DNA from: Gemmataceae bacterium
GTDB lineage: Bacteria > Planctomycetota > Planctomycetia > Gemmatales > Gemmataceae
Assembly (NCBI GenBank): GCA_025055215.1
Contig: JANWYO010000143.1
Location: forward strand, 827-64,826
Length of the DNA: 64,000 nt
Direction: 5' to 3'
The position numbers and the translations under genes are program-made. Positions 1 to 64,000 of the stretch are shown piece by piece. Within the stretch, counting starts at the first letter, position 1. Each line of letters starts with the position of its first letter. The notes beneath the pieces are model-generated. The model saw only the letters and a list, made by a program, of their open reading frames with translations, was not told the DNA's origin and searched no databases.

Positions 1-87
1 CGACCGGAACCTCCGCTTCCCGCTCCGGCGTGGCATCCCGCCATGCCGGATGCCGGCCCACGGCGCGAGCTAGGGAGAGGTTGTCTC

Positions 88-2148
88 GTGAGCACTGTCA
101 TCGAACCGCTCAGCCCCACCCCCCCGCCGACGCATCCGTCTCACTTTCCTGGGACGGCCCCGGAGCCGGCGCGGCCGAACATCCCTGGTCGGCTTGGCCC
201 GGAGTGGCTCAATCGCCTCAAAGTCGCCATCGGCTTACCGAGCCAGCGACGGCTGGCGCGGGCCGCCCTCCTGGTGCCCGTCATCCGCCATTGGGAGAAA
301 GAGTTCAGCCGGCTCAGCGATGAGGAACTGCGGAAGCGCGGCTTGCAGCTGCGCGGCCGGGCACGGGCGGGTCAATCGCTCGACTCCCTCCTCCCGGAAG
401 CCTTCGGCCTGGTGTGCGTGGCGGCTCAGCGGACGATCGGCCTGCGTCCCTTCGATGTGCAGCTGGCTGGCGCCGTGGTCCTGCACCACGGCGCCCTGGC
501 GGAGCTGGCCACCGGCGAGGGCAAGACCCTCACCGCCGCCCTCCCCGCCTTCCTTAATGCCCTCCCCGGCCGCGGCGTCCACATCACGACCGTCAACGAC
601 TACCTCGCCAAACGCGACGCCGAGTGGATCGGTCCGATCTACAACGCTCTGGGCCTGACGGTCGGCGTGCTGCAAATGAAAATGCCCGAGCACGAACGCT
701 ACCAGGCCTACCGCTGCGACATCACTTACGGCACGGCCTCGGAATTCGGCTTCGACTTCCTCCGCGACCGCATCAAAGTCGCCGGGGAAAAAGGCCAAGC
801 CAGCCCCTTTTGGATGCCCTGGGACGCCAACGGCTATAGCCGACCGCTCGATCCCCGGGTCCAACGGGAGCACTACTTCGCCCTGGTGGATGAGGCGGAC
901 TGCATTTTCATCGACGAGGCCAGCACGCCCCTGATCATCGGCGAGCCGACGCGCTGGCTCAAGGAGGAGGAGCAGGTCGTCTATCTGTGGGCCGACCGGG
1001 TCGCCCGGTCTCTGGTGCGCGACGAGCATTTTATCCTCGATGAGAAAAAGCAGAAGATCGAGCTGACAGACGCTGGTAAGCACAAGGTCCGCTGGTCGAA
1101 CCCCCCTGCCGGTCCGCACTCCCACGCGATGGACAAGCTCCACGAACACGTGGAGCGGGCCTTGCACGCTCATCACCGTTTCCGCCGCGACCAGCACTAC
1201 ATGGTGGAATTTGACGACGTCTTCCAGAAACACAAGGTCTGTATCATCGACGAATACACCGGCCGGAAAATGCCCGACCGCCACTGGCAGGACGGCCTGC
1301 ACCAGGCGGTCGAGGCCAAAGAGGGAGTGCCGATCACCAAGGCGACGGAACACGCGGCCCAAATCACGTATCAGACTTATTTCAGGCTTTACAAGAAGCT
1401 GTCGGGCATGACCGGCACCGCATACCAGAACTGGTGGGAGATTCGCCGGGTCTACAAGATCTGGGTGGTATGCGTGCCGACGAATCGGCCGGTCATCCGC
1501 GAGCACTGGCCGGAGAAAATCTTCCCCACCGAAGACGCCAAGTTTGCCGCCATCACCGAGGACGTGGCCAAGCTTCAGGCGGCGGGGCGTCCGGTCCTGG
1601 TCGGCACCCGGTCGGTCGAGAAATCGGAGAAGTTGAGCGAGCTGTTTCGGCAGCGGGGCATCGTCCATCAGATGCTCAACGGCAAGCAGCCGGAACCAGA
1701 GGCGCTGGTGGTGGATCGGGCCGGCGAGCGGGGACGAGTGACCATCGCCACCAACATGGCCGGCCGGGGCACCGACATCAAACTCGGCCCCGGGGTGCGC
1801 GAGCTGGGCGGCCTGCACGTCATCGGCACGGAAATCCACTCCGCCCGCCGCATCGACCGGCAGCTGGCCGGTCGGGCGGCGCGTCAAGGCGATCCGGGAA
1901 GTTGCCAGTTTTACCTCTCCCTGGAAGACGAAATCCTGGAGGCCCTCGGCGAAGACAAGCAGCGGCAACTCCTTCAGCTGGCCCGCAGCGGGGCCAACCT
2001 CGATTGGCAGAAATTTCGCCCTCTTTTTTTCAAGGCCCAACGCCGCAGCGAACGCCGCCTCCGCCGGCAGCGGGTCGATCTGATGCTGTACGAGCGGCAT
2101 CGGCAGGAAATCCTCAAGGATCTCGGGGCGGATCCTTACGTCGATTGA
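88..2148 (+). CDS. secA: SecA-family preprotein translocase ATPase, short paralogue (about 686-701 aa, lacks the C-terminal HWD/CTL/zinc-finger part)
   Basis: ORF 43..2148 carries SecA NBD1 (FDVQLAGAVVLHHGALAELATGEGKTL, VHITTVNDYLAKRDAEW), a PPXD-like middle and NBD2 (TNMAGRGTDIKLG, GLHVIGTEIHSARRIDRQLAGRAARQGDPGS). It ends about 200 aa short of canonical SecA. GGGAGAGG-N7-GTG at 88 is preferred over ATG 43. Confidence 0.8.
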   Translation: MSTVIEPLSPTPPPTHPSHFPGTAPEPARPNIPGRLGPEWLNRLKVAIGLPSQRRLARAALLVPVIRHWEKEFSRLSDEELRKRGLQLRGRARAGQSLDSLLPEAFGLVCVAAQRTIGLRPFDVQLAGAVVLHHGALAELATGEGKTLTAALPAFLNALPGRGVHITTVNDYLAKRDAEWIGPIYNALGLTVGVLQMKMPEHERYQAYRCDITYGTASEFGFDFLRDRIKVAGEKGQASPFWMPWDANGYSRPLDPRVQREHYFALVDEADCIFIDEASTPLIIGEPTRWLKEEEQVVYLWADRVARSLVRDEHFILDEKKQKIELTDAGKHKVRWSNPPAGPHSHAMDKLHEHVERALHAHHRFRRDQHYMVEFDDVFQKHKVCIIDEYTGRKMPDRHWQDGLHQAVEAKEGVPITKATEHAAQITYQTYFRLYKKLSGMTGTAYQNWWEIRRVYKIWVVCVPTNRPVIREHWPEKIFPTEDAKFAAITEDVAKLQAAGRPVLVGTRSVEKSEKLSELFRQRGIVHQMLNGKQPEPEALVVDRAGERGRVTIATNMAGRGTDIKLGPGVRELGGLHVIGTEIHSARRIDRQLAGRAARQGDPGSCQFYLSLEDEILEALGEDKQRQLLQLARSGANLDWQKFRPLFFKAQRRSERRLRRQRVDLMLYERHRQEILKDLGADPYVD

Positions 2149-2241
2149 AGCCGACAGCGGCCCCCCGCGTGGTCGCGGCGCGACCGAAGAGTCTGCGGTG
2201 GGAAGCGTGGCACAGACAGTCAGACCTCACAGGCCAGCATC

Positions 2242-3005
2242 ATGGGTGTGTTGGAGCGGTTTCGCCTCGACGGCAAGCGGGCCTTAATTACGGGAGGAAG
2301 CCGGGGGCTGGGGCTGGCGATGGCCTCGGCCTTGGCCGAGGCCGGTGCCGACTTGGTTCTTGTCGGCCGCGAGGTCCAGGCCCTTCAGGCCAGCGGCCAG
2401 CAGCTGGAGCGCTTCGGCCGACGGGTCGATCTCCTCCCCGCTGACCTGGAGACGCCGGAAGGCACCGAGCGCATGTGTCAGGAAGCGCTGGCGCGCTTCT
2501 CCCCCATCCACATCCTGATCAACAACGTCGGCGGCCGACGCATCAACATCCCGACCGAGCAGATGCCGCTCGCCGAATGGCAGCGCATCCTCAACCTCAA
2601 CCTCACCAGCGCATTTTTGTGTTGCAAGCTGATCGGCGGCGCCATGCTGCCGCGCCGCTCCGGCCGGATCATCAACGTCGCCTCGATCTCCGGCATGATC
2701 GTCAATAAGGGGATCCACGGCCGGTCGTATGAAACCGCCAAGGCGGGGCTGATCGGCTTCACCAAGGCGTTGGCCGTCGATTGGGTACCGTACAACGTCA
2801 CGGTCAACGCGATCGCGGCCGGCGGGTTCATGACCGATCCCAACCGGCGGTGGTTTCAGCAGATGCCGGAGTTGAAGACGACCTTCGAGAGCATGGTGCC
2901 GATGGGCCGGCTCGGCGAGCCGGAGGAAATCGGGCCGTTGGCGTTGTATCTGGCCAGCGACGCCTCGAGCTACATGACCGGGGCCGCCGTCGTCATCGAC
3001 GGCGG

Positions 3006-3021
<16 letters not shown>
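2242..3021 (+). CDS. SDR-family oxidoreductase (gluconate 5-dehydrogenase / 3-oxoacyl-ACP reductase-like)
   Basis: Rossmann motif ITGGSRGLG, NNVG, catalytic S...YETAK (YxxxK), 259 aa. Confidence 0.85.
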
Positions 3022-3620
<599 letters not shown>

Positions 3621-3673
3621 GGGAATGGCGGCGACGCGGTGCCCCCGCGCCGGGCTGCGGCCCGGCCGCGGCT

Positions 3674-3949
3674 TTAGCTCTGGCGTTCGGGGATCGGCTG
3701 CGCACTATTGACGTTTTTGTATTTGGCCCGGCCCTCGGCTGGGTCGATTTTGATGAGGAACTCGGGTGAGGCGGTGATGTCGTACCAGCCGCCGTCCTGG
3801 AAATCGACCAGGGCTTTGTTGTTGTAGTTGACGGTGACGACGCGGCCGACGATGCCCTGAAAGCGCTTCAACTCGGGACGATTGGGGTTCACCACGACGA
3901 ATTGGTCGGTCCATTCACGCTTGAGGGCTTCATGGCTGGCTTGGCTCAT
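3674..3949 (-). CDS. Small hypothetical protein (91 aa)
   Basis: Balanced, non-shadow amino-acid composition (KREWTDQFVVVNPNRPELKRFQGIVGRVV). Same strand as its neighbours. No family recognised. Confidence 0.55.
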   Translation of the reverse strand: MSQASHEALKREWTDQFVVVNPNRPELKRFQGIVGRVVTVNYNNKALVDFQDGGWYDITASPEFLIKIDPAEGRAKYKNVNSAQPIPERQS

Positions 3950-3993
3950 GGCGAAGAGTCTCCCACGGTAAGGGACCGCGGCCCCGGCCGGCC

Positions 3994-4995
3994 TTAGGCT
4001 TCGCGGAAAGCACGGTCGCTCCCAGGCCGCGCCGCCGGCTCAAAGTCGAGGCGTTTGACGAACCGACACGCTTCTTCGGCGCCAAAGTCGCGGTTCATCC
4101 CCGGATCGCGCCACTCTACCGACAATGGGCCGTCGTAACCGATCTCGTTCAAGCCGCGGATGATGGCTTCCCAGTCAATCCCACCCCGGCCCGGTGAACG
4201 AACGTCCCAACCCCGTCGCGGATCCCCCGACGGCAGGTAGGAGCCGAGCAGGCCATTGCGGCCGTTCAGGTTCAGGATCACGTCCTTGATGTGCACATGA
4301 TAAATGCGCTGGGGAAAGCGGCGGAGGAATTCGACGGGATCGATCCCCTGCCAATGGAAGTGGCTGGGATCGAAGAGGAAGCCGAACTCCTCGCGGCCAT
4401 CGAGGGCATCCAGGGCCCGTTCGGCGCTGTACAGGTCGAAGGCGATCTGACCGGGATGGACTTCGAAGGCAAAGCGGACGCCGCAGTCGCGGCAAACGTC
4501 GAGGATCGGGTGCCAGCGACGGGCGAAGTCGGCGAAGCCGGCTGCCACCACATCGGCGGACGGGGCCGGGTAGCCGACGACATAGGACCACAGCGGCGAG
4601 CCGGTGAAGCCCGCGACCACGCCGACCCCCATCTGCTGAGCGACGCGGATGGTGGCCATCATTTCCTCGGCCGCCCGCTGGCGAACCCCCTCGGGTTGGC
4701 CGTCCCCCCACACATAGTCTGGCAAAAGCGCCTGGTGGCGGTCGTCGATGGGGTCGGCCACCGCTTGGCCGACCCGGTGGTTGCTGAGGACCGGCACGGT
4801 GAGGTCGTAGCGAGCGAGGAGGTCGAGTTTCCGTTGGCAGTAATCTTTGTCGCTTAAGGCCCGCTGGACCTCCAGGTGGTCGCCCCAGCAGCAGAGTTCC
4901 AGCCCTTGGTAGCCCCAATCGCTAGCCCGGTTGGCGACCTCCTCCAGGGGGAGGTCGGCCCAGGGACCGGTGAACAGGAGCACGCTCCGCGGCAT
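3994..4995 (-). CDS. Sugar phosphate isomerase/epimerase (xylose-isomerase-like TIM barrel)
   Basis: [25 protein letters not shown] and HVHIKD motifs typical of AP-endonuclease-2/XylA-like TIM barrels. Confidence 0.8.
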
Positions 4996-5053
4996 GGCGG
5001 GATCCCCAGGGTCGGCCGCTGGCGTCGGCGGAAGCCGACGCCAGCGGGGTCAC

Positions 5054-6877
5054 TCAGCTGGGCCGATTGGCGTCGCCATCGCCCGCCGTCGGCACCGTCT
5101 CGGAGCGCGGCGGGGTGCTCGTGGCGCGCAGCGTCGGCGCCTCCACCATCTGCGTGACCCCCGTGCCCTCGCCAGCCGGCGGCGCCGCAGTGCCTGGTGC
5201 CGGCGTCGTGGTGCTGTAGGGCGGCTGCTCCTCGTCATCCTCCTCCCGGTAGACTTCGTCCATGTCGGTGTCATCGACCTTGCGGCGCATCAGGAAGTAG
5301 ATGATGGTACTCGCTCCCCAGAAGTAGCTGTAGCCGAAGCCCAGCACCAGCAGGAAGAAGAGGTACGTCCACACCGCCACCAGGAAGGCGCCGATCTTGT
5401 TCACCACGCTCAGGGAGTTGTAGTACTTCTCGAACAGTTCCGGCACGATCTGCCCGTTGACGACCACGCTGTTCCCGTCAACCGTCGCCCCCTGGACCAG
5501 CAAGTCACGCCAGCCAAACGAGGTCGGGGCATAGACAAACAAATACGACGGCTCGCGCGGGGCCCACAATCCCTGGCCTCGGGCCACGCCCCATTTCGCC
5601 AGATAGACCACCAACGACCCCATGAACCCAACAAAAAAGACGACTACCGCTCCGTAGGCGACGGCCACCAGGCAGTACCAGATGTAGCTCCAGGCGCCTT
5701 GAAAGACGTAGGTGTAGGAGCGGCTGATGGCGTCGAAGCTGTCGCTTCCCTCGGCGCTGATGGTGGCGTTCATCATCGGCCAGCCGACGAGGCCCACGAG
5801 GACGACCGCCATGACGAGGCCGCCGAGCAAGGGGATCGGCCACAGGAGGCCGTCAAGCACGATGTCGCCCAAGCCGGGGATGATGGCGACGATGCCGAAG
5901 AGCATCAGGCCCACGACAACCGCGGCCACCAAACCGAGGGGCAAAAGGGGCGCCGACAAGTACGACAGGTAACGGGATCCGACGAAGCGGATGGCCTCTC
6001 CCATGCCGATTTTCTCGTTGCAGGCAAGTTCGACCGCTGCCATGCGGGTGATCGCCCCGCCGAAAAAGGCCCAAGTGGCCAGGGTCCACAGGATGACCAG
6101 GAGAAAGTAGAACCGGTTCACGAAGCCGGCGTTGGGAGAGAGGAAAAAGACCACCGGACGGAAAAACTTGACCAGTGGTTCAATGAGGACCGGGAACTGT
6201 CGCGTGACCAGCCACTCGCCGGCGTGCCCTGCCTCCCAAGGGATGCCGGTTTGACCAGTCACTAACAGGTAGGGGTTGGGGCCGCGGTCCTCAAAAAACG
6301 GCCACATCCGCAGTTGACCATACGGCTTCGGGCGACTGTCCAGCCATTTGCGCGGGGCTTCCTTACGCTTCCCGAGCAGAATTTCCTCGCGGATCTGGGC
6401 CCGAGTCTTCGAACCATCGGCGATTTCGGCGTTAATATTAGCAAACTGCGGGGCAAGCTGTTCGTATTCATCGGGTCCATCGGCAAGGTCGCCGGCGTCG
6501 AGGTACTCAACCTCTTTTTCGCTGGTCGGGGCGCTGCCGGCAGCCTGGTAGCGGAGGTTCCAGATGCGGCGGTCTTCCTTAAAATGTTGCCAGGCGAGTT
6601 GCCGGCCCAAGGACCTGCGCTTTTCCTCAGCGAGCTGGCTGTCGGTCGGTTCATACGCGCGAGTGTTGGCGAGGTAGTCCTCGGGTTGCGGTTTTTTGCT
6701 CGAGGCGATGAAGATGACGGCCAACAGCCACCAGCCGAAGGACATGACCAAGATTCCGGCGGCGGCCAAGAGTAGCTTCCGGGGATCCAAAGCGACGGCG
6801 AACCCGCGGAACAACTCCGTCCAAGGCAGCCATTGTCGGAAGTTCCCACTGCGCAGATCGACGTTTCCCTCGGCCAT
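5054..6877 (-). CDS. Multi-pass membrane protein, conserved hypothetical, with acidic then Pro/Thr-rich C-terminal tail
   Basis: ORF 5054..7183, start trimmed to ATG 6877 (MAEGNVDLRSG) preceded by GGAAGGAG. Several long hydrophobic segments. The upstream 102 codons lie in an intergenic repeat and look non-coding. Confidence 0.7.
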   Translation of the reverse strand: MAEGNVDLRSGNFRQWLPWTELFRGFAVALDPRKLLLAAAGILVMSFGWWLLAVIFIASSKKPQPEDYLANTRAYEPTDSQLAEEKRRSLGRQLAWQHFKEDRRIWNLRYQAAGSAPTSEKEVEYLDAGDLADGPDEYEQLAPQFANINAEIADGSKTRAQIREEILLGKRKEAPRKWLDSRPKPYGQLRMWPFFEDRGPNPYLLVTGQTGIPWEAGHAGEWLVTRQFPVLIEPLVKFFRPVVFFLSPNAGFVNRFYFLLVILWTLATWAFFGGAITRMAAVELACNEKIGMGEAIRFVGSRYLSYLSAPLLPLGLVAAVVVGLMLFGIVAIIPGLGDIVLDGLLWPIPLLGGLVMAVVLVGLVGWPMMNATISAEGSDSFDAISRSYTYVFQGAWSYIWYCLVAVAYGAVVVFFVGFMGSLVVYLAKWGVARGQGLWAPREPSYLFVYAPTSFGWRDLLVQGATVDGNSVVVNGQIVPELFEKYYNSLSVVNKIGAFLVAVWTYLFFLLVLGFGYSYFWGASTIIYFLMRRKVDDTDMDEVYREEDDEEQPPYSTTTPAPGTAAPPAGEGTGVTQMVEAPTLRATSTPPRSETVPTAGDGDANRPS

Positions 6878-6971
6878 GCCACGCTCCTTCCTTTGAAACC
6901 GGCTGTCGGTCGGCATCAAAGCGGGATTATAGAACTTGGCCAAGCAAAGGGAAACGTCCCGCAAAGGGGAG

Positions 6972-7158
6972 GGGGCTGCCGGATTTCGATGGGGCGAGGG
7001 AGCAGCGGGGGAAAGCGATCGATCGATTCGCCTTCGCGCCAGGATGGGCAAACGCCTGCCCGCACGCAGGGAGCGCGAAACGTTCCGTCGTGGGAAAAGA
7101 TGAATTGGCGGGGAGTGGGGAAAATCCGCCGCCTGGAGCGCGCAATACCGCCCTGAAA
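6972..7158 (-). repeat. Intergenic repeat family, copy 1
   Basis: The reverse complement aligns block by block with 51221..51441: TTCAGGGCGG..GCGCTCC..GGATTTTCCCCACTCCCCGCC..ATTCAT..CCCATCCTGGCGCGAAGGCGAATCGATCGATCGC..CCCCGCTGCTCCCTCGCCCC..GAAATCCGG. Confidence 0.65.
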
Positions 7159-7182
7159 GACAGGCGCACCGCAAGAGAGGCA

Positions 7183-7204
7183 CCCGCCCGCTGTCTCGGG
7201 CGGG
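7183..7204 (-). terminator. Stem-loop downstream of the beta-barrel gene (CCCGCCCG-N6-CGGGCGGG)
   Basis: 8-bp GC stem 50 nt after the stop at 7254, followed on the minus strand by the pyrimidine/T-rich TGCCTCTCTTGC. Confidence 0.4.
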
Positions 7205-7253
7205 GCCTGCACGGCAACCAATTCCGCGGCCGGAAGGACGCTCGCACGCCGCG

Positions 7254-8858
7254 TCAGAAGATGAAGCCGATGCCGGCGCTCAAGCCGTCGAAAATGCGGA
7301 ATTGCCGTTCCCACTGCGGGTCGGGGAAGCCGTAGTTGAAGGATACCGGCCGCGGCGACGCCACGGTGTTGAAGTAGGTCAGCAGGTCGTAGCCGACGTT
7401 CAACTGCACCCCTTCGATCGGATACCACCAGATTTTGGCGAACAGATCGAGTTCCGGCACGAGGGTCATTTCGTTACGGGAGCGTTTGCTGGAGATGTAG
7501 CGGTCGGCGCGTTCATACTTGGCCCGTTCCTTGACGAAGTTGGCCAGCAGCGAGAAGCGGAAGTCGAGGCTGAAGGAAAAGCCCCAACCGAGATACCATT
7601 CGCTGCCGCAACCGATCGTCGGACCCCAGAGTTGGTTGGAGACCACGTTGCTGTAGATGGCGGTCCATTCAGGGTTGGCGACGCCGCCGGTCCCGGGGAT
7701 GATCGTTCCCAGGTTCTCGGCAGTGAACGCCCCTCCGGGAATGTTCTGAAGGCCGGTGTTCGGCGTGGCGCCGACCGGCGGGAAGAGGATGACAAAAGAG
7801 TTGGGCGGAAAACTCACTCCGGGCGCTCCGATCGCCTGGGCGTTGGGGCTGGCGACCACTTGGATCTGGTATTCCGCCACGGGCTGACTGCGGGCGGTGG
7901 TGACCGCCGTCGTCCGCCAAGTGTACCGCTCCCAGATCGACGCATGTCGCGGCCCCACCAGGCCATAAACCCGGGCGTTGTCGCTCTGGTAAACGGGGAT
8001 TCGCACCATCGCCTGGTACTCATCGTAGCGCTGGACGAACTGATGCGACATCGCCGAGGCACCATTCCAGATACCGGGGGCGGCCCCGCGGACGATCAGG
8101 CCACCTTCGAGGTTGGGCGTAACCGCCGTGAACGGCCCGTAGTTCACAATCGTGAAGGGGCCAACCACGGCCCCCAAGCCGGTCGGATTCTGGATGGCAA
8201 ACAGGTCGGTGTTGCGGATGACGATCTGCGGATTGCCGAAGTTACGGGCGGCGGCAGTGTCCCCGAAGACGGCGATTTTTTCCGACGGCCCGAGGAACTC
8301 ATTCGGGAAATTCACGACCGGCGAATAGAGGAACGTGTCGAACGGTGACCGGTTGAAGCCGAAATTGGGGGGCAGCACCCCGGCTGACGCGGCGTACTTG
8401 GTTTGCGTGAGGTGCTTCCAGGCGAAATCAATGGTGATGCCTTCGCCGGCGAAGCGCCAGCCGAGATGGACGCCGATGCCGGGCTGAAACGAGTGGCCGC
8501 CCAGCTGGGCAGTGTCCAGCGCGGGCAGGCCGGTGCCGAAGAAGACGCCGGTGAAGGCCCGATTTTCGAAGCTGCCATTCAGGAGGGCCAAGGCGTCTTG
8601 AACGTCGCCGTTGGTGTCTTGGAAGCCGCGGAAGGCGACGGTTTGCTGTTTGAGCGGGTTGGTCTGGCGATAATACAGGAACTCGACGGCGGCGTAGAAT
8701 CCACCAGTTTCGGGGCGGTCGTGGTATAGCGGTAAGGGCCAAACGGGATCGGGGCGGCCGAGGTTAGGCCCGATGTCGCCTTGGGCCTGTGCCGCCGCCG
8801 GCACCAGGGCCAGGCCCGTGGTTAGCAGCCATGCCAGCCAAGCGGTCCGTGTACGCAT
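7254..8858 (-). CDS. Putative outer-membrane beta-barrel protein
   Basis: Start trimmed to ATG 8858 (AAGGAGA SD). Signal peptide MRTRTAWLAWLLTTGLALVPAAAQAQ. Gly/aromatic-rich alternating sequence. C-terminal GLSAGIGFIF ends in Phe, as in beta-barrel OMPs. Confidence 0.65.
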   Translation of the reverse strand: MRTRTAWLAWLLTTGLALVPAAAQAQGDIGPNLGRPDPVWPLPLYHDRPETGGFYAAVEFLYYRQTNPLKQQTVAFRGFQDTNGDVQDALALLNGSFENRAFTGVFFGTGLPALDTAQLGGHSFQPGIGVHLGWRFAGEGITIDFAWKHLTQTKYAASAGVLPPNFGFNRSPFDTFLYSPVVNFPNEFLGPSEKIAVFGDTAAARNFGNPQIVIRNTDLFAIQNPTGLGAVVGPFTIVNYGPFTAVTPNLEGGLIVRGAAPGIWNGASAMSHQFVQRYDEYQAMVRIPVYQSDNARVYGLVGPRHASIWERYTWRTTAVTTARSQPVAEYQIQVVASPNAQAIGAPGVSFPPNSFVILFPPVGATPNTGLQNIPGGAFTAENLGTIIPGTGGVANPEWTAIYSNVVSNQLWGPTIGCGSEWYLGWGFSFSLDFRFSLLANFVKERAKYERADRYISSKRSRNEMTLVPELDLFAKIWWYPIEGVQLNVGYDLLTYFNTVASPRPVSFNYGFPDPQWERQFRIFDGLSAGIGFIF

Positions 8859-9011
8859 ATGCCCCGTCTCCTTCATTGCGAGATCCCGTTGCGCGTCGCC
8901 GGCCCGGGGAGTCCCCCTTCCCGCGGGCGGCGATCCCCCGTGGCGCGCGGTCACGCCGCGGCGCGTCCGCACGTGCGTGTTGCGTTGCCTGCCAGAAATT
9001 GAAGGCGGCGG

Positions 9012-9039
9012 ACCATACCGCGCCCACGGCCAAGGTCAA
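9012..9039 (-). promoter_or_regulatory. Sigma70-like promoter candidate TTGACC-N16-TATGGT for the beta-barrel gene
   Basis: Hexamers read on the minus strand, 17 nt downstream of the 3' end of repeat copy 2 and about 150 nt upstream of ATG 8858. Confidence 0.35.
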
Positions 9040-9056
9040 GAGGAAATTCTTGAACG

Positions 9057-9267
9057 CCCCTCTGTTTTTCGGCGGGGCGGCGGTGCAGCCGCGGAGCGCG
9101 GCTCCTCGGTTCGCGCTGGGGCGAGGATGGGAGGCACGTGCCGAGCACGCAGGGAGGTTTCACGATTGATCACACCTCGCGCTGGCTGCGTCCCGAGCGA
9201 ACGCCAGCCAATGAATCGTTGCGGCGGGGAGTGGGGATGTGACTCGGTGGCGCGAGCGGCACCGAAC
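9057..9267 (-). repeat. Intergenic repeat family, copy 2
   Basis: The reverse complement shares CATCCCCACTCCCCGCC, GATTCAT..GGCGTTCGC, the ACGCAG/CTGCGT hairpin, CCTCCCATCCTCGCCCCAGCGCGAACCGA, CGCTCCGCGGCTGCACC and AAAAACAGAGGGG with the other copies. Confidence 0.7.
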
Positions 9268-9403
9268 GGGCTGGGGCCAGCAATTGGGCTTCCCAGCTGG
9301 TTTCCGGGGCGCGCTGGGGTACACCGGCCCGTATGGCCCCAGCCCAGGCAGAAGCCGGGGGTTGCTCGGCGCTTTCCGGCTTCAGCCGGAAAGCGCCGGC
9401 GGC

Positions 9404-10933
9404 TCATGGGGCGCTCGCGGCCTGCCGCTTAAGCCAGCGTTGCCAGGTCTGCCGCGCTTCCTGCGTCAGCCGAGAGTCCGGATTGCCTTGCGCCAAGAGT
9501 TCGAGGATGCGGCCGGCCTCGGGGGTATCCATTTGCTCCAAGGCCTCCAGGCAGCGTAAGGCTCGCAATTGCGTGGGCGACGGCACCGCCCGTTCCAAGG
9601 CGTCGAGGAGTCGGCCGATGCGCAAGGCCACTTCCAGCGAGGGTTCGCTGAGGAGGGTTTGCCGGAGGGCTTCTTCCGCCAGTTCGTCCATCTGCCGCAG
9701 CTGGGCCTGGGCCCGCTGCCGCACCATGAAACTTTCGTCATCCAGCTCGGCGATCAGCTTGGCGAGGCGGCGGCGGTCGATGGGCGGAACGGGCTTGAGG
9801 CGATCCTTGACATACGCAGAGGCCTGCTCCGGGTGGGCAGCCAAGGCCCAGATCGCCTGATGCGCTCGAAAGGCATCGAGATGAGCCAAGTCGGCCCAGA
9901 GCTGGTCGAGGTCCGGGGTGGGCACCGGCCCAACCGGGCCGGCGCCCGGCCGGGCAGGGCCCATCAGGTTCCAGACGACGACTTGGGTGTCCGAACTCCC
10001 CGAGACCAGCCGCTTGCCATCCGGGGCAAAGGCCACCGCCATGACGGCGTTCTGGTGGCCGGCGAAAAGACTTCGTTCCCGCCCCGTGGCGATTTCCCAC
10101 AACCGAACGCTGCGATCTTCGCCGGCGGTCGCCACCGTTCGGCCATTGGGGGAGACGGCGAGGTACTTGGCCCCGCCCGGGTGCTGGATGTGGCGTCGTT
10201 CCCGGCCGGTGGCCAGTTCCCACATCTTCACGCTTCGGTCCTGCCACCCCCCGGAGAGCAGCGACTTGCCATCGGGGGAGAAAACCACGGGCCAGATGGC
10301 CCCTTGGTGGGCGTCGATGCGGCGCAGCTCGCGGCCGGTCGCTACCTCCCAGACGCGGATAGTGCCATCTTTGCCGCCCGAGGCGAGGAGCTTACCGTCG
10401 GGGGAGAACGCCACGGGCCAGACGCCACCGTGATGTCCCAAAAATTGCCGAATCTCTTGGCCCGCCTCCACGTCCCAGAGTCGAACCGTTCCGTCTTCGC
10501 TCGCCGAGGCCACGAATCGGCCGTCCGGCGAGAAGGCGACGGCCCAAACCGGTCCTTGGTGGCCCACCAGCTGACGAAGTTCTTTCCCCGTGGCCGGATC
10601 CCAGATGTGAATTGCCCGCGCCTCGCTGACCGATGCCAGCAGTCGGCCATCGGGGGAAAAGCACACGCTCCAGACCTGGCCCGGAGCGCCGTCCAATGCC
10701 GCCAGTAGCTTCCCGGAAGTGACGTCCCAGAGGCGGATCGTCCTGCCCTGGCCAGCGCTGGCGACGCTTCGCCCGTCTGGGGCGAAGGCCACGGCCAAGA
10801 CCTGTTCGCCATGGTGGAACCGAGCCAATTCCAGGCTCGGTTCCGGTTTTTCCCCGGGTTGGGCCCCTCCTCGATTGGCCAGCAGGACGACCAGACACGC
10901 GGCCAGAAATCCCTTTCGGCACTGCCAAGACAT
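9404..10933 (-). CDS. WD40-repeat protein with N-terminal signal/anchor and C-terminal helical (HEAT-like) module
   Basis: Seven-plus repeats of the type GH.G.VW.VAFSPDG..LAS...D.T.RLWD. Start ATG 10933 (MSWQCRKGFLAACLVVLLA) follows GGAGGTG. ATG 10981 is possible. The C-terminus carries LIAELDDESFMVRQRA. Confidence 0.8.
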   Translation of the reverse strand: MSWQCRKGFLAACLVVLLANRGGAQPGEKPEPSLELARFHHGEQVLAVAFAPDGRSVASAGQGRTIRLWDVTSGKLLAALDGAPGQVWSVCFSPDGRLLASVSEARAIHIWDPATGKELRQLVGHQGPVWAVAFSPDGRFVASASEDGTVRLWDVEAGQEIRQFLGHHGGVWPVAFSPDGKLLASGGKDGTIRVWEVATGRELRRIDAHQGAIWPVVFSPDGKSLLSGGWQDRSVKMWELATGRERRHIQHPGGAKYLAVSPNGRTVATAGEDRSVRLWEIATGRERSLFAGHQNAVMAVAFAPDGKRLVSGSSDTQVVVWNLMGPARPGAGPVGPVPTPDLDQLWADLAHLDAFRAHQAIWALAAHPEQASAYVKDRLKPVPPIDRRRLAKLIAELDDESFMVRQRAQAQLRQMDELAEEALRQTLLSEPSLEVALRIGRLLDALERAVPSPTQLRALRCLEALEQMDTPEAGRILELLAQGNPDSRLTQEARQTWQRWLKRQAASAP

Positions 10934-11099
10934 GGGCCACCTCCATTTGGCCAAGTCAGCGCGTGGGAAGCGATGGGTCATGGCTTCTTCTCCGTTCCGA
11001 GGCCCCGCCTTGTCCGTAAGAGCGGAGCACTTTCCCGATTCTACCGAATTTCCTACCCCCTTGAATATGCCGATTTTGCCCTCAACCCCGGCCACTCAA

Positions 11100-11128
11100 T
11101 TGACAGTACGCGGCCAATCCCCTAAATT
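11100..11128 (+). promoter_or_regulatory. Sigma70-like promoter TTGACA-N17-TAAATT for the cimA leader
   Basis: Perfect -35 hexamer at 11100-11105, 17-nt spacer and a 4/6 -10 at 11123-11128, about 280 nt upstream of the cimA ATG. Confidence 0.45.
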
Positions 11129-11208
11129 TCATACGTTCGACCGAAACTCAGACCGGGCACGGCCGGTCGGCCTGCCCGGCCGGCGGGGAGTTGTCTTCGG
11201 AGCCGACG

Positions 11209-11292
11209 GTGACCGCGTTGCGGGCCCTGTTGCCGATCGCCATTACCGCGGCGCAGGGAGTGCGCCGGACCCAACTCGGGAGCATCGACTAG
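11209..11292 (+). promoter_or_regulatory. Candidate leader-peptide ORF (27 codons, MTALRALLPIAITAAQGVRRTQLGSID) in the cimA leader
   Basis: GGAG at 11199-11202, 6-nt spacer, GTG at 11209, TAG at 11290. Four Leu, three Ile and one Val. Uses TTG x2 and ATT, which I would expect to be low-usage codons at this GC content. Confidence 0.3.
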
Positions 11293-11339
11293 CGCGGCTT
11301 CAGGGACAATCTCCCGCTGGATGACGAGTGACAAAACCC

Positions 11340-11372
11340 AACCCTGGAGCGTGCAGGCTCCAGGGTTTTTTT
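11340..11372 (+). terminator. Intrinsic terminator / attenuator hairpin 37 nt upstream of cimA
   Basis: AACCCTGGAGC-GTGCAG-GCTCCAGGGTT followed by T7. No + strand gene ends upstream, so it lies inside the cimA 5' leader. Confidence 0.6.
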
Positions 11373-11408
11373 GTTGGGCGCGACGACACAGCCAAAGGCC
11401 GGACGACC

Positions 11409-12977
<1,569 letters not shown>

Positions 12978-13128
12978 CCGACGGAAGCTCAGCCCCCAAG
13001 GCCGTCCCCGCTCGGCAAACGCCCCCACGCTTCGGCGATGGAACAGAAGGCGGGTCCGGCCCCTCCGCGGGAAGTCGGGGCCCGATTGACGCCAAACTGA
13101 CCGCGGATGCGCGCCGGCGGCCCGCCCG

Positions 13129-13156
13129 GGCAGCCCGGCCGAAGGGCCGGGCTGCC
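13129..13156. terminator. Perfect 12-bp GC hairpin with GAAG loop between convergent cimA and czcA
   Basis: GGCAGCCCGGCC-GAAG-GGCCGGGCTGCC. No U-tract on either strand. Confidence 0.35.
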
Positions 13157-13247
13157 GGCCTGACTGCCGTCGCCGGCGAGACACCGCCCGTGACGGATGC
13201 GAACCGCGTCGTCTCGCATCGTCGCCTGTCCGGGGTGGTGTCCCGTT

Positions 13248-16200
13248 TCAGTGCCCCGTGGTCGAGGCGGATGGGATGGGCGTAACTTTCGGCGGCAGCA
13301 GGTAGTACAGCACCGGCAGGACGAAAAGGGTCAGCATCAGGGCACTGGACAGGCCCCAGACAATGACCGTAGCCAGCGGGCGTTGCACGTCGGAACCCAG
13401 CCCCGTGGCCAGCGAAGCCGGGAGCAGGCCGAAGATGGCCACGATGGCGGTCATCAGGATCGGCCGCAAGCGCTGTTGGGCGCCGGTCAGGATGGCCTCC
13501 TCCAGCTCCAGGCCCCCCTCCCGCAGCACGTTGATGCCACGAACCATCAGCACCCCGTCCATGATGGCAATGCCGAACAGGGCGCAGAACCCCACGCCCG
13601 TCGAGACGTTGATGTGCATGCCCCGAACGTCGAGGGCGAGCAACGCTCCAATGCACGCGAAGGGGATACCGGCCACCACCAGCACCGCCGCCCGGATCGA
13701 TCCGAACGTTACGACTAGCAGCCCCAGAACCAGGAGGGCGGTGATCGGGATCAGGAAGCCGAAATGGCGGCGGGCGCGATCCAGGTTCTCGAACATGCCC
13801 AGCCAAGCGACGCGATAGCCGGCCGGGAGGTCCGGGCGGACCTCGGCGTCGAACCGTTGCTGTGCTTCCTTGACGAAGCCGCCCTGGTCGCGGCCGACGA
13901 TGTCGCAGCGGACGGTAATGCGGCGGCGGCCCCCTTCCCGGGCGATGATCGTTTGGCCATCGACCAGATCAATCCGGGCAACCTGGCCCAGCGGCACCGG
14001 TTGCCCGTCGGTCGAATGGACGGGCAGCCGCCCGACGGCCACAGGGGAGTTGACCACCTCTCGATCAACTTTGACGGCGATCTCGAACCGGCGCTCTCCC
14101 TCGTAAAGGGTGCCTACCGATTGCCCCCCCAAGGCCACGTTGATCAACTCGGTGACGTCTTCGATGCGAACGTTGTGCCGGGCACACCGTTGGCGATCGG
14201 GGATGATGACCAGTTGCGGCTGAGGCCCCTCCTGCTCGATGTTCACGTCCTGGGCGCCGGGAATCTCGCGGAGCAGGTCCACGGTTCGTCGGGCCAGGGC
14301 GAGGAGCACGTCGGAATCAGCTCCGGAGAATTCGATCGCCAGGTTGGCCGACGTCCCGTTGGTGTCTTCGGTCACGCTGTCGATGATGGGCTGGGTGAAG
14401 TTGAAGCGGGTGGTGGGGAATTCCTCCCGCAAGCGTTTTCCGATGGCCGCCACCAGGTCGTGCTTAGTGCGGAACTGGGTCCACTGCTGTTTGGGCCGCG
14501 GGCCGATCATGATCTCCAGCCGGCTGGGCGGGAAAGGGTCGGTGCCGGAGTCGTTGCGGCCGGCCTGCACGGAGATGAAGCGCACGTCCGGGAACTCAAG
14601 CACCACTTCGCGGATTCGCCGACCATACTCGCTCGACTGGCGCAGGGACGTCCCCTCGGGAAAGTTGGCCCTTACCCAGATGACCCCCTCGTCGAGGTAG
14701 GGCAGGAACTCGACACCCAGCCGGGGAAGGAGGCGGAAGACCACTGCCGCCACGGCACAGCAGACGACGGCCAGTGTCAGCCAACGGCCGGCGATCAGCA
14801 CGCGCAGCCACCAGCTGTAAGCGGGCCGCGCCAGAGCCAAGAGCGGGTTTTCCCACTCGGTATAGCCGCGGCGGAAAATGACGGTAGCCAAGACCGGCAC
14901 CACAAACAGGGCGAACAGCAGCGACCCGAGCAAGGCGAAGACCATGGTCAGGGCCATCGGCCGAAACAGCAGCCCCTCGATGCTCGTCAAGGACAACAAC
15001 GGCAGGTAGGCCACCATGATGATGAGGACCGAAAAGAAGACCGGCCGCTCGATTTCTTGAGCGGCCGACAGCACCACCGCCGCCACGGGTCGGGGATCGC
15101 CGTGTTGCCGGGCTTCTCCCAGGCGGCGAGCGATGTGTTCGGCCATGATCACTGCCCCGTCTACGATGATGCCAAAGTCGATCGCCCCCACCGAGAGCAA
15201 GCCGATGGGGATGTCGCTGACGAACATCAGGATCAGGGCGAACAGCAGCGCGAAGGGGATGGTGAGGGCGACCAGGGCGGCCATCGCCGGCCGCCCTAGG
15301 AACAGCAGCAGCACCAGGACCACCAGGGTGATGCCCAACAAAACACTGTGGGCCACGGTGTGCAGCGTGGCGTCTACCAGGTGTTGGCGATCATAAAACG
15401 GGGCCACGCGGACGCCTGACGGCAGCACCGAGGCGTTCAGCTCTTCCACGGCCGCCGAGATCCCCGCCAGCACCCGCGACGGGTTCTCCCCCTTGCGCAG
15501 CAGCACGATCCCTTCGACCCCCTCGTCGCGATAGTCCTTGCTGAAGATCCCGGAGGGGGTCAGGTAGTCGAGGTCCACGGCGGCGACATCCCGCAGATAG
15601 ACGGGCGTGCCACCCACCGACTTGACGTACGTGTTCTCGATGTCCCGCAGGGTCTGGATCGAGCCACTGCCGCGGATGACGAACGACATGCTGCCGCGGG
15701 GAAGGACACTGCCGCCCGCCGAGGCATTGTTCGACTGGATGGCCTCGATGACGTCTTTGAGGGTCAGTCCAAAGCGGTCGAGATCGACGGGCCGAAAGGT
15801 GATGGCGAACTGTTTCTCCAGGCCGCCGAAGTTGGATACCTCCGCCACGCCCGGGACCCGCAGGAGCCGGGGGATCACCACCCAATCGTTCAGCTCCCGG
15901 AGATCCATCAGGTTGTAAGTGCCGTCGGACACCAGTTCGTAGCGATAAACTTCGCCGTAGGCGGTGGCCAGCGGCCCGAGTTCGGCCGTGGCCCCTTCCG
16001 GCAACTCGACGGCAGCCAGGTTCTCCTGCACGCGAGCCCGGGCCCAGTAGCTTTCCGTCCCCTCCTCGAAGATCAGTTGCACCACCGACAGGCCGAAAAT
16101 CGTCCGCGAGCGGATCGTCTCCACCCGGGGCACGGTCCGCATCGCCGTTTCGATGGGGATGGTGACTTGGCGCTCGACTTCCTCCGGCGCCCGGCCGGGG

Positions 16201-16358
16201 TAGACGGTGATCACCTGCACCATCTGCGCGGAGATGTCCGGGTAAGCGTCGATCGGCTGGCGGCGGAAGGCGTAAATGCCGGCCCCGCAGACGACCGCTA
16301 CCAGCACCAGAACGAGCCACCGCAGCCGCAAGGCCGCCTCAATTGCCGGGCCGGTCAT
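13248..16358 (-). CDS. czcA: RND efflux permease, CzcA/CusA (heavy-metal efflux) family
   Basis: 1036 aa. N-terminus has PIDAYPDISAQMVQVITVYPGRAPEEVE. 12-TM RND architecture. ATGA start/stop overlap with the adaptor gene. Confidence 0.85.
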   Translation of the reverse strand: MTGPAIEAALRLRWLVLVLVAVVCGAGIYAFRRQPIDAYPDISAQMVQVITVYPGRAPEEVERQVTIPIETAMRTVPRVETIRSRTIFGLSVVQLIFEEGTESYWARARVQENLAAVELPEGATAELGPLATAYGEVYRYELVSDGTYNLMDLRELNDWVVIPRLLRVPGVAEVSNFGGLEKQFAITFRPVDLDRFGLTLKDVIEAIQSNNASAGGSVLPRGSMSFVIRGSGSIQTLRDIENTYVKSVGGTPVYLRDVAAVDLDYLTPSGIFSKDYRDEGVEGIVLLRKGENPSRVLAGISAAVEELNASVLPSGVRVAPFYDRQHLVDATLHTVAHSVLLGITLVVLVLLLFLGRPAMAALVALTIPFALLFALILMFVSDIPIGLLSVGAIDFGIIVDGAVIMAEHIARRLGEARQHGDPRPVAAVVLSAAQEIERPVFFSVLIIMVAYLPLLSLTSIEGLLFRPMALTMVFALLGSLLFALFVVPVLATVIFRRGYTEWENPLLALARPAYSWWLRVLIAGRWLTLAVVCCAVAAVVFRLLPRLGVEFLPYLDEGVIWVRANFPEGTSLRQSSEYGRRIREVVLEFPDVRFISVQAGRNDSGTDPFPPSRLEIMIGPRPKQQWTQFRTKHDLVAAIGKRLREEFPTTRFNFTQPIIDSVTEDTNGTSANLAIEFSGADSDVLLALARRTVDLLREIPGAQDVNIEQEGPQPQLVIIPDRQRCARHNVRIEDVTELINVALGGQSVGTLYEGERRFEIAVKVDREVVNSPVAVGRLPVHSTDGQPVPLGQVARIDLVDGQTIIAREGGRRRITVRCDIVGRDQGGFVKEAQQRFDAEVRPDLPAGYRVAWLGMFENLDRARRHFGFLIPITALLVLGLLVVTFGSIRAAVLVVAGIPFACIGALLALDVRGMHINVSTGVGFCALFGIAIMDGVLMVRGINVLREGGLELEEAILTGAQQRLRPILMTAIVAIFGLLPASLATGLGSDVQRPLATVIVWGLSSALMLTLFVLPVLYYLLPPKVTPIPSASTTGH

Positions 16359-17560
16359 CGGCTGGCCTCCAGTTGCAGCAGCGACCGCACCACCAACGGC
16401 TTGAACAGGATCGCCCCTTTGCCGATCACCCGATCGCCCGACGCCAGCCCCTCGAGAATTTGGACGTCGCTATGGAACGGCTCGCCGACCTGGACTTCGT
16501 CGACCCGCCAAGTATGGTCGCCGGCCGCCACCAGCACGTAATCTGCCCGGCCGATGTGCAACACGGCATCGGCCGGAACCAGCAGGGCTTCCCGCGGGTC
16601 GGTGCCCAGCCCGATCTCCGCGAACATACCCGGCCGCAGCTTGTCCTCGGGGTCGTCGATGGTGAACAGCACCCGCAGCGACCGCCGCTCGGCCGACAAC
16701 ACCGGGGCAATGCTCTCGACTCGACCATAAAACCGCTCTTTCGGCAGGCCCAGAAACCGGGCCATGCAACCCTGGCCGACATGAACCAGGTTCAGCCGCC
16801 CCTCCGGCACGTCGGCCATCACGATGTCCACGTCCGAGGTTACGGAACGGAGCAACTCGATGCTCAGCCCGGCCTGTTGCAGCCGCCGGGCCTGGACGGC
16901 CTCCTCGCGACGGGCCACTCGCAGGGCCGTCTCCGCCTGATGGACCTCCTGCCGCCCTGTGATTTCCATCTGAATCAGATTGGCCCGCTCCGCCGTCAAG
17001 TCCTTGAGCGTCTCGGTCCCGGCCTCCACGAGCTTCTCCAACCGCTTCACCACCTCCAGTTGTGCTTCAAGTCGTGCCTTGGCCAAGAGCCGGGTCTGTT
17101 GCAGCTGCGTCTCCGCATAGGCGATGTCGGCCTGCGCCTTTTGCCAATCGGTGAAAGCCGTCAACGTATCGGCTGAGTCGAACTGCCAGAAGTCGCTCCC
17201 CTTGTCCCTCCCCGGCCGCAGGCTGGCGACGACTCGGCCCGTCACCGTCAGCATCGGTTCACTCAGCGTTGCCTTGCGGGTCACGACCACCTGCACCTTC
17301 TTGTCGAAGGGGCTCCCGGGGGCGACGTGGATCAGCCCCGGCCCGACGATCTTCACCACCTCGGTCGGTGGGGGAACGCGCTCGATCGGCTGGGCCGGGG
17401 GCTGCAACGGATTCACCAGGAGGTAGATGAGGAAGGCCACCGTGACTCCCACAGCTGCCACAAACTGTCCAATCGACCAGAGCCGCTCCCCCCGCCCCGG
17501 CCTGCTGGCGGCGGGAGTTCCCAGAGACGCCGACGAGACGGCCATCGGGGTGTGGTTCAT
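16355..17560 (-). CDS. RND efflux periplasmic adaptor (membrane fusion protein)
   Basis: N-terminal anchor, coiled-coil hairpin region (EAQLEVVKRLEKLVEAG) and beta-barrel C-terminus. 4-nt overlaps with both neighbours. Confidence 0.8.
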   Translation of the reverse strand: MNHTPMAVSSASLGTPAASRPGRGERLWSIGQFVAAVGVTVAFLIYLLVNPLQPPAQPIERVPPPTEVVKIVGPGLIHVAPGSPFDKKVQVVVTRKATLSEPMLTVTGRVVASLRPGRDKGSDFWQFDSADTLTAFTDWQKAQADIAYAETQLQQTRLLAKARLEAQLEVVKRLEKLVEAGTETLKDLTAERANLIQMEITGRQEVHQAETALRVARREEAVQARRLQQAGLSIELLRSVTSDVDIVMADVPEGRLNLVHVGQGCMARFLGLPKERFYGRVESIAPVLSAERRSLRVLFTIDDPEDKLRPGMFAEIGLGTDPREALLVPADAVLHIGRADYVLVAAGDHTWRVDEVQVGEPFHSDVQILEGLASGDRVIGKGAILFKPLVVRSLLQLEASR

Positions 17561-19071
17561 GGTGCGATCCTCCGGCCCAGGACGGCATTGTACCGCACGG
17601 CAGCTCGACCCAGGTTGGCCCGGCTTTCGATGAACAGTCGGTAGGTTTCGTGGTAATTCCGCTGGGCGTCGAGAACGTCGATCAACGGTCGGCCGCCTGC
17701 TTCGTAGGCCCGGTTCAAGTTGTCGCGCACTTGGCCCGCCAGCTTGAGCTGCTGCTCGGCCACGGCCTTGGCATTAGCCAAGGCCGTGCGCAAGTCGTTG
17801 TCGGCGCGGATCACCTCGGCCCGCAGGTCCACCAGCCCCGCTTGCAGCTCATACCGTTGCTGCACGGCGACGGAAGCCGCCTTCAGCCGGTTGCCCTGGT
17901 TGCGGTCAAACAGCGGCAGGCTCATCTCCAGTCCGACCCCCCAGGAATTGGCATCGGGGAAACCGATAGCTTGCCGCTGGAACTGGCGCGTGACCACGAA
18001 TTGGGGCGAGACCTCGGGATAGCCCTGCCGCCGCTCCGACTCGGCTTGCAGGTGGGCCTGGGCGACCCGCCGCCGCAAGGCTTCGATGTCGGGGCGATTC
18101 TGCACGGCAACCGACCACGCTTCCTCCAGGGGAAGCAACGCGGGAGTGCCGATGTCTTCGAGCGTCCCGCTGACGTCGAACGCCAGGTCCACATCGACGA
18201 AGCCCATCAACGCACGCAACCGGGCCTTGGCCGCCACCAGGGCGTTCTCGGCGTCGCGGACACTCTGTTCCGCGCGGAGGCGGTCGAGGCGAATGCGGCC
18301 CAGCTCCACCTGCGGACGACCGCCGCCGGCCACGGCCTTCTGCGTAATCTCCTCGATGCGGCGGAAGTTGGCCACGTCGCGATGAGCCAAGTCAAGCAGC
18401 GCTTTGGCTTCTAAGACATCATAGTAGGCTTCCGCCGACTCCAACACCCGCCGCCGCACGCGGTCGGCAAATTCCGCCTCGCTGGCCTGCACGCCGAGCG
18501 CCGCCGCTTGCATCGCCGCGGCCCGCTTGCCGAAGAGGAACCAGTCGATGCGGTACGATCCCCCGATGTCCAGCTGCGGCGGCCCCCCCTGCTTGTCCAC
18601 GGTAAACGGCCGGGTCAGCGGCAACAGCGTCTGCGCGATTTCCAGCGTCGGGTTCGGCCGCAGCGCGGCGGTCCAGGCATCGCCATACGCTTGATTGATG
18701 GCCTCAAACCCGGCCCGGAGTTGGGGGTCAGCCAATAAGGTCGCATTGATGATTTGATCGAGGGTCCAACCGCTTGGCGCTGTCGGCGCGTTCGCTCCCT
18801 CCAACGTCACAGGCCGGGGGGCCGCGAGGTCTTGCTCCCGTACCATGGGTGGCTCAGGTTCCTGATGCGCGACAAGCCTGATCGAGTTTTCTCCCGTGTC
18901 GCTGCTCGGTTGGTCACCGGGTACGGGAATGGGCGAGGATGAAACAAAGGCGATGTGGTCGCCAAGAAAGCTGACGTGGTGGTCTTGCGAAACGGAGCAA
19001 CCTGGCAGGGCGAGAATCAAGGCCCAGACCGCGCCGCAGGCCAAGTTCGTCCTTTTCTCCAGGTTGCCCAT
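17557..19071 (-). CDS. TolC/NodT-family outer-membrane efflux lipoprotein
   Basis: Lipobox LALPGC. Two OEP repeats. First gene of the 19071 to 13248 operon. Confidence 0.8.
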   Translation of the reverse strand: MGNLEKRTNLACGAVWALILALPGCSVSQDHHVSFLGDHIAFVSSSPIPVPGDQPSSDTGENSIRLVAHQEPEPPMVREQDLAAPRPVTLEGANAPTAPSGWTLDQIINATLLADPQLRAGFEAINQAYGDAWTAALRPNPTLEIAQTLLPLTRPFTVDKQGGPPQLDIGGSYRIDWFLFGKRAAAMQAAALGVQASEAEFADRVRRRVLESAEAYYDVLEAKALLDLAHRDVANFRRIEEITQKAVAGGGRPQVELGRIRLDRLRAEQSVRDAENALVAAKARLRALMGFVDVDLAFDVSGTLEDIGTPALLPLEEAWSVAVQNRPDIEALRRRVAQAHLQAESERRQGYPEVSPQFVVTRQFQRQAIGFPDANSWGVGLEMSLPLFDRNQGNRLKAASVAVQQRYELQAGLVDLRAEVIRADNDLRTALANAKAVAEQQLKLAGQVRDNLNRAYEAGGRPLIDVLDAQRNYHETYRLFIESRANLGRAAVRYNAVLGRRIAP

Positions 19072-19419
19072 GCTTCCTTCCCTGTCCGTGGGCGCGGCAT
19101 ATCCGCAGGCGCTCGACTGTAGAGACTATATCGGCCATGACGGATCGTTCGCGACACACTGCCGCCGCTTTTCGTCACTTGCTCACCACTGGTTCAAGGG
19201 CGTCTTCCCGAAAGCGCACTGATCCATTTTTGTCGCGACCTCGACGGTCGCCTCGGAAGACCCAGGTTGACGACCGTACCCAAACGAGGGACCGTCATTT
19301 GAGATTGGCCGCGGCCGGCGAGGAAAGCGGATTAAACACGGAGGAAACACCAAGAGCGACTTAGTTAACGACCACGGACAATCCCCCAGAGCGTCACTAA
19401 GGCGAACATGGTCGGCGAC

Positions 19420-19441
19420 GGGGTGGCCCATGGGCCACCCC
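19420..19441 (-). terminator. 22-nt perfect palindrome about 30 nt downstream of tRNA-Ser
   Basis: GGGGTGGCCCATGGGCCACCCC. No U-tract. Confidence 0.35.
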
Positions 19442-19473
19442 TGGAGAGTTGCTCGGACTGAATGAGGGAAGAC

Positions 19474-19558
19474 CGGAGGGAGAGGGATTCGAACCCTCGA
19501 TGGCTTTCGCCATGCCGGTTTTCAAGACCGGTGCAATCGGCCGCTCTGCCATCCCTCC
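19474..19558 (-). tRNA. tRNA-Ser (anticodon UGA), class II with long variable arm
   Basis: Reverse complement GGAGGGA..CCGGT-CTTGAAA-ACCGG..CATGGCGAAAGCCATC..GAGGG-TTCGAAT-CCCTC-TCCCTCC-G. 7-bp acceptor stem. CCA is not encoded. Confidence 0.9.
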
Positions 19559-19653
19559 AAGGTGTTGAAGGGCATCGTCAGGACGCTCTTCGCGCCCATT
19601 CTACCCGTTGGTCGAAAGGGAGTCTATTCGGTGTCGCAGGCAGGTGCGACCAT

Positions 19654-19860
19654 GTTTGGAGCGGGATTGACCGCTCTAAGCGGCGCTCTTTCCCCCTTCC
19701 GCCGATCCCTCGGTTCGCGCTGGCGATTGATCGGTTCGGGCTGACGATTGATCGGTTAGGGCTCGCAGTGTGCCCCGCGAGGCTCTCGCGGCGATCGAGC
19801 CAGCGCGGACCGATCAATTTGTCTCCGCCGCTGTCCCCCTGCCCCGGCGAAATCCAGTGG
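19654..19860 (+). repeat. Intergenic repeat family, copy 3 (central hairpin replaced by two tandem 21-mers)
   Basis: GTTTGGAGCGGGATTGACCGCTC..GCTCTTTCCCCC..GATCCCTCGGTTCGCGCTGG at the 5' end. CCAGCGCGGACCGATCAATTTGTCTCCGCCGCTGTCCCCCTGCCCCGGCGAAATCCAGTGG at the 3' end. Confidence 0.6.
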
Positions 19861-20003
19861 TACAAACTTCGGAGGCGGTCAACGGAGTCGGCGGGCCGTC
19901 GACCGCGGGCGTTGTCGCGAAGGGGAAGACGCATCACAATGAGAGGCGGAAGGCGACGCCACGAGTCCCTTTCAGGTCTCAGGTGAGTGCTCGCGGGGTG
20001 GTG

Positions 20004-22178
20004 ATGACGGTCGCAGAGGCGCTGGAACGGGCGCGGGGCCACATCCGGCAGGGGCAATGGGCCGAAGCCGAGAGCTGGGTTCGGGAGGTGATCCGTGTGG
20101 CCCCGGGAGAGGCGGCGGCGTTCCAACTCCTGGCCACCATTGCCCACGGGGTGGGGCGTCCGGAAGCCGCGGAGTTGGCCTTGCGCGAGGCCATCGCCAG
20201 GGCTCCGAGTCAGGCCGAGAACTACGCCTTCTTGGCGAGCCTGCTGGCGGCGCAGGGGCGGCTGGCGGAGGCCGAGGCGGCAGCGCGACGCGCGGTGATG
20301 TTGCAGCCGGGCTGGGCGGTGGCGTATGCCCAGCTGGGCGACATACTTCTCGCGCAGCGGCGCCTGGCCGAGGCGGAAGCCGCCTATCGCCATGCCTTGG
20401 CGTGGGCCCCGGCGATGGCGGAAGCGTGGTGCCAGCTGGGAGCGGTGCTGCGGGCCCAGGGCCGCCTCGGCGAAGCGGAGATGGCCCTCCGCCAGGCCCT
20501 CGCCTTGAACCCCCAATCCGCCAGCGCGGAAAAGCTCCTTGGCCACGTCCTCAAAAGCCAGGGCCGCCTCCTCGAGGCCGAAGCCGCCTATCTCCGCTCC
20601 ATCACCTGGAACCCGACGGACGCCACGACCTTCGGCAACCTCGGCGATGTCTACCACTTGCAAAGCCGCTTCCAGGACGCCGAACGCGCCTATCGCCAAG
20701 CCTTGGCCTTGTCGCCGACCTACGGCGGCGCCGTCAACAATCTGGCCTATGTCCTCGAGGCCCAAGGCCGCCTCGACGAGGCGGAAGCGGCAGCGTGGCG
20801 GGCGTTGGAACTGTTGCCCAACTTGCCGGAGGCGCACCTCAACCTGGGCAATCTGATGCAGACCCGTGGCCGACTGGAGGAAGCCATCCGACATTTCCGC
20901 CGAGCGCGGGAGCTGCGCCCCAGCTACGTCTCGGCCTCGAGCAACATCCTGCGCTGCGAGCAGTATCGACCCGGTATTACGCCGGCCCGCCTGGCCCAGT
21001 TGCACCGCGACTGGGAAGCCCGGCACGTCGCCGAGCTTCGTCAGCTGCCCCGTGACCTTCCTAACGGCCGCGATCCCGACCGCGTGCTACTCCTGGGCCT
21101 GATCTCCAATGATTTCTGTCGTCATCCCGTTGGCTACTTCGTGGCCCCACTTTTTGAACACCACGACCGCGAGCGACTTCAGATCGTCTGCTATGGGGAT
21201 CGGGTTCGGGCTGACGATTGGACAGATCGGCTGCGGGCCGCGGCGGACGAATGGCACGATATCCGACTTCTGGACGACGAGCAGCTAGCCGAGCGCATCC
21301 GCGCCGACCGCATCGACCTCCTCGTCGACCTGGCCGGCCACACTGCCTACCATCGCCTGCTGACGTTCGCTCGCAAGCCGGCGCCGCTCCAGTTCACATG
21401 GATTGGCTACACGGGGACGACCGGCCTGTCGGCCATCGATTATCTGATCGCCGATCGCTTCCATGTTCCGGAAGGGGACGAGGCGCACTACTGTGAGAAG
21501 GTACTGCGACTCCCGGATGGCTACGTGTGCTATCCGCCGCCGGAGGATGCGCCGACGGTGGGGCCGCTGCCCGCCCAAGAGGCGGGCTGCGTGACCTTCG
21601 GCAGCTTTAACTATCCCGCCAAGATCACGCCGCCGGTGATCGCGCTGTGGGCCGACATTCTGCGACGCCTGCCGGGATCACGGCTGCTGCTGAAATTCAA
21701 CGGTTTGGGCGACCCCGGCCTCCGCCGTCGATTGTTGGATCAATTCGCCGCCGCCGGCATCGATCCCGGGCGGCTGGAGCTGCAAGGTTGGTCGCCGCGA
21801 CGACAGCTCCTGGAAACCTACCACAAGGTAGACATCGCCCTCGATCCGTTCCCTTACTCCGGAGGGCTGACGACCTGCGAAGCGTTATGGATGGGAGTGC
21901 CGGTGATCACCTGCCCGGGGGAGACGTTTGCCGGCCGGCACTCGTTCAGTCACCTGTCGAATGCGGGGCTGACCGAGACGATTGCTCGGGATCGGGATGA
22001 GTACGTCCGTCTGGCGGTGGAGCTGGCGCGGGACTGGCCGCGGCTGGCGGCGCTGCGGGCGGGCCTGCGGGAACGGATGCGGAGGTCGCCGTTGTGTGAC
22101 GGGCCGCGGTTTGCCCGCCATGTGGAGGCGGCGTTGCGAAGCGTCTGGCGCCGCTGGTGCCAGGACCACCCGGCATGA
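20004..22178 (+). CDS. TPR-repeat protein fused to a GT41 (SPINDLY / O-GlcNAc-transferase-like) glycosyltransferase domain
   Basis: About 10 TPR units (AEAAYR.AL...P). C-terminal domain with LVDLAGHT, TWIGYTGTTGL.AIDYLIAD, LDPFPYSGGLTTCEALWMGVPV. Start trimmed to ATG 20004. Confidence 0.8.
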   Translation: MTVAEALERARGHIRQGQWAEAESWVREVIRVAPGEAAAFQLLATIAHGVGRPEAAELALREAIARAPSQAENYAFLASLLAAQGRLAEAEAAARRAVMLQPGWAVAYAQLGDILLAQRRLAEAEAAYRHALAWAPAMAEAWCQLGAVLRAQGRLGEAEMALRQALALNPQSASAEKLLGHVLKSQGRLLEAEAAYLRSITWNPTDATTFGNLGDVYHLQSRFQDAERAYRQALALSPTYGGAVNNLAYVLEAQGRLDEAEAAAWRALELLPNLPEAHLNLGNLMQTRGRLEEAIRHFRRARELRPSYVSASSNILRCEQYRPGITPARLAQLHRDWEARHVAELRQLPRDLPNGRDPDRVLLLGLISNDFCRHPVGYFVAPLFEHHDRERLQIVCYGDRVRADDWTDRLRAAADEWHDIRLLDDEQLAERIRADRIDLLVDLAGHTAYHRLLTFARKPAPLQFTWIGYTGTTGLSAIDYLIADRFHVPEGDEAHYCEKVLRLPDGYVCYPPPEDAPTVGPLPAQEAGCVTFGSFNYPAKITPPVIALWADILRRLPGSRLLLKFNGLGDPGLRRRLLDQFAAAGIDPGRLELQGWSPRRQLLETYHKVDIALDPFPYSGGLTTCEALWMGVPVITCPGETFAGRHSFSHLSNAGLTETIARDRDEYVRLAVELARDWPRLAALRAGLRERMRRSPLCDGPRFARHVEAALRSVWRRWCQDHPA

Positions 22179-25100
22179 CGAGGACCAGCAGCAGCGAGGC
22201 AGTGGCAGCCGCACGGGCACACGCGGCAGCGGGGCGTTGGTCCGAGGCCGATGCCTGGGCGCGGGCGGCCCTGGAGGCCGACCCGCGCCATGCCGAAGCT
22301 CACTACCTGCGCGCCTTGGCGGCCCAGGCGGCGGGCGAGCCGGCTACCGCCCTCGCCTTGGCCCGCCAGGCGTTGGCCTGTGACCCAGCCGCGGTCGATG
22401 CCCTGGAATTAACCAGCATGCTGCTGATGCAGCTGGGCCGACCCGCCGAGGCTGAGGCGGATGCCCGCCGGCTCCTGGAAATTCGGCCCCATGCGATCGC
22501 CGGCTGGAACAATCTGGGAAATGCCCTGCGGAGCCAGGGGCGCTATGCCGAGGCGGAATCGGCCTACCGCCAGGCCCTGGCACTCGACCCGACGAATGCC
22601 TCGATTTACAGCAACCTCGGGGCCACGCTGCAATTGATCGGTCGCTGGGCTGACGCCGAGGCCGCCTATCGGCAGGCCCTGAGCTTGCAGCCGACCTCGG
22701 CCGCCGCCTTCAACAACTTGGGCACCATTCTGCGACTGCAAGGCCGCTGGGAAGAGGCGGAAGCGGCTTACCGGCAAGCCTTGCAGCTGCAACCCCATCT
22801 GGCCGAGGCCGCCAACAACCTCGGTAACGTCCTCCACTTGCTCGACCGATCCGTGGAGGCTGAGGCGGCCTATCGACACGCCTTGCAGCTGCGGCCGAAC
22901 TATGTCCGGGCGGCCAGCAACCTCGCCTTGGCGTTGCAATCGCAGGGTCGGCTCTCCGAGGCGGAAGGTGCCGTCCGACACGCCCTGGCCATTGATCCTG
23001 CCGACGCCCAAGCCCACGCCAATCTCGGCCTGATTTTGCAGCTCCAAGGCCGCATCGCGGAAGCCCTGCGACACTTCGAGCAAGCTGCGGCCCTGCGACC
23101 GGCGGCTCCCGAGTTCCTCAGCAGCCTCCTGGCCTGTCTGCACTACGCGCCGGGAATTGCGCCCGAAGACTTGGCCCGCCGCCACCGCGAGTGGGATGAA
23201 CGACACGCCGCCCCGCTTCGAGAGCGGTGGCGGCCATTCGCCCACCTCCGCGACCCTGATGGGCCATTGCACCTTGGCCTGGTTTCCGCCGACCTGGGCC
23301 GGCATCCCGTCGGTTGGTTCTTGGCCGGCATCCTCCCGTACCTGGACCGCTCTGAGGTTTTGGTGTTTGTTTACTCCGATCGGGGGCGGCACGACGACGT
23401 CACGGCCCAGTTGGCCCGAGCCGTCTACGCCTGGCGCGATGTCCGTGGCTGGAGCAACGAGCATCTCGCCGAACGTATCCGCGACGACGGCATCCAACTT
23501 CTCGTCGATCTTGCAGGACACACTTCCAGCCACCGCCTCCTCCTTTTTGCCCTCAAGCCGGCGCCGGTGCAGCTCACCTGGCTCGGCTATACCGGGACAA
23601 CCGGCCTGGGAGCCATCGATTACCTGATCGCCGACCACTTCCACGTCCCCGAAGGCAGCGAGGGGCACTACCGCGAGCGCGTCCTGCGCCTGCCGGATGG
23701 GTACGTCTGCTACCAGGCGCCGGCCGACGCCCCACCCGTCGGCCCGCTTCCGGCGCGGGCACGCGGCTTCGTGACCTTCGGCAGTTGCAACAATCCCGCC
23801 AAGATCGGGCCGGACGTGGTGCGGCGATGGGCCCGCATCCTGCGGCAAGTGCCCGGCTCCCGCCTGCGGCTCCAATACCGCGGCCTCGATGACCCAAGAG
23901 TGGCCGAGCGCTTCCGCCAGCTGTTCGCCGCCGAGGGGATCGATCCCTCCCGCCTGGAATTGTCAGGTTGGGCCCGGCATGAAGAATTGCTCGCGCAGTA
24001 CCATTCCATCGACATCGCCCTGGACCCGTTCCCCTATTCCGGCGGCTTGACGACCTGCGAGGCGCTGTGGATGGGGGTCCCGGTGGTGACGTGCCCGGGC
24101 GCGACCTTCGCCAGCCGCCACGCCTTCAGCCATCTGTCGAACGCGGGCGTGACCGAGACAATAGCCACCGATGAAGCCGACTACGAACGACGGGCCGTGG
24201 AACTGGCCCGTGACTGGGAGCGCTTGGAGCAGCTGCGGCGTGAGCTGCGGCCGCGGATGGCCCAGTCGCCGCTCTGCGACGGGCCCCGCTTTGCCCGCCA
24301 TCTGCACCGGGCCTTGAGGGAGGTTTGGCGGCAGTGGTGCGCCACCTCTCCGGTGCCTGACCCGCAGGTGCTGGCCGAGCCAGCCTCCACCAGCGCCGAG
24401 CATCTGTTCCATTGGGCGTGCGCCCTGCACGCCCAAGGCCGCACGCCGGACGCTGAAGCCGCGCTGCGCGAAGTCTTGCGGCAGCGGCCGACTCTAGCCG
24501 AGGCCGCCAACCAACTCGGCTACATCCTGCTGGAGCAGGGTCGCTGGGCCGAGGCCGAGGGCTGCTTCCGACAAGCGCTGGGGCGGCGGCCGACCCTGGC
24601 GGGGGCGGCGAACAACCTCGGCATGGCGTTGCACCGCCTGGGGCGCTTCGCCGAAAGTGAACAGGCCTGTCGCCAGGCGTTGAGCGTGCACCCCGGATTG
24701 GCCACCGCGTGGTACAACCTGGGCAACGCCCTGTTGTCGCAAGGCCGGCTCCGCGAAGCTGACGAGGCCTACAACCAATGCCTGGAGCGGGACCCGAAGT
24801 TTGCGGCCGCCTGGAACAACCGCGGCCTGGTTCAGGACCTCCTCGGCCGACCCGACGAAGCGGAGCGTGCCTTCCGACACGCCTTGACGTTGGCGCCGCA
24901 ACTGATCGAGGCGCGGACCAACCTCGGCAGTGTCCTCGATGCGCTGGGAAGGCTCTCGGAAGCGGCGGCGGCCTATCGCCAGGTTCTGGCGCTCCGACCC
25001 GATGCGGCCGAGGCCCTGAACAACCTCGGCGACCTGATGCAGCGCGGGGGCCAGATCGAGGAAGCGGGCCGTCTCTTTCGTCGGGCCTGCAACCTCCAAC

Positions 25101-26347
25101 CGTACCATCCGGTGTTTGGCAGCAATGCTCTCCTCAATTTGCAGTACATGCCCGGGGTCACGCCGCGACGTCTGGCCGAAGCACACATCGCCTGGAATGA
25201 GCGACAGGCGGCCCGCTTGCCACGCTACGACTGGACCGGCCGAAGTCGCGCCGACCGGCCGCGGCGCCTGGGCTTTGTCTCAGCCGACTTCCGCCGTCAC
25301 CCGGTTGGCGTCTTTCTCGCCCCGGTGCTGGAGTGCTGGCGGCGCTGGGGGTGCGAGCTGATAGCGTATTCCGACGTCTCACGCCCCGACCTGGTGACCC
25401 GCCGAATCGCTCGCGCCGTCCATGTGTGGCGGGACATCCGCGGTTTGGCAGATGACATGGTGGCCGAACGCATCGCCGCCGACCAGATCGACCTGTTGTT
25501 CGACCTCGCCGGCCACACCGGGGGCCATCGGCTCCTGGTCTTTGCCCGCCGACCCGCGCGCGTGCAGCTGACCTGGATCGGCTATACCGGCACGACGGGC
25601 TTGGCGACCATGGACTACCTGATCGCCGATCGCTACCACGTCCCCCCGGGCACGGAGCGCTGGTACCGGGAACACGTGCTCCGCCTGCCCGATGGCTACG
25701 TGGTCTACGAGCCGCCGGCTGATGCGCCGGACCCGGGGCCGCTTCCGGCCCTTCGGCGGGGGTTCGTGACCTTGGGGAGTTTCAACAACGCCGCCAAGTT
25801 CCATCCCGGCGTGGTGGCCTTGTGGGCTGACGTCCTCCGTCGGCTCCCCAAGTCGCGGCTCGTCTGGCAGCACAACGGTTTCGGCGACCCTGGCGTGCGA
25901 CAACGCTTCCGCCAACAGTTCGAAGCCGCCGGCATCGATCCGGCGCGAGTGGACATGCACGGCTGGGTGCCGTTCACCGAACTTTTGCCCCGCTATCAGG
26001 AGGTCGATCTGGCCCTTGACCCTTTCCCATACTCCGGCGGCTTGACGACCTGCGAGGCACTGTGGATGGGAGTGCCGGTCGTCACCTGTCCCGGCGAGAC
26101 CTTCGCCAGCCGGCATTCGCTCAGCCACTTGAGCAACGCCGGCCTGCCGGAGTTGGTGACGAGCGATCTGGCCGGCTATGCTCGGCTGGTGATGGACCTG
26201 GCGAGTGACTGGCCGCGGTTGGCGGAGTTGCGTCGTAGCTTGCGCGACCGGCTGCGCGCCTCACCGCTGTGCGCCGTGGAACGCTTCAGCCGTCAACTGC
26301 TCGACTTGCTCACGACCACCTGGCAACAAGCAAGCACTCCGCTATAG
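22175..26347 (+). CDS. Double-module protein: TPR-GT41-TPR-GT41
   Basis: Two complete copies of the architecture of the upstream gene in one 1390-aa frame. Its ATG 22175 overlaps the upstream TGA (ATGA). Confidence 0.8.
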   Translation: MTRTSSSEAVAAARAHAAAGRWSEADAWARAALEADPRHAEAHYLRALAAQAAGEPATALALARQALACDPAAVDALELTSMLLMQLGRPAEAEADARRLLEIRPHAIAGWNNLGNALRSQGRYAEAESAYRQALALDPTNASIYSNLGATLQLIGRWADAEAAYRQALSLQPTSAAAFNNLGTILRLQGRWEEAEAAYRQALQLQPHLAEAANNLGNVLHLLDRSVEAEAAYRHALQLRPNYVRAASNLALALQSQGRLSEAEGAVRHALAIDPADAQAHANLGLILQLQGRIAEALRHFEQAAALRPAAPEFLSSLLACLHYAPGIAPEDLARRHREWDERHAAPLRERWRPFAHLRDPDGPLHLGLVSADLGRHPVGWFLAGILPYLDRSEVLVFVYSDRGRHDDVTAQLARAVYAWRDVRGWSNEHLAERIRDDGIQLLVDLAGHTSSHRLLLFALKPAPVQLTWLGYTGTTGLGAIDYLIADHFHVPEGSEGHYRERVLRLPDGYVCYQAPADAPPVGPLPARARGFVTFGSCNNPAKIGPDVVRRWARILRQVPGSRLRLQYRGLDDPRVAERFRQLFAAEGIDPSRLELSGWARHEELLAQYHSIDIALDPFPYSGGLTTCEALWMGVPVVTCPGATFASRHAFSHLSNAGVTETIATDEADYERRAVELARDWERLEQLRRELRPRMAQSPLCDGPRFARHLHRALREVWRQWCATSPVPDPQVLAEPASTSAEHLFHWACALHAQGRTPDAEAALREVLRQRPTLAEAANQLGYILLEQGRWAEAEGCFRQALGRRPTLAGAANNLGMALHRLGRFAESEQACRQALSVHPGLATAWYNLGNALLSQGRLREADEAYNQCLERDPKFAAAWNNRGLVQDLLGRPDEAERAFRHALTLAPQLIEARTNLGSVLDALGRLSEAAAAYRQVLALRPDAAEALNNLGDLMQRGGQIEEAGRLFRRACNLQPYHPVFGSNALLNLQYMPGVTPRRLAEAHIAWNERQAARLPRYDWTGRSRADRPRRLGFVSADFRRHPVGVFLAPVLECWRRWGCELIAYSDVSRPDLVTRRIARAVHVWRDIRGLADDMVAERIAADQIDLLFDLAGHTGGHRLLVFARRPARVQLTWIGYTGTTGLATMDYLIADRYHVPPGTERWYREHVLRLPDGYVVYEPPADAPDPGPLPALRRGFVTLGSFNNAAKFHPGVVALWADVLRRLPKSRLVWQHNGFGDPGVRQRFRQQFEAAGIDPARVDMHGWVPFTELLPRYQEVDLALDPFPYSGGLTTCEALWMGVPVVTCPGETFASRHSLSHLSNAGLPELVTSDLAGYARLVMDLASDWPRLAELRRSLRDRLRASPLCAVERFSRQLLDLLTTTWQQASTPL

Positions 26348-26524
26348 CCGATGGCCGCCCTGGTTCAGGCGGAGGAACGGTCTCCTACCGGGCGCGGCGA
26401 GCGGGGATGGGTCACTGTCCCGTGCTGGCCAACAGGTGTGGCAGCACCCGCTCTGTCGGCACCCCGCTTCGTGTGGGCGGCCGACCCTGCCACCTGCTGG
26501 GCAATGGCCGCTCCAACACGGGCG

Positions 26525-29869
<3,345 letters not shown>

Positions 29870-30165
29870 GGCACGCCACTGCCTTGGAGGGCCGCAAACC
29901 TCATTTGGCTACATCCTATTGGCCCAGCAAGCCTCTCCAAAGGTTGGACAAGGCCAGCAGTCACCAGCTGCGGGGAGAAAGTCGGCGAATCGTCGCGATT
30001 CTGCCGACGCCCCGGAGACGATTTTGTGAAAAGTCGGGTGTAGCTTCTTGACTTTTCGGCTGAAGCCGGACAGGTTGAAAGACTCCAACGGCCCCCCGCT
30101 CCGAGCCTTTTCGCGGGGCCTTCGCATCACGTGGCAGCCGAAGACGTAAGAGGAGACCGGGTACC

Positions 30166-30597
30166 ATGAGCAGTTATGGCAACAGCAGTTATGCCGCGCA
30201 GCGGGTCCAGGGACCAGCGACCGCTCTGCTGGTCACGGCCATCGTGGGTGTTGTGATGCAGGTGTTAGCGCTGGGATATAACTTAGTCATCGCGGGGGCC
30301 GGCGCGGCGGCCGCAGCCCAGGCCGCCGACCCGCAACAAGCTTTGGAACTCCAGTGGATGTCGTACCTGACGGGAACGACAGCCGTTGTGAGTGCTGTCA
30401 TCGGGGTCGCCATCGGTGCCCTCGTGATCTGGGGTGCGCTGAAGATGAAAAGCCTCCAATCGTATGGATTGGCGGTCGCCAGCAGCGTTCTCGCCATGAT
30501 CCCGTGCATTTCCCCGTGCTGTTTGCTGGGCTTGCCCTTCGGCATCTGGTCGCTAGTGGTGCTGAACGACCCCCAAGTGAAGTCCGCTTTTCATTGA
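30166..30597 (+). CDS. Small membrane protein (143 aa), hypothetical
   Basis: AAGAGGAG SD before the ATG. Three or four hydrophobic helices. C-terminal MIPCISPCCLLGLPFGIWSLVVLNDPQVKSAF motif. Confidence 0.6.
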   Translation: MSSYGNSSYAAQRVQGPATALLVTAIVGVVMQVLALGYNLVIAGAGAAAAAQAADPQQALELQWMSYLTGTTAVVSAVIGVAIGALVIWGALKMKSLQSYGLAVASSVLAMIPCISPCCLLGLPFGIWSLVVLNDPQVKSAFH

Positions 30598-30654
30598 TCT
30601 TGGCGGTGGCGACCTGGGGGCGAGGCGCCGGCCTGGGTGGATGTCCGCCGGGCT

Positions 30655-31356
30655 TCAGAGGGGTAAGGTGATAGTGAACTTGGTGCCACGGCCGACAGCG
30701 CTCTGCACATCGATGGTGCCGCCGTGCGCCTCGACGATCTTGCGGACAGTCGGCAACCCCAGGCCGTTGCCGCCGGGCCGAGTGGAGAAAAACGGTCGAA
30801 AGACTTTCGCCAGCACTTCAGGCCCCATCCCCTTGCCGGTGTCAATCAGGCTGAGGCAGACGCAGTTGCCGTTGCGGGCGGCTTGAAACGTCATTTCTCC
30901 GCCACCGGGCATGGCCTGTTCCGCGTTCAGCATCAGGTTGAGGATGGCTTGCTTGAACAGGTCACGGTCGAGGCGCACAGGCGGCAGGTCGGCGGGGATA
31001 TAGGCCTTGATCTCGATGTTGGCTTGGCGGGCGGTCGGTCCGAAGAAATCGATCATCTCTTCGATTACGCTCCCCAAGTCGGTCGGCTGAAGGTTCAAGT
31101 CCGTGACCCGGGCGAAGCGGAGGAAATCGTTGGAGACATCCACGAGCCGTTGGCATTCGCCTTGAAGGCGCTGGATGCGTTCCAAGGCCCGGCGTTCGCG
31201 CTGGTTTTGCGGCTCCTGGAAGTCCTCAGCCAGGAGCTGGAGGTTGAGGCCAAGCGTGCTCAGGTGGTTCTTGATTTCGTGGATGAAGCCACCGGCCAGC
31301 TCGGCCAGTTCGGCATACTGCGTCTGGGACGGCCGGGGTTCCGAGGTGGCGGACAT
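30655..31356 (-). CDS. Soluble histidine kinase (HisKA + HATPase_c only, no sensor or TM domain)
   Basis: H-box FIHEIKNHLSTL, N-box LNLMLNAEQA, G-boxes DTGKGM and GGNGLGL. No response regulator nearby. Alternative start at 31401. Confidence 0.8.
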   Translation of the reverse strand: MSATSEPRPSQTQYAELAELAGGFIHEIKNHLSTLGLNLQLLAEDFQEPQNQRERRALERIQRLQGECQRLVDVSNDFLRFARVTDLNLQPTDLGSVIEEMIDFFGPTARQANIEIKAYIPADLPPVRLDRDLFKQAILNLMLNAEQAMPGGGEMTFQAARNGNCVCLSLIDTGKGMGPEVLAKVFRPFFSTRPGGNGLGLPTVRKIVEAHGGTIDVQSAVGRGTKFTITLPL

Positions 31357-31425
31357 GGTCCGGTTCCTAGACGCCCGGGGCCCCGGTTGAGGACCAGCCA
31401 CGGGCGGCGATGGCGGCGAAGGTCG

Positions 31426-33606
31426 TCAGCGGCGGTCGTCGCCGCCGTTGCGGCGCCGACGGTCGCCGCCGCTATCGCGGCGGGCGGGCGGCGCCTCGGC
31501 CGCACTGGCCCGGGCGGCGGCTTGCTCCCGCAGGAGCGCTTTCCGCGACAGCTTGACCCGATCCTGATCGTCGATGGCGATGACCTTGACCTGAAGCTTG
31601 TCGCCAATTTTGCAGACGTTTTCGACCTTGTCCACGTATTTGTCGTCGAGTTCGCTGATGTGGCACAGGCCGTCGCGGCCGGGGAGGATTTCGATGAAAG
31701 CACCGAAGTCCTTGATCGACGTGACCTTCCCCTCGTAGACTTTGCCGACCCGGACCTCCTCGGTGATCGCTTCGACCCGGGCGCGGGCGGCCTCGGCGCC
31801 GGCGGCGTCGGTGTGGGCGATGCAGACGGTGCCATCGTCCTCAACGTCGATCTTGGCGCCGGTTGCCTCCTGAATCCCCTTGATCGTTTTGCCCCCCGGC
31901 CCGATCAACAGCCCGATCTTCTCGGGGTTGATGCGGATTTGGATGATGCGCGGGGCGAGGCGGCTGGGCTCGCTGCGGGGTTGCCGGAGCGTCAGGAGCA
32001 TGTGCCGGAGGATTTCCCGTCGGGCCTCCCGCGCCTGCTCCAGGGTCGCCCGGATGATCTCTTCACCGATGCCATCGATCTTCAGGTCGAGTTGGATGCC
32101 GGTGACACCGCGGCCCGTCCCCGCCACCTTGAAGTCCATGTCCCCGAAGTGGTCCTCGTCGCCGACGATGTCGGTCAGCAGGATGTACCGATCTTCTTCC
32201 TTGACCAGGCCGATGGAAATGCCGGCCACCGGGTCGCTGATAGGGACGCCGGCATCCATGAGGGACAGGGTGCCGCCGCAGACGCTGGCCATGCTGCTGG
32301 AGCCGTTGGACTCGAGGATGTCGGAAACCACCCGAATGGTGTAGGGGAACTTGGCGGGGTTGGGGATGACCGCCTTCAGGCTGCGTTCCGCCAAGGCACC
32401 GTGGCCGATCTCCCGGCGGCCGGGGCCGCGGATCGGCCGACACTCCCCGACGCTGAACGGCGGGAAGTTGTAGTCGAGCATGAATTTCTTGCTGTACTCA
32501 TCGACCAGGCCGTCAACCCGCTGCTCGTCGCTGACCGTGCCGAGGGTGGTGCTGACCAATGCCTGGGTTTCGCCCCGCTGGAAGATGGCCGAGCCGTGCG
32601 TCCGCGGCAGGACGCCCACCTCGCAGAAGATGGGCCGCAGCTGCTTGGGGTTTCGGCCATCAACTCGTTTGCCTTCCAGGATGAGGTCGCGGACGACGCG
32701 ATGTTCGAGGGCGTCGAAAGCTTCGGCGACCTGCTCGGGGGTGAAGGGGGACTCCTGTCCCTCGGGCAAAGTTTCCGCGAAGACGCGCTCACGCAGCTCC
32801 CGGACCTTCTCGGCCCGTTCGTGCTTGCCGAGGGTCTGTTTGCGTTCGCGGAGCTCCGCCATGTACTTGGTGCGGAAGACGTCGATCAAGGGGTTGGGGG
32901 GCGGTGGCGGAGGAAACTCCTTCGGCCCGAACCCGGCCTTGTCCCGCAGCTCTTCGATCAGGTCGATGATCCGCTGAATCTGTTGATGACCGAACATGAT
33001 CGCCTGGACCATGTTCTCCTCGGACATTTCCCGGGCAAACCCCTCGATCATGATGATCGCCTCACGGGTGCCGGAGACGACCAGGTCCAACTCGCTTTCT
33101 TCCAGCTGCGAGTGGGTCGGCATGACGATCAGTTCGTTGTTGATCCGGCCGATGCGCACCGACCCGGTCGGTTTCAGGAAGGGAATATGGGAAATGTGGA
33201 GTGCGGCACTGCTGCCGATCATGGAGAGGATGTCGGGGTCGTTTTCCTTGTCAAAGGACAAGACCGATGCCATGATCTGCACTTCGTTGGTGTAGCTGGG
33301 GGGAAACAGGGGCCGGAGGGGGCGGTCGATCAGGCGGCTGGTGAGGATTTCCTTGGTGGTGGGCCGGCCTTCGCGTTTGATGAAGCCGCCGGGGAACTTC
33401 CCGGCGGCATAGGTTTTCTCGCGGTAATCGACGACAAGCGGGAAGAAATCGCGCTGCTCGTCGGCTTCTCCCTCAACGGCAGTCACGAGAGCGACCGTAT
33501 CGCCATATTGCACGACGACCGCCCCGTGGGCCTGTTTGGCAAGTTTTCCGGTTTCGATGCTGAGTTGCTGGTTCCCGAGAGTGCAAGACACACGACAAAC
33601 CTGCAC
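31426..33606 (-). CDS. pnp: Polyribonucleotide nucleotidyltransferase (PNPase)
   Basis: Two RNase PH domains, then KH and S1 domains, then an Arg/Gly/Asp-rich tail (RRDSGGDRRRRNGGDDRR). Confidence 0.95.
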   Translation of the reverse strand: MQVCRVSCTLGNQQLSIETGKLAKQAHGAVVVQYGDTVALVTAVEGEADEQRDFFPLVVDYREKTYAAGKFPGGFIKREGRPTTKEILTSRLIDRPLRPLFPPSYTNEVQIMASVLSFDKENDPDILSMIGSSAALHISHIPFLKPTGSVRIGRINNELIVMPTHSQLEESELDLVVSGTREAIIMIEGFAREMSEENMVQAIMFGHQQIQRIIDLIEELRDKAGFGPKEFPPPPPPNPLIDVFRTKYMAELRERKQTLGKHERAEKVRELRERVFAETLPEGQESPFTPEQVAEAFDALEHRVVRDLILEGKRVDGRNPKQLRPIFCEVGVLPRTHGSAIFQRGETQALVSTTLGTVSDEQRVDGLVDEYSKKFMLDYNFPPFSVGECRPIRGPGRREIGHGALAERSLKAVIPNPAKFPYTIRVVSDILESNGSSSMASVCGGTLSLMDAGVPISDPVAGISIGLVKEEDRYILLTDIVGDEDHFGDMDFKVAGTGRGVTGIQLDLKIDGIGEEIIRATLEQAREARREILRHMLLTLRQPRSEPSRLAPRIIQIRINPEKIGLLIGPGGKTIKGIQEATGAKIDVEDDGTVCIAHTDAAGAEAARARVEAITEEVRVGKVYEGKVTSIKDFGAFIEILPGRDGLCHISELDDKYVDKVENVCKIGDKLQVKVIAIDDQDRVKLSRKALLREQAAARASAAEAPPARRDSGGDRRRRNGGDDRR

Positions 33607-33714
33607 GGCACATTCCCCTAAGACGCCGGCAGGGACAACACACGCGCGGAAACGGGAATCCGGTCGAAGCGGCGAGTCGACCCGCCCCTGGACCGGCCAG
33701 GCGGGACGGTTCTG

Positions 33715-33984
33715 TTACTTGCGGAGCCCCAACCGATTGATGATCGCGAGGTAGCGGTTGCGGTCGCGGTTTCGAAGGTAGGTCAACAGGCCGGACCGCT
33801 TGCTGACCATCTTCAACAGGCCGCGCCGGCTGGCGTGGTCCTTTTTGTGCGTGCGCATGTGCTCGTGCAGTTCCTTGATGCGTTCGGTGAGCAGAGCAAT
33901 TTGCACTTCGGGAGAACCGGTGTCGGACGGCGCTCGCCGGAACTGGTCAATAATGCTCGACTTGCGGTCCTTCGTGATGGCCAT
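33715..33984 (-). CDS. rpsO: 30S ribosomal protein S15
   Basis: [57 protein letters not shown], 89 aa. Start trimmed to ATG 33984 (GAGG-N6). Confidence 0.95.
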
Positions 33985-34063
33985 GTCCATCCTCGTCGTT
34001 TCCGCCGCGCTTACATCTCCTGCCTTGGCTATCAACCCTAAGTCCTGTTAAATCATTGTAGTG

Positions 34064-34092
34064 AATGTAGTCGGTTGCGGTGGAGATTGCAA
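34064..34092 (-). promoter_or_regulatory. Sigma70-like promoter TTGCAA-N17-TACATT for rpsO-pnp
   Basis: Read on the minus strand in the locally AT-richer stretch about 80 nt upstream of rpsO. Confidence 0.4.
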
Positions 34093-34148
34093 GGGCGAAA
34101 ATAACCTCGCCGATGGGGCCTGCCGCGACCGCGCGATCGACCTCCGTC

Positions 34149-34177
34149 TTGACCTCACTGGCAAAACAACCTACGAT
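34149..34177 (+). promoter_or_regulatory. Sigma70-like promoter TTGACC-N17-TACGAT for the GT39-like gene
   Basis: Hexamers about 65 nt upstream of ATG 34242, divergent from rpsO. Confidence 0.35.
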
Positions 34178-34241
34178 GCCGCCCGCAACCCGGAGGTGCT
34201 GGCCGGAGGGAGATCGCTCGTGGGGTCGAGGATAACCGCTC

Positions 34242-35846
34242 ATGGACGAGCAGTCTCAAACGGTGGGCGTCGCAACTAAGCCTGCCGGAGGCGCGCGCCA
34301 CGACCTCCTGCTGATGTTCGTGCTGATGGCGGTCGTCGGCCTGCTGCACCTTTGGGTGTTGACCCACACCACGGTTGCTGCCCGCGATAGCATCGCCTTC
34401 ATCCGCTATGCGTGGCAGCTGGAACACTACCCCTGGCCGGAAGTCCTCCGCGGCAACTTGCACCATCCCGGCTTTCCGGTGGCGATCGCCGCCGTGTCCT
34501 GGGCGCTGCGTTCGTGCGGCGGCAGCCTCGACGCCGACACCATGCGCCTCGCCGCCCAGCTTGCCAATTCGCTGGCCGCCGTCTTGCTGGTGGTGCCGCT
34601 GTATTTCCTCGGCAAAATCGTCTTCGAGCGGCGGACAGCCTTCTGGGGGGTGCTCATCTACCAATGCCTCCCGTCAAGCAACCAGCTCTTGTCCGACGGG
34701 TTGTCCGAGGGAGTGTTTTTGTTGTGGGCGGCCTCCGCGATCCTGGCCGCTGTGATCGCACACCAGCGCTCCTCGGTCCTGGGGTTTGCCTTGGCGGGTG
34801 TCTTCAGCGGCTTGGCGTACCTCACTCGGCCGGAGGGGATCCTGATCGCACCCGCGATGGCCTTGGTGCTGCTGCTGGGCCAGTTGCTGCCTTCCTCGCG
34901 GCGGCCGTGGCGGAGCACCTTGGCCGAGTCGGCGGCCCTCCTGGGGGCATTGACGGTGGTTGCCGCGCCGTACATCGCCACCATCGGGGCCTTGACGAAC
35001 AAGACCACCGGGCGGGAAATCCTGCACACGGCGCGCGACGTGCCGAGCCAGGCCACGGCGGCCCGGCAGCCGCCGTTGGCCCTGGTATGGTCGGTCTGGA
35101 CCGATGCCTATCGCGTGGGCCAACGGTCGGGGAGCGTGCCGTGGGCATTCCGCGGCTTCACGGTGGAGCTGTTGAAGGGGTTCAACTATGTGGCCCTTCC
35201 GGCCGTGATTTTTGGGCTGTGGCACTTTCGGCGGCGGTGGGGCGAGCCTGAAAGCTGGCTGCTGGGGGCGCCGTGTCTGGCCCAGGCGTTGGCCGTGCTG
35301 CGCGTCGCTTCGGTCATGGGCTACGTTTCGGAGCGGCACGTGCAGCTCATCGTCATGACCGGTTGTTTATGGGCGGCGGCTGGCTTGCTCGCCTTGCCGG
35401 GATGGTGGCAGGAACGCGGCTGGCGCTTGCCTCGCTGGTCGGCGGCGACTTGGGCCACCATCCTGCCGGGCCTGGTTGTGGCCGTCGGCTTGCCCTCCGC
35501 GCTGAAGCCGCTCCACGCCAACCGCCAAGGGCACCGCGAGGTCGGTCGCTGGCTGGCGGAGCACGCTCGGCCGACAGAGCACCTTGGGGATCGGTTTTGG
35601 TGGGCGGAGTACACCGCCGGGCGGGCCTTCGGCCCGCCCGGCCCACCGCGGCCGCCCAAGGAACCGCCGGATGCGTATTACATCGTCCTGGAAACCACCT
35701 CCAATCCGCACGAGCGCCTGCCCATGATCCCCGGTGCGCGTGCCTTGGCGGAGCGAGCGACGTTGATCCACCTGTGGCAGCCCGCTACGCCGCGCAAGGA
35801 TCGGCCCGGTGTCGCGGTCTATTTCCTCCCCGCCGGGCAACTTTAA
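34242..35846 (+). CDS. ArnT/PMT-like (GT39/GT-C fold) membrane glycosyltransferase
   Basis: About 11 predicted TM segments. First-loop motif ARDSIAFIRYAW. Soluble C-terminal domain. Confidence 0.6.
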   Translation: MDEQSQTVGVATKPAGGARHDLLLMFVLMAVVGLLHLWVLTHTTVAARDSIAFIRYAWQLEHYPWPEVLRGNLHHPGFPVAIAAVSWALRSCGGSLDADTMRLAAQLANSLAAVLLVVPLYFLGKIVFERRTAFWGVLIYQCLPSSNQLLSDGLSEGVFLLWAASAILAAVIAHQRSSVLGFALAGVFSGLAYLTRPEGILIAPAMALVLLLGQLLPSSRRPWRSTLAESAALLGALTVVAAPYIATIGALTNKTTGREILHTARDVPSQATAARQPPLALVWSVWTDAYRVGQRSGSVPWAFRGFTVELLKGFNYVALPAVIFGLWHFRRRWGEPESWLLGAPCLAQALAVLRVASVMGYVSERHVQLIVMTGCLWAAAGLLALPGWWQERGWRLPRWSAATWATILPGLVVAVGLPSALKPLHANRQGHREVGRWLAEHARPTEHLGDRFWWAEYTAGRAFGPPGPPRPPKEPPDAYYIVLETTSNPHERLPMIPGARALAERATLIHLWQPATPRKDRPGVAVYFLPAGQL

Positions 35847-37201
35847 GCCTCGGCGAACAGCCGCATCAGATCCGTGGTTTGGGCGGCCTCCATGCCCCAA
35901 AGCTGCGTCAGCATTCGGCTGGCCCGCTCCGGCCCGCAGCGCGGTTCGACCAGGCGGCGAAACTTCTGCTCCACCTCGGCGTCGCTCATGGGATTGTGGG
36001 CATGACCACGAGGGAATTCGACCTCGCGGACGAGTTGTCGGCCATCGCGGAGCGTGATGGTGAGGCGGTTGGGGATGCCGTTGGGATAACGAGCGCTGAG
36101 GGCAGCGTCTCGATGGACACGGACCTTGGCCGTCAATGCCAGCAACTCCGGGTCGGTGAACCGCCGTTCCTCAAAAGTCGCCAGGGTGACGTCGCCATCC
36201 GCCAAGGCTGCGGCCGTGCAGTACGGCAGGCTGTGGTCGGCGGTTTCCCGGGTGCGCGGTCGCCACTTTTCCGGGTCTTTGCCGATGATGTCCACGGCGG
36301 CATCGAAGGTGTGGATGTCGATGGCGGTGATGTCCCGAAGGTCGTCGATCAGGGGCCGCAATTGCAAGGCGGCGTCGATGGCACTTTGGGAGTGATACTC
36401 GGCCGGCCAGAACTTGATGTAGGTCCGGTTGATCATGAAGGGGCGATCGCCGCCCCCGAGCGGGGCCAAGGTGAATGGCCCGGTGATGAGCTTCATGATG
36501 CCCAGCTCGCCCTCAAAGATCGGAGCGGGGCCGGTCATGCCCTCGGCCGCCAGCAAGGCGGCGAAGACCCCGTTGCGGGCAGCGTTGGCGAAGGCGCATC
36601 CCTTCCACATGCTCAGCTCGCCGGCCCGCGTCTGCCGCAGGGCGACGTTGCACACCCCCGCCAGGCCCAGGGCATGGGTGGTACGTTCCGCGTCGAGTCG
36701 CAGCAGCTTGCAGGCGGCCGCCGTGGACGACAGCGCCCCGTAGAAGACGTGATCGAAGCCGTGTTTCCGCAGGCTGGCGGCATCGCACAGGCGGCACTGG
36801 ATTTCGTAGGCCAGCACCGCCGCGGTGATCAGCTCGCGGCCGGTGGCGCCCGCCAGCTCGCCGACCGCCAACACCGCCCCCAGGTTATCGCTGGGATGAG
36901 CGGGTTCTAACGACAGGTAGGTGTCGTTGAAGTCGAGATAGCGGATCAGCAACCCGTTGACGAACGTGGCCCATTCGACACTCGAGCGACCGCCGCCGAT
37001 CAGCCCGACGCTCCGTTCCCCTTGCACCCGCAGGGCACACCGACGGGCGATGGCATAAGCTTCGGCCGGCAGCGCACCCACCGCCGTTCCCAGCGAGTCG
37101 ATGAACCGCCGCTTGGCTTCATGGACCACCGGAGCGGGCAGGTCATCAAAGCGGAGTTGCACGGTATATTCGGCCAGCTGGCGCGCCAGCGTCTGCGACA
37201 T
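35843..37201 (-). CDS. MmgE/PrpD-family protein (2-methylcitrate dehydratase-like)
   Basis: MSQTLARQLAEYTVQLRFDDLPAPVVHEAKRRFIDSLG start. Start ATG 37201 follows GAGGAAA. 4-nt convergent overlap with the GT39-like gene. Confidence 0.8.
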   Translation of the reverse strand: MSQTLARQLAEYTVQLRFDDLPAPVVHEAKRRFIDSLGTAVGALPAEAYAIARRCALRVQGERSVGLIGGGRSSVEWATFVNGLLIRYLDFNDTYLSLEPAHPSDNLGAVLAVGELAGATGRELITAAVLAYEIQCRLCDAASLRKHGFDHVFYGALSSTAAACKLLRLDAERTTHALGLAGVCNVALRQTRAGELSMWKGCAFANAARNGVFAALLAAEGMTGPAPIFEGELGIMKLITGPFTLAPLGGGDRPFMINRTYIKFWPAEYHSQSAIDAALQLRPLIDDLRDITAIDIHTFDAAVDIIGKDPEKWRPRTRETADHSLPYCTAAALADGDVTLATFEERRFTDPELLALTAKVRVHRDAALSARYPNGIPNRLTITLRDGRQLVREVEFPRGHAHNPMSDAEVEQKFRRLVEPRCGPERASRMLTQLWGMEAAQTTDLMRLFAEA

Positions 37202-37270
37202 GTTTGTTTCCTCGACCGGAAGACTTAGGGGGGCCACGACCCGGAGGCTGACCAAGCGCCGGGCCGAAGG

Positions 37271-38797
37271 TCATTGTATGGAAGCCGCGTCCGCTTCGGA
37301 CGCGACTTGGCTTGCCCGCTGGCCCCCGCGACGCGGGGCCAGCGGGTCGGGGAATGGGACAACGATGCGGGGCAGCATCAGCCACGTTCCCCAGCCCAAG
37401 CGCGGCAGCAGGCGTACCCACCCCCACCGCAGCAGCCCGGGCCGATTGCTCGGCCTCGGCGGCCCGTCGGCAGGAAGCCCCGCCAACACGGCCAGGGCGA
37501 TCAATGCCCCCGCCAAGGCCGCCACGAGCAGGACGTGGAAATAGCACACAGGTAAGCCGTTCGACAAAGTCGCATCCAACACTTTCCAACGATCCGCGAC
37601 CAGGCCGGCTAGCAGCGGGCTGAGGGCCATCAGCCAGCCCGTGGTGACGTTGTACACCGAAACGAAAAAGCTGCGCCGGGAGCGAGGCGACAGATTGAGC
37701 ATCAGCTGTTGACTGGCGACGGTCCAGGCGGTTGTCAGACCGCCTTGGACCAACGTCAGAGGGAGCAGGACCACCAGGCCCCAAGTTCGGTCCATGACCA
37801 GGTAGGCCGCAAGCACCAAGAGATGCCCCGAGCCAAACAGGAGGAGGGAGCAGGAGCCGCGACGGGAAATCCACACGGCCCACCACCGGCTGCTGGCCGC
37901 AGCCGCCAGGCTGCCGGCCACATTCAGCACCGCCAGCATCAGCCACGAGATGCCCAAACCCACCGACCGACCGGCCAACTCTTCGCCTCGCTGGTAGACC
38001 GGTACAAACGGCAGCACCAGGTTGGCGGCGAACGACCACAACCCCATGCCGACCAGCAGTCGGCGATACCCGGGTTGGCGAAACGGCCCCAGGAAGGCCG
38101 TCAATCGGCCTTCGCCAAGGCGGTCAGGCGTCGGTGCCCGGGCTGGCTCCGGCACCCTGAGATACAGGAGGATATCGGCCACGCCGAAGGCGGCCCCGAT
38201 GGCAAACAAGACGCTCACCAGGACGCGGTTCCCCATCCCGCCGCCCCAGTGCAGCAGCGCCATGCTCACGACGAAAGTGCTGGCGGAGGAGACATTGGCC
38301 CAGCGCTGGCGGCAGCTGAAAAACTCGCCGCGGCTCCGCTCGGGGACCAGGTCGGCCATCCAGCTCCACCAGGCCGGCGCGCCGAGATGAGCGATCACCC
38401 GCGTCGTGCCGACCACGAGCAAGACAAGCACGATGCCGCGGTCGCGGCCGGCTTCTGCTGTGCTCACCAAGGGAACGACTGCGAGGACGAAAAACGCGGC
38501 TCGGTTCAGCAGGTGGGTCACGACGAAGATGCGCCGCCGACAGCCCAACCACTCCGTCAACGCCGCGCCGGGCAGCTCAAACGTCGGCCCGAGGTAGGTC
38601 ATCGCCAGCACCAGGCCGATGTACCATTTGTCGGCGTGCAGGTATTCTTGCAAGAACAGGGTCAGCAAGACGCTTCCCGGCGCGCCGCACACGGCCCAGA
38701 CCTGTCCCAGGGCACCGGCGAGGTTGGCGCGAGTCGCACCGCGGACTCGTTGCCCGGGTGCCCACGCGCTGGCGTGGTTGGCATCCGTGTCGTCCAT
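37271..38797 (-). CDS. MFS transporter
   Basis: 508 aa, about 12 hydrophobic helices, central loop with RVPEP. Directly downstream of the PrpD-family gene. Confidence 0.7.
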   Translation of the reverse strand: MDDTDANHASAWAPGQRVRGATRANLAGALGQVWAVCGAPGSVLLTLFLQEYLHADKWYIGLVLAMTYLGPTFELPGAALTEWLGCRRRIFVVTHLLNRAAFFVLAVVPLVSTAEAGRDRGIVLVLLVVGTTRVIAHLGAPAWWSWMADLVPERSRGEFFSCRQRWANVSSASTFVVSMALLHWGGGMGNRVLVSVLFAIGAAFGVADILLYLRVPEPARAPTPDRLGEGRLTAFLGPFRQPGYRRLLVGMGLWSFAANLVLPFVPVYQRGEELAGRSVGLGISWLMLAVLNVAGSLAAAASSRWWAVWISRRGSCSLLLFGSGHLLVLAAYLVMDRTWGLVVLLPLTLVQGGLTTAWTVASQQLMLNLSPRSRRSFFVSVYNVTTGWLMALSPLLAGLVADRWKVLDATLSNGLPVCYFHVLLVAALAGALIALAVLAGLPADGPPRPSNRPGLLRWGWVRLLPRLGWGTWLMLPRIVVPFPDPLAPRRGGQRASQVASEADAASIQ

Positions 38798-38879
38798 AGG
38801 TGAGTCCGCTCCCGGGCTTGTCCCGCCGTGGAAGCCTCCCGAGGTGCCCGAATGGGATCGACGACAACTTGTCCGTCGC

Positions 38880-39569
38880 TCACTCGCGCCGGAAATCGTC
38901 CTCGACCTTGTGACTGGTGAAATACCAGGACAGGTCCGTCGCCACCCGGTTCAGAAATGCCTGACGAAACTGCTGGAGGCTATGCCCTCCATCCGCCGGG
39001 ATCGGTCCGGAAGTGCGCGGGTAGTCGATCACGTATTCGTCCTTGAAGATCGGCTCCTCCCCCGGCTTGTGGACGTCGATGACCGCCACCGAGATCTCGG
39101 CATGGCCGCGATAGAACGTGTTGAAGCTCCCCTTCTCGTACAGGCTTAGGGCGTGGATCTCCAGGTCGATGACGTAGTCGGCCCCGAAGTGCTGGCCGAT
39201 CTCTTGGGCGCTGAGGACTTGCCAGTTGGGGTGCTCATCCTTGAACTTCTCCACCCGGCTGACCGGGAGGACGCTGACCCGTTCCTTATTTTGCAGGAAG
39301 CCTTTCTCCAGCTGTCGCACCAGAAGACTGGCCAGCTCGCGCTCCACACGGAGGAATTCGGGCCGGGTCTCGAGCGCCGAGCTGGCGAGCACCATCACCC
39401 GCACTTCTCGATTCTTGTCGGGCGCTGCCAACCGGCAAGGCGGGTCGATCTTCGGCTCCAGACCGAACATGAGGAAGTAGGGCACAGCGATCGGATTGCA
39501 GCCGAGGGTCAAGACCCCCGCCAGGACCAAGCTGCCAGCGAGCAGCGGGCGTGTGTGGCGCGGTGCCAT
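38880..39569 (-). CDS. Lipoprotein, hypothetical
   Basis: GGAGGAGAG SD. MAPRHTRPLLAGSLVLAGVLTLGC lipobox signal peptide. Start trimmed to ATG 39569. Confidence 0.65.
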   Translation of the reverse strand: MAPRHTRPLLAGSLVLAGVLTLGCNPIAVPYFLMFGLEPKIDPPCRLAAPDKNREVRVMVLASSALETRPEFLRVERELASLLVRQLEKGFLQNKERVSVLPVSRVEKFKDEHPNWQVLSAQEIGQHFGADYVIDLEIHALSLYEKGSFNTFYRGHAEISVAVIDVHKPGEEPIFKDEYVIDYPRTSGPIPADGGHSLQQFRQAFLNRVATDLSWYFTSHKVEDDFRRE

Positions 39570-40164
39570 CGTCTCTCCTCCATGCCCGTGGCGGGTCGTC
39601 CCCATCCGGCCGGAACAACGGCCCGGAGCGCTCCACGGCTAGCCAGGCAAGGACCACCAGCCAGCGGACCATCATCAACCCGACGAAGGTGATGACGATC
39701 CACGTCAGGGCCTGTTCCATCGACCGAATGAACAGCGGCCGCGCCCGCCAGGCGCTGGCCAGCCCCCACGGAACCAGGGCCAAGCCGAACACAGCCGTCA
39801 GCGTGCCCACGGCATTCGCTTGGAGCGAATACCAGACGCTGATCGGTCGGCCGTGCACCAGGCCGTCCATCAACAGGGCGAAGCTGGTGGTCATGCCGCA
39901 CGACGGGCACGGCAGACCGGCCAACGCCCGGAAGGAACACGGCGGCAGCCCCAGCTGTTGGTGCGTCCCCAGCCGCAGTGGCTGACCCTGATCGTCGTAA
40001 GGGTTTAACCGCGCCGCGACGATGAACACGGCCACCAGTCCCAGGGCCATGCCTACCAGCGCCCCGCGGACCCAGACGGTCAGCACGGGCAGGACCTCAG
40101 GTGCTTTCGCCGTTGGCTCGGACGATTGCCAGGGAGCGGGCACGATAGCGTTCTTCCTGTCCAT
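39286..40164 (-). CDS. DUF2752-family membrane protein with a long out-of-family C-terminal tail
   Basis: Signature LPPCSFRALAGLPCPSCGMTTSF plus 4 TM helices. The frame stays open to 39286, so it overlaps the lipoprotein gene by 284 nt. Start is ATG 40164 or GTG 40194. Confidence 0.6.
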   Translation of the reverse strand: MDRKNAIVPAPWQSSEPTAKAPEVLPVLTVWVRGALVGMALGLVAVFIVAARLNPYDDQGQPLRLGTHQQLGLPPCSFRALAGLPCPSCGMTTSFALLMDGLVHGRPISVWYSLQANAVGTLTAVFGLALVPWGLASAWRARPLFIRSMEQALTWIVITFVGLMMVRWLVVLAWLAVERSGPLFRPDGDDPPRAWRRDDGTAPHTPAARWQLGPGGGLDPRLQSDRCALLPHVRSGAEDRPALPVGSARQESRSAGDGARQLGARDPARIPPCGARAGQSSGATAGERLPAK

Positions 40165-40199
40165 GTCAAGCGCGACTTGAGTGGCCGGGTACACCCATT

Positions 40200-40450
40200 G
40201 TTCAAGGCGGGGTTGAGCGCTCCGGGCCGCGGTTTTTCCCCAAGCCCCCGCCGCGCCGATTCCTCGTCTCGCACACGCTGGGCACGCAGCGAACGCGAAA
40301 CGATCGATCTGCCTGCGGGCCCAGCACGCGCCTCCCGTCCTTGCGCCAGCGCGAACCGATGGATCGGTTGTCAGGTCCGTCGCGACGCGACCCGGCGCGG
40401 CCCGAGCGCGAACCGATCAATGGATGGTTGGACCGTCCCTGAGTTTAGGG
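40200..40450 (+). repeat. Intergenic repeat family, copy 4 (internal duplication of the GCGCGAACCGAT module)
   Basis: GTTCAAGGCGGGGTTGAGCGCTCCGGGCCGCGGTTTTTCCCCAAGCCCCCGCC, CGCAG/CTGCG hairpin, GCCCAGCACGCGCCTCCCGTCCTTGCGCCAGCGCGAACCGATGGATCGGTT, then a second CGAGCGCGAACCGATCAATGG. Confidence 0.65.
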
Positions 40451-40558
40451 TCGGTCACTGCCTCGCGGGGATCCCATGTCCCTCCACTCACCTATCATCC
40501 GCATTGCGACCACCACCGGGCGTAAGCCGCTTGACCATCGCCCGCAGCGCGGCAAACC

Positions 40559-41539
40559 TCACTCACTGCGAAACGTCACCGGAATCTCGACGACTTCCGC
40601 CATCGGTTGCCGGAGTCGAACTCGGACGGTGGTGCGCACCTCCCCGCCTCGGACCCGGCTGCGATCGACATGAAGCCGCACCGTGCTCATGTCGTGTGGT
40701 CCCTCGGCCCAGGTGGCAGTGATGGCCGGATCGTCCGACGTCACCTCCGCCACCTTGACAGCTTGCCGATCAGCCGCTCGGATCAGAACGATGCGGGATG
40801 GCACCGGCTGCCCCCGCGGCACCGACCAAGTCACCTCTCCGGGCAAGGCCGACACATTGTGCCGAGGCTTTTTGATAATCGTAACCGGCACGTTCAGGGT
40901 GCGGTAGGCAGGGTCATCGGTGTACACGGTGACACGCTCCTCGTGCCGACCGGGAGGCAGGTCGTCCCGCACCGTCAGGCGAATGACCCACGTCGGCCGA
41001 TCACCCCGTGTCGGTGGCGGCGGCTCGACCGCCGCCGCGACCCACGGCGAGCTGCTGTCGGCCGCCGTCACACGCAGCGATTGATCTCGCAGATCGGTGA
41101 CGCGGATTTCGTGGCAGACCCCTTTGTCGGCGTAAATGTGCAGGCTCGCGGGCTGTACCTGCACCTCCGTCACCAGGCGAGCCGCGAGCGTTAGCGTCGT
41201 TTCCCGGACCTGCCCTCCTTCCTCGAAACGGAGGACCAGTGTCCATGTGTTCGGACCGGCTGGCTGCGTCAGGGTGTTGATTTCCAGCCGAACGCTCCCG
41301 CTCTCCCCGGGCTGGTACGTGCGCCGCTCGACGCGGGGCACCAGGCAGCCGCAGCTGGCACGGGCGTCGAGGAGGGTCACGGAAGCAGGGCCAGGATTGA
41401 CGAAGGTGAAGGAAGGCGTCAGGGCGGTGCCGGTGCGCACCTCGCCGACATCCACATGCCGCGCCGAGAATTGAGGCTCGGCACGAACGGGACTGGCCGC
41501 CAGTAAGGCTAGAAGGCAAAAGCAGGTCCGTTTCGGCAT
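40559..41539 (-). CDS. DUF1573 domain-containing secreted protein
   Basis: Signal peptide MPKRTCFCLLALLAASPVRA. DUF1573 core VDVGEVRTGT..FTFVNPGPASVTLLDARASCGCLVP. Start ATG 41539 follows GGGAGAG. Confidence 0.75.
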   Translation of the reverse strand: MPKRTCFCLLALLAASPVRAEPQFSARHVDVGEVRTGTALTPSFTFVNPGPASVTLLDARASCGCLVPRVERRTYQPGESGSVRLEINTLTQPAGPNTWTLVLRFEEGGQVRETTLTLAARLVTEVQVQPASLHIYADKGVCHEIRVTDLRDQSLRVTAADSSSPWVAAAVEPPPPTRGDRPTWVIRLTVRDDLPPGRHEERVTVYTDDPAYRTLNVPVTIIKKPRHNVSALPGEVTWSVPRGQPVPSRIVLIRAADRQAVKVAEVTSDDPAITATWAEGPHDMSTVRLHVDRSRVRGGEVRTTVRVRLRQPMAEVVEIPVTFRSE

Positions 41540-41702
41540 GGCGTCTCTCCCGCGGGGCGAGCGCCAGGGTGCATATCGCTCCGAGACCTGCCGAGCAAGG
41601 CCAGCAGTCGACGCGACCGGGAAAAAATTGTGTACGAAACGGGAGGCGACCACACCACTAATAACAGTAGCAAGACCAAACCAGCCGCCGATGGAGTTTT
41701 CC

Positions 41703-43787
41703 ATGCGTCTCACGTTGCGAACCTTGCTGGCTTACCTGGACGACACGCTGGAACCGGCGCAAGCCGCAGTGATCGGGCAGAAAGTGGCAGAAAGCGAAAC
41801 CGCACAGAAGCTGATCGAGCGGATCAAGGCGGTGCTTCACGATCGACAGCTGACGGTGCCGCCGGCCACCGGGCCGGAGGCCAAGATCGATGCCAACACC
41901 GTTGCGGAGTATCTGGACAACGAGCTGCCCAGCGACAAGCTGGCCGATGTGGAGGAAATCTGCCTAAACTCAGACGTGCACTTGGCCGAGGTGGCCGCGT
42001 GCCACCAGATCCTCACGCTCTTCCTGGGAGAGCCGATCCAGGTGCCCCCGACGGCGTACGAGCGTATGAGCCGACTGGCACCGGAACGGCGTGTCCGGCG
42101 CCGACCTCGGCGGAAGAAGCCGGTGGTGGAGCGTGGCCCCGATGAACTCCATCACGACGACGAAGACGAGACGCTCCGCCTCGGTTTGCCGTTATTCCAA
42201 CTGGGCGGCAGCGGATTTCGTCGCTGGGTGCCGCTGCTGGTCGTGGTCGTGTTGGTGGCGGCCTTGGGGGTCGCCATCTGGCAGGCGTTTCCCGACATCG
42301 AGCCGGTGCGTGTGGCCCGACAGGAGGGCACGTCGCAGGCAACCGGCCCCAGCGGCGGCGAGCCGTCAGGGCCTGGCGCGAGACCGCCGGTGGCCGAGCC
42401 ACCGGCGGGTCCACCCGCGCAGCCGCCGGTAGCCGAGCCACCGAAGCCGGAACCGCCGCCCCCCTCCGAGCCGATGCCCATGCCGCAGCCGATGCCCCCC
42501 AAAAGGCCGCTCGACAAGGTGCCAACCAACGAACCGAACCCGCAGCGGCGGCAGCTTGGGCAGCTGGCGGCGGGTCGAGGTTCGGCGCTGTTCCGCCGAG
42601 GCCCCGAAGCCAACTCCTGGGAGCGCGTCGCGCCGGATGCCGAAGTCGCCAGTGCGGAAGAACTCATCAGCCTCCCGGGCTTCCGCAGTGAACTGCGGCT
42701 CGACTCCGGCGTCCGCCTCGTGCTTTGGGGCAATGTCGACGAGTTCACCTCGATGCAAGCATTGCGCGAGGGCCGCGAACTGCCGGTCCGCGAATGTGCC
42801 CTGACGCTGCACGCTCCCGGGCCAGGCTTCGACCTGGATTTCACGCTCCATCGTGGCCGGGTCGTTTTGAGGAATGCCAAGGCCGACGGCGGCGCGGTGA
42901 TTCGCCTGCGCTTTGCCGATGAAATCTGGGATGTGACCCTGGGCGACCAGCGTTCCGAGGCATCCGCGGAACTGGCCGGCTTGTATCTCGACGACATGCC
43001 CTTCCACGCCGACGGCCGGGGCGAAGGACCGGCCATTTTGTGCGGCCTGTTCGCCCTGGCAGGGGAGGTACAGTTGAAGGTCCGCTATCAGACCATGGCC
43101 CTGCCGCCAGCGTCGCTCGTCACCTGGAACAACATCGGGGCGGGAATGCTCGGCCCCTATCCCATGACCAAGCCACCGGAGTGGTGGCTGGAACCGGAAC
43201 AGGCCGAAGCCCCCGAAGCGAAGAGAATGCGGCTGGCAATTGGCACTTTGGCGAAACGGCTGGGGCAGCCCGTGCGGCCGCTCCTGGTTGGCATGTTACG
43301 GGAGCCGGAGTCCGCCCCGCGCCGCTTGGCCGTGGCTTGCCTGGTGGCCCTGGACGACGTGCTCCCCGTGGTCGATGGCTTGGCCAGTCCCCAAGCCGAC
43401 GTGCGCGACAGCGCCGTTGCCGGCCTGCGGCATTGGATCAGCCGGGCACCCCGGTTGGACGTCCGCCTCTATCGGCTGCTGCAAGAGCAGCGGGGCTTCG
43501 GCCGTGCTCAGGCGGAGATTACCCTGCATCTGTTGCACAACTTCTCGCGCGACGACCGGGCCAAGCCGGAAACATACGAGACACTGATCGCTTACCTTCA
43601 GCACGATCGGCCGGCCATCCGCACCTTGGCCCATTGGCACTTGGTCCGTTTGGCTCCGCAGGGGCGGACGATTGCCTACGACCCGACGGCCCCGGCGGCG
43701 CAACTGGAAAAGGCCGTACTCGCCTGGAAGAAACTGATTCCCGATGGCGCAGTGCCGCCGGCGCCTATGCCGGAGGCACCGCCCTGA
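41703..43787 (+). CDS. Membrane-anchored hypothetical protein: N-terminal anti-sigma-like helical domain, Pro-rich linker, C-terminal HEAT-like repeats
   Basis: MRLTLRTLLAYLDDTLEP..HLAEVAACHQILTLF, one TM (WVPLLVVVVLVAALGVAIW), PPxxP-rich stretch, C-terminal ADVRDSAVAGLRHW / RPAIRTLAHWHLVRL. Start ATG 41703 (GGAG-N7). ATG 41691 is possible. Confidence 0.6.
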   Translation: MRLTLRTLLAYLDDTLEPAQAAVIGQKVAESETAQKLIERIKAVLHDRQLTVPPATGPEAKIDANTVAEYLDNELPSDKLADVEEICLNSDVHLAEVAACHQILTLFLGEPIQVPPTAYERMSRLAPERRVRRRPRRKKPVVERGPDELHHDDEDETLRLGLPLFQLGGSGFRRWVPLLVVVVLVAALGVAIWQAFPDIEPVRVARQEGTSQATGPSGGEPSGPGARPPVAEPPAGPPAQPPVAEPPKPEPPPPSEPMPMPQPMPPKRPLDKVPTNEPNPQRRQLGQLAAGRGSALFRRGPEANSWERVAPDAEVASAEELISLPGFRSELRLDSGVRLVLWGNVDEFTSMQALREGRELPVRECALTLHAPGPGFDLDFTLHRGRVVLRNAKADGGAVIRLRFADEIWDVTLGDQRSEASAELAGLYLDDMPFHADGRGEGPAILCGLFALAGEVQLKVRYQTMALPPASLVTWNNIGAGMLGPYPMTKPPEWWLEPEQAEAPEAKRMRLAIGTLAKRLGQPVRPLLVGMLREPESAPRRLAVACLVALDDVLPVVDGLASPQADVRDSAVAGLRHWISRAPRLDVRLYRLLQEQRGFGRAQAEITLHLLHNFSRDDRAKPETYETLIAYLQHDRPAIRTLAHWHLVRLAPQGRTIAYDPTAPAAQLEKAVLAWKKLIPDGAVPPAPMPEAPP

Positions 43788-43808
43788 AGCCGGTCGGCTT
43801 CAGGGCGG
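43779..43808 (+). terminator. Perfect 13-bp hairpin spanning the stop codon (CCGCCCTGAAGCC-GGTC-GGCTTCAGGGCGG)
   Basis: Seen directly. The TGA stop at 43785 lies in the 5' arm. No U-tract. Confidence 0.4.
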
Positions 43809-44071
43809 ACCGCCGAGCGGGGCTGCGTCAGCGCCGCCGAACAGCGGGCGGGGCCGCGTCAATGCCCAGAGTCATCCCTGCGTGACCAACCCTCATCGGA
43901 CGCCACCCGGCCCCGCTTCTCATGCTTGCACCGCCCCGCTTGCAATGCCTGCTCCACCCTGCTCGCCGTGCGCCAGCGCCGCCGCTCGCCAACTTGTCGG
44001 CCCGTCGATGCCATTGACAATGGCCCCGAGCACCCGGATGATGCACTCCACCGACTTCAAGGAATCATCGC

Positions 44072-45049
44072 ATGGTGCCGCGTCAGCTCCGCGTTCCCAT
44101 CATCCTGTCGATCCTGGCGGCGCTGGTCACCATCGGCCTGAAATACACAGCATACCTGCTGACCAACTCGGTCGGCCTGCTGGCGGACGCCGTGGAATCG
44201 GTGGTCAACCTCCTGGCCGCGGTAACGGCGTTTTTGTCGCTGGTCTACTCGGCGATGCCGGCCGATCGGACGCACACCTACGGTCACGAGAAAATCGAAT
44301 TTTTCTCCAGCGGCCTGGAGGGAATTCTGATCCTGGTGGCCGGCGGCGGCATTGCCTGGTTGGCTGTGAAACGGCTGATCGTACCGGAGCCATTGCAGCC
44401 TTTGGACGTCGGTCTGCTGGTGGCAACCGTGGCCTCGGGCATCAACCTGGTCGTGGCCCGCTTTTTGCTCCGCGTCGGCAGGAAATATCGGTCGATCGTC
44501 TTGGAAGCCGACGGCCAGCATCTGATGACCGACGTCTGGACGTCGGTCGGTGTGCTGGTGGGAGTGGGGCTGGTGCGGTTAACCGGCTGGCAGTTTCTTG
44601 ATCCGCTCGTGGCCTTGGCAGTGGCGGCGAACATTGGCTGGACGGCGTGGGACTTGCTGACGCGCTCTTTTCACGGTCTGATGGACCATGCCTTGCCGCC
44701 GGAGGACCAGGCCAAGGTGCGGGCGGCCATAGCCAGCTGTCTTGAACCGGGCATGGACTTTCACGCCGTGCGCACCCGCCTGGCCGGCGCCCGGCGCTTC
44801 GTCGATTTCCACCTGCTGGTGCCCGGCCATTACACCGTGCGGCGGGCTCATGCCTTGGCCAGCCGCATCGAAGCCGCCGTCGAAAAGGCCCTGCCAGACA
44901 TCGAAGTGACCATCCACATGGAGCCGATCGAGGAGGCGGCATCGTGGGACGACAGCGCCCTGCTGGCGTTGGAGCGGGAGGATCGCCGCTTGGAACAGGA
45001 GGAACAACGCCGGCAAAGGGCGCAACAGCCATCGGACGGGTCTGGCTGA
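44072..45049 (+). CDS. Cation diffusion facilitator (CDF) transporter
   Basis: [22 protein letters not shown] and HLMTDVWTS motifs. Cytoplasmic C-terminal domain plus a charged tail. Confidence 0.85.
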
Positions 45050-45114
45050 GGAGAAGCCGGCACGGCGGTGAATCCGCCCTCGTCCCCGGAGAGTCTGAGG
45101 CAAGGAGCACACTG

Positions 45115-46299
45115 ATGTACAGCCGCTTGAAAGAGCACCTGGCGCAGCAGTTGGCCGAGATCGAGCGGGCCGGCACCTTCAAGCGTGAGCGTGTCCTGAC
45201 GTCGCCGCAACGGGCCCGCGTGGGCGTGCTGGGTCGGCCGGAGGTACTCAACCTTTGTGCCAACAACTACCTGGGCCTGGCCAACCATCCTGAAGTTGTG
45301 GCCGCGGCGCACGCCGCCCTGGACCAATGGGGCTACGGCCTGGCCTCAGTCCGCTTCATCTGCGGCACGCAACAGCCGCACACGCTGCTCGAACGCAAGC
45401 TGGCCGAATTTCTGGGCACCGACGACGCCATCCTTTACTCTTCCTGTTTCGACGCCAATGGCGGCTTGTTCGAGACCCTCCTGGGACCAGAGGATGCCAT
45501 CTTCTCCGACGAGCTGAACCACGCGTCGATCATCGACGGCATCCGGCTGTGCAAAGCTCAGCGCTACCGCTATCGGAACAGCGACCTGGCCGACCTGGAG
45601 GCACAACTGCGCGCGGCCCAAGGGGCACGCTTCCGCCTCATCGCCACGGACGGCGTCTTCTCCATGGACGGGACGATTGCCCGGCTAGCGGAGATTTGTG
45701 AGTTGGCCGACCGCTACGACGCCCTGGTGATGGTCGACGATTCGCACGGCGTCGGCGTCCTCGGCCGGCAGGGCCGGGGCACCCACGAACACTGCGGTGT
45801 CCTGGGACGGATCGACATCCTCACCGGCACGCTCGGCAAGGCGCTGGGCGGGGCCAGCGGTGGCTATACCGCTGCCCGCGCCGAGATCGTCCACATCCTC
45901 CGGCAGCGCTCGCGCCCTTACCTCTTCTCCAATTCTGTGGCCCCGATGATCGTCGGCGGCTCCCTTAAGGCCCTGGAATTGCTCAGCACCTCCACCGAAC
46001 TGCGCGACCGCTTGGCCGACAATACCCGTTTCTTCCGCCACGGCATGGCGGAGCGCGGCTTCCACGTCCTGCCGGGCGAACATCCGATCGTGCCGATCAT
46101 GCTCGGCGACGCCGCCCTGGCTGGCCGCATGGCCGACCGCCTCCTTGACCGCGGCGTTTACGTCATCGGTTTCTCCTACCCCGTGGTGCCGCAGGGTAAG
46201 GCGCGGATTCGCGTCCAGGTGTCGGCCGCCCATTCTCGGGACGACTTGGTCTTCGCCTTGGACGCCTTCGCCGCCGTTAAGGCCGAGTTGGGTCTGTGA
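45115..46299 (+). CDS. kbl: Glycine C-acetyltransferase (2-amino-3-ketobutyrate CoA ligase)
   Basis: [37 protein letters not shown] and TLGKALGG (PLP lysine) motifs, 394 aa. Confidence 0.9.
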
Positions 46300-46330
46300 G
46301 GCCGCCCAGCCTGGCGGCCGGCCGGATGCG

Positions 46331-49300
46331 TCATTTTCCTGCCGGCAGCGGCACCTGCGTGCGGTGCATCAGGTAGGCGAAGAGGTCGCGGACCTGCTCC
46401 GGGGTGAACGGTTGCAGCAGCTGTTCCGGCATCAGCGATTGTTCAGAGGGGATCAATGCCTCGATGTCGTCCCGCCGCAGCACCACGACCTCTTTCTCCA
46501 GCTGGAGCGTCACCGTCTGCGGCGTCTGGGCCTTGATGATGCCATTCAGCACCCGGCCATCGACGAGGACAGCCTGTGTCAGGCGGAAGTCAGCGCTGAC
46601 GTTGGCCGCCGGGTCAACGATGTTTTCCAGCAAGTAGTCGAGGTTGTCGCGGTGGGCGCCGGTCAAGTCGGGGCCGATGTCGCCGCCGTGCCCGTACAGC
46701 TTGTGGCAGTTGCCGCAGGCCTGTTGGAACACGGCCCGACCGCGGCTGAGGTCGGCCCGGGCGAGGACCTCGGGCGCCAGCGCCGCTTTCAGCCGTGCCA
46801 TCGCCTCCTTTTTCTCGGCTGGCGACTCGCGCAGCTTGCCCCAGACCGCTTCCAATTGCTCTGCCAGTTTCGCGTCGCGGAAGCTGAGGATCTGCCGGGC
46901 GTGGCCTGCGGTCAGGTCGCTGCGCGGGATTCGACCCGCGGCCACCTGCGCCAGCAAGGCCCGGGCAAACGCCGGCCGAGACACCAGCGCGTCCATGACC
47001 GCCGATCGTTCGGACGGATGGAACGCCGTATAGTTCCGTGCCAATTGTTCGCCGATGGCGGGGTCGTCGAACCGGGTCAGACCGCGGACCGCCGTGGTGT
47101 TCAGAAAGCGCACCTTCAGCAGCTGCTCGCAGACGCTCCGCAGATTGGGGGCTTGGCTGTCGATGAGCGTCTGCAAGGCGGCGCGGCGCGTCTCCAAGTC
47201 GGCACGTTCGTCGAGGGCGAGGCGCTGCACCTCTTCGAGTGCCCGGCCGTCGCCGAACACGACGTTCAACTCCCGCAGACGCTGCCGCATGGTGGCATCG
47301 CCGGCCTCGGCCCAGGCGGCGGCGAAGGCCTCCCAGGCCTCCGGCTTCGGGGCCTTTCGCCAGCCGCGCAGGCCCGCCGCCAGCCCCGCCAGCAGATCAG
47401 CCGCAAATGCCGCCTCGGTCCGGGCACGTGGCAGCCGCAGCAGATCGTTGAGGGAGCCGGGGCGCTTATCGATCTCCTCCGCCAACCGGCGCACCATCAG
47501 GCGACGGGTCGTCGGCACCGCGCACCCCCCAACCAGCCCGGCCAGGGCCGACGGGTCGGCGTCGGCCAGGGGAATCAGCCCATACCAGAGCATCAACGGA
47601 ATGTCGTGGTCGCCGGCATCCTCGGCCCGGGCCAACAGCGGTGCCGCGAGCATGGGCCGCTGCCCCACTGGCAGCCGCTGAAGTGTCGAAGCCAGCACCA
47701 AGCGCACCAGTCCGGAGGGGTCTTCCCGTGCCAGGCGCATCAATTCTCCCAGGATCGAGTCCGCCAAGGGCTGATCGGGGCCGAAACGCTGGCCGGAAAT
47801 GCCGTCCAGGCGGAGGTGGTCGGTCAGGAGGCGGATGGCCCAGGCTCGGACGGCCTCATGCGGGTCGCGAAGTCGATCGACCAGCAGCTGGTCGTCAGCG
47901 GCGCCGATGACGGACAAGGCCCATAAGGCCCTCAAGCGGAGTACCGCCTCGGTTTCGCGGGCGAGCATCGCCAGGAGGTCGGCCCGGGCATCGTCAAGGT
48001 CCCTGCCGGCAGCGAAGCGGTCGGCCAGTTCCTGCCGGGCTTGGCGGACGAACCACTCATTGGCGTGTCGTTGGAGGCGAACCAGCTCGCGGTTGGAAAG
48101 CCGGGCCAGGTCGGTCAGCGGCACAGCCGCGGCCCGACCATGTGTGACTTTGTAAATCCGACCCGACGTGCGGTGGACGCCGGTCGCTTGGTGGCATTCG
48201 CCGGTGTCGGCCCAATCGAGGATAAAGACGCCGCCATCGGGGCCGTAGCTCAGGTCGATGCCGCGGAACCACGGATCAGCGGCGAAAAAAATGTCGGGCT
48301 CATGTCGGCCGACGTAACCGCCGCCAACCCGCTCCAGTCGCTCGACGTTGACCCGTCGGCCGTGGAAGTTCAACGTCAGCAATTTGCCGTGGTAGTCCTT
48401 GGGCCATTGGTCGGCGAGGTAGATCATCAGGCCGCTGTGGGCGTGCCCACCCCCGCGGCGGTCGTGTTCCCCGACCGGCTGCCGCGAATCCATCCAGCTC
48501 TTGGAAGTGTCCCAGTGGTAGTGGTCGGCATGTTGGTCGATCAGTTCGTAGGTGTGTGGGTTCGGGTCGATGGTGTGGGGCCGCTGGTAGTGGGCGCCGG
48601 CGATGACATGCCACAGGTGGCCGTTGACCGTGTTGATGAAAAACAGTTCGCCGAGGGCGTTCCAGTCGTGGCCCCAGGGATTGGTGGTGCCATGGCAGAG
48701 TGCTTCGAAGGTCCGGCGGATGGGATGGTAGCGCCAGACGCCGCCGTGCAGCGGCACCCGCTGCTCGGCGGGAGTGCCCGGCCGACCGACGCGACCGGGG
48801 GCCGAGGCGCCGCAGCGGCCGTACAGCCAGCCATCCGGCCCCCAGCGGAGGCCGTTGGCCAAATTATGGTAGTTGACCGCGGGCACCGTAAAGCCGTCGA
48901 GTACCGCCTGGGGGGTTCCCGTGGGCCGATCGCCATCGCTGGGGACGAACAGCAGCTGCGGCGGGCACAGCAACCAGACGCCGCCGTGGCCGACCTCCAG
49001 GCCGGTCAGCATCTGCCATTCGTCGCTGAAGACCTGCCGAGTGGTGAACGATGAGTGGCCATTGGCCCCATCAAAGATGACCACCCGGTCGTGCAGTCGG
49101 AGGTCGAATCGGCGGGCCCGCTCGGCGTAGGTGTGGTTTTCCGCCACCCAGAGCCGGCCGCGTCGGTCCCAGGCCAGGGCGATGGGCTGGCGCACGTCCG
49201 GTTCCGCGGCGAAGACGGTGACGCGAAAGCCCGGCGGGGCCTGGAAGCGGGCGGCGGCTTCGGCCGCCGACAGCGGCGGCTCCTCCTTCACGGTGTTGTA

Positions 49301-49393
49301 AATCGGCGTCGGCTCCTCGCTCCGCACCCAACAAGCAAACACCGCGGCTAATCCAACCACTCCCAGCGCCGCCAGCCGACCCGGTCGCTCCAT
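46331..49393 (-). CDS. PVC-type heme-binding CxxCH protein (membrane-bound dehydrogenase-like N-domain, HEAT repeats, C-terminal cytochrome c)
   Basis: Start trimmed to ATG 49393 (MERPGRLAALGVVGLAAVFA). FQAPPGFRVTVFAAEPDVRQPIALAWDRRGRLWVAE. C-terminal CGNCHKLYGHGGDIGPDLTG. Confidence 0.8.
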   Translation of the reverse strand: MERPGRLAALGVVGLAAVFACWVRSEEPTPIYNTVKEEPPLSAAEAAARFQAPPGFRVTVFAAEPDVRQPIALAWDRRGRLWVAENHTYAERARRFDLRLHDRVVIFDGANGHSSFTTRQVFSDEWQMLTGLEVGHGGVWLLCPPQLLFVPSDGDRPTGTPQAVLDGFTVPAVNYHNLANGLRWGPDGWLYGRCGASAPGRVGRPGTPAEQRVPLHGGVWRYHPIRRTFEALCHGTTNPWGHDWNALGELFFINTVNGHLWHVIAGAHYQRPHTIDPNPHTYELIDQHADHYHWDTSKSWMDSRQPVGEHDRRGGGHAHSGLMIYLADQWPKDYHGKLLTLNFHGRRVNVERLERVGGGYVGRHEPDIFFAADPWFRGIDLSYGPDGGVFILDWADTGECHQATGVHRTSGRIYKVTHGRAAAVPLTDLARLSNRELVRLQRHANEWFVRQARQELADRFAAGRDLDDARADLLAMLARETEAVLRLRALWALSVIGAADDQLLVDRLRDPHEAVRAWAIRLLTDHLRLDGISGQRFGPDQPLADSILGELMRLAREDPSGLVRLVLASTLQRLPVGQRPMLAAPLLARAEDAGDHDIPLMLWYGLIPLADADPSALAGLVGGCAVPTTRRLMVRRLAEEIDKRPGSLNDLLRLPRARTEAAFAADLLAGLAAGLRGWRKAPKPEAWEAFAAAWAEAGDATMRQRLRELNVVFGDGRALEEVQRLALDERADLETRRAALQTLIDSQAPNLRSVCEQLLKVRFLNTTAVRGLTRFDDPAIGEQLARNYTAFHPSERSAVMDALVSRPAFARALLAQVAAGRIPRSDLTAGHARQILSFRDAKLAEQLEAVWGKLRESPAEKKEAMARLKAALAPEVLARADLSRGRAVFQQACGNCHKLYGHGGDIGPDLTGAHRDNLDYLLENIVDPAANVSADFRLTQAVLVDGRVLNGIIKAQTPQTVTLQLEKEVVVLRRDDIEALIPSEQSLMPEQLLQPFTPEQVRDLFAYLMHRTQVPLPAGK

Positions 49394-49434
49394 GCTTCTT
49401 CCCCATCGCGCTTCAGAGACAGGCTTGGGGCGGC

Positions 49435-51099
49435 TCACCGCCGCCAAGCTCGCGTGACCCGCCCTTCCGAAGTCTCGTACTGCCACACCTCGCGTCCTTG
49501 CCGGTCGAGTTCGATTGCCCGCCGCTGCGACAGCGAAGTCACCAGCGTGTGCCCGTTGGGCAAGCGAACCGCCGCCACCGGCTGCTCGACTGTCAACTCG
49601 GCCACCATCTTGCCCGTCAAATCGTATTCCCTCACCTTGTTCGCCGTCAGCAGTGGCACCAGGATCGTCCCCTCCGGCGTGACGTCGAACCGCCCGCCTG
49701 AGGTGCGCACCTCCACCTCGAAGCTGGCTCGCTCGCGGCCCGTGGCGTCCAGATGGTACACCTTCCGGCCGGAAGTGGCCAGCACCACGGTGCCGTCGGC
49801 GAGCTTCTGCGCCTTCATGATCCGCTCGCCGTCGGGCTGGTTGTACTGGAAAACGACCTTTCCTTTGGCATCCAGCTCCAAGAGTTCCAGCGGCGTGGCG
49901 ATGAATGTGTTCCCGTTCGGCAGCCGCTGGGCCACCAGCGGTTCGTTGACCTGCCTTTCCCAGAGGATGTCGCCGCGACGGTTCCGCTCTGTCACGCGGT
50001 TGGCGTGATGCTCGGCCACCAGGAAGCGCTCGCCCGGAAGGATTTGGACATCGAGAGGGAATTCCAGACCAACCATTTGCCAGCGGGCTTGATTGTCCGG
50101 GCCGAGTTCCCGGAGGATCCCCTGGTCCAAGAGGACAACCAAGGTGTAACCGCGGTAAGTCGGCAGCTGGGCCAGGCGGGTGAAGTCGGCGGCCGCGCCG
50201 TGGTCGCGCCACCAAGCGGCCCAGGCATCGCGGCAACGCCCGTGGCTGTCGGGAGTCGCCCCCAGTGACACCGCCGGAGCACGTTCCCCGGCCAATCGTC
50301 GGAGAAGGTCGTCAACCAGGACGGCCTGGGAGCGGGGGAGCTGCGTGAGCAGGTCGATGAGGACGGGGACCGCTTCCCGTTGCCCAGCGGCAGCGAGCAC
50401 CGTGGCAGTGCGCCAGCGAACCTGCGCATCGGGGTCCCGGAGCAAGGGACGCAGCAACGGCAGGTGGTCGGCGGCGGCCGCCTGCCCCAAGGCCTCGGCG
50501 GCGGCCGCCCGCCGGACCGGGTGCGCGTCGGCCAAGGCGCGACGCAACGACGCGGCACTGGCCTGATCAGCGGCAGCCAGCCGCGCTAGGGCGGCCCGCA
50601 CTTCGTCTGCCAGGGTCTCGCTTTCGGCAGACGGCAGGTAAGCGAGCAGGGCTTCAGCGCTGCCGGCCGGCCGCAGCCGCGCCACCTGCCGCACCACCGC
50701 TGCCATCACCGTGCCGGGTGGACCTCCTTGCGCGATCCGCTCCAGACACGCCCGTGCCCGCCGCGCGACTTCGGGGTCGCTCGCCTCCGCAGCCTCTTGC
50801 AGGAACGGAAGCGCCGTTGACCCGTAAGCCACCAAGGCCGCCGACGCACGCTCCCGCACCGCGAAGGAGTCGTCGCCCAGCTGCCCGATCAGCCGCCGAA
50901 TCCGCTCCCGGGCCGGTCCGTCGAGGGTCCGTTCCTGGATTAGCTGCAACAGGCGCGGCCCATCGACACGGATCCCTTGGGCTGCCAGGAGCTGCACGTC
51001 CCACGCTGCCTGCTCCTCTTCAACCGAGCCAGCCCGGGTAATGGCCAGAGGGCCGAGACCGGCCGTCAGCAGCAGGGCGAATGACACAATTCGACCCAT
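49435..51099 (-). CDS. Secreted HEAT-repeat plus PQQ-like beta-propeller protein
   Basis: AGGAGTGG SD. Signal peptide MGRIVSFALLLTAGLGPLAITRA. LIGQLGDDSFAVRERA module. C-terminal propeller repeats (LPNGNTFIAT, LADGTVVLATS, LPNGHTLVTS). Confidence 0.7.
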   Translation of the reverse strand: MGRIVSFALLLTAGLGPLAITRAGSVEEEQAAWDVQLLAAQGIRVDGPRLLQLIQERTLDGPARERIRRLIGQLGDDSFAVRERASAALVAYGSTALPFLQEAAEASDPEVARRARACLERIAQGGPPGTVMAAVVRQVARLRPAGSAEALLAYLPSAESETLADEVRAALARLAAADQASAASLRRALADAHPVRRAAAAEALGQAAAADHLPLLRPLLRDPDAQVRWRTATVLAAAGQREAVPVLIDLLTQLPRSQAVLVDDLLRRLAGERAPAVSLGATPDSHGRCRDAWAAWWRDHGAAADFTRLAQLPTYRGYTLVVLLDQGILRELGPDNQARWQMVGLEFPLDVQILPGERFLVAEHHANRVTERNRRGDILWERQVNEPLVAQRLPNGNTFIATPLELLELDAKGKVVFQYNQPDGERIMKAQKLADGTVVLATSGRKVYHLDATGRERASFEVEVRTSGGRFDVTPEGTILVPLLTANKVREYDLTGKMVAELTVEQPVAAVRLPNGHTLVTSLSQRRAIELDRQGREVWQYETSEGRVTRAWRR

Positions 51100-51220
51100 C
51101 GTTCCACTCCTGGCTAGGACAAGATCCGTGGTTCCCCCTCACTTTAGTAGACGACCCGGGGTTTCTCCAGTTTTTTACCCCCTGGAGGTGCCGTCGAGGG
51201 ATGCACCTAGTTGGCGCGGC

Positions 51221-51441
51221 GTTCAGTGGTTCAGACGGCGGTTTTTCCCCACCTCACTACTCATTCCTCGTAGCGCGCCCATGATTCATCCGTTGGCGTT
51301 CGCGCGGCATGTAGCGAGCGCCAAGCGATCGAATCGTGAACGCTAGCTACATGCCCAGCACCCGGCTCCCATCCTCGCGCGAGCGCGAACCGATCGGTCG
51401 CTCTCCGCCGCTGCACCCTCGCCCTGCCCAAATCCAGAGGG
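51221..51441 (+). repeat. Intergenic repeat family, copy 5 (reference copy)
   Basis: GTTCAGTGG..GGCGGTTTTTCCCCACC..ATGATTCATCCGTTGGCGTTCGCGCG, GCATGTAGC/GCTACATGC hairpin, CCCAGCACCCGGCTCCCATCCTCGCGCGAGCGCGAACCGATCGGTCGCTCTCCGCCGCTGCACCCTCGCCCTGCCCAAATCCAGAGGG. Confidence 0.7.
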
Positions 51442-51527
51442 ACGCCTCTGCCGGGCTTTGCCTTGTGGCAGCGAAGCCCCTCTTCTATACTGGCAAGCGA
51501 ATGTCGAACCGAAGGACGTCAAGAGCG

Positions 51528-52430
51528 ATGGAGACTGCCGCGAACCTGACGGCCGAGCAACGGGCGAAGCGTGATCACCTGTTGGAGGTGTTGCGCTCGT
51601 ATGGCAGCGCGGCGGTGGCTTTCAGCGGCGGCATCGACAGCACGGTGGTAGCGCAGGCGGCCTTCCTGGCTTTGGGCGAGCGGGCCGTGGCCGTCACGGC
51701 CGACAGCCCGAGCGTGGCCCGCGCCGAGTTGGACGAGGCCCGGCAGCTGGCCCGGCGGATCGGCATTCGCCATCGGGTGATCATCACCGCCGAGTTCGGC
51801 AATCCCGATTACGTCCGCAACGACGGCCGGCGATGCTATTTCTGCAAGAGCGAACTTTATCAGCGCCTGGAGGCCCTGCTGCCGGAGTTGGGCGTGGCGG
51901 TGATGTGCAGCGGGGCGAACCTGGACGATTTGGGTGATTATCGGCCGGGGCTATGGGCGGCGGCCGAGCATCGTGTGCGCCATCCGCTGCAGGAGGCTGG
52001 CTGCACGAAGGCGGACGTGCGGGCGCTGGCCCGGTCGTGGGGCCTGCCGAACTGGGACAAGCCGGCGTCGCCGTGCCTGTCGAGCCGAATCGCGCCCGGG
52101 GTGGCGGCGACGCCGGAGCGGGTGGCGCGGGTGGAGGCGGCCGAGGCCTTGCTCAAGTCCCTGGGTTATCGCGAGTGCCGGGTGCGCGTCCACGAGGGGG
52201 AGCTGGCCCGGATCGAAGTCCCGCCGACGGAGGTGGCCCGGCTGGCCGACCCCGCGGTGTCTGCCGTGGTCATCGGGCGTTTTCGGGAGTTGGGGTTCCG
52301 CTTCGTGACGCTCGACCTCGAGGGATTTCGCTCCGGCAGCCTGAACGTGTTGGTGCAACTGACAACGCCGACGCTCGACGGTCTGGGTTTTCGCAGGGAG
52401 GGTGTCGGCTCGGGAGCCTCGAAGCCATGA
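51528..52430 (+). CDS. larE: LarE-family ATP-dependent sulfur transferase (PP-loop ATP pyrophosphatase)
   Basis: PP-loop AFSGGIDST. Cys triad RRCYFCK...PASPCLSSRI. ATG 51528 (GAAGGA upstream) fits the predicted TATACT -10 at 51486. ATG 51501 is an alternative. Confidence 0.75.
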   Translation: METAANLTAEQRAKRDHLLEVLRSYGSAAVAFSGGIDSTVVAQAAFLALGERAVAVTADSPSVARAELDEARQLARRIGIRHRVIITAEFGNPDYVRNDGRRCYFCKSELYQRLEALLPELGVAVMCSGANLDDLGDYRPGLWAAAEHRVRHPLQEAGCTKADVRALARSWGLPNWDKPASPCLSSRIAPGVAATPERVARVEAAEALLKSLGYRECRVRVHEGELARIEVPPTEVARLADPAVSAVVIGRFRELGFRFVTLDLEGFRSGSLNVLVQLTTPTLDGLGFRREGVGSGASKP

Positions 52431-52684
52431 CGCCTCTGAGCGCCTCGCAAGCGTTGGACCTGTACTTCCTAGAAGCGCGGTGCAAGCTGCTCGACTTGGC
52501 CGCCATCCTCGACCGCATTGGCCGCGGCGCCGGGGCAGCGGCAGTGAAAAACGACCCTCGCCTGGAGCAGATTCGCCAGGCGTTGGACGTTTTGCGTGAT
52601 CAAAGCGGCGGCCGGGCGGAGCGCATCCAGCACATTTTCTCGTTGGAGTACGATCCGTCGTGGCCACGGCCGACGCCGCGGTGA
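52427..52684 (+). CDS. Small hypothetical protein (85 aa) translationally coupled to larE
   Basis: ATGA start/stop overlap at 52427-52430. Helical-looking sequence MTPLSASQALDLYFLEARCKLLDLAAILDRI. The rest of ORF 51953..52684 is off-frame shadow over larE. Confidence 0.5.
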   Translation: MTPLSASQALDLYFLEARCKLLDLAAILDRIGRGAGAAAVKNDPRLEQIRQALDVLRDQSGGRAERIQHIFSLEYDPSWPRPTPR

Positions 52685-52685
52685 G

Positions 52686-52715
52686 CAGGTCCGCCGCCTC
52701 TAGGCGGCGGACCTG
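52686..52715 (+). terminator. Perfect 13-bp hairpin immediately after the stop (CAGGTCCGCCGCC-TCTA-GGCGGCGGACCTG)
   Basis: Seen directly. No U-tract. Confidence 0.4.
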
Positions 52716-52742
52716 CCCGACGAGATGTCCGAGGTGCACTCA

Positions 52743-53111
52743 ATGGCGGCGACGCCCCAACCCGATTCCCCGGCAGCAACCCAGGAGCTGCGGACGCGAC
52801 TTCGCGAGGTCGCCGAGTTGATGAGTCGCTCCGCTTCGCTCGATGCCGAGTCGCAAAAGGCCCTCCGAGAGTTACTCGACGAACTGACTCAGGCCTTGGA
52901 CGCGGCCCACGTGCCGGCGGAAGAGCTGCACCACTTGGCCGAGTCTACCGCGCATCTGGCCGAAGCGCTGCACCAGCAGCAGGATCGCGGCGTGCTTGGC
53001 AAGGCCCGCCAGCGCTTGGAATGGGCCGTGGCCAACGCGGAGCAACACGCGCCGTTGGCCGTTGGCTTGGCCCGGCGCCTCCTCGATGCCTTGGCCAACA
53101 TCGGCATCTGA
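52743..53111 (+). CDS. DUF4404-like small helical protein
   Basis: Repeated helical segments and a C-terminal LLDALANIGI. ATG 52743 follows GAGGTG. ATG 52725 is possible. Confidence 0.5.
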   Translation: MAATPQPDSPAATQELRTRLREVAELMSRSASLDAESQKALRELLDELTQALDAAHVPAEELHHLAESTAHLAEALHQQQDRGVLGKARQRLEWAVANAEQHAPLAVGLARRLLDALANIGI

Positions 53112-53158
53112 TTTTGTGGCCGGCTCGCGGCGGCTCGGCACCCATTCCACCCCGGCAG

Positions 53159-53186
53159 CCGACAACCTTCGAAGGCGCCGTATAAT
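53159..53186 (+). promoter_or_regulatory. Promoter of RNase P RNA: CCGACA-N16-TATAAT
   Basis: Perfect TATAAT at 53181-53186, 7 nt before the first base of the extended P1 helix. Confidence 0.55.
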
Positions 53187-53193
53187 TAATGAT

Positions 53194-53625
53194 GGTCCGC
53201 AAGTCGGCCGGACGGTCGCTGCCCGTGGGCGCGTCGGTGTCATGCCGGCTGGCGTCCCGGGGAGAGGAAAGTCCGGGCTCCACAGGACACGGTGGTGGGT
53301 AACGCCCACCGTCCGCGAGGACCGGGATAGTGCAACAGAAAGCATACCGCCCGAAGTCGGGTCGGTGAGGCCCGATTTTGGGTAAGGGTGAAAAGGTGGG
53401 GGGACTTCGGTCCCTTAATGTAAGAGCCCACCAGCAGCCGGGTGACCGGCTGGCTCGGCAAACCCCACCGGGAGCAAGGCCAAGTAAGGGAGGAGGGCTG
53501 GTCCGGCCCGCTGTGAACTCCCGGGTAGGCCGCTGGACCACACGGGCAACCGTGCGGCTAGATAAATGACCGTCCCCAGGACCGATCCTGGGACAGAACC
53601 CGGCTTACAGGCCGACTCGCGGACC
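53194..53625 (+). ncRNA. rnpB: RNase P RNA, bacterial type A
   Basis: GGAGAGGAAAGTCCGGGCTCCACAGGACA (P4/J3-4), AGTGCAACAGAAAGCATACCGCC, GGTAAGGGTGAAAAGGTG, ACAGAACCCGGCTTACAGGCCGAC. The 5' GGTCCGCAAGTCGGCC pairs with the 3' GGCCGACTCGCGGACC. Followed by GTTTTTG. Confidence 0.95.
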
Positions 53626-53660
53626 GTTTTTGCTCTGCTCGCACTCGTCGGGTCGTTCCC

Positions 53661-55985
53661 TTGGCCGCGTCCGCATCCCACCCCGCTTGGGGGGCAACCA
53701 CCGTCTGCCGACTGCGGCCGTACCTGCTGCTGGCGGTCTTCGCCAGCCTGTTCTTTTTCGACCTGCTGATCCGGCCTGGCGGCACCCTTTATTCGGACAC
53801 GTCCGACCTGCTGGCGCTGCATTTGCCGTTCAAGCGCTTCCTGGTTTCCGCCTACCGGGAAACAGGGGAACTGCCGCTCTGGTGCCCGCACAGCTACGCC
53901 GGCTTGCCCGTGGTCCATGACATCCAGACGGCGACATTTTACCCGCCGCACCTGGTCCTTTACCTGCTGTCGGAGGACTGGGTGGGGCCGGCGATGAGCT
54001 GGCTGGTTTGGGCCCATCTGGTGGTCGCAGGATGGGCGATGCACGCCTATGCCCGATCCCAGGGGCTGGGCGGCGCCGGGGCCTTCGTGGCAGCGGCGGG
54101 CTTCATGTTCGCTGGCCGCTGGCTGATGCACCTCTTGCTCGGAGGGCATTACATCCTGGCGCCGCTGGCTTGGCTCCCGTTGGTTCTCTTGGGGTTGGAG
54201 AGAGCCCAGGAGGCGGGCTCGCTGCCGCGGTGGCTCGTGCCAGCGACGCTCGCCGGAACTGCTTATGCTCTGGTGATCCTAGGGACGCACCCGCAGCTGA
54301 CTTTCTACGCAGGATTGTTTGCCGGCGTGTGGACCGTGGTGCCTGCGTTGGAGCGAGCGGGGTGGTACGGCGGCCCGAGATCGGGCCGCCGCACCGCCTG
54401 GGCCCTGGCGCGGTGGTTCATCACCGGAACGTGGGCCCTGGCTATTGCCGTCGGCTTGTCGGCCATTCAACTAATGCCCGCGCTGGAGGCGGCCCCGCTC
54501 TCCAGCCGGTCCTTGGGCGTGGCCACTTGGGACGACATCCTCCTGGCCGGCCCGCGCGTCCTCTTGTACCTGGTTGGCCCTGCCTTGACGGTAGAGCCGG
54601 TCAACCTCCAGTGGGAGGACCGCGGCGGCCTGGCCGTCCTGTGGTTGACCGCCGCTCTCCTCGCGCCGCTCCTCGACGGGCCGCGGGTCCGAGCTCAGGC
54701 TTGGGTCACACTCCTTTTCGTCCTTTTTGCCCTGGGCGGGGCCATCCTCGTGCACTGGTTGCCGGGGTTTCGGCTCTTCCGTCAACCGGCCCGCATGATG
54801 ATCGTCGTGGGCCTCCCCGTAGCCCTGCTGGCCGGCCGGACCGTGCAGGCCGTCGGAAACGGTGTGACGACCGGTCAACTTTCCCTCTGCCGCCATGGGC
54901 TGGCGCGGGTAGTAATTGCTGCCGGCATTCTCAACGGCGGCTTCGCCCTTCGGCTGTTTCTCCAGGGCGCTCCCATCCGCTGGCACCCATATTGGGCCAG
55001 CCTGGTGTTGACGATCCCTGCGGCTTATGTCCTTTTCTCGCCCCGTGCCGAGGGCTGGCGGCGCCGGGCGTTGCCGATGGTGCTGCTTGTCGACCTGCTG
55101 GCCTTGACTTGGCCGGCGGTGCAAGTTTATCCGGAAGCCGAAGTCCTGGCACCGACCGAGATCGTGTCGTTCCTCCAACGCCTGCCGCCGGCGCAGCGTG
55201 GCCGAGTCCTCGACTTCCATCCCCTCGGCCACGACTACAACTCGCCGCTGGGGACCGGCGCGCACCTCGCCCTCCGCTACCGCCTGGAACCAGTCCGAGG
55301 GTACAACAGCTTCGACATCCTGGCCTACAAGGAATACTTGGCGGCGATCGCCGGGCACACCGGCCCCCTTCGGCCGTTTGAAAGCGACTTGACCTTCCCG
55401 GATGTCGGCAACGTTCCCGTGGTCCGCAAACCGCTCCTCGATCAGCTTGGCGTGCGTTACCTGGTGCAGCCTGAGTCTGAGCCGGCCCCGTCGGATTGTC
55501 GGAAGGTTTTCGAGGAGAGGTCGCCCGCGGCTTACGACTTCAGCCGTGGCGGTCGACAGCCCCTTCCCCCTTACGTCGTGTACGAAAATCTGACGGCCTT
55601 GCCTCGGGCCTTTGTGGTGGCCGACCTCGGCCCGGCGGCGGGAGGGCCGGCGGCCCTCCCGCTGCTTCCCCGCCACGCCGTTATCCGCCGCGATCGGCCC
55701 AACGAAGTCGTCATCGACGTCCCAAGGGGGCAACCGGGATGGCTCGTCCTCAGTGATCCGTGGTATCCGGGCTGGACCGTCTCCGTGAACGGCGAGCCGC
55801 GCTCCCTGCTGCGGGTCTGTCAAGCCTTCCGCGCCGTGGCGCTTTCATCGGAGGCGCAGGAAGTCGTCTTCCGCTTCGCTCCCCAATCGCTGCGCCTTGG
55901 GCGCTTGATCAGCCAAGGGACCGGGGCAGCGGTGATGCTCTTGCTGATTGGGGGACTGGTCTTTCGGCGCCGGGAAACATCATGA
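53661..55985 (+). CDS. YfhO-family membrane protein (GT-C type glycosyltransferase-like)
   Basis: Many TM helices. N-terminal region LYSDTSDLLALHLPFKRFLVSAYRETGELPLWCPHSYAGLPVVHD. The only in-frame start is TTG 53661 (no ATG for about 110 codons), so the start is uncertain. Confidence 0.7.
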   Translation: MAASASHPAWGATTVCRLRPYLLLAVFASLFFFDLLIRPGGTLYSDTSDLLALHLPFKRFLVSAYRETGELPLWCPHSYAGLPVVHDIQTATFYPPHLVLYLLSEDWVGPAMSWLVWAHLVVAGWAMHAYARSQGLGGAGAFVAAAGFMFAGRWLMHLLLGGHYILAPLAWLPLVLLGLERAQEAGSLPRWLVPATLAGTAYALVILGTHPQLTFYAGLFAGVWTVVPALERAGWYGGPRSGRRTAWALARWFITGTWALAIAVGLSAIQLMPALEAAPLSSRSLGVATWDDILLAGPRVLLYLVGPALTVEPVNLQWEDRGGLAVLWLTAALLAPLLDGPRVRAQAWVTLLFVLFALGGAILVHWLPGFRLFRQPARMMIVVGLPVALLAGRTVQAVGNGVTTGQLSLCRHGLARVVIAAGILNGGFALRLFLQGAPIRWHPYWASLVLTIPAAYVLFSPRAEGWRRRALPMVLLVDLLALTWPAVQVYPEAEVLAPTEIVSFLQRLPPAQRGRVLDFHPLGHDYNSPLGTGAHLALRYRLEPVRGYNSFDILAYKEYLAAIAGHTGPLRPFESDLTFPDVGNVPVVRKPLLDQLGVRYLVQPESEPAPSDCRKVFEERSPAAYDFSRGGRQPLPPYVVYENLTALPRAFVVADLGPAAGGPAALPLLPRHAVIRRDRPNEVVIDVPRGQPGWLVLSDPWYPGWTVSVNGEPRSLLRVCQAFRAVALSSEAQEVVFRFAPQSLRLGRLISQGTGAAVMLLLIGGLVFRRRETS

Positions 55986-57190
55986 CACATTTGCCACGGC
56001 TCGGCCGTTTCCTCGGTTTGCTCGGGGCCGTCACCCTGGCCGGCTATGCCTTGTTCCGCGCGGGACCGCACTTCGCCGCTCCGGAAGCCTGGCCGCCAGA
56101 AGATTTCATCGCCTTCTGGTCCGCGGGTCGCATCTTCCTCGCTGGGGGCAATCCCTACTCGTGGGCGGAGTTGGGACCGGTCCAGTGGCAGGCCGGCTGG
56201 CCTGTCAGTAAAGGCCCCCTGGACCTCTACAACCCTCCCTGGGGATTGACCTTCTTTCTCCCCTTCTGCGTCTTCAACTTTGCGTCGGGTCGGCTCCTTT
56301 GGTTGCTCTTCCAACTCGGCACCCTTTTTTTGTGTGCCGAAGGATTGCGGCGGCTGTATGCGTCGCGGAACGGAACCTCGACCTGGCCGATCCTCATCTG
56401 CTTTGCCTACTATCCAACCCTCCAGCTCTTGGCGGTTAGCCAGACGACCTTCCTCGTGTTGGCAGGCATCGTCGGCTTCCTGGTGTGCCACCGCCACGGT
56501 CACGAGTTTCTCGCCGGAGGATGGCTAGCGATTACCGGTGTCAAACCCCACCTTGCCGTCCTGCCCATGGCCGCGGTGACCGGCTGGGCCGTCGTGTCGC
56601 GACGGTGGCGCATCCTCTGGGGATTGTGGGCCGTCGGCGCGCTGCTGCTCGCGTTGCCGGCCCTGTGGAATCCCGCGGCCTACGCGCACTACCTCGAAGC
56701 GATGACGACCCGGCCGCCACGCACCGTGCCGGCCGTGCCCGCGGCCTGGCTCCGGCAGCTGATCGATCCCGACGCCTATTGGCTGCAACTGGTGCCGACG
56801 TTCCTGGGGTTGGTCTGGGTGACGATCGATGCCATTCGCCAGCCAAGCTTGTCGAGCTGGGACGAGAAAATGTCTGGGCTGCTGTTTGTCACGGTGCTGA
56901 CCGCGGCCTACGGTTGGGGGTACGACCTGGTGGTGCTGCTGCCGCCGCTGGTGGAGGCGACGGCTTCCTTGCCGCGATGGCCGCGGCCCGCGGCGGCCTT
57001 GGCCGCCGCGGGCTATCTCGCCGGCAACGCCGCCGCCGTGGTCATGAACGTGCAGCACGTCGACGAGCGCTACTTCGTCTGGCTGGCTCCGGCGCTGCTC
57101 GGCGGCTGGATCATGGGCCGCTGGCTCGCACGGCCCCAAGAGGCGGCCCCGCCGGCCCGCCGGCCAACTGCGGAAGGACGTAAGCCTTGA
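55982..57190 (+). CDS. GT87 / DUF2029-family membrane glycosyltransferase
   Basis: ATGA overlap with the yfhO-like stop. DFIAFWSAGRIFLAGGNPY and LYNPPWGLTFFLPF motifs. About 10 TM helices. Confidence 0.7.
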   Translation: MTHLPRLGRFLGLLGAVTLAGYALFRAGPHFAAPEAWPPEDFIAFWSAGRIFLAGGNPYSWAELGPVQWQAGWPVSKGPLDLYNPPWGLTFFLPFCVFNFASGRLLWLLFQLGTLFLCAEGLRRLYASRNGTSTWPILICFAYYPTLQLLAVSQTTFLVLAGIVGFLVCHRHGHEFLAGGWLAITGVKPHLAVLPMAAVTGWAVVSRRWRILWGLWAVGALLLALPALWNPAAYAHYLEAMTTRPPRTVPAVPAAWLRQLIDPDAYWLQLVPTFLGLVWVTIDAIRQPSLSSWDEKMSGLLFVTVLTAAYGWGYDLVVLLPPLVEATASLPRWPRPAAALAAAGYLAGNAAAVVMNVQHVDERYFVWLAPALLGGWIMGRWLARPQEAAPPARRPTAEGRKP

Positions 57191-57935
57191 GGAAAGCGAC
57201 ACCGTGGCAATCGTTGTGCCGGCCGCAATTGCCGGTCCAGGCAACGCTCGGATGCCAGGGGTGCTGGCGGAGCTTGGTGTACAGCCAGGCGTCGTGGGGT
57301 GTTTGCGGTACGGGACAGAACCCGCGCGAGCCGGCGGGCGGGCCGCGCCGGCGGTCAGCCGTGCCGACCAGGGCCGCGCTCAGCCGAACTCCCAGATCGT
57401 ATTCGCTGTAATAAACGTCGATACCGTCGCGGGCCGCCCGCAGGGCCGGTCGCAAGTCGTACCCCGCCGACACGGAGGGTGCCAGCAGGACGATTCGACT
57501 GACCGAATCGGGCGGCAACGCCTCCGCGGCGGCCAACACAACGGTGCTGCCGGCGCTGTGGCCGACCAACACCACATCCTGGCCCGGACAACACTGCCGA
57601 TGGCAGGCCACCCGGTTGGCCAGACGATGCCCTTCGTGGCGGGCATGGGCATAGTCGATCTGGTCAATCAAGATGCGCCGATAACCGTGGGACCACTCGA
57701 CGGTGACGACACTCCACGGCAGACGCAGGTCGGCCACGGCCTGACGCAGGGCCTGGGAAGTCGATTGGTAGTTGCCAGCGCCGTCTGCCACGAAAAAGAC
57801 GCCTTGATCGCGGGGCGAAGGAGCGACGGCAGTCGCCGCCTTGGGGCGCAGTCCGGCACAGCCGATTAGTAATGGCAGAAAAGCCAAAAGGATCGAGAAC
57901 CGGGGCACGGCTTCCAGGCCTCGTGCTCGGAGCAT
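57111..57935 (-). CDS. Lipoprotein alpha/beta-hydrolase (GxSxG = GHSAG)
   Basis: AAGAGGG SD. Lipobox LLIGC. Nucleophile elbow VLVGHSAGS. 80-nt convergent overlap with the GT87 gene. Confidence 0.65.
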   Translation of the reverse strand: MLRARGLEAVPRFSILLAFLPLLIGCAGLRPKAATAVAPSPRDQGVFFVADGAGNYQSTSQALRQAVADLRLPWSVVTVEWSHGYRRILIDQIDYAHARHEGHRLANRVACHRQCCPGQDVVLVGHSAGSTVVLAAAEALPPDSVSRIVLLAPSVSAGYDLRPALRAARDGIDVYYSEYDLGVRLSAALVGTADRRRGPPAGSRGFCPVPQTPHDAWLYTKLRQHPWHPSVAWTGNCGRHNDCHGVAFLKAYVLPQLAGGPAGPPLGAVRASGP

Positions 57936-58036
57936 GCCGGTGCCCTCTTACCCGCGGCGGTCGGGAAAGCGACACCCCGTTTCGGCCAGCCCAGGCCCAG
58001 GCATTTCGCGTGCGGGCCGGCCTAGCAGGTTTGGTC

Positions 58037-58065
58037 GCTATATCTTGCCTCGCCAGCGGTTTCAA
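58037..58065 (-). promoter_or_regulatory. Sigma70-like promoter TTGAAA-N17-TATAGC for the hydrolase gene
   Basis: Read on the minus strand, 18 nt downstream of the 3' end of repeat copy 6 and about 95 nt upstream of ATG 57935. Confidence 0.4.
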
Positions 58066-58083
58066 GCGGACGTGTCGGGGAGA

Positions 58084-58302
58084 GTCCCTTAGGATCTCGG
58101 CGGGACGAAGGAGAGCAACCAAGGGCGATCGGTCCGCGCTCGCGCGACGATGGGAGATGCGTGCCCGACACGCAGATACCGTTCACCTTTCATCGATTCG
58201 CGGTCGCTGCGTCCCGGGCGAAGGCGAGAAACGGTGAATCGTGAGCGCGGAACGAGGACGTGGCGGGGAAAAACCGTGGCGCGCTCAACCCCGCCCCTGA
58301 AC
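58084..58302 (-). repeat. Intergenic repeat family, copy 6
   Basis: Reverse complement GTTCAGGGGCGGGGTTGAGCGCGCCACGGTTTTTCCCCGCC..CGATTCACCG..ACGCAG/CTGCGT hairpin..CATCTCCCATCGTCGCGCGAGCGCGGACCGATCGCC..GAGATCCTAAGGGAC. Confidence 0.7.
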
Positions 58303-58340
58303 GACAGATGTATCGTGTCGGGCGAAGGCCCGGCCGGCGA

Positions 58341-58388
58341 GCGCAAACAAAGACCCGGGCGTCGGCCAAAATTGCGCCGACGCCCGGG
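58341..58388 (-). terminator. Intrinsic terminator of clpC
   Basis: Minus strand CCCGGGCGTCGGC-GCAATTTTG-GCCGACGCCCGGG followed by TCTTTGTTTG, about 45 nt after the clpC stop. Confidence 0.6.
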
Positions 58389-58431
58389 CCTGACTCAGCC
58401 CTGCGGGCTTAGCATCCCACGGTGCGGTGAT

Positions 58432-60945
<2,514 letters not shown>

Positions 60946-61294
60946 TCCAGCCATCTCCAACCGTCCCGCAGCGGCCGCGGCCGACCCTTCGCGGCGGCAG
61001 CAGGGGAAATCCACGTTGTCGGTCCTAAAGTTTCTTCTCGTCCCGGTCCGTTCACCTGGCTCGGCGCCGTTCGGGCGAGGAGCCCACGAACTTCGAGGTA
61101 TCTCCGGCCAGGTCCGAGGGAGTTGCTTTCCGCGGTATGGTGCGAAACCGTCTGTCCCTCACCAAATTCTAAGGAGAATATCACCCTGAATCAAGGCATG
61201 GGCCTGGGTCGGGCGCGGGCCTGCCGCATGCCCGTGTGGCAGCAACTTTGCCGCCTTTCCGGCAACACCCCTCTTGCTCCAACTCCCTGGCAGT

Positions 61295-62152
61295 TTACCC
61301 TCCTTCGCCCAAAGCATCGATTTCCTCGGCATCAAGGACCAAGTCGTTCCGTTCGAAGAGACGGGCGATGGCAGCCTTGTGGATTTTCATCTTGATGCCG
61401 CCCACGCCGATCGCCCCGTAGGCGATGACCCCGTCGCGTTCAGTCGCTTTGTCAGCCACGTCGATCCCTTCGATGCCCAGCGGGGGCACAGCATTGAGAT
61501 CGACCACGACCCGGAGCGTGGGACAGGCGCGGCGGGCAGCCAGCGGCAGGAGCAGGACGCCGGCGGCGCCGGCGGCGATGGCGAGTTGGCAGCCGGCCAA
61601 CGCCGCCGACAGGTCGCTGGGAGCGGGTTGCACGCGTGCCTCGGGCACCTTGCGGCGGATCGCCTCGACGGCGGCCTGGGCCCGGGCCGGCTGCCGGGAG
61701 CCAATGCGGACCTCGGCCCCGCGTCGGGCCAAGAGCCGGGCCACCCGTTGGCCGACTGGTCCGGTGCCGCCCAGGACCAGGGCGGTCGTTTGCGCCAGGT
61801 CGAGGTGCCGGGCGGCGGAGCGGACGGCCGCCGCGGCCGTGGTGTTGGCGCCGTTGGCGTCGAGCATTACCGAGACCCGCAGGCCGAACTGCGGCAGCAT
61901 GTGTCGGAGGGCCTCCTGCAACAGCGCCTCGCCGACGCTGACGTCGCTGCCGCCGATGAACAGCGCCGTGCGCCTGAGGTCCTGGGGCCCTCGAGTGAAA
62001 ATGGCACCATGCACCAGATTGCGGACCTGCTCTCGCTGCACGCCGCCGTAGCTGAAGACTTCGTCGGCGCCGGCATCGAGGGCGACGACCCGGTCGAAGA
62101 CGCTCGGCTGCGGGTCGGGATCGATCTGGATGAGGATGGTGCGTTTGGTCAT
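61295..62152 (-). CDS. mtdA: NAD(P)-dependent methylene-tetrahydromethanopterin/tetrahydrofolate dehydrogenase (MtdA family)
   Basis: ILIQIDPDPQPSVFDRVVALDAGADEV, MLDANGANTTAAAAV, VLGGTGPVGQRVARLL, PPLGIEGID, IGVGGIKMKIHKAAIARLFE. Collinear with methylotroph MtdA as I recall it. Start trimmed to the internal Met (MTKRTIL). Confidence 0.85.
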   Translation of the reverse strand: MTKRTILIQIDPDPQPSVFDRVVALDAGADEVFSYGGVQREQVRNLVHGAIFTRGPQDLRRTALFIGGSDVSVGEALLQEALRHMLPQFGLRVSVMLDANGANTTAAAAVRSAARHLDLAQTTALVLGGTGPVGQRVARLLARRGAEVRIGSRQPARAQAAVEAIRRKVPEARVQPAPSDLSAALAGCQLAIAAGAAGVLLLPLAARRACPTLRVVVDLNAVPPLGIEGIDVADKATERDGVIAYGAIGVGGIKMKIHKAAIARLFERNDLVLDAEEIDALGEGG

Positions 62153-62229
62153 CGGCGGGCCGCTCCCTCGCTGGCGCCTGGGCGGCGGCGATCGCCGCCG
62201 CCCAGCCTCGGTGGCTGTCCCGTCGCCGA

Positions 62230-62727
62230 TCACTTTGGCGAAAACGGATGCTTCACCGAGTCCTTCTTCGTCAGGATCTCGTCAATCTTCGGTTCCGACT
62301 TCATGGCCCGTTCGATGGCGAGCTTGGTCGCTTCATAGTTGAACTGGTAGATCTTGTTGTCGTCTTTCGCCTCCCAATGGATGAAGACGCCGCAGACGAT
62401 GACCAACTTGTCCACGTCGGCCTTAGGAATGACGCCGGAGGCGACGCTGTCGGCCACGGCCCTGGCGACCGCCGCCTGGGCCGGCCCGAACATCTGCACC
62501 GCCTGCTTTTCGCCTTTGATCGTCACCTTGGTGATCAGCACCGTCGCTGGCTTGCAAATTAAGTTGGGAGTGAGCACCGCCAGCAGGTTGGAATGGCCTT
62601 GTTTCTGGTCGGCCAGGGCGTTGGCGAACGCCACGCCGACCGGGCCATCCTTCGAGCCAATGAGCAGGTCGATGTGGGCCACTTCGTTGCCGTCGCCGAC
62701 CAGGGCTTCGCCGATGTACATGGACAT
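62230..62727 (-). CDS. fae: Formaldehyde-activating enzyme (5,6,7,8-tetrahydromethanopterin hydro-lyase)
   Basis: GEALVGDGNEVAHIDLLIG, LLAVLTPNL.CKP, AVQMFGPAQ, GVFIHWEA.DD.KIY.FNYEATKLAI, 165 aa. AAAGGAAGA SD before ATG 62727. The rest of ORF 62230..63357 is non-coding-like. Confidence 0.9.
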   Translation of the reverse strand: MSMYIGEALVGDGNEVAHIDLLIGSKDGPVGVAFANALADQKQGHSNLLAVLTPNLICKPATVLITKVTIKGEKQAVQMFGPAQAAVARAVADSVASGVIPKADVDKLVIVCGVFIHWEAKDDNKIYQFNYEATKLAIERAMKSEPKIDEILTKKDSVKHPFSPK

Positions 62728-63180
62728 GATGCGTCTTCCTTTCTGTGCATGGAGGCTGGAAAAGTTGCTGCGGCCGACCCGCGTCGTCGCCAGGCGCCAC
62801 ATGCCGCCGGTCGGAGACGCATTGTACGGAACCCGCCAGCCATTGACCGCTGCGACCGCCTCCGAGCCTGGGTGCCAGCCGATCATCTGGGCTGCCGACC
62901 GCCAAGTCCATGCGTCAGCCCCATCCGGCAAGTCCCCTCCCATTCGAATGGTTTGCGTCGATCCGATCGCCGGTTCTTTGCGCACGGACCAACAGTCACG
63001 CCGGCCATCCAGCGACGAGATGAACGAGCGACGTTGCTCCGCATGCCGCCAAGCGGGCCGAACCGTAGATCGTGACGGATCAGCGGACCGCGAGCGATGC
63101 GGATTCGGACGTTCTCGCTCGGCGCTCCAGTGGATGTGTCTTTGTGCCGGCGATCGTTCGCCATGCCGGCGGTTTCGACT

Positions 63181-63230
63181 GTTCAGACGGCTCGCAATTG
63201 GACCACGCCCCGCGTTTTTCCACACCTTGC
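63181..63230 (+). repeat. Partial copy (5' module only) of the intergenic repeat family
   Basis: GTTCAGACGGCTCGCAATTGGACCACGCCCCGCGTTTTTCCACACC resembles GTTCAAGGCGGGGTTGAGCGCTCC..CGGTTTTTCCCCA. Confidence 0.4.
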
Positions 63231-63437
63231 GTGCAGGTCTTGGCAGAACAACTGGTCGTCGGGAAATCGCTGGGCGGCCCGGCAGGTGACGACCGAGGCT
63301 TGGGAAAGGAGCTGTTAACTTTTCCTGTCTTGGCCGTTTAGTTTTAGCGGAGTTCACTTCCTGGCATCGACCGCCAACGTGGCCGATGCACCTGACGGCC
63401 GCCGACCGCCCGGCGGGTGCGAAAGGAGCCGGACGCC

Positions 63438-64000
63438 ATGCGCCACAAGTCCTTAATTTACGGTCTATTGGGTTTGTTCGCCTGCGCCTCGGGAGCGTGG
63501 GGCGCCGAGTCGGCCTCGCCCGGCACGCCGCGGAGGAGTGTCGAGGAGTTGGCCGTGCGAATCGACTTTTTCATCGACGAGGGGCTGAAGGCCCATGGCG
63601 CCAAGGCGGTGGAGTTGGCGGACGACGCCACCTTCCTGCGGCGCGTCTATCTCGACATTGCCGGCCGCATCCCGAGCGTCGCGGAGGTGCGGGCGTTTCT
63701 CGACGACCCGTCGCCCAACAAGCGCCGGGAACTGGTCGACCGATTGCTGGATGGGCCCTATTATGTGCGGCATTTCAGCGCAGTCTGGCGGTCACAGATC
63801 CTGCCAGCTGGGGCGAATACCCAATTTCAGTTTGTCAATCCCACCTTCGAGAACTGGCTGCAAAACAAGCTGCGGGACAATGTCCCCTACGACCAAATGG
63901 TCCGCGAGTTGCTGACTGTCTCGGTCAATCCGAATGCGGTTCCCGGACGGGTGGAGGCAATGCAGGCCGCGTACTTTGCCTTCGCGCCGTTGGCCTTTTA
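63438..64000 (+). CDS. DUF1549 domain-containing protein (planctomycete PSCyt/DUF1549/DUF1553 type), 5' partial, runs off the window
   Basis: GAAAGGAG-N9-ATG. Signal peptide MRHKSLIYGLLGLFACASGAWG. FLRRVYLDIAGRIPSVAEVRAFLDDPSPNKRRELVDRLLDGPYYVRHFSAVW. No stop before 64000. Not in the ORF track because it is open-ended. Confidence 0.8.
   Translation, partial: MRHKSLIYGLLGLFACASGAWGAESASPGTPRRSVEELAVRIDFFIDEGLKAHGAKAVELADDATFLRRVYLDIAGRIPSVAEVRAFLDDPSPNKRRELVDRLLDGPYYVRHFSAVWRSQILPAGANTQFQFVNPTFENWLQNKLRDNVPYDQMVRELLTVSVNPNAVPGRVEAMQAAYFAFAPLAF

Follow-up and report, generated by a model that had tools for sequence, protein, structure and literature searches.

A probable leader-peptide attenuator of the citramalate synthase gene cimA in Gemmataceae

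The citramalate synthase gene cimA of a Gemmataceae bacterium (assembly GCA_025055215.1, contig JANWYO010000143.1) is preceded by a leader that is very probably a classical ribosome-mediated (leader-peptide) transcription attenuator, which would set cimA by the supply of charged tRNA-Ile and, in most relatives, of tRNA-Val too. The attenuator had been proposed in a preliminary description of the window, by which we mean the whole stretch of 64,000 nt analysed here (positions 827 to 64,826 of the contig). It is now supported by an in-frame open reading frame (ORF), a stop codon abutting region 2, an excess of Val and Ile codons found in that frame only, and a conserved terminator and antiterminator. 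The mechanism is a textbook one, while the family, the target gene and the phylum are new relative to Rfam and the literature that we searched. To these the present work adds an invariant hairpin block, an Ile-only subtype and, in the window, a candidate protector located in the 5' UTR. What is presented below comes from sequence analysis: the elements and how far they are conserved, the codon bias specific to the leader frame, and the alternative pairings. The leader and its gene are composed of the following features:

11100 to 11128, + strand: sigma-70-type promoter, with the -35 box TTGACA at 11100-11105, a 17-nt spacer and the -10 box TAAATT at 11123-11128.
11153 to 11179, + strand: G+C-rich 5'-UTR hairpin, CCGGGCA.GGCC/GGCC.UGCCCGG, predicted in minimum-free-energy folds.
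11180 to 11205, + strand: 5'-UTR helix strand, predicted to pair with 11295-11320 and including the Shine-Dalgarno (SD) sequence GGAG at 11199-11202.
11209 to 11292, + strand: leader ORF with a GTG start, 27 codons and a TAG stop at 11290-11292; peptide MTALRALLPIAITAAQGVRRTQLGSID.
11225 to 11235, + strand: region 1 of the preliminary description, CCCTGTTGCCG / CCCUGUUGCCG, with 9/11 pairing to region 2.
11242 to 11265, + strand: conserved RNA block AUU-ACC-GCG-GCGCA-GGGAG-UGCGC, delimited by BLAST, column frequencies and pairing counts.
11295 to 11305, + strand: region 2, the 5' strand of the antiterminator, CGGCTTCAGGG / CGGCUUCAGGG, a near copy of the terminator 3' arm.
11340 to 11372, + strand: intrinsic terminator, formed by AACCCUGGAGC, the loop GUGCAG and GCUCCAGGGUU, with a T run to 11372.
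11409 to 12977, + strand: cimA, citramalate synthase of 522 aa (TIGR00977, 703 bits against a cut-off of 450).

Direct reading of the sequence places the promoter, leader ORF, region 2, terminator and cimA ATG exactly where they had been described. The promoter motif TTGACA-N17-TAAATT matches 10 of 12 positions and is the sole sigma-70-like site on the + strand between 9000 and 14000, an interval with two such sites on both strands together versus 0.3 expected from shuffles. Transcription is predicted to start near 11135, and the leader RNA from 11135 to 11375 folds at -126 kcal/mol (z = -4.7 versus dinucleotide shuffles). Inside this RNA, the SD sequence is separated by a 6-nt gap from the GTG at 11209, and the encoded peptide contains four Leu, three Ile and one Val, with Ile codons ATC (11236-11238), ATT (11242-11244) and ATC (11284-11286). 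Having 3 Ile + 1 Val in 27 codons, the leader of the window is a weak case of regulatory-codon enrichment. As already noted in the preliminary description, no + strand gene is found upstream. The neighbour is a divergent beta-propeller gene on the minus strand (ATG at 10934, SD GGAGG), so the terminator lies within the 5' leader of cimA. The distance from the T run to the cimA ATG is 36 nt, and the sigma-70-like search of 9000-14000 found no promoter-like site between them. According to the ORF list the following gene is on the minus strand, i.e., cimA is monocistronic in the window.

The leader is widespread among the relatives of this genome. A BLAST search with the 309-nt leader as query and 60 relatives as target picked out a single 35-nt core (11233-11266 in the window), which is found in 13 genomes, from two families, with identities of 88-97%. 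The full architecture could be aligned in 14 genomes and runs from the -35 TTGAC over the block, the G-rich box, the terminator and the T run to the cimA start codon. This alignment shows an invariant or almost invariant TTGAC, a -10 box of the form TAnAnT and a conserved terminator arm, GCCCUGRAGC. A covariance model built from these 14 sequences and searched in 267 genomes of the order Gemmatales found matches in 142 of them, belonging to 57 of 96 genera, mostly with one copy per genome. The element-bearing genomes are mostly Gemmataceae and the position is almost always immediately 5' of cimA. When 123 copies were fetched and oriented and a downstream stretch of roughly 100 nt was checked, the N-terminal motif of cimA appeared within it in 107, and several of the remaining 16 have cimA after a longer spacer or at the edge of the stretch. 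Conservation in more than 100 genomes excludes chance. Within the genome of the window, no repeats of the leader were found elsewhere, and a strict genome-wide scan detected no other attenuator of the same architecture besides the cimA leader. In six related genomes, leaders with the same layout and Ala-rich peptides are located 5' of a PLP aminotransferase gene, without the conserved hairpin block, and it would thus seem that the lineage uses leader-peptide attenuation more than once.

The small ORF was identified in relatives by the frame GCG CAG GGA GTG CGC. An ATG or GTG is found in this frame 7-12 codons 5' of the block in all of the first 14 relatives, and the in-frame ORF ending next to region 2 is kept in 77 of 86 leaders with the hairpin motif. 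Nearly all relatives have the stop codon between -13 and +4 nt relative to the first nucleotide of region 2; in the window region 2 begins 2 nt after the TAG. Assigned starts are GTG in 57 of 72 leaders and ATG in 15, and 45 of these 72 starts are preceded by an SD-like match of 3 nt or more (none for 27). Usable ORFs were obtained for 104 of the 123 leaders. Over the last 12 codons, Val (26.5%) and Ile (9.0%) make up 35.5% in frame, versus 3-4% Val plus 2% Ile, about 5% together, in the other two frames, and the stretch 3' of the hairpin has a GTC-GTY-GTC codon periodicity. Frame-conserved starts, conserved ORF and stop position, frame-specific Val/Ile bias and codon periodicity together argue that the small leader ORF is translated. 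A typical leader tail reads ...AQGVR-VVVVITTG-stop, and conservation of the peptide is confined to the RNA-constrained block described below. The ratio of ATT to ATC is 165:157 in leaders versus 22:140 in cimA N-termini. The codon usage points to Ile, plus Val in most relatives, as the amino acids signalled. The emphasis first placed on a Leu-Leu pair did not hold for the family, where Leu accounts for only 2% of the last 12 codons.

The most conserved feature of the leader was missing from the initial list of elements. It is a hairpin at 11251-11265, just 3' of the Ile codons, in which GCGCA (11251-11255) pairs with UGCGC (11261-11265) over 5 bp around the loop GGGAG. The hairpin energy is -13.8 kcal/mol, and in the window the stem can be extended to 11249-11267. 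Among 101 model-aligned leaders 99.6% of the hairpin cells are paired. The loop is 85-93% conserved, and an ATT codon occupies positions -9 to -7 (6 nt before the stem) with 94-97% conservation and no intervening indels. At a third codon position 4 nt before the stem, C occurs in 100% of leaders though the codon itself varies, and 15 nt of the block are free of synonymous variation. In nine leaders the top A-U pair is changed to G-C, turning the encoded AQGVR into ARGAR. The lack of synonymous variation, the invariant C in a varying codon and the compensatory change in the stem all argue that the block is selected as RNA and not as peptide. A conserved functional or arrest peptide (PIAIxAAQGVR) was ruled out, given the absence of synonymous variation and the stem compensation that makes ARGAR. 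We also looked for a polymerase pause consensus (Y-1/G+1) 10-12 nt after the hairpin, which proved inseparable from the GTC codon periodicity. More distant relatives have unrelated hairpins occupying the same place.

Such conservation at the RNA level could also be expected if the leader were a riboswitch-like RNA binding a ligand, a tRNA or a protein, with AUU-NNC-GNS-GCGCAGGGAGUGCGC as the sensor, the terminator as the expression platform and the ORF incidental or secondary. The 15 nt free of synonymous variation, the third-position C present in 100% of leaders, the A-U to G-C compensation that alters AQGVR to ARGAR and the loop conserved at 85-93% would all suit this view, and the lack of any Rfam match would make it a new class. 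However, the hairpin is merely 5 bp long and RNAalifold finds only the hairpin and the terminator, with no other conserved structured domain. Divergent relatives have unrelated hairpins in its place, and the Ala-rich aminotransferase analogue does without the block. Moreover, the Val/Ile frame bias, the conserved ORF and the distance from stop to region 2 would have no role in a riboswitch. We therefore regard this as an improbable explanation, although the best surviving one besides ribosome-mediated attenuation.

The terminator of the window is a perfect 11-bp stem (11340-11350 with 11357-11367) with a 6-nt loop and -22.2 kcal/mol. In the 101 leaders 98.8% of its cells are paired, with compensatory changes in 7 of 11 pairs, values reached by none of 500 shuffles. 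Terminator and hairpin taken jointly have 99% of cells paired and 85 double changes, again equalled in 0/500 shuffles, and the terminator forms in 80 of 83 full-length folds. The alternative pairing proposed in the preliminary description, region 2 with the 5' arm of the terminator in 9/9 pairs including one G-U, was confirmed: GCUUCAGGG (11297-11305) pairs with CCCUGGAGC (11342-11350) at -17.7 kcal/mol. Complementarity is conserved in relatives for the antiterminator as for the terminator. When the segment between the stop codon and the 5' arm is folded, the antiterminator has the minimum free energy in 83 of 104 leaders, and 76.7% of its cells are paired versus 29-51% with the partner slid, pair counts being depressed by bulges in region 2. 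Its covariation is modest, with a score reached by 7 of 500 shuffles. Ungapped complementarity lends it moderate support, with a mean z of 1.7 versus shuffles and a leader's own arm scoring higher than those of others in 81 of 115 genomes. In one genome, region 2, 5' arm and 3' arm have changed together (CAGAA / CUCUG / CAGAG).

The pairing that would keep region 2 from the antiterminator may differ from the one first described. Region 1 does pair 9/11 with region 2, as had been stated, but at -19.0 kcal/mol it is a weak, if plausible, partner. The strongest in the window is the segment 11180-11205, which forms with 11295-11320 an interrupted helix of 24 bp (9+8+7 bp) at -42.3 kcal/mol and is, from the folds, the strongest candidate for an anti-antiterminator. 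The region 1:2 pairing appears in the fold with the 5' UTR left out, and several close relatives have a CYCUGA box at the position of region 1. A ribosome stalled at the Ile codons would cover 11225-11235 and not 11180-11205. In constrained folds, one ribosome at the Ile codons leaves region 2 captured, with 11180-11205 outcompeting the antiterminator, which prevails only when the leader initiation region is also masked. The 5' UTR of the window is long, 74 nt versus a median of 28 nt in relatives, and the hairpin predicted at 11153-11179 appears specific to it. Among full-length folds of relatives, 66 of 83 have region 2 paired with an upstream strand. This predicted partner is mostly located between -18 and +18 relative to the leader start codon, with a duplex mean z of -0.6, weak versus shuffles.

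The leader of the window also differs from most relatives in its tail, RTQLGSID, with one Ile, no Val and no Val/Ile run. Its regulatory codons would be the conserved ATC-GCC-ATT directly 5' of the hairpin, a sequence that fits a putative Ile-only sensor for an Ile-specific enzyme. Tails with at most one Val or Ile are found in 10 of 77 leaders, the window included, two of these genomes coming from the second family. It could be argued that the device in this genome is a decayed relic, constitutively terminating or read-through, which has lost the Val/Ile run and has region 2 locked by the genome-specific 24-bp 5'-UTR helix; the poor tail and a -42.3 kcal/mol helix that beats the antiterminator even with a modelled ribosome at the Ile codons would be in line with this. 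Yet start and SD, I-x-I codons, hairpin, stop-to-region-2 spacing, 11-bp terminator and 9-bp antiterminator are all intact, and a 24-bp complementarity is unlikely to arise without selection. The nine other genomes with equally Val/Ile-poor tails (two of the second family) keep the whole architecture, which suggests an Ile-only subtype rather than decay, and we consider a relic very unlikely. Least credible of all is that the unit from promoter to terminator is a separate gene, for a small RNA of ~235 nt or for a small protein, with cimA having its own promoter. Its near-consensus promoter and strong terminator do make it complete for transcription, and its RNA is highly structured (z = -4.7), but well over 100 genomes from many genera have it directly 5' of cimA and in the same orientation, only 36 nt without a promoter-like site separate T run and ATG, region 2 copies the terminator 3' arm as in a switch and not a plain terminator, and the peptide is unconserved outside the RNA-constrained block.

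Under ribosome-mediated attenuation, we infer the following sequence of events for the window, from start site to termination or read-through. Transcription would start near 11135, and a ribosome would load at GGAG-N6-GTG and translate the 27-codon leader. With ample Ile (Val), the ribosome would reach the TAG at 11290 and cover region 2, the terminator (11340-11367) would form and the polymerase would stop at the T run. When Ile is scarce, the ribosome would stall at the ATC and ATT of 11236-11244, leaving region 2 to pair with 11342-11350 and allowing read-through into cimA. In an untranslated leader an upstream strand would capture region 2 and the terminator would form, making off the default state. 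The capturing strand in the window would be 11180-11205, the 5'-UTR/SD segment, with 11225-11235 as the weaker candidate. We picture 11180-11205 as a default-off protector, possibly neutralised by a queued second ribosome or by steric hindrance. The hairpin 6 nt after the ATT may serve as a polymerase pause or synchronisation hairpin, which the ribosome would melt only after decoding the Ile codon; with ATT in the A site, the hairpin would sit at the mRNA entrance of the ribosome, and the two machines would stay coupled only with Ile-tRNA.

A simple attenuator model leaves the invariant GGGAG loop and the 100% conserved third-position C unexplained. One tentative idea, which we find possible and rather doubtful, is that AUU-NNC-GNS-GCGCA-GGGAG-UGCGC is a dedicated coupling module, placing ATT in the A site while the hairpin is at the mRNA entrance. 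The hairpin would pause the polymerase, or its GGGAG loop would bind a trans-acting factor, and the decoding of a single ATT would gate polymerase release. Together with a protector that overlaps the ribosome binding site and needs a queued second ribosome, this would amount to a distinct variant of attenuation. If true, one or two regulatory codons, the situation in the window, could suffice for attenuation.

Established leader-peptide attenuators include those of ilvGMEDA (ilvL) and ilvBN (ivbL) in E. coli and Salmonella, and the mechanism has been described chiefly in Proteobacteria and Actinobacteria, along with a few other groups. The cimA leader would follow the logic of the ilv, leu and trp leaders of enterobacteria. 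The cimA leader shares with ilvL and ivbL a short ORF rich in branched-chain codons 5' of a branched-chain biosynthetic gene, and mutually exclusive terminator and antiterminator structures between which the position of the ribosome, with charged tRNA as the signal, would decide. However, there is no sequence relation between them and no Rfam leader family matches. The target here is cimA, of the citramalate route to isoleucine, a gene absent from E. coli. Leu codons are not used (2% in tails), region 2 abuts the stop codon and nearly copies the terminator 3' arm, the small hairpin and the ATT codon before it are both invariant, and the predicted protector is at the leader initiation region instead of over the regulatory codons. 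In E. coli trpL, the 1:2 pause hairpin synchronises transcription and translation. The cimA leader would resemble it in the four-segment logic (a candidate 1:2, then 2:3 and 3:4), in which a ribosome at the stop codon would mask segment 2, and in having a hairpin within the leader that could hold the polymerase until the ribosome arrives. In contrast to trpL, a pausing role is only conjectural for the hairpin at 11251-11265, which is separate from the 1:2 pairing and has a sequence, loop included, that is invariant across genera; an invariant sequence is not known to be needed in the trp pause hairpin. The Rfam leaders (Leu_leader, Thr_leader, His_leader, Trp_leader and leu/phe leader) and the T-box are likewise cis-acting leaders of amino-acid genes ending in a terminator, although the cimA leader has neither the Stem I/specifier architecture nor the T-box sequence of T-box riboswitches.

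None of the 4227 Rfam models matches 10500-12000 (cmscan, E <= 10), where only chance-level hits to unrelated families appeared. The preliminary description was aware of no leader-peptide attenuation of branched-chain amino acid genes in Planctomycetota, and our full-text literature search agrees, with no description found of cimA attenuation or of leader-peptide attenuation in the phylum. One paper mentioning Planctomycetota gives bulk counts of distances from leader genes to structural genes.

Gene regulation has been little studied in Planctomycetota, and attenuation there would extend the known range of the mechanism and imply close coupling of transcription and translation together with canonical intrinsic termination. 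It would also give the citramalate (threonine-independent) route to isoleucine its first predicted regulatory input. More than 140 genomes can be annotated with the covariance model as it stands. An invariant hairpin that follows a rare, likewise invariant ATT offers a compact system in which to study the synchrony of pausing and decoding, and the existence of Ile-only and Ile/Val subtypes gives a handle on the minimum number of regulatory codons that an attenuator needs.

A search of 401 genomes of the class with a 14-mer pattern and one mismatch was dominated by chance matches, controls being equally frequent, and exact matches alone were informative; one exact match found elsewhere is in G+C-rich sequence without leader features and looks like chance. 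We also inspected 24 cimA upstream regions from other orders. Three loci, two labelled Isosphaeraceae plus one from Aquisphaera, had no Ile/Val run with a terminator, and Ile/Val runs together with a terminator were present 5' of cimA in loci labelled Pirellulales, Gimesia, Schlesneria and Thermoguttaceae.

In the 5' untranslated region of cimA (citramalate synthase), positions 11180-11205 and 11295-11320 of the window are predicted, from the sequence of this one genome, to form an interrupted helix of 24 bp (9+8+7) with a free energy of -42.3 kcal/mol. This helix, far stronger than the pairings of the preliminary description (region 1 with region 2, -19.0 kcal/mol; region 2 with the 5' arm of the terminator, -17.7 kcal/mol), joins the Shine-Dalgarno region of the leader to region 2 plus the next 15 nt, and thereby encloses the entire leader ORF. 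Inside that ORF, and in the leaders of relatives, there is also a short palindrome, whose nucleotide conservation across leaders is moderate (56-97% per column).

Window 11233-11240, and relatives' leaders: palindrome CGATCG, within the Pro-Ile-Ala codons CCG ATC GCC.

Among the cimA upstream regions of other orders (set A6, positions 340-630; loci L202, L208, L235, L189, L230, and others), runs of Ile/Val codons (e.g., AGC ATT ATT ATT ATT TGC) and a CCCTCAGG...CCTGAGGG-T7 terminator were found in loci labelled Gimesia, Schlesneria, Thermoguttaceae, and Pirellulales. No such terminator appeared within the 290 nt read in three Isosphaeraceae loci (two so labelled and Aquisphaera).

Relatives also carry Ala-rich leader peptides (e.g., MRNFVTISVFAAAASAGCAAVAIAAVVALE) with the cimA-type attenuator layout, at the following locus and in genomes G344, G569, G252, G027, and G501.

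G309:C4:507700-509640, minus strand: Ala-rich leader locus (L149/L251).

In these leaders a copy of the 3' arm of the terminator adjoins the stop codon, followed by the CCCCGGAG/CTCCGGGG terminator itself. The gene downstream encodes a class-I PLP aminotransferase of 433 aa, which has an aminotransferase domain of the MocR type but lacks the DNA-binding part. This arrangement is a candidate alanine-sensing attenuator.

One further repeat lies upstream of the leader.

Window 10815-10845, + strand: perfect 12-bp inverted repeat, then GTTTTT.

It looks like a terminator when its sequence is read on the + strand. A beta-propeller gene that diverges on the minus strand from its ATG at 10934 contains this repeat, in the stretch that codes for the N-terminal part of the protein.

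Follow-up and report, generated by a model that had tools for sequence, protein, structure and literature searches.

Among described bacterial elements, those whose integration behaviour comes closest to that of the repeat family reported here are the Mutator-like TnGBS ICEs, the ISLre2 family (p-MULT 3) and the ISKra4 group (p-MULT 4), which insert 15-17 bp upstream of the sigmaA -35 box, with a peak at 16 bp, and generate 8- or 9-bp direct repeats (Guerillot et al. 2014, PMC3942029, which cites Brochet et al. 2009). The p-MULT elements carry inverted repeats of 18-39 bp with a terminal cytosine, members of the ISKra4 group with symmetric ends insert in either orientation, and p-MULT 4 elements are found in Planctomycetes among other phyla (PMC3942029). 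The tips of ISKra4-group elements end in ...GCACCC or ...ACGCCC, each with 9-bp repeats (Table S1 of PMC3942029), and neither the main text nor the supplements of that paper mention miniature derivatives. Fixed-offset integration upstream of promoters is a rare and well-defined targeting behaviour in bacteria, so far tied to a few Mutator-like transposon groups, mostly of Firmicutes and Cyanobacteria. Among eukaryotic retroelements, Ty3, Ty1 and the Dictyostelium TRE elements integrate at a fixed position relative to Pol III genes.

The family described below was found as six copies (c1 to c6) in a 64-kb window, the whole stretch of DNA analysed, and the sample is therefore six copies on one metagenome-assembled contig. 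It resembles the p-MULT elements in its offset from the promoter (12-17 nt, against the published 15-17 bp), at c6 alone in a 9-bp repeat that would match the 8-9 bp target duplication, in occurring in both orientations, like the ISKra4 group, and more tentatively in termini that end in C, the boundaries of our copies being partly chosen by alignment. The left tip GGTGCRCC also resembles the GGGTGC(A/G) of the ISKra4 group, a weak likeness of 5-7 nt that was noticed post hoc. On the other hand, the described elements are 1.1-52 kb long and carry a transposase, whereas the copies found here are 200-270 bp long and encode nothing; the inverted repeats of the described elements are undetectable in them, only one copy retains a direct repeat, and the family has an internal motif array and a covarying hairpin of its own. 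As with Ty3, Ty1 and TRE (PMC10050235), the target would be set by the transcription machinery or promoter architecture and by no DNA sequence motif, and the analogy of promoter-targeting elements with Ty3 has also been drawn in PMC3942029, although these eukaryotic retroelements have an unrelated enzymology.

Other small dispersed repeats share some of these traits. In common with bacterial MITEs such as Correia and ERIC (PMC10969869), the copies are short, non-coding, multicopy and intergenic (here AT-independent), often immediately upstream of genes, and variable in size, some being partly deleted. In classical MITEs, however, the terminal inverted repeats are clear and are accompanied by short target duplications (TA for Correia), while here the inverted repeats are not significant in any copy and a direct repeat flanks only c6; several MITEs also carry their own promoters (PMC10969869), whereas here the adjacent promoters belong to the genes. 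The putative mobile promoters of Matus-Garcia, Nijveen and van Passel (2012), as presented in a commentary (PMC3575422), are likewise homologous non-coding sequences upstream of unrelated genes in one genome, but they share at least 80% identity over at least 50 nt in the -150 to -50 region and contain the promoter, whereas our copies share 49-71% and the element contains none. REP, BIME and REPIN sequences, which RAYT transposases mobilise (PMC3733652, PMC8049555), are also densely packed outside genes, can form hairpins and lack classical inverted repeats and target duplications, yet REPs are 20-40-bp palindromes tagged GTAG or CGTC, whereas the present unit is 200-270 bp long, modular, tied to promoters and devoid of a conserved tag; GTAG occurs only in the hairpin arm of c5 and is not conserved among the copies. 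Models of the IS200/IS605, IS91 and REP types were set aside, since no conserved flanking tetranucleotide or pentanucleotide, GTAG/CGTC tag or subterminal hairpin pair was seen.

The repeat copies and their internal anatomy

The six copies constitute a real, previously undescribed repeat family. They lie at 6969-7170 (c1, minus strand, 202 nt tip to tip, 137 bits in nhmmer), 9052 to about 9286 (c2, minus strand, 164.5 bits), 19643-19867 (c3, plus strand, 225 nt, 145.7 bits), 40187-40454 (c4, plus strand, 165.4 bits), 51198-51448 (c5, plus strand, 251 nt, 198 bits, the best match to the family model) and 58080-58314 (c6, minus strand, 235 nt, 176.6 bits, the second-best match), with sizes ranging from 202 to 268 nt and a density of about one copy per 10 kb. 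In c2 the 5' terminal block has diverged and the 5' limit was taken from the HMM. The original prediction that the six segments can be aligned over their whole length proved correct, with homology across the full length and a mean column identity of 61%, and the strong nhmmer matches of an HMM built from the six copies were those six places only in the 64-kb window (E 1.7e-38 to 3.9e-54). With a refined HMM, a model with about 15 nt added on the 5' side, the copies scored 137-198 bits against a best of 8.2 in ten shuffled windows. The many indels described between copies were seen again, and pairwise identity is 49-71%. While the six places stood, the 5' limits first given were short by about 12-15 nt, the boundary lying that much farther out at a GGTGCRCC block common to five of the six copies; the tips used here were set by alignment to c5 and c6, so that the boundaries are partly alignment-chosen. 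Two additions to the family did not survive: the 5'-module fragment proposed at 63181-63230 on the plus strand was unsupported by module HMMs or direct alignment, and the degenerate pieces proposed at 62950-63140 went unseen by the module HMMs, direct alignment giving at most a marginal match on the minus strand (63081-63137, z 3.3) that did not exceed the best shuffle. A degenerate autonomous copy at 62.2-63.4 kb was likewise considered and rejected, as the region consists of the Fae gene and a long intergenic stretch with no transposase domain.

The copies are non-coding, as had been claimed: reading frames are broken or shift from copy to copy, none being preserved, and all six are intergenic according to GC3-based gene calls and Pfam. 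Gene callers place no ORFs in them, and the six-frame translation of the consensus had no match at E <= 10 among 5.8 billion proteins. Since the flanking genes are unrelated (DUF7847, an OMP-like protein, WD40, TPR/GT41, DUF2752, DUF1573, HEAT/arylsulfotransferase, LarE, an alpha/beta-hydrolase and ClpC), the likeness of the repeats is not conservation between paralogues. Some copies have peculiarities of their own. The 5' end of c1 adjoins the terminator-like hairpin (site 7183-7166) of the upstream OMP-like gene; c3 has the CGATTGATCG motif twice in tandem; c4 is directed into the 3' end of the convergent DUF1573 gene and has an aberrant 3' end that includes an additional GAGCGCGAACCGATCAATGG block (40404-40423); and c6 has the ClpC terminator hairpin on one side and the alpha/beta-hydrolase promoter on the other. 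Two proteins of the window have identical counterparts annotated on a 66.8-kb contig of a Gemmataceae MAG (locus tags NZ700_), and look-ups of exact proteins gave this contig and short Logan contigs only. The Logan contig L033 ends inside c5, and a repeat-induced assembly break was considered as the cause, but another contig (L066) spans c1 and c2 intact and copies at about 65% identity would not confuse an assembler.

From 5' to 3' the element comprises the GGTGCRCC terminal block, a G-rich / GAGCGCTC / T5-C4 module, a CGATTCATCG block, a central hairpin, a AGCGCGAACCGATCG block and a CCGCCGCTGC...CCCCGCCGAAATCCAGAGGGAC module. In c5 the hairpin occupies 51306-51355 of the plus strand, with arms GGCATGTAGC ... 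GCTACATGCC that show paired changes relative to the ACGCAG/CTGCGT of c2, c4 and c6. It is retained in four of the six copies, where 80.6% of cells are paired, compared with 28-38% when the register is slid, and its 5' arm is lost in c1 and c3. Five pairs are changed on both sides, a value that was reached by 2 of 500 shuffles and that comes from four sequences only, and two G-U pairs fit the sense strand only. Each copy contains the 10-bp palindrome CGAT-NN-ATCG between once and four times, in several places that are not homologous; all four exact CGATNNATCG sites of the window fall within the elements, which total 1.4 kb, as do 13 of its 30 one-mismatch sites, an enrichment that is 34-fold for CGAT-NN-ATCG and specific to the 2-nt spacing. 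Both these palindromes and the conserved hairpin in the centre may have a structural or protein-binding role in the element. GATC and CGATCG are also enriched in the copies, 2-fold and 8-fold, but a GATC/Dam-type enrichment was discarded as independent evidence because the occurrences are at homologous positions. Folding of the whole element was not clearly better than that of shuffled sequence (z -0.1 to -2.1), and the reading of the full unit as one long palindrome or a stable RNA was dropped given weak self-complement and folding scores. Nor could the 5' module be read as an intrinsic terminator, as no hairpin directly precedes its T-run and the scanner found none. The internal hairpin and the motif array exceed the needs of a minimal two-ended MITE, which leaves room for a selected function.

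Position relative to promoters and comparison with related genomes

The original prediction missed the fixed promoter offset of every copy. When copies are delimited by their tips, each of the six has an outward-facing predicted sigma70-like promoter next to one terminus, which lies 12-17 nt upstream of the -35 box. Four copies face the promoter with the 3' end: c1 is 14 nt from the -35 box of the DUF7847 promoter (6926-6954, minus strand, TTTCCC-17-TATAAT), c2 is 12 nt from that of the OMP-like gene (9012-9039, minus strand, TTGACC-16-TATGGT), c5 is 14 nt from that of LarE (51463-51491, plus strand, TTGTGG-17-TATACT) and c6 is 14 nt from that of the alpha/beta-hydrolase (58037-58065, minus strand, TTGAAA-17-TATAGC). 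The other two face it with the 5' end, c3 at 16 nt from the divergent promoter of tRNA-Ser(TGA) (19598-19626, minus strand, TAGACT-17-TAGAAT) and c4 at 17 nt from the divergent promoter of DUF2752 (40142-40169, minus strand, TTGACA-16-TATCGT). With HMM-defined ends and a relaxed promoter scan, the gap to the outward-facing promoter is 14-21 nt in all six copies. In c1, c2, c5 and c6 the sole hexamer starting with TAT in the 120 nt past the 3' box is at +54 to +58 (TATAAT, TATGGT, TATACT and TATAGC, respectively; background of TAT 0.0022 per position), and hexamers starting with TTG are found at +32 to +35 in c2, c5 and c6, c1 having only a weak TTTCCC there.

The relaxed scan gave 38 promoter-like matches in the window, including plausible ones for RNase P RNA and ClpC, and none inside any copy; about 7 of about 15 distinct intergenic promoter-like sites detected in this way adjoin an element. 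With the strict scanner, the promoter-like matches in the c2, c3 and c4 regions all adjoin an element end. The tRNA-Ser promoter is the sole promoter-like match in 19300-20200, and the DUF2752 promoter is the sole strict one in 39900-40800. By permutation, the probability that all six copies (6/6) have such a gap is 1.5e-11 under uniform intergenic placement; confining the copies to the 150 nt ahead of a promoter-like site raises it to 1e-6, and confining them to within 60 nt of one, which is very conservative, to 5e-5. All three values are somewhat optimistic in that the gap window was defined post hoc from the data. The promoters are consensus predictions, three of them backed by conservation in relatives. 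A sigma54-type reading of the spacers was rejected on inspection of the sequences, which have no consistent GG-N10-GC geometry.

The relatives compared were four, three with 77-79% identity in LarE and one with 46% identity in the OMP-like protein. The LarE promoter is kept without the element as TTGAGT-17-TATACT (L035), TTGAGG-17-TATCAT (L034) and TTGAGA-17-TATACT (L068), in each case as far from the start codon as in the window. In the fourth relative (L067), the TATAAT of the DUF7847 promoter and the downstream CC.CTTTGA are kept without the element, and the OMP orthologue, where the element is also absent, has CTCTTGACT...TATAGTCCGCGACCTTCC, the OMP promoter regions of the window and of L067 being alignable from CTCTTGAC onwards. 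The presence of these three promoters in relatives devoid of the element indicates that they are native to their genes. Moreover, the LarE spacer is 428 nt long here against 167-204 nt in relatives (c5 measures 251 nt), and for DUF7847 a spacer of about 376 nt compares with one of 193 nt (c1 measures 202 nt). Since the spacers are longer by about the length of the element, the element is best taken, on sequence comparison, for an insertion directly in front of promoters that were already there. Short likenesses to the 3' end of the element upstream of promoters in L067 (TCGCCCCGCCG and CACCCTCGCC) were unsupported by the module HMMs and were taken as GC-rich noise.

In the 60 kb covered by the four relatives there was no copy, no module and no exact CGATNNATCG site, against about 5.6 copies expected at the density of the window. 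The Rfam search returned no match overlapping any copy even at E <= 10, only RNase P RNA and one tRNA passing the gathering score; phage and plasmid collections held nothing similar to the repeat, and literature searches turned up no described equivalent in Planctomycetes. As a probe for pattern scans we used a 22-mer that matches four of the six copies and for which 0.01 matches are expected per window. It gave 32 single chance matches and no multicopy genome in the genome collection, 30 matches in the metagenome collection, none extended by the HMM past the pattern itself, and zero matches in the viral collection. As far as the available data can show, the repeat family therefore appears confined to this lineage. 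That no described family could be recognised in it thus stands; that its kind would also be unrecognisable probably does not, given a promoter offset like that of Mutator-like transposons.

Ends of the element and its probable origin

The only significant direct repeat is that of c6, CCCGACACG, 9 nt long and perfect at 9 of 9 positions, with its 3'-side copy at 58071-58079 (minus strand) and its 5'-side copy at 58314-58322 (shuffle P = 0.003-0.007). At the other five copies direct repeats are at chance level (Fisher combined P 0.055 for all six and 0.56 without c6), and decayed 9-bp target duplications there, which we considered, are indistinguishable from chance; the earlier statement that target-site duplications are missing was accordingly right for five copies and wrong for c6. 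It was right throughout on terminal inverted repeats, as local alignment of the termini was no better than shuffles in each copy. Tip-anchored inverted-repeat identity was not significant either (P = 0.09-0.68), and a likeness of about 24 nt between consensus ends, seen by eye, was not significant in any copy. The left tip reads GGTGCRCC (its complement ends in ...GCACC) and the right tips end in ...CTC or ...TTC. Neither a transposase, in agreement with the original prediction, nor an HUH/RAYT domain was found among the Pfam-scanned ORFs of the 64-kb window. With 49-71% identity the copies are old, and decay may since have erased most flanking repeats, along with any terminal inverted repeats.

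Taken together, the family is best explained by old insertions of a small non-autonomous element with a Mutator-like, promoter-upstream targeting. We infer that the copies arose by transposition, that the fixed offset reflects the target choice of the transposase and that the enzyme is Mutator-like. The element would be MITE-like in the broad sense, with no coding content, and would integrate in either orientation in a stretch about 12-17 bp upstream of a sigma70-type -35 box; its most likely mobiliser would be a DDE transposase of the p-MULT class (TnGBS/ISLre2/ISKra4 kind) whose gene would lie in another part of the genome. This mobiliser is proposed because that group is the one known to combine an offset of 15-17 bp upstream of the -35 box with target duplications of 8-9 bp. 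The element probably behaves like a promoter-targeting p-MULT transposon of which it would be a miniature non-autonomous derivative, but membership is left unproven, since inverted repeats are undetectable and no transposase lies in the window. On balance, and with a confidence only a little above even, we favour a lineage-restricted non-autonomous mobile element inserted upstream of promoters and most likely mobilised by a p-MULT transposase.

ALTERNATIVES

An element of this sort could also be mobile and promoter-adjacent without any Mutator-like transposase, through another recombinase or targeting mechanism or through the survivorship of only those random insertions that fell in a tight neutral slot between terminator and promoter, a reading with a modest probability in our judgement. 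It accommodates the lack of inverted repeats, and of direct repeats in five of the six copies, and the 5' end of c1, which directly adjoins the upstream terminator-like hairpin, implies that the tolerated slot is small. But in the four copies with tandem contexts the free spacer on the far side amounts to 81 (c1), 117 (c2), 104 (c4) and 114 nt (c6), yet the near gap is 12-17 nt, and with 80-117 nt available on the other side survivorship alone fails to explain so short a gap; the permutation value of 5e-5 with placement limited to 60 nt also speaks against it, and a single described group of transposases combines such an offset, a 9-bp repeat and insertion in both orientations. The constant distance has also to be weighed as the mark of a selected cis-regulatory module, a portable array (CGAT-NN-ATCG, GGTGCACC, GAGCGCTC) placed at a fixed phase and bringing genes under one regulator. 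The distance itself, the enrichment of CGAT-NN-ATCG with its specific spacing and the conservation of blocks despite the low overall identity would fit such a module, which we nevertheless consider doubtful: either end may face the promoter and the two ends are unlike each other, the adjacent genes have no common function, c4 is directed into the 3' end of a convergent gene, half of the hairpin is lost in c1 and c3, and relatives keep the same promoters without the element. A regulatory role is possible as a later co-option of a mobile element and is not favoured as its origin. A variant in which the element is not a decayed IS but a promoter-homing module without inverted repeats, whose machinery reads promoter architecture or RNA-polymerase-bound DNA and whose functional arrays and hairpin make it a regulatory cassette, seems to us rather improbable; were it true, many promoters would have been rewired in this Gemmataceae lineage.

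Structured non-coding RNA genes or RNA leaders are unlikely, and we leave them only a slim chance. The central hairpin kept through compensatory changes, its sense-strand G-U pairs and the folding of c3 and c5 in the sense orientation, which beats shuffles by a modest margin (z about -2), point in that direction, but Rfam has no match even at E <= 10, folding of the element as a whole is weak, no copy contains a promoter-like site, the strict scanner finds no terminator-like site at the 3' ends of the elements, and the orientation relative to neighbours is mixed; the elements are also upstream of the neighbours' promoters and thus outside those mRNAs. Least probable of all, and rejected because it is contradicted at three loci, is that the repeat unit itself carries -35 and -10 boxes to new genes. 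Mobile promoters are an established concept (Correia elements, PMC10969869; putative mobile promoters, PMC3575422), and in four copies the boxes do lie at a constant distance from the 3' box. However, the LarE, OMP and DUF7847 promoters are orthologous to those of relatives without the element, the sequences beside different copies share consensus hexamers only, c3 and c4 face the promoter with the other end, and the promoters lie 12-17 nt outside the unit.

Should the preferred reading of a promoter-upstream, p-MULT-mobilised element be true, so dense a miniature family would extend promoter targeting to non-autonomous elements and to a new phylum-level context, that of an uncultured planctomycete, and would offer many natural pairs of promoters with and without an upstream insertion for assessing the effect on expression of a displacement of about 230 bp. 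The copies may also aid promoter prediction in a poorly characterised phylum, since each should have a -35 box some 12-17 nt past one of its ends. The density of about one copy in 10 kb means that around one in five promoter-bearing intergenic regions of the window harbours a copy.

Promoter-like sites and start codons

The bacterial class A RNase P RNA is encoded on the plus strand at 53200-53623 (263 bits), and a promoter-like CCGACA-16-TATAAT at 53159-53186 ends 14 nt upstream of it. The relaxed promoter scan, our search for sigma70-like promoters in the window, could be usefully checked against this locus as a positive control. Behind two of the promoters adjoining copies of the repeat family, an ATG follows the -10 box after 9 nt, at 6916 for the DUF7847 gene (TATAAT-9-ATG, -10 box 6926-6931) and at 51501 for the LarE gene (TATACT-9-ATG, -10 box 51486-51491). 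Orthologues and the MAG's own annotation favor the downstream starts at 6877 and 51528, respectively, over these ATGs, and the true start codons and leader lengths at both loci are uncertain.

Aberrant and borderline repeat matches

The plus-strand copy c4 (40187-40454) carries an additional direct copy of the block beginning GAGCGCGAACCGATC at 40404-40423, 57 nt past the regular one, and its 3' end has been replaced (CCCTGAGTTTAGGG hairpin). Another 16 nt past this end comes a weak promoter-like site (ATCCCA-16-TATCAT), directed antisense into the convergent DUF1573 gene. Farther along, a gene with an Mpt_N domain (methylene-tetrahydromethanopterin dehydrogenase-like) stands in tandem with a gene for the formaldehyde-activating enzyme Fae, the two together at 61298-62715 (minus strand), and an unusually long divergent intergenic region of ~650 nt (62740-63395) separates the pair from a PSCyt2/DUF1549 gene; the sole match to the repeat family in that region is borderline (63081-63137, minus strand).

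In public collections, the 22-mer pattern that matches four of the six copies was also encountered twice on an unrelated metagenome contig, Ga0137420_1474926, at 1700-1721 (+) and 3408-3429 (-), inverted and 1.7 kb apart. The family HMM gave no match at either site, and the two 22-mers may mark the inverted termini of a different element.

Other features of the window

In the ClpC-like gene (58432-61014, minus strand), one in-frame TAA at 59137-59139 stands where the conserved GY.GYEEGG motif should have its tyrosine (...PPGYIG*EEGGQL...), interrupting the AAA_2 domain at profile positions 60/62. Either this important chaperone gene bears a nonsense mutation, or the MAG consensus contains an error here. 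The 64 kb contain a single PstI site, CTGCAG (51987-51992), where dinucleotide-preserving shuffles of the whole window predict 20.5 ± 4.6. Such scarcity amounts to strong avoidance of this palindrome and is an indication that the lineage has a PstI-type restriction-modification system.

What the first reader, a model, noticed from the sequence alone, without database searches (positions are those of the whole stretch)
58037..58302. The repeat is co-oriented with, and ends 17-21 nt before, a sigma70-like -35/-10 pair of the downstream gene
In four copies the 3' block (AAATCCAGAGGG-like) is followed at a near-constant distance by promoter-like hexamers. Copy 58084-58302: TTGAAA-N17-TATAGC (58037-58065). 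Copy 9057-9267: TTGACC-N16-TATGGT (9012-9039). Copy 51221-51441: TTGTGG-N17-TATACT (51463-51491). Copy 6972-7158: a perfect TATAAT at 6926-6931 with a weak -35. In copy 19654-19860, TTGTCG-N17-CACAAT lies 51 nt away. The downstream genes are functionally unrelated: an alpha/beta-hydrolase lipoprotein, a beta-barrel OMP, larE, a membrane protein and TPR-GT41. In copies 1 and 6 the 5' end starts shortly after the upstream gene's terminator hairpin. This looks like a portable upstream-regulatory or promoter cassette rather than a random repeat.
Basis: partly seen in the sequence, partly recalled or inferred. Interest (0 to 1): 0.62.

Follow-up and report, generated by a model that had tools for sequence, protein, structure and literature searches.

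The report
Promoter-homing miniature transposon, not a promoter cassette
The repeat is an old, non-coding miniature transposon (about 250 copies in this Gemmataceae genome) that landed, in either orientation, about 15 bases upstream of genes' own promoters; this is the known landing habit of some Mutator-like bacterial transposons, so it does not carry or act as a promoter.

Summary
The repeat is a 215-250 nt element with sharp borders and 26-nt imperfect terminal inverted repeats (GGGTGCACC...GGGACACCC). It has a roughly 9-bp target-site duplication and 253 loci in the 4.58 Mb genome, nearly all intergenic.

Where an element end faces a gene start, a sigma70-like -35/-10 pair starts 14-17 nt beyond that end (peak 15-16). 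This occurs at 82 of 232 such ends and at 3 of 93 ends that face a gene's 3' end.

- There is no co-orientation. Tandem regions hold 55 co-oriented and 54 anti-oriented copies, and 60 promoters abut the 3' end against 56 at the 5' end.
- The promoter lies outside the duplicated target, so it is host DNA.
- Sigma70-like sites inside the elements are rare.

Distance, duplication length, repeat termini and orientation-independence match the published insertion signature of promoter-targeting prokaryotic Mutator-like transposases (TnGBS/ISLre2, ISKra4 group; PMC3942029).

No transposase or parent IS was found in this genome or in about 650 related genomes. The copies are only about 80% identical to their consensus. 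I read it as a fossil orphan MITE family. It is a new member of a known kind and of moderate interest.

The parts
58080..58315 (-). MITE copy named in the finding (236 nt; 5' end near 58315, 3' end at 58080)
   Evidence: nhmmer/hmmalign to the family model, positions 2-256; sequence read
58037..58065 (-). sigma70-like promoter of the downstream gene: -35 TTGAAA (58065-58060), 17-nt spacer, -10 TATAGC (58042-58037); starts 14 nt beyond the element's 3' end
   Evidence: PWM score 11.2; not called by the strict consensus scanner because the -10 lacks the final T
58073..58079 (.). direct repeat TGTCGGG abutting the 3' end; remnant of the target-site duplication
   Evidence: read; family-wide TSD statistics
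58316..58322 (.). second copy of TGTCGGG abutting the 5' end; remnant of the target-site duplication
   Evidence: read
58342..58391 (-). terminator-like hairpin (58351-58391) plus T-tract of the upstream gene 58432-59025; the element sits between this terminator and the next promoter
   Evidence: fold -66.9 kcal/mol, z = -4.61
57111..57935 (-). downstream gene, alpha/beta-hydrolase fold
   Evidence: Pfam PF00561/PF12697
6969..7171 (-). MITE copy; its 3' end faces the promoter
6926..6954 (-). TTTCCC-N17-TATAAT, 14 nt beyond the 3' end of copy 6969-7171
   Evidence: score 13.6
9052..9237 (-). MITE copy, 5'-truncated (model positions 50-253)
9012..9039 (-). TTGACC-N16-TATGGT, 12 nt beyond the 3' end of copy 9052-9237
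   Evidence: score 12.9
19645..19867 (+). MITE copy in a divergent intergenic region; nearest promoter-like site on the 3' side is 44 nt away (19912-19940), the outlier
40187..40368 (+). MITE copy, 3'-truncated and anti-oriented to both neighbouring genes; its 5' end faces the promoter
40142..40169 (-). TTGACA-N16-TATCGT reading away from the 5' end of copy 40187-40368, offset 17; shows orientation-independence inside the window
   Evidence: score 15.1, the best of the window
51203..51447 (+). MITE copy, the best match to the family model
51463..51491 (+). TTGTGG-N17-TATACT, 15 nt beyond the 3' end of copy 51203-51447; upstream of a PP-loop ATPase (LarE-like) gene

Best explanation
The repeat is a non-autonomous miniature inverted-repeat transposable element (MITE). 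It was moved in trans by a DDE transposase that integrates at a fixed distance upstream of the -35 box of housekeeping (sigma70/sigmaA-type) promoters. The transposase was most likely a prokaryotic Mutator-like enzyme of the ISKra4 group (p-MULT 4), a family that is abundant in other Gemmataceae.

Integration duplicated about 9 bp of target. It placed one transposon end, either one, 15-16 bp from the -35 hexamer and left the host core promoter intact. In tandem gene arrays the element therefore sits between the upstream gene's terminator and the downstream gene's promoter.

The promoter next to each copy is the gene's own, pre-existing promoter. The element does not supply it. The partner transposase is no longer in the genome, and the roughly 250 copies have since decayed to about 80% identity with their consensus.

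Shown here: element anatomy, target-site duplication, copy number, intergenic location, lack of orientation bias, the fixed offset to promoter-like hexamers at either end, and the absence of a transposase in the genome.

Inferred: that the hexamers are active promoters, that the offset reflects target choice at integration, and which transposase family did it.
For: - **Family size.** The family has 253 loci, 158 of them with both ends. Only 3 are genic.
- **Anatomy.** Borders are sharp. The 26-nt TIRs are GGGTGCACCTATCGTTTGGGGCGGGG and, as reverse complement of the 3' end, GGGTGTCCCTCTGGATTTCGGCGGGG (19/26 identical). The termini are 5'-G...C-3'.
- **TSD.** 23 elements match at >= 8 of 9 positions, against 1.5 expected from shuffled pairings. 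40 match at 7 of 9, against 11 expected. The best register corresponds to 8-9 bp.
- **Offset.** Promoter offsets peak at 15-16 nt at both ends, with 82/232 gene-start-facing ends against 3/93 gene-end-facing ends. The signal is already visible in unselected flank composition (TTG at +15, an AT bump at +39 to +43).
- **One end only.** Of 126 elements with both ends evaluable, 70 have a promoter at one end, 3 at both and 53 at neither. This is as expected for insertion beside one target promoter.
- **No orientation bias.** Tandem regions hold 55 co-oriented and 54 anti-oriented copies; 60 promoters are at the 3' end and 56 at the 5' end.
- **Promoters look native.** They lie a median of 61 nt before the called start codons. 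This matches the genome-wide peak of PWM hits at 60-80 nt upstream of starts.
- **Literature.** TnGBS/ISLre2 insert 15-17 bp upstream of the -35. ISKra4-group IS do so in both orientations. Their IRs are 18-39 bp with a terminal C, their DRs 8-9 bp, and p-MULT 4 occurs in Planctomycetes (PMC3942029).
- **Relatives.** ISKra4-family transposases (NF033572) occur in 79 of 121 genomes of the same bacterial family. Their IS have 9-bp TSDs and TIRs that start GGGTGY, like the MITE.
Against: - No p-MULT transposase is present in the MAG. NF033529, NF033572 and PF00872 gave 0 hits, and tblastn with ISKra4-type transposases from relatives' loci gave none that held up.
- No parent IS with matching TIRs was found in 252 family genomes, 400 class genomes or the JGI metagenome contigs. 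Assignment to the transposase family therefore rests on the insertion signature and an 11-nt TIR-tip similarity.
- The few ISKra4-family IS copies sampled from relatives (16 copies, 6 IS types) did not themselves show promoters at offset 15-16.
- The MITE's two TIRs are only 73% alike. The paper ties orientation-free insertion to 83-100% IR complementarity.
- About 42% of elements (53 of 126) have no strong promoter at either end.
- No TSS data and no empty-site data could be obtained.
- Gene calls come from a home-made caller.
Confidence: 0.72

Rival explanations
1. One reading: the repeat is a portable promoter or upstream-regulatory cassette. It would be co-oriented with the downstream gene and would bring or control its promoter.
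For: The element ends at a fixed distance from -35/-10 pairs of unrelated genes. Per-column conservation is overdispersed (sd 0.106 against a binomial 0.033). An internal 21-nt core, GCGAGCGCGAACCGATCAATC, is somewhat better kept (0.86) than the TIRs (0.78-0.79).
Against: There is no orientation bias (55 vs 54; 60 vs 56). The promoters lie outside the TSD, in unconserved host DNA. Internal promoter-like sites are rare. An internal site would sit at very different distances from the promoter in the two orientations. Core conservation does not differ between promoter-adjacent copies and other copies. RNAalifold finds no consensus structure on either strand.
Confidence: 0.06
2. Promoter homing is real but was done by a transposase outside the Mutator-like superfamily, by convergent target choice in another DDE family that makes 8-9 bp duplications.
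For: No p-MULT gene and no parent IS was found anywhere. The sampled Gemmataceae ISKra4-family IS show no promoter offset. Unverified notes from this scan report promoter-homing MITEs assigned to IS66 and ISAs1 parents in other genomes. Those notes are leads only.
Against: The offset (15-16), the TSD (about 9 bp), the TIR length with a terminal C, and insertion in both orientations all match the published p-MULT 3/4 signature. The TIR tip GGGTGY matches NF033572-family IS in sister genera. That family is present in 79 of 121 related genomes.
Confidence: 0.14
3. Insertion was random across intergenic DNA, and selection kept only the copies that did not disturb the promoter. The position just upstream of the core promoter would then be a survivorship effect.
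For: Elements are almost never genic (3 of 253). They are depleted in convergent regions (11) and enriched in promoter-bearing regions.
Against: Survivorship predicts a lower bound with a broad upstream tail. The data show a 3-4 nt peak: 75 of the 140 best sites fall at offsets 14-17, with few at 18-60. Long divergent regions (median 320 nt) leave plenty of neutral space that is not used.
Confidence: 0.04
4. After promoter-targeted insertion, some copies were co-opted by the host, for example as an insulator or terminator against read-through from the upstream gene, or as a binding platform. This would add to the best explanation rather than replace it.
For: The copies have been kept for a long time, at about 20% divergence. 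Column conservation is uneven, with a better-kept internal palindromic core. In tandem arrays the elements sit between terminators and promoters.
Against: No consensus structure or covariation was detected. Core conservation is the same in copies beside a promoter and in other copies. Subfamily structure (64 long and 81 short forms) can explain the overdispersion.
Confidence: 0.1

Closest known systems
ISKra4 group of the ISKra4 family (p-MULT 4 Mutator-like DDE transposases; Guerillot et al. 2014, PMC3942029)
   Same: Insertion just upstream of sigmaA-type promoters, with promoters found beside either end. 8-9 bp direct repeats. IRs in the 18-39 bp range with a terminal C. The family is reported in Planctomycetes, and here it is found in 79 of 121 Gemmataceae genomes. 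The TIR tip GGGTGY is shared with those IS.
   Different: This element is about 230 nt and has no transposase. No cognate full-length IS was found. Its two IRs are 73% alike, against the 83-100% reported for the orientation-free IS. It reaches about 250 copies in one 4.6 Mb genome.
TnGBS ICEs and ISLre2-family IS (p-MULT 3; Brochet et al. 2009 and Guerillot et al. 2013, as cited in PMC3942029)
   Same: Integration 15-17 bp (peak 16) upstream of the -35 of sigmaA promoters. The core promoter stays intact. Similar TSD length.
   Different: Those elements insert in one orientation, with IR-right next to the promoter. They are almost confined to Firmicutes and are autonomous IS or 1.1-52 kb ICEs. 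The ISLre2 model NF033529 has no hit in this genome.
Correia/NEMIS elements of Neisseria and other MITEs that carry or create outward promoters (from my own knowledge, not checked here)
   Same: Short, TIR-bounded, high-copy intergenic elements often found just upstream of genes.
   Different: In those elements the promoter hexamers lie in the element ends or are formed at the junction. Here they start about 15 nt outside the element and beyond the TSD, and internal promoter-like sites are rare.

Membership tests
MITE (non-autonomous DDE-transposon derivative) | Terminal inverted repeats | tested here: met
   26-nt consensus TIRs, 19/26 identical, with sharp conservation borders
MITE (non-autonomous DDE-transposon derivative) | Target-site duplication flanking the copies | tested here: met
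   >= 8 of 9 matches in 23 elements against 1.5 expected; 7 of 9 in 40 against 11 expected; TGTCGGG flanks the named copy
MITE (non-autonomous DDE-transposon derivative) | Small, many dispersed copies, no transposase gene inside | tested here: met
   215-250 nt; 253 loci across the contigs; too short to encode a transposase
MITE (non-autonomous DDE-transposon derivative) | A cognate autonomous IS sharing the TIRs | tested here: not met
   None in the MAG. None in 252 family genomes, 400 class genomes or JGI metagenome contigs. The only outside hits were a solo 38-nt TIR homolog in G150 and a probable chance hit inside a long ORF in G554. The MAG is fragmented, so absence is not proof.
Promoter-targeting p-MULT elements (TnGBS/ISLre2, ISKra4 group) | Insertion 15-17 bp upstream of the -35 of sigmaA-type promoters | tested here: met
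   Offset peak at 15 (34 cases), 16 (20), 14 (12) and 17 (9); 82/232 against 3/93; compared with PMC3942029
Promoter-targeting p-MULT elements (TnGBS/ISLre2, ISKra4 group) | Direct repeats of 8-9 bp | tested here: met
   Best TSD register is 8-9 bp; PMC3942029
Promoter-targeting p-MULT elements (TnGBS/ISLre2, ISKra4 group) | IRs of 18-39 bp with a conserved terminal cytosine | tested here: met
   26-nt IRs; ends GGGTG...CACCC; PMC3942029
Promoter-targeting p-MULT elements (TnGBS/ISLre2, ISKra4 group) | Mobility depends on a Mutator-like DDE transposase carrying the promoter-targeting signature motif | tested here: inconclusive
   No NF033529, NF033572 or PF00872 hit and no tblastn hit that held up in the genome. 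The family is common in sister genera. A MITE needs the enzyme only in trans, and only in the past.
Promoter-targeting p-MULT elements (TnGBS/ISLre2, ISKra4 group) | ISKra4 group: promoters on both sides, linked to near-perfect IR complementarity (83-100%) | tested here: inconclusive
   Both orientations are used equally (60 vs 56; 55 vs 54), but the consensus IRs are only 73% alike
Promoter-targeting p-MULT elements (TnGBS/ISLre2, ISKra4 group) | TIR sequence related to known family members | tested here: inconclusive
   The tip GGGTGY(R)CCT is shared with NF033572-family IS of Gemmataceae, e.g. GGGTGTGCCTAC, GGGTGCAGTCGC and GGGTGTGCATCT. This covers only about 6-11 nt. The whole-element HMM finds nothing in 20 such IS loci.
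Promoter-carrying MITEs (Correia-like) | Promoter hexamers inside the element or formed at the junction | tested here: not met
   Hexamers start about 15 nt beyond the end and beyond the TSD. Internal sites with score >= 8 occur in 8 (forward) and 6 (reverse) of 128 elements.
Structured non-coding RNA or riboswitch family | Match to a curated RNA family, or a conserved covarying structure | tested here: not met
   No Rfam hit on any window copy. RNAalifold gives no consensus pairs on either strand for the short form (81 sequences) or the long form (64 sequences).

The most novel reading that the evidence does not exclude
The family may be more than a fossil. It could be the first high-copy MITE shown to home to sigma70 promoters in Planctomycetota. 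It could have been moved by a lineage of promoter-targeting transposase that is not yet described, since no known p-MULT parent was found and its two ends are 27% different yet are used equally. Alternatively, host selection may have kept it as an orientation-independent upstream module (insulator or binding platform) at more than 100 promoters. In any of these cases it gives a built-in map of about 116 native promoters in a phylum whose promoter architecture is barely characterised.
Probability: 0.15. Interest if true: 0.65.

Novelty: new member of a known kind. Interest (0 to 1): 0.4.

Why it matters
It explains a striking pattern, the same 230-nt repeat parked at a fixed distance from unrelated promoters, by a known but little-noticed mechanism: transposases that home to promoters.

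The finding also has practical uses:
- It extends that mechanism to a non-autonomous, very high-copy element in a GC-rich Gemmataceae genome.
- It warns annotators not to read such repeats as regulatory leaders or promoter cassettes.
- The roughly 116 element-tagged -35/-10 pairs form a curated set of likely native sigma70-type promoters (TTGACN-N17-TANNNT) for a planctomycete.
- Those sites are also a natural data set for asking what these transposases recognise at promoters.

Tried and rejected
- **Rfam.** A scan of the window found only RNase P RNA and one tRNA.
- **Related copies elsewhere.** BLAST of the element against 40 relatives gave nothing credible.
- **Transposase in the genome.** ISLre2, ISKra4 and IS256 (Transposase_mut) models gave 0 hits in the own genome. 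In tblastn with proteins taken from relatives' ISKra4 loci, one weak hit on C175 turned out to be a low-complexity alternative frame. One strong hit on C265 probably came from a query ORF next to the IS rather than from the transposase, which I inferred and did not check.
- **Parent IS.** The MITE HMM found nothing in 20 ISKra4 loci of relatives. A TIR pattern search with up to 3 mismatches covered 252 family genomes and 400 class genomes. It found only a solo 38-nt homolog beside a truncated tyrosine-recombinase gene in G150, with no TSD, and a probable chance hit inside a long ORF in G554. Two exact-pattern scans of the metagenome contigs gave 0 hits.
- **Positive control.** I sampled ISKra4-family IS copies from five Gemmataceae genomes. 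They have 9-bp TSDs and GGGTG tips but no promoter at offset 15-16 in the 16 copies with clean borders, so the control was not positive.
- **Empty site.** The look-up of encoding contigs had no record of the downstream protein. The LarE-like gene's neighbour is not syntenic in relatives.
- **RNA structure.** RNAalifold gave no consensus on either strand.
- **Element carries promoters at both ends.** Rejected, because only 3 of 126 elements have promoters at both ends.
- **Literature.** Searches found no description of ISKra4- or ISLre2-derived MITEs or of planctomycete MITEs of this kind.

Full report
**Observation.** The coordinates hold a real repeat. Six copies in the window align. A profile built from the best copies finds 253 loci in the 4.58 Mb, 65.6% GC genome in which the window lies, and 158 of them have both ends. 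The closest relatives of a conserved 1036-aa protein are Gemmataceae/Gemmatales MAGs and Zavarzinella. No window copy matches an Rfam family.

- Copy 58080-58315 (-): TTGAAA-N17-TATAGC at 58065-58037.
- Copy 9052-9237 (-): TTGACC-N16-TATGGT at 9039-9012.
- Copy 51203-51447 (+): TTGTGG-N17-TATACT at 51463-51491.
- Copy 6969-7171 (-): a perfect TATAAT at 6926-6931 with a weak -35.
- Copy 19645-19867 (+): an outlier site 44 nt away.

The downstream genes are unrelated: an alpha/beta hydrolase, an OMP-like protein, a PP-loop ATPase, DUF7847, TPR-GT41 and DUF2752. A strong hairpin with a T-tract lies between the upstream gene and the 5' end of the named copy. The session's strict consensus scanner does not call TTGAAA-N17-TATAGC a promoter, because the -10 lacks the final T. 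The named site is therefore a weak example of the pattern.

**Anatomy.** I aligned 153 full copies, each with 80-nt flanks, to the profile. Conservation starts and stops abruptly, and the flanks drop to the random level of about 33%.

The ends are imperfect 26-nt inverted repeats. The 5' end is GGGTGCACCTATCGTTTGGGGCGGGG. The reverse complement of the 3' end is GGGTGTCCCTCTGGATTTCGGCGGGG. They are identical at 19 of 26 positions.

Flanking 9-mers match each other far more often than shuffled pairings do. Twenty-three elements match at >= 8 of 9 positions, against 1.5 expected. Forty match at 7 of 9, against 11 expected. The best register corresponds to 8-9 bp. The named copy is flanked by TGTCGGG at 58073-58079 and at 58316-58322.

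There are two internal forms, 64 long and 81 short. Median pairwise identity is 67%, the closest pair is 82% identical, and copies are about 80% identical to the consensus. This fits one old burst followed by independent decay. The element is a MITE.

I called genes with a codon-usage model of my own (3404 genes, 86% coding). Only 3 of the 253 loci are genic. The rest divide as follows:

| Context | Loci |
|---|---|
| Divergent intergenic regions | 109 |
| Convergent intergenic regions | 11 |
| Tandem regions, co-oriented with the genes | 55 |
| Tandem regions, anti-oriented | 54 |
| At contig edges | 21 |

Co-orientation is therefore not real.

The distance claim is real and more general than stated. 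I scanned 90 nt outward from every well-defined end with a sigma70 position weight matrix, correcting the 5' border by one base. The best site beside ends that face a gene start peaks at offsets 14/15/16/17, with 12/34/20/9 cases. The result is the same for the 3' end and the 5' end.

In the window 13-17 nt, 82 of 232 gene-start-facing ends have a site scoring >= 8. Only 3 of 93 ends that face a gene's 3' end do (Fisher p = 6e-11). Control windows at 3-7, 25-29 and 35-39 nt hold 1-6 sites in each end class. The background rate in the 200 nt upstream of all genes is 0.0025 per position, which gives a binomial p of 2e-93. The signal is also visible without any PWM selection, as TTG at +15 and an AT bump at about +39 to +43 in the raw flank composition.

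Sixty promoter-adjacent ends are 3' ends and 56 are 5' ends. Its 5' end is 17 nt from TTGACA-N16-TATCGT (40169-40142, minus strand), the best promoter match of the set.

**Who owns the promoter.** The hexamers lie beyond the target-site duplication, in sequence that is not conserved between copies. Of the 126 elements with both ends evaluable, 70 have a promoter at one end, 3 at both and 53 at neither. Promoter-like sites inside the element are rare, 8 forward and 6 reverse among 128 elements. The adjacent promoters sit a median of 61 nt before the called start codons. PWM hits genome-wide also peak at that distance.

The promoters are therefore the genes' own, and the element landed next to them. 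A pure survivorship model, with random insertion and selection against promoter disruption, predicts a lower bound with a broad tail. It does not predict a 3-4 nt peak.

**Mechanism and comparison with the literature.** I had already reached 'targeted insertion upstream of promoters'. That paper reports the following:
- TnGBS and ISLre2 (p-MULT 3) insert 15-17 bp upstream of the -35 of sigmaA promoters, with a peak at 16, in one orientation.
- Thirteen IS of the ISKra4 group (p-MULT 4) do the same, but with promoters on either side.
- IRs are 18-39 bp with a terminal C, and direct repeats are 8-9 bp.
- p-MULT 4 occurs in Planctomycetes.

The element here meets each DNA-level criterion: offset 15-16, a TSD of about 9 bp, 26-nt IRs ending in C, and use of both orientations.

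The ISKra4-family model NF033572 hits 79 of 121 genomes of the same bacterial family. Those IS are 1.5-2.0 kb and make 9-bp duplications. Their IRs start GGGTGY (GGGTGTGCCTAC, GGGTGCAGTCGC, GGGTGTGCATCT and others), as the MITE's do.

**What remains open.** The transposase-level criterion cannot be met. The MAG has no ISLre2, ISKra4 or IS256-type transposase. No parent IS with these TIRs turned up in 252 family genomes, 400 class genomes or the metagenome contigs.

The intended positive control also failed. The 16 cleanly bounded ISKra4-family IS copies sampled from relatives show no promoter at offset 15-16. That is compatible with the paper, where only one lineage of p-MULT 4 targets promoters. 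It also means the targeting lineage was not identified in this clade.

The two IRs of the MITE are 73% alike, below the 83-100% the paper links to orientation-free insertion. Unverified notes from this scan report promoter-homing MITEs with other parent families in other genomes. I therefore keep a 14% rival that the enzyme was not Mutator-like.

TSS data, population reads and empty sites could not be obtained.

**A regulatory role after insertion.** Column conservation is overdispersed. An internal 21-nt core is kept at 0.86, against 0.78-0.79 for the IRs. The difference is small, is the same in promoter-adjacent copies and other copies, and can come from subfamily structure. RNAalifold finds no consensus structure on either strand. 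I rate co-option at about 10%.

**Verdict.** The link to promoters is real, but the element is a promoter-homing orphan MITE and not a promoter or regulatory cassette. It is a new, non-autonomous, high-copy planctomycete member of a known kind of mobile element, and I found no published description of such MITEs. Interest is moderate.

Noticed in passing
window 40142-40194: The longest ORF for the DUF2752 gene starts at GTG 40194, upstream of its own predicted promoter (-35 at 40169-40164, -10 at 40147-40142) and almost touching the MITE end at 40187. The real start codon is probably downstream of about 40134.
   Followed up: partly
genome-wide (model columns about 66-85 and 102-144 of the family alignment): The MITE family has two internal architectures, 64 long and 81 short copies among 153 full ones. 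They differ by a duplicated arm of the central palindrome (GATTCATCGTTTCGCGC / GCGAGCGCGAAACGATGAATC).
   Followed up: partly
L043 (G150:C4:686500-692500), TIR homolog at G150:C4:691345-691370: The only credible homolog of the MITE outside this genome is a solo 38-nt copy of the 5' inverted repeat (31/38 identical). It lies next to a truncated tyrosine-recombinase gene in another Gemmataceae genome. It has no partner end and no target duplication.
   Followed up: yes
L099-L137 (Gemmataceae genomes G075, G105, G128, G019, G135, G115): ISKra4-family IS are multi-copy in many Gemmataceae (79 of 121 genomes have the transposase). Those sampled have clean 9-bp target duplications and GGGTG-type ends. 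The 16 copies examined are not next to promoter-like sites at offset 15-16.
   Followed up: partly
window 53200-53623 (+) and 19474-19558 (-): Bacterial RNase P RNA class A (263 bits) and one tRNA. The tRNA lies just upstream of MITE copy 19645-19867.
   Followed up: no
window 57111-57190: The convergent ORFs 55982-57190 (+) and 57111-57935 (-) overlap by 80 nt at their 3' ends. Because of this, my gene caller dropped the alpha/beta-hydrolase gene. One of the two stop positions or extents may be misjudged.
   Followed up: no
window 20253-26305: There are three tandem paralogous TPR plus GT41 units (300-nt repeat families at 69-76% identity, 34-residue TPR periodicity). A separate 126-nt periodic repeat lies in the gene at 9996-10561.
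   Followed up: no
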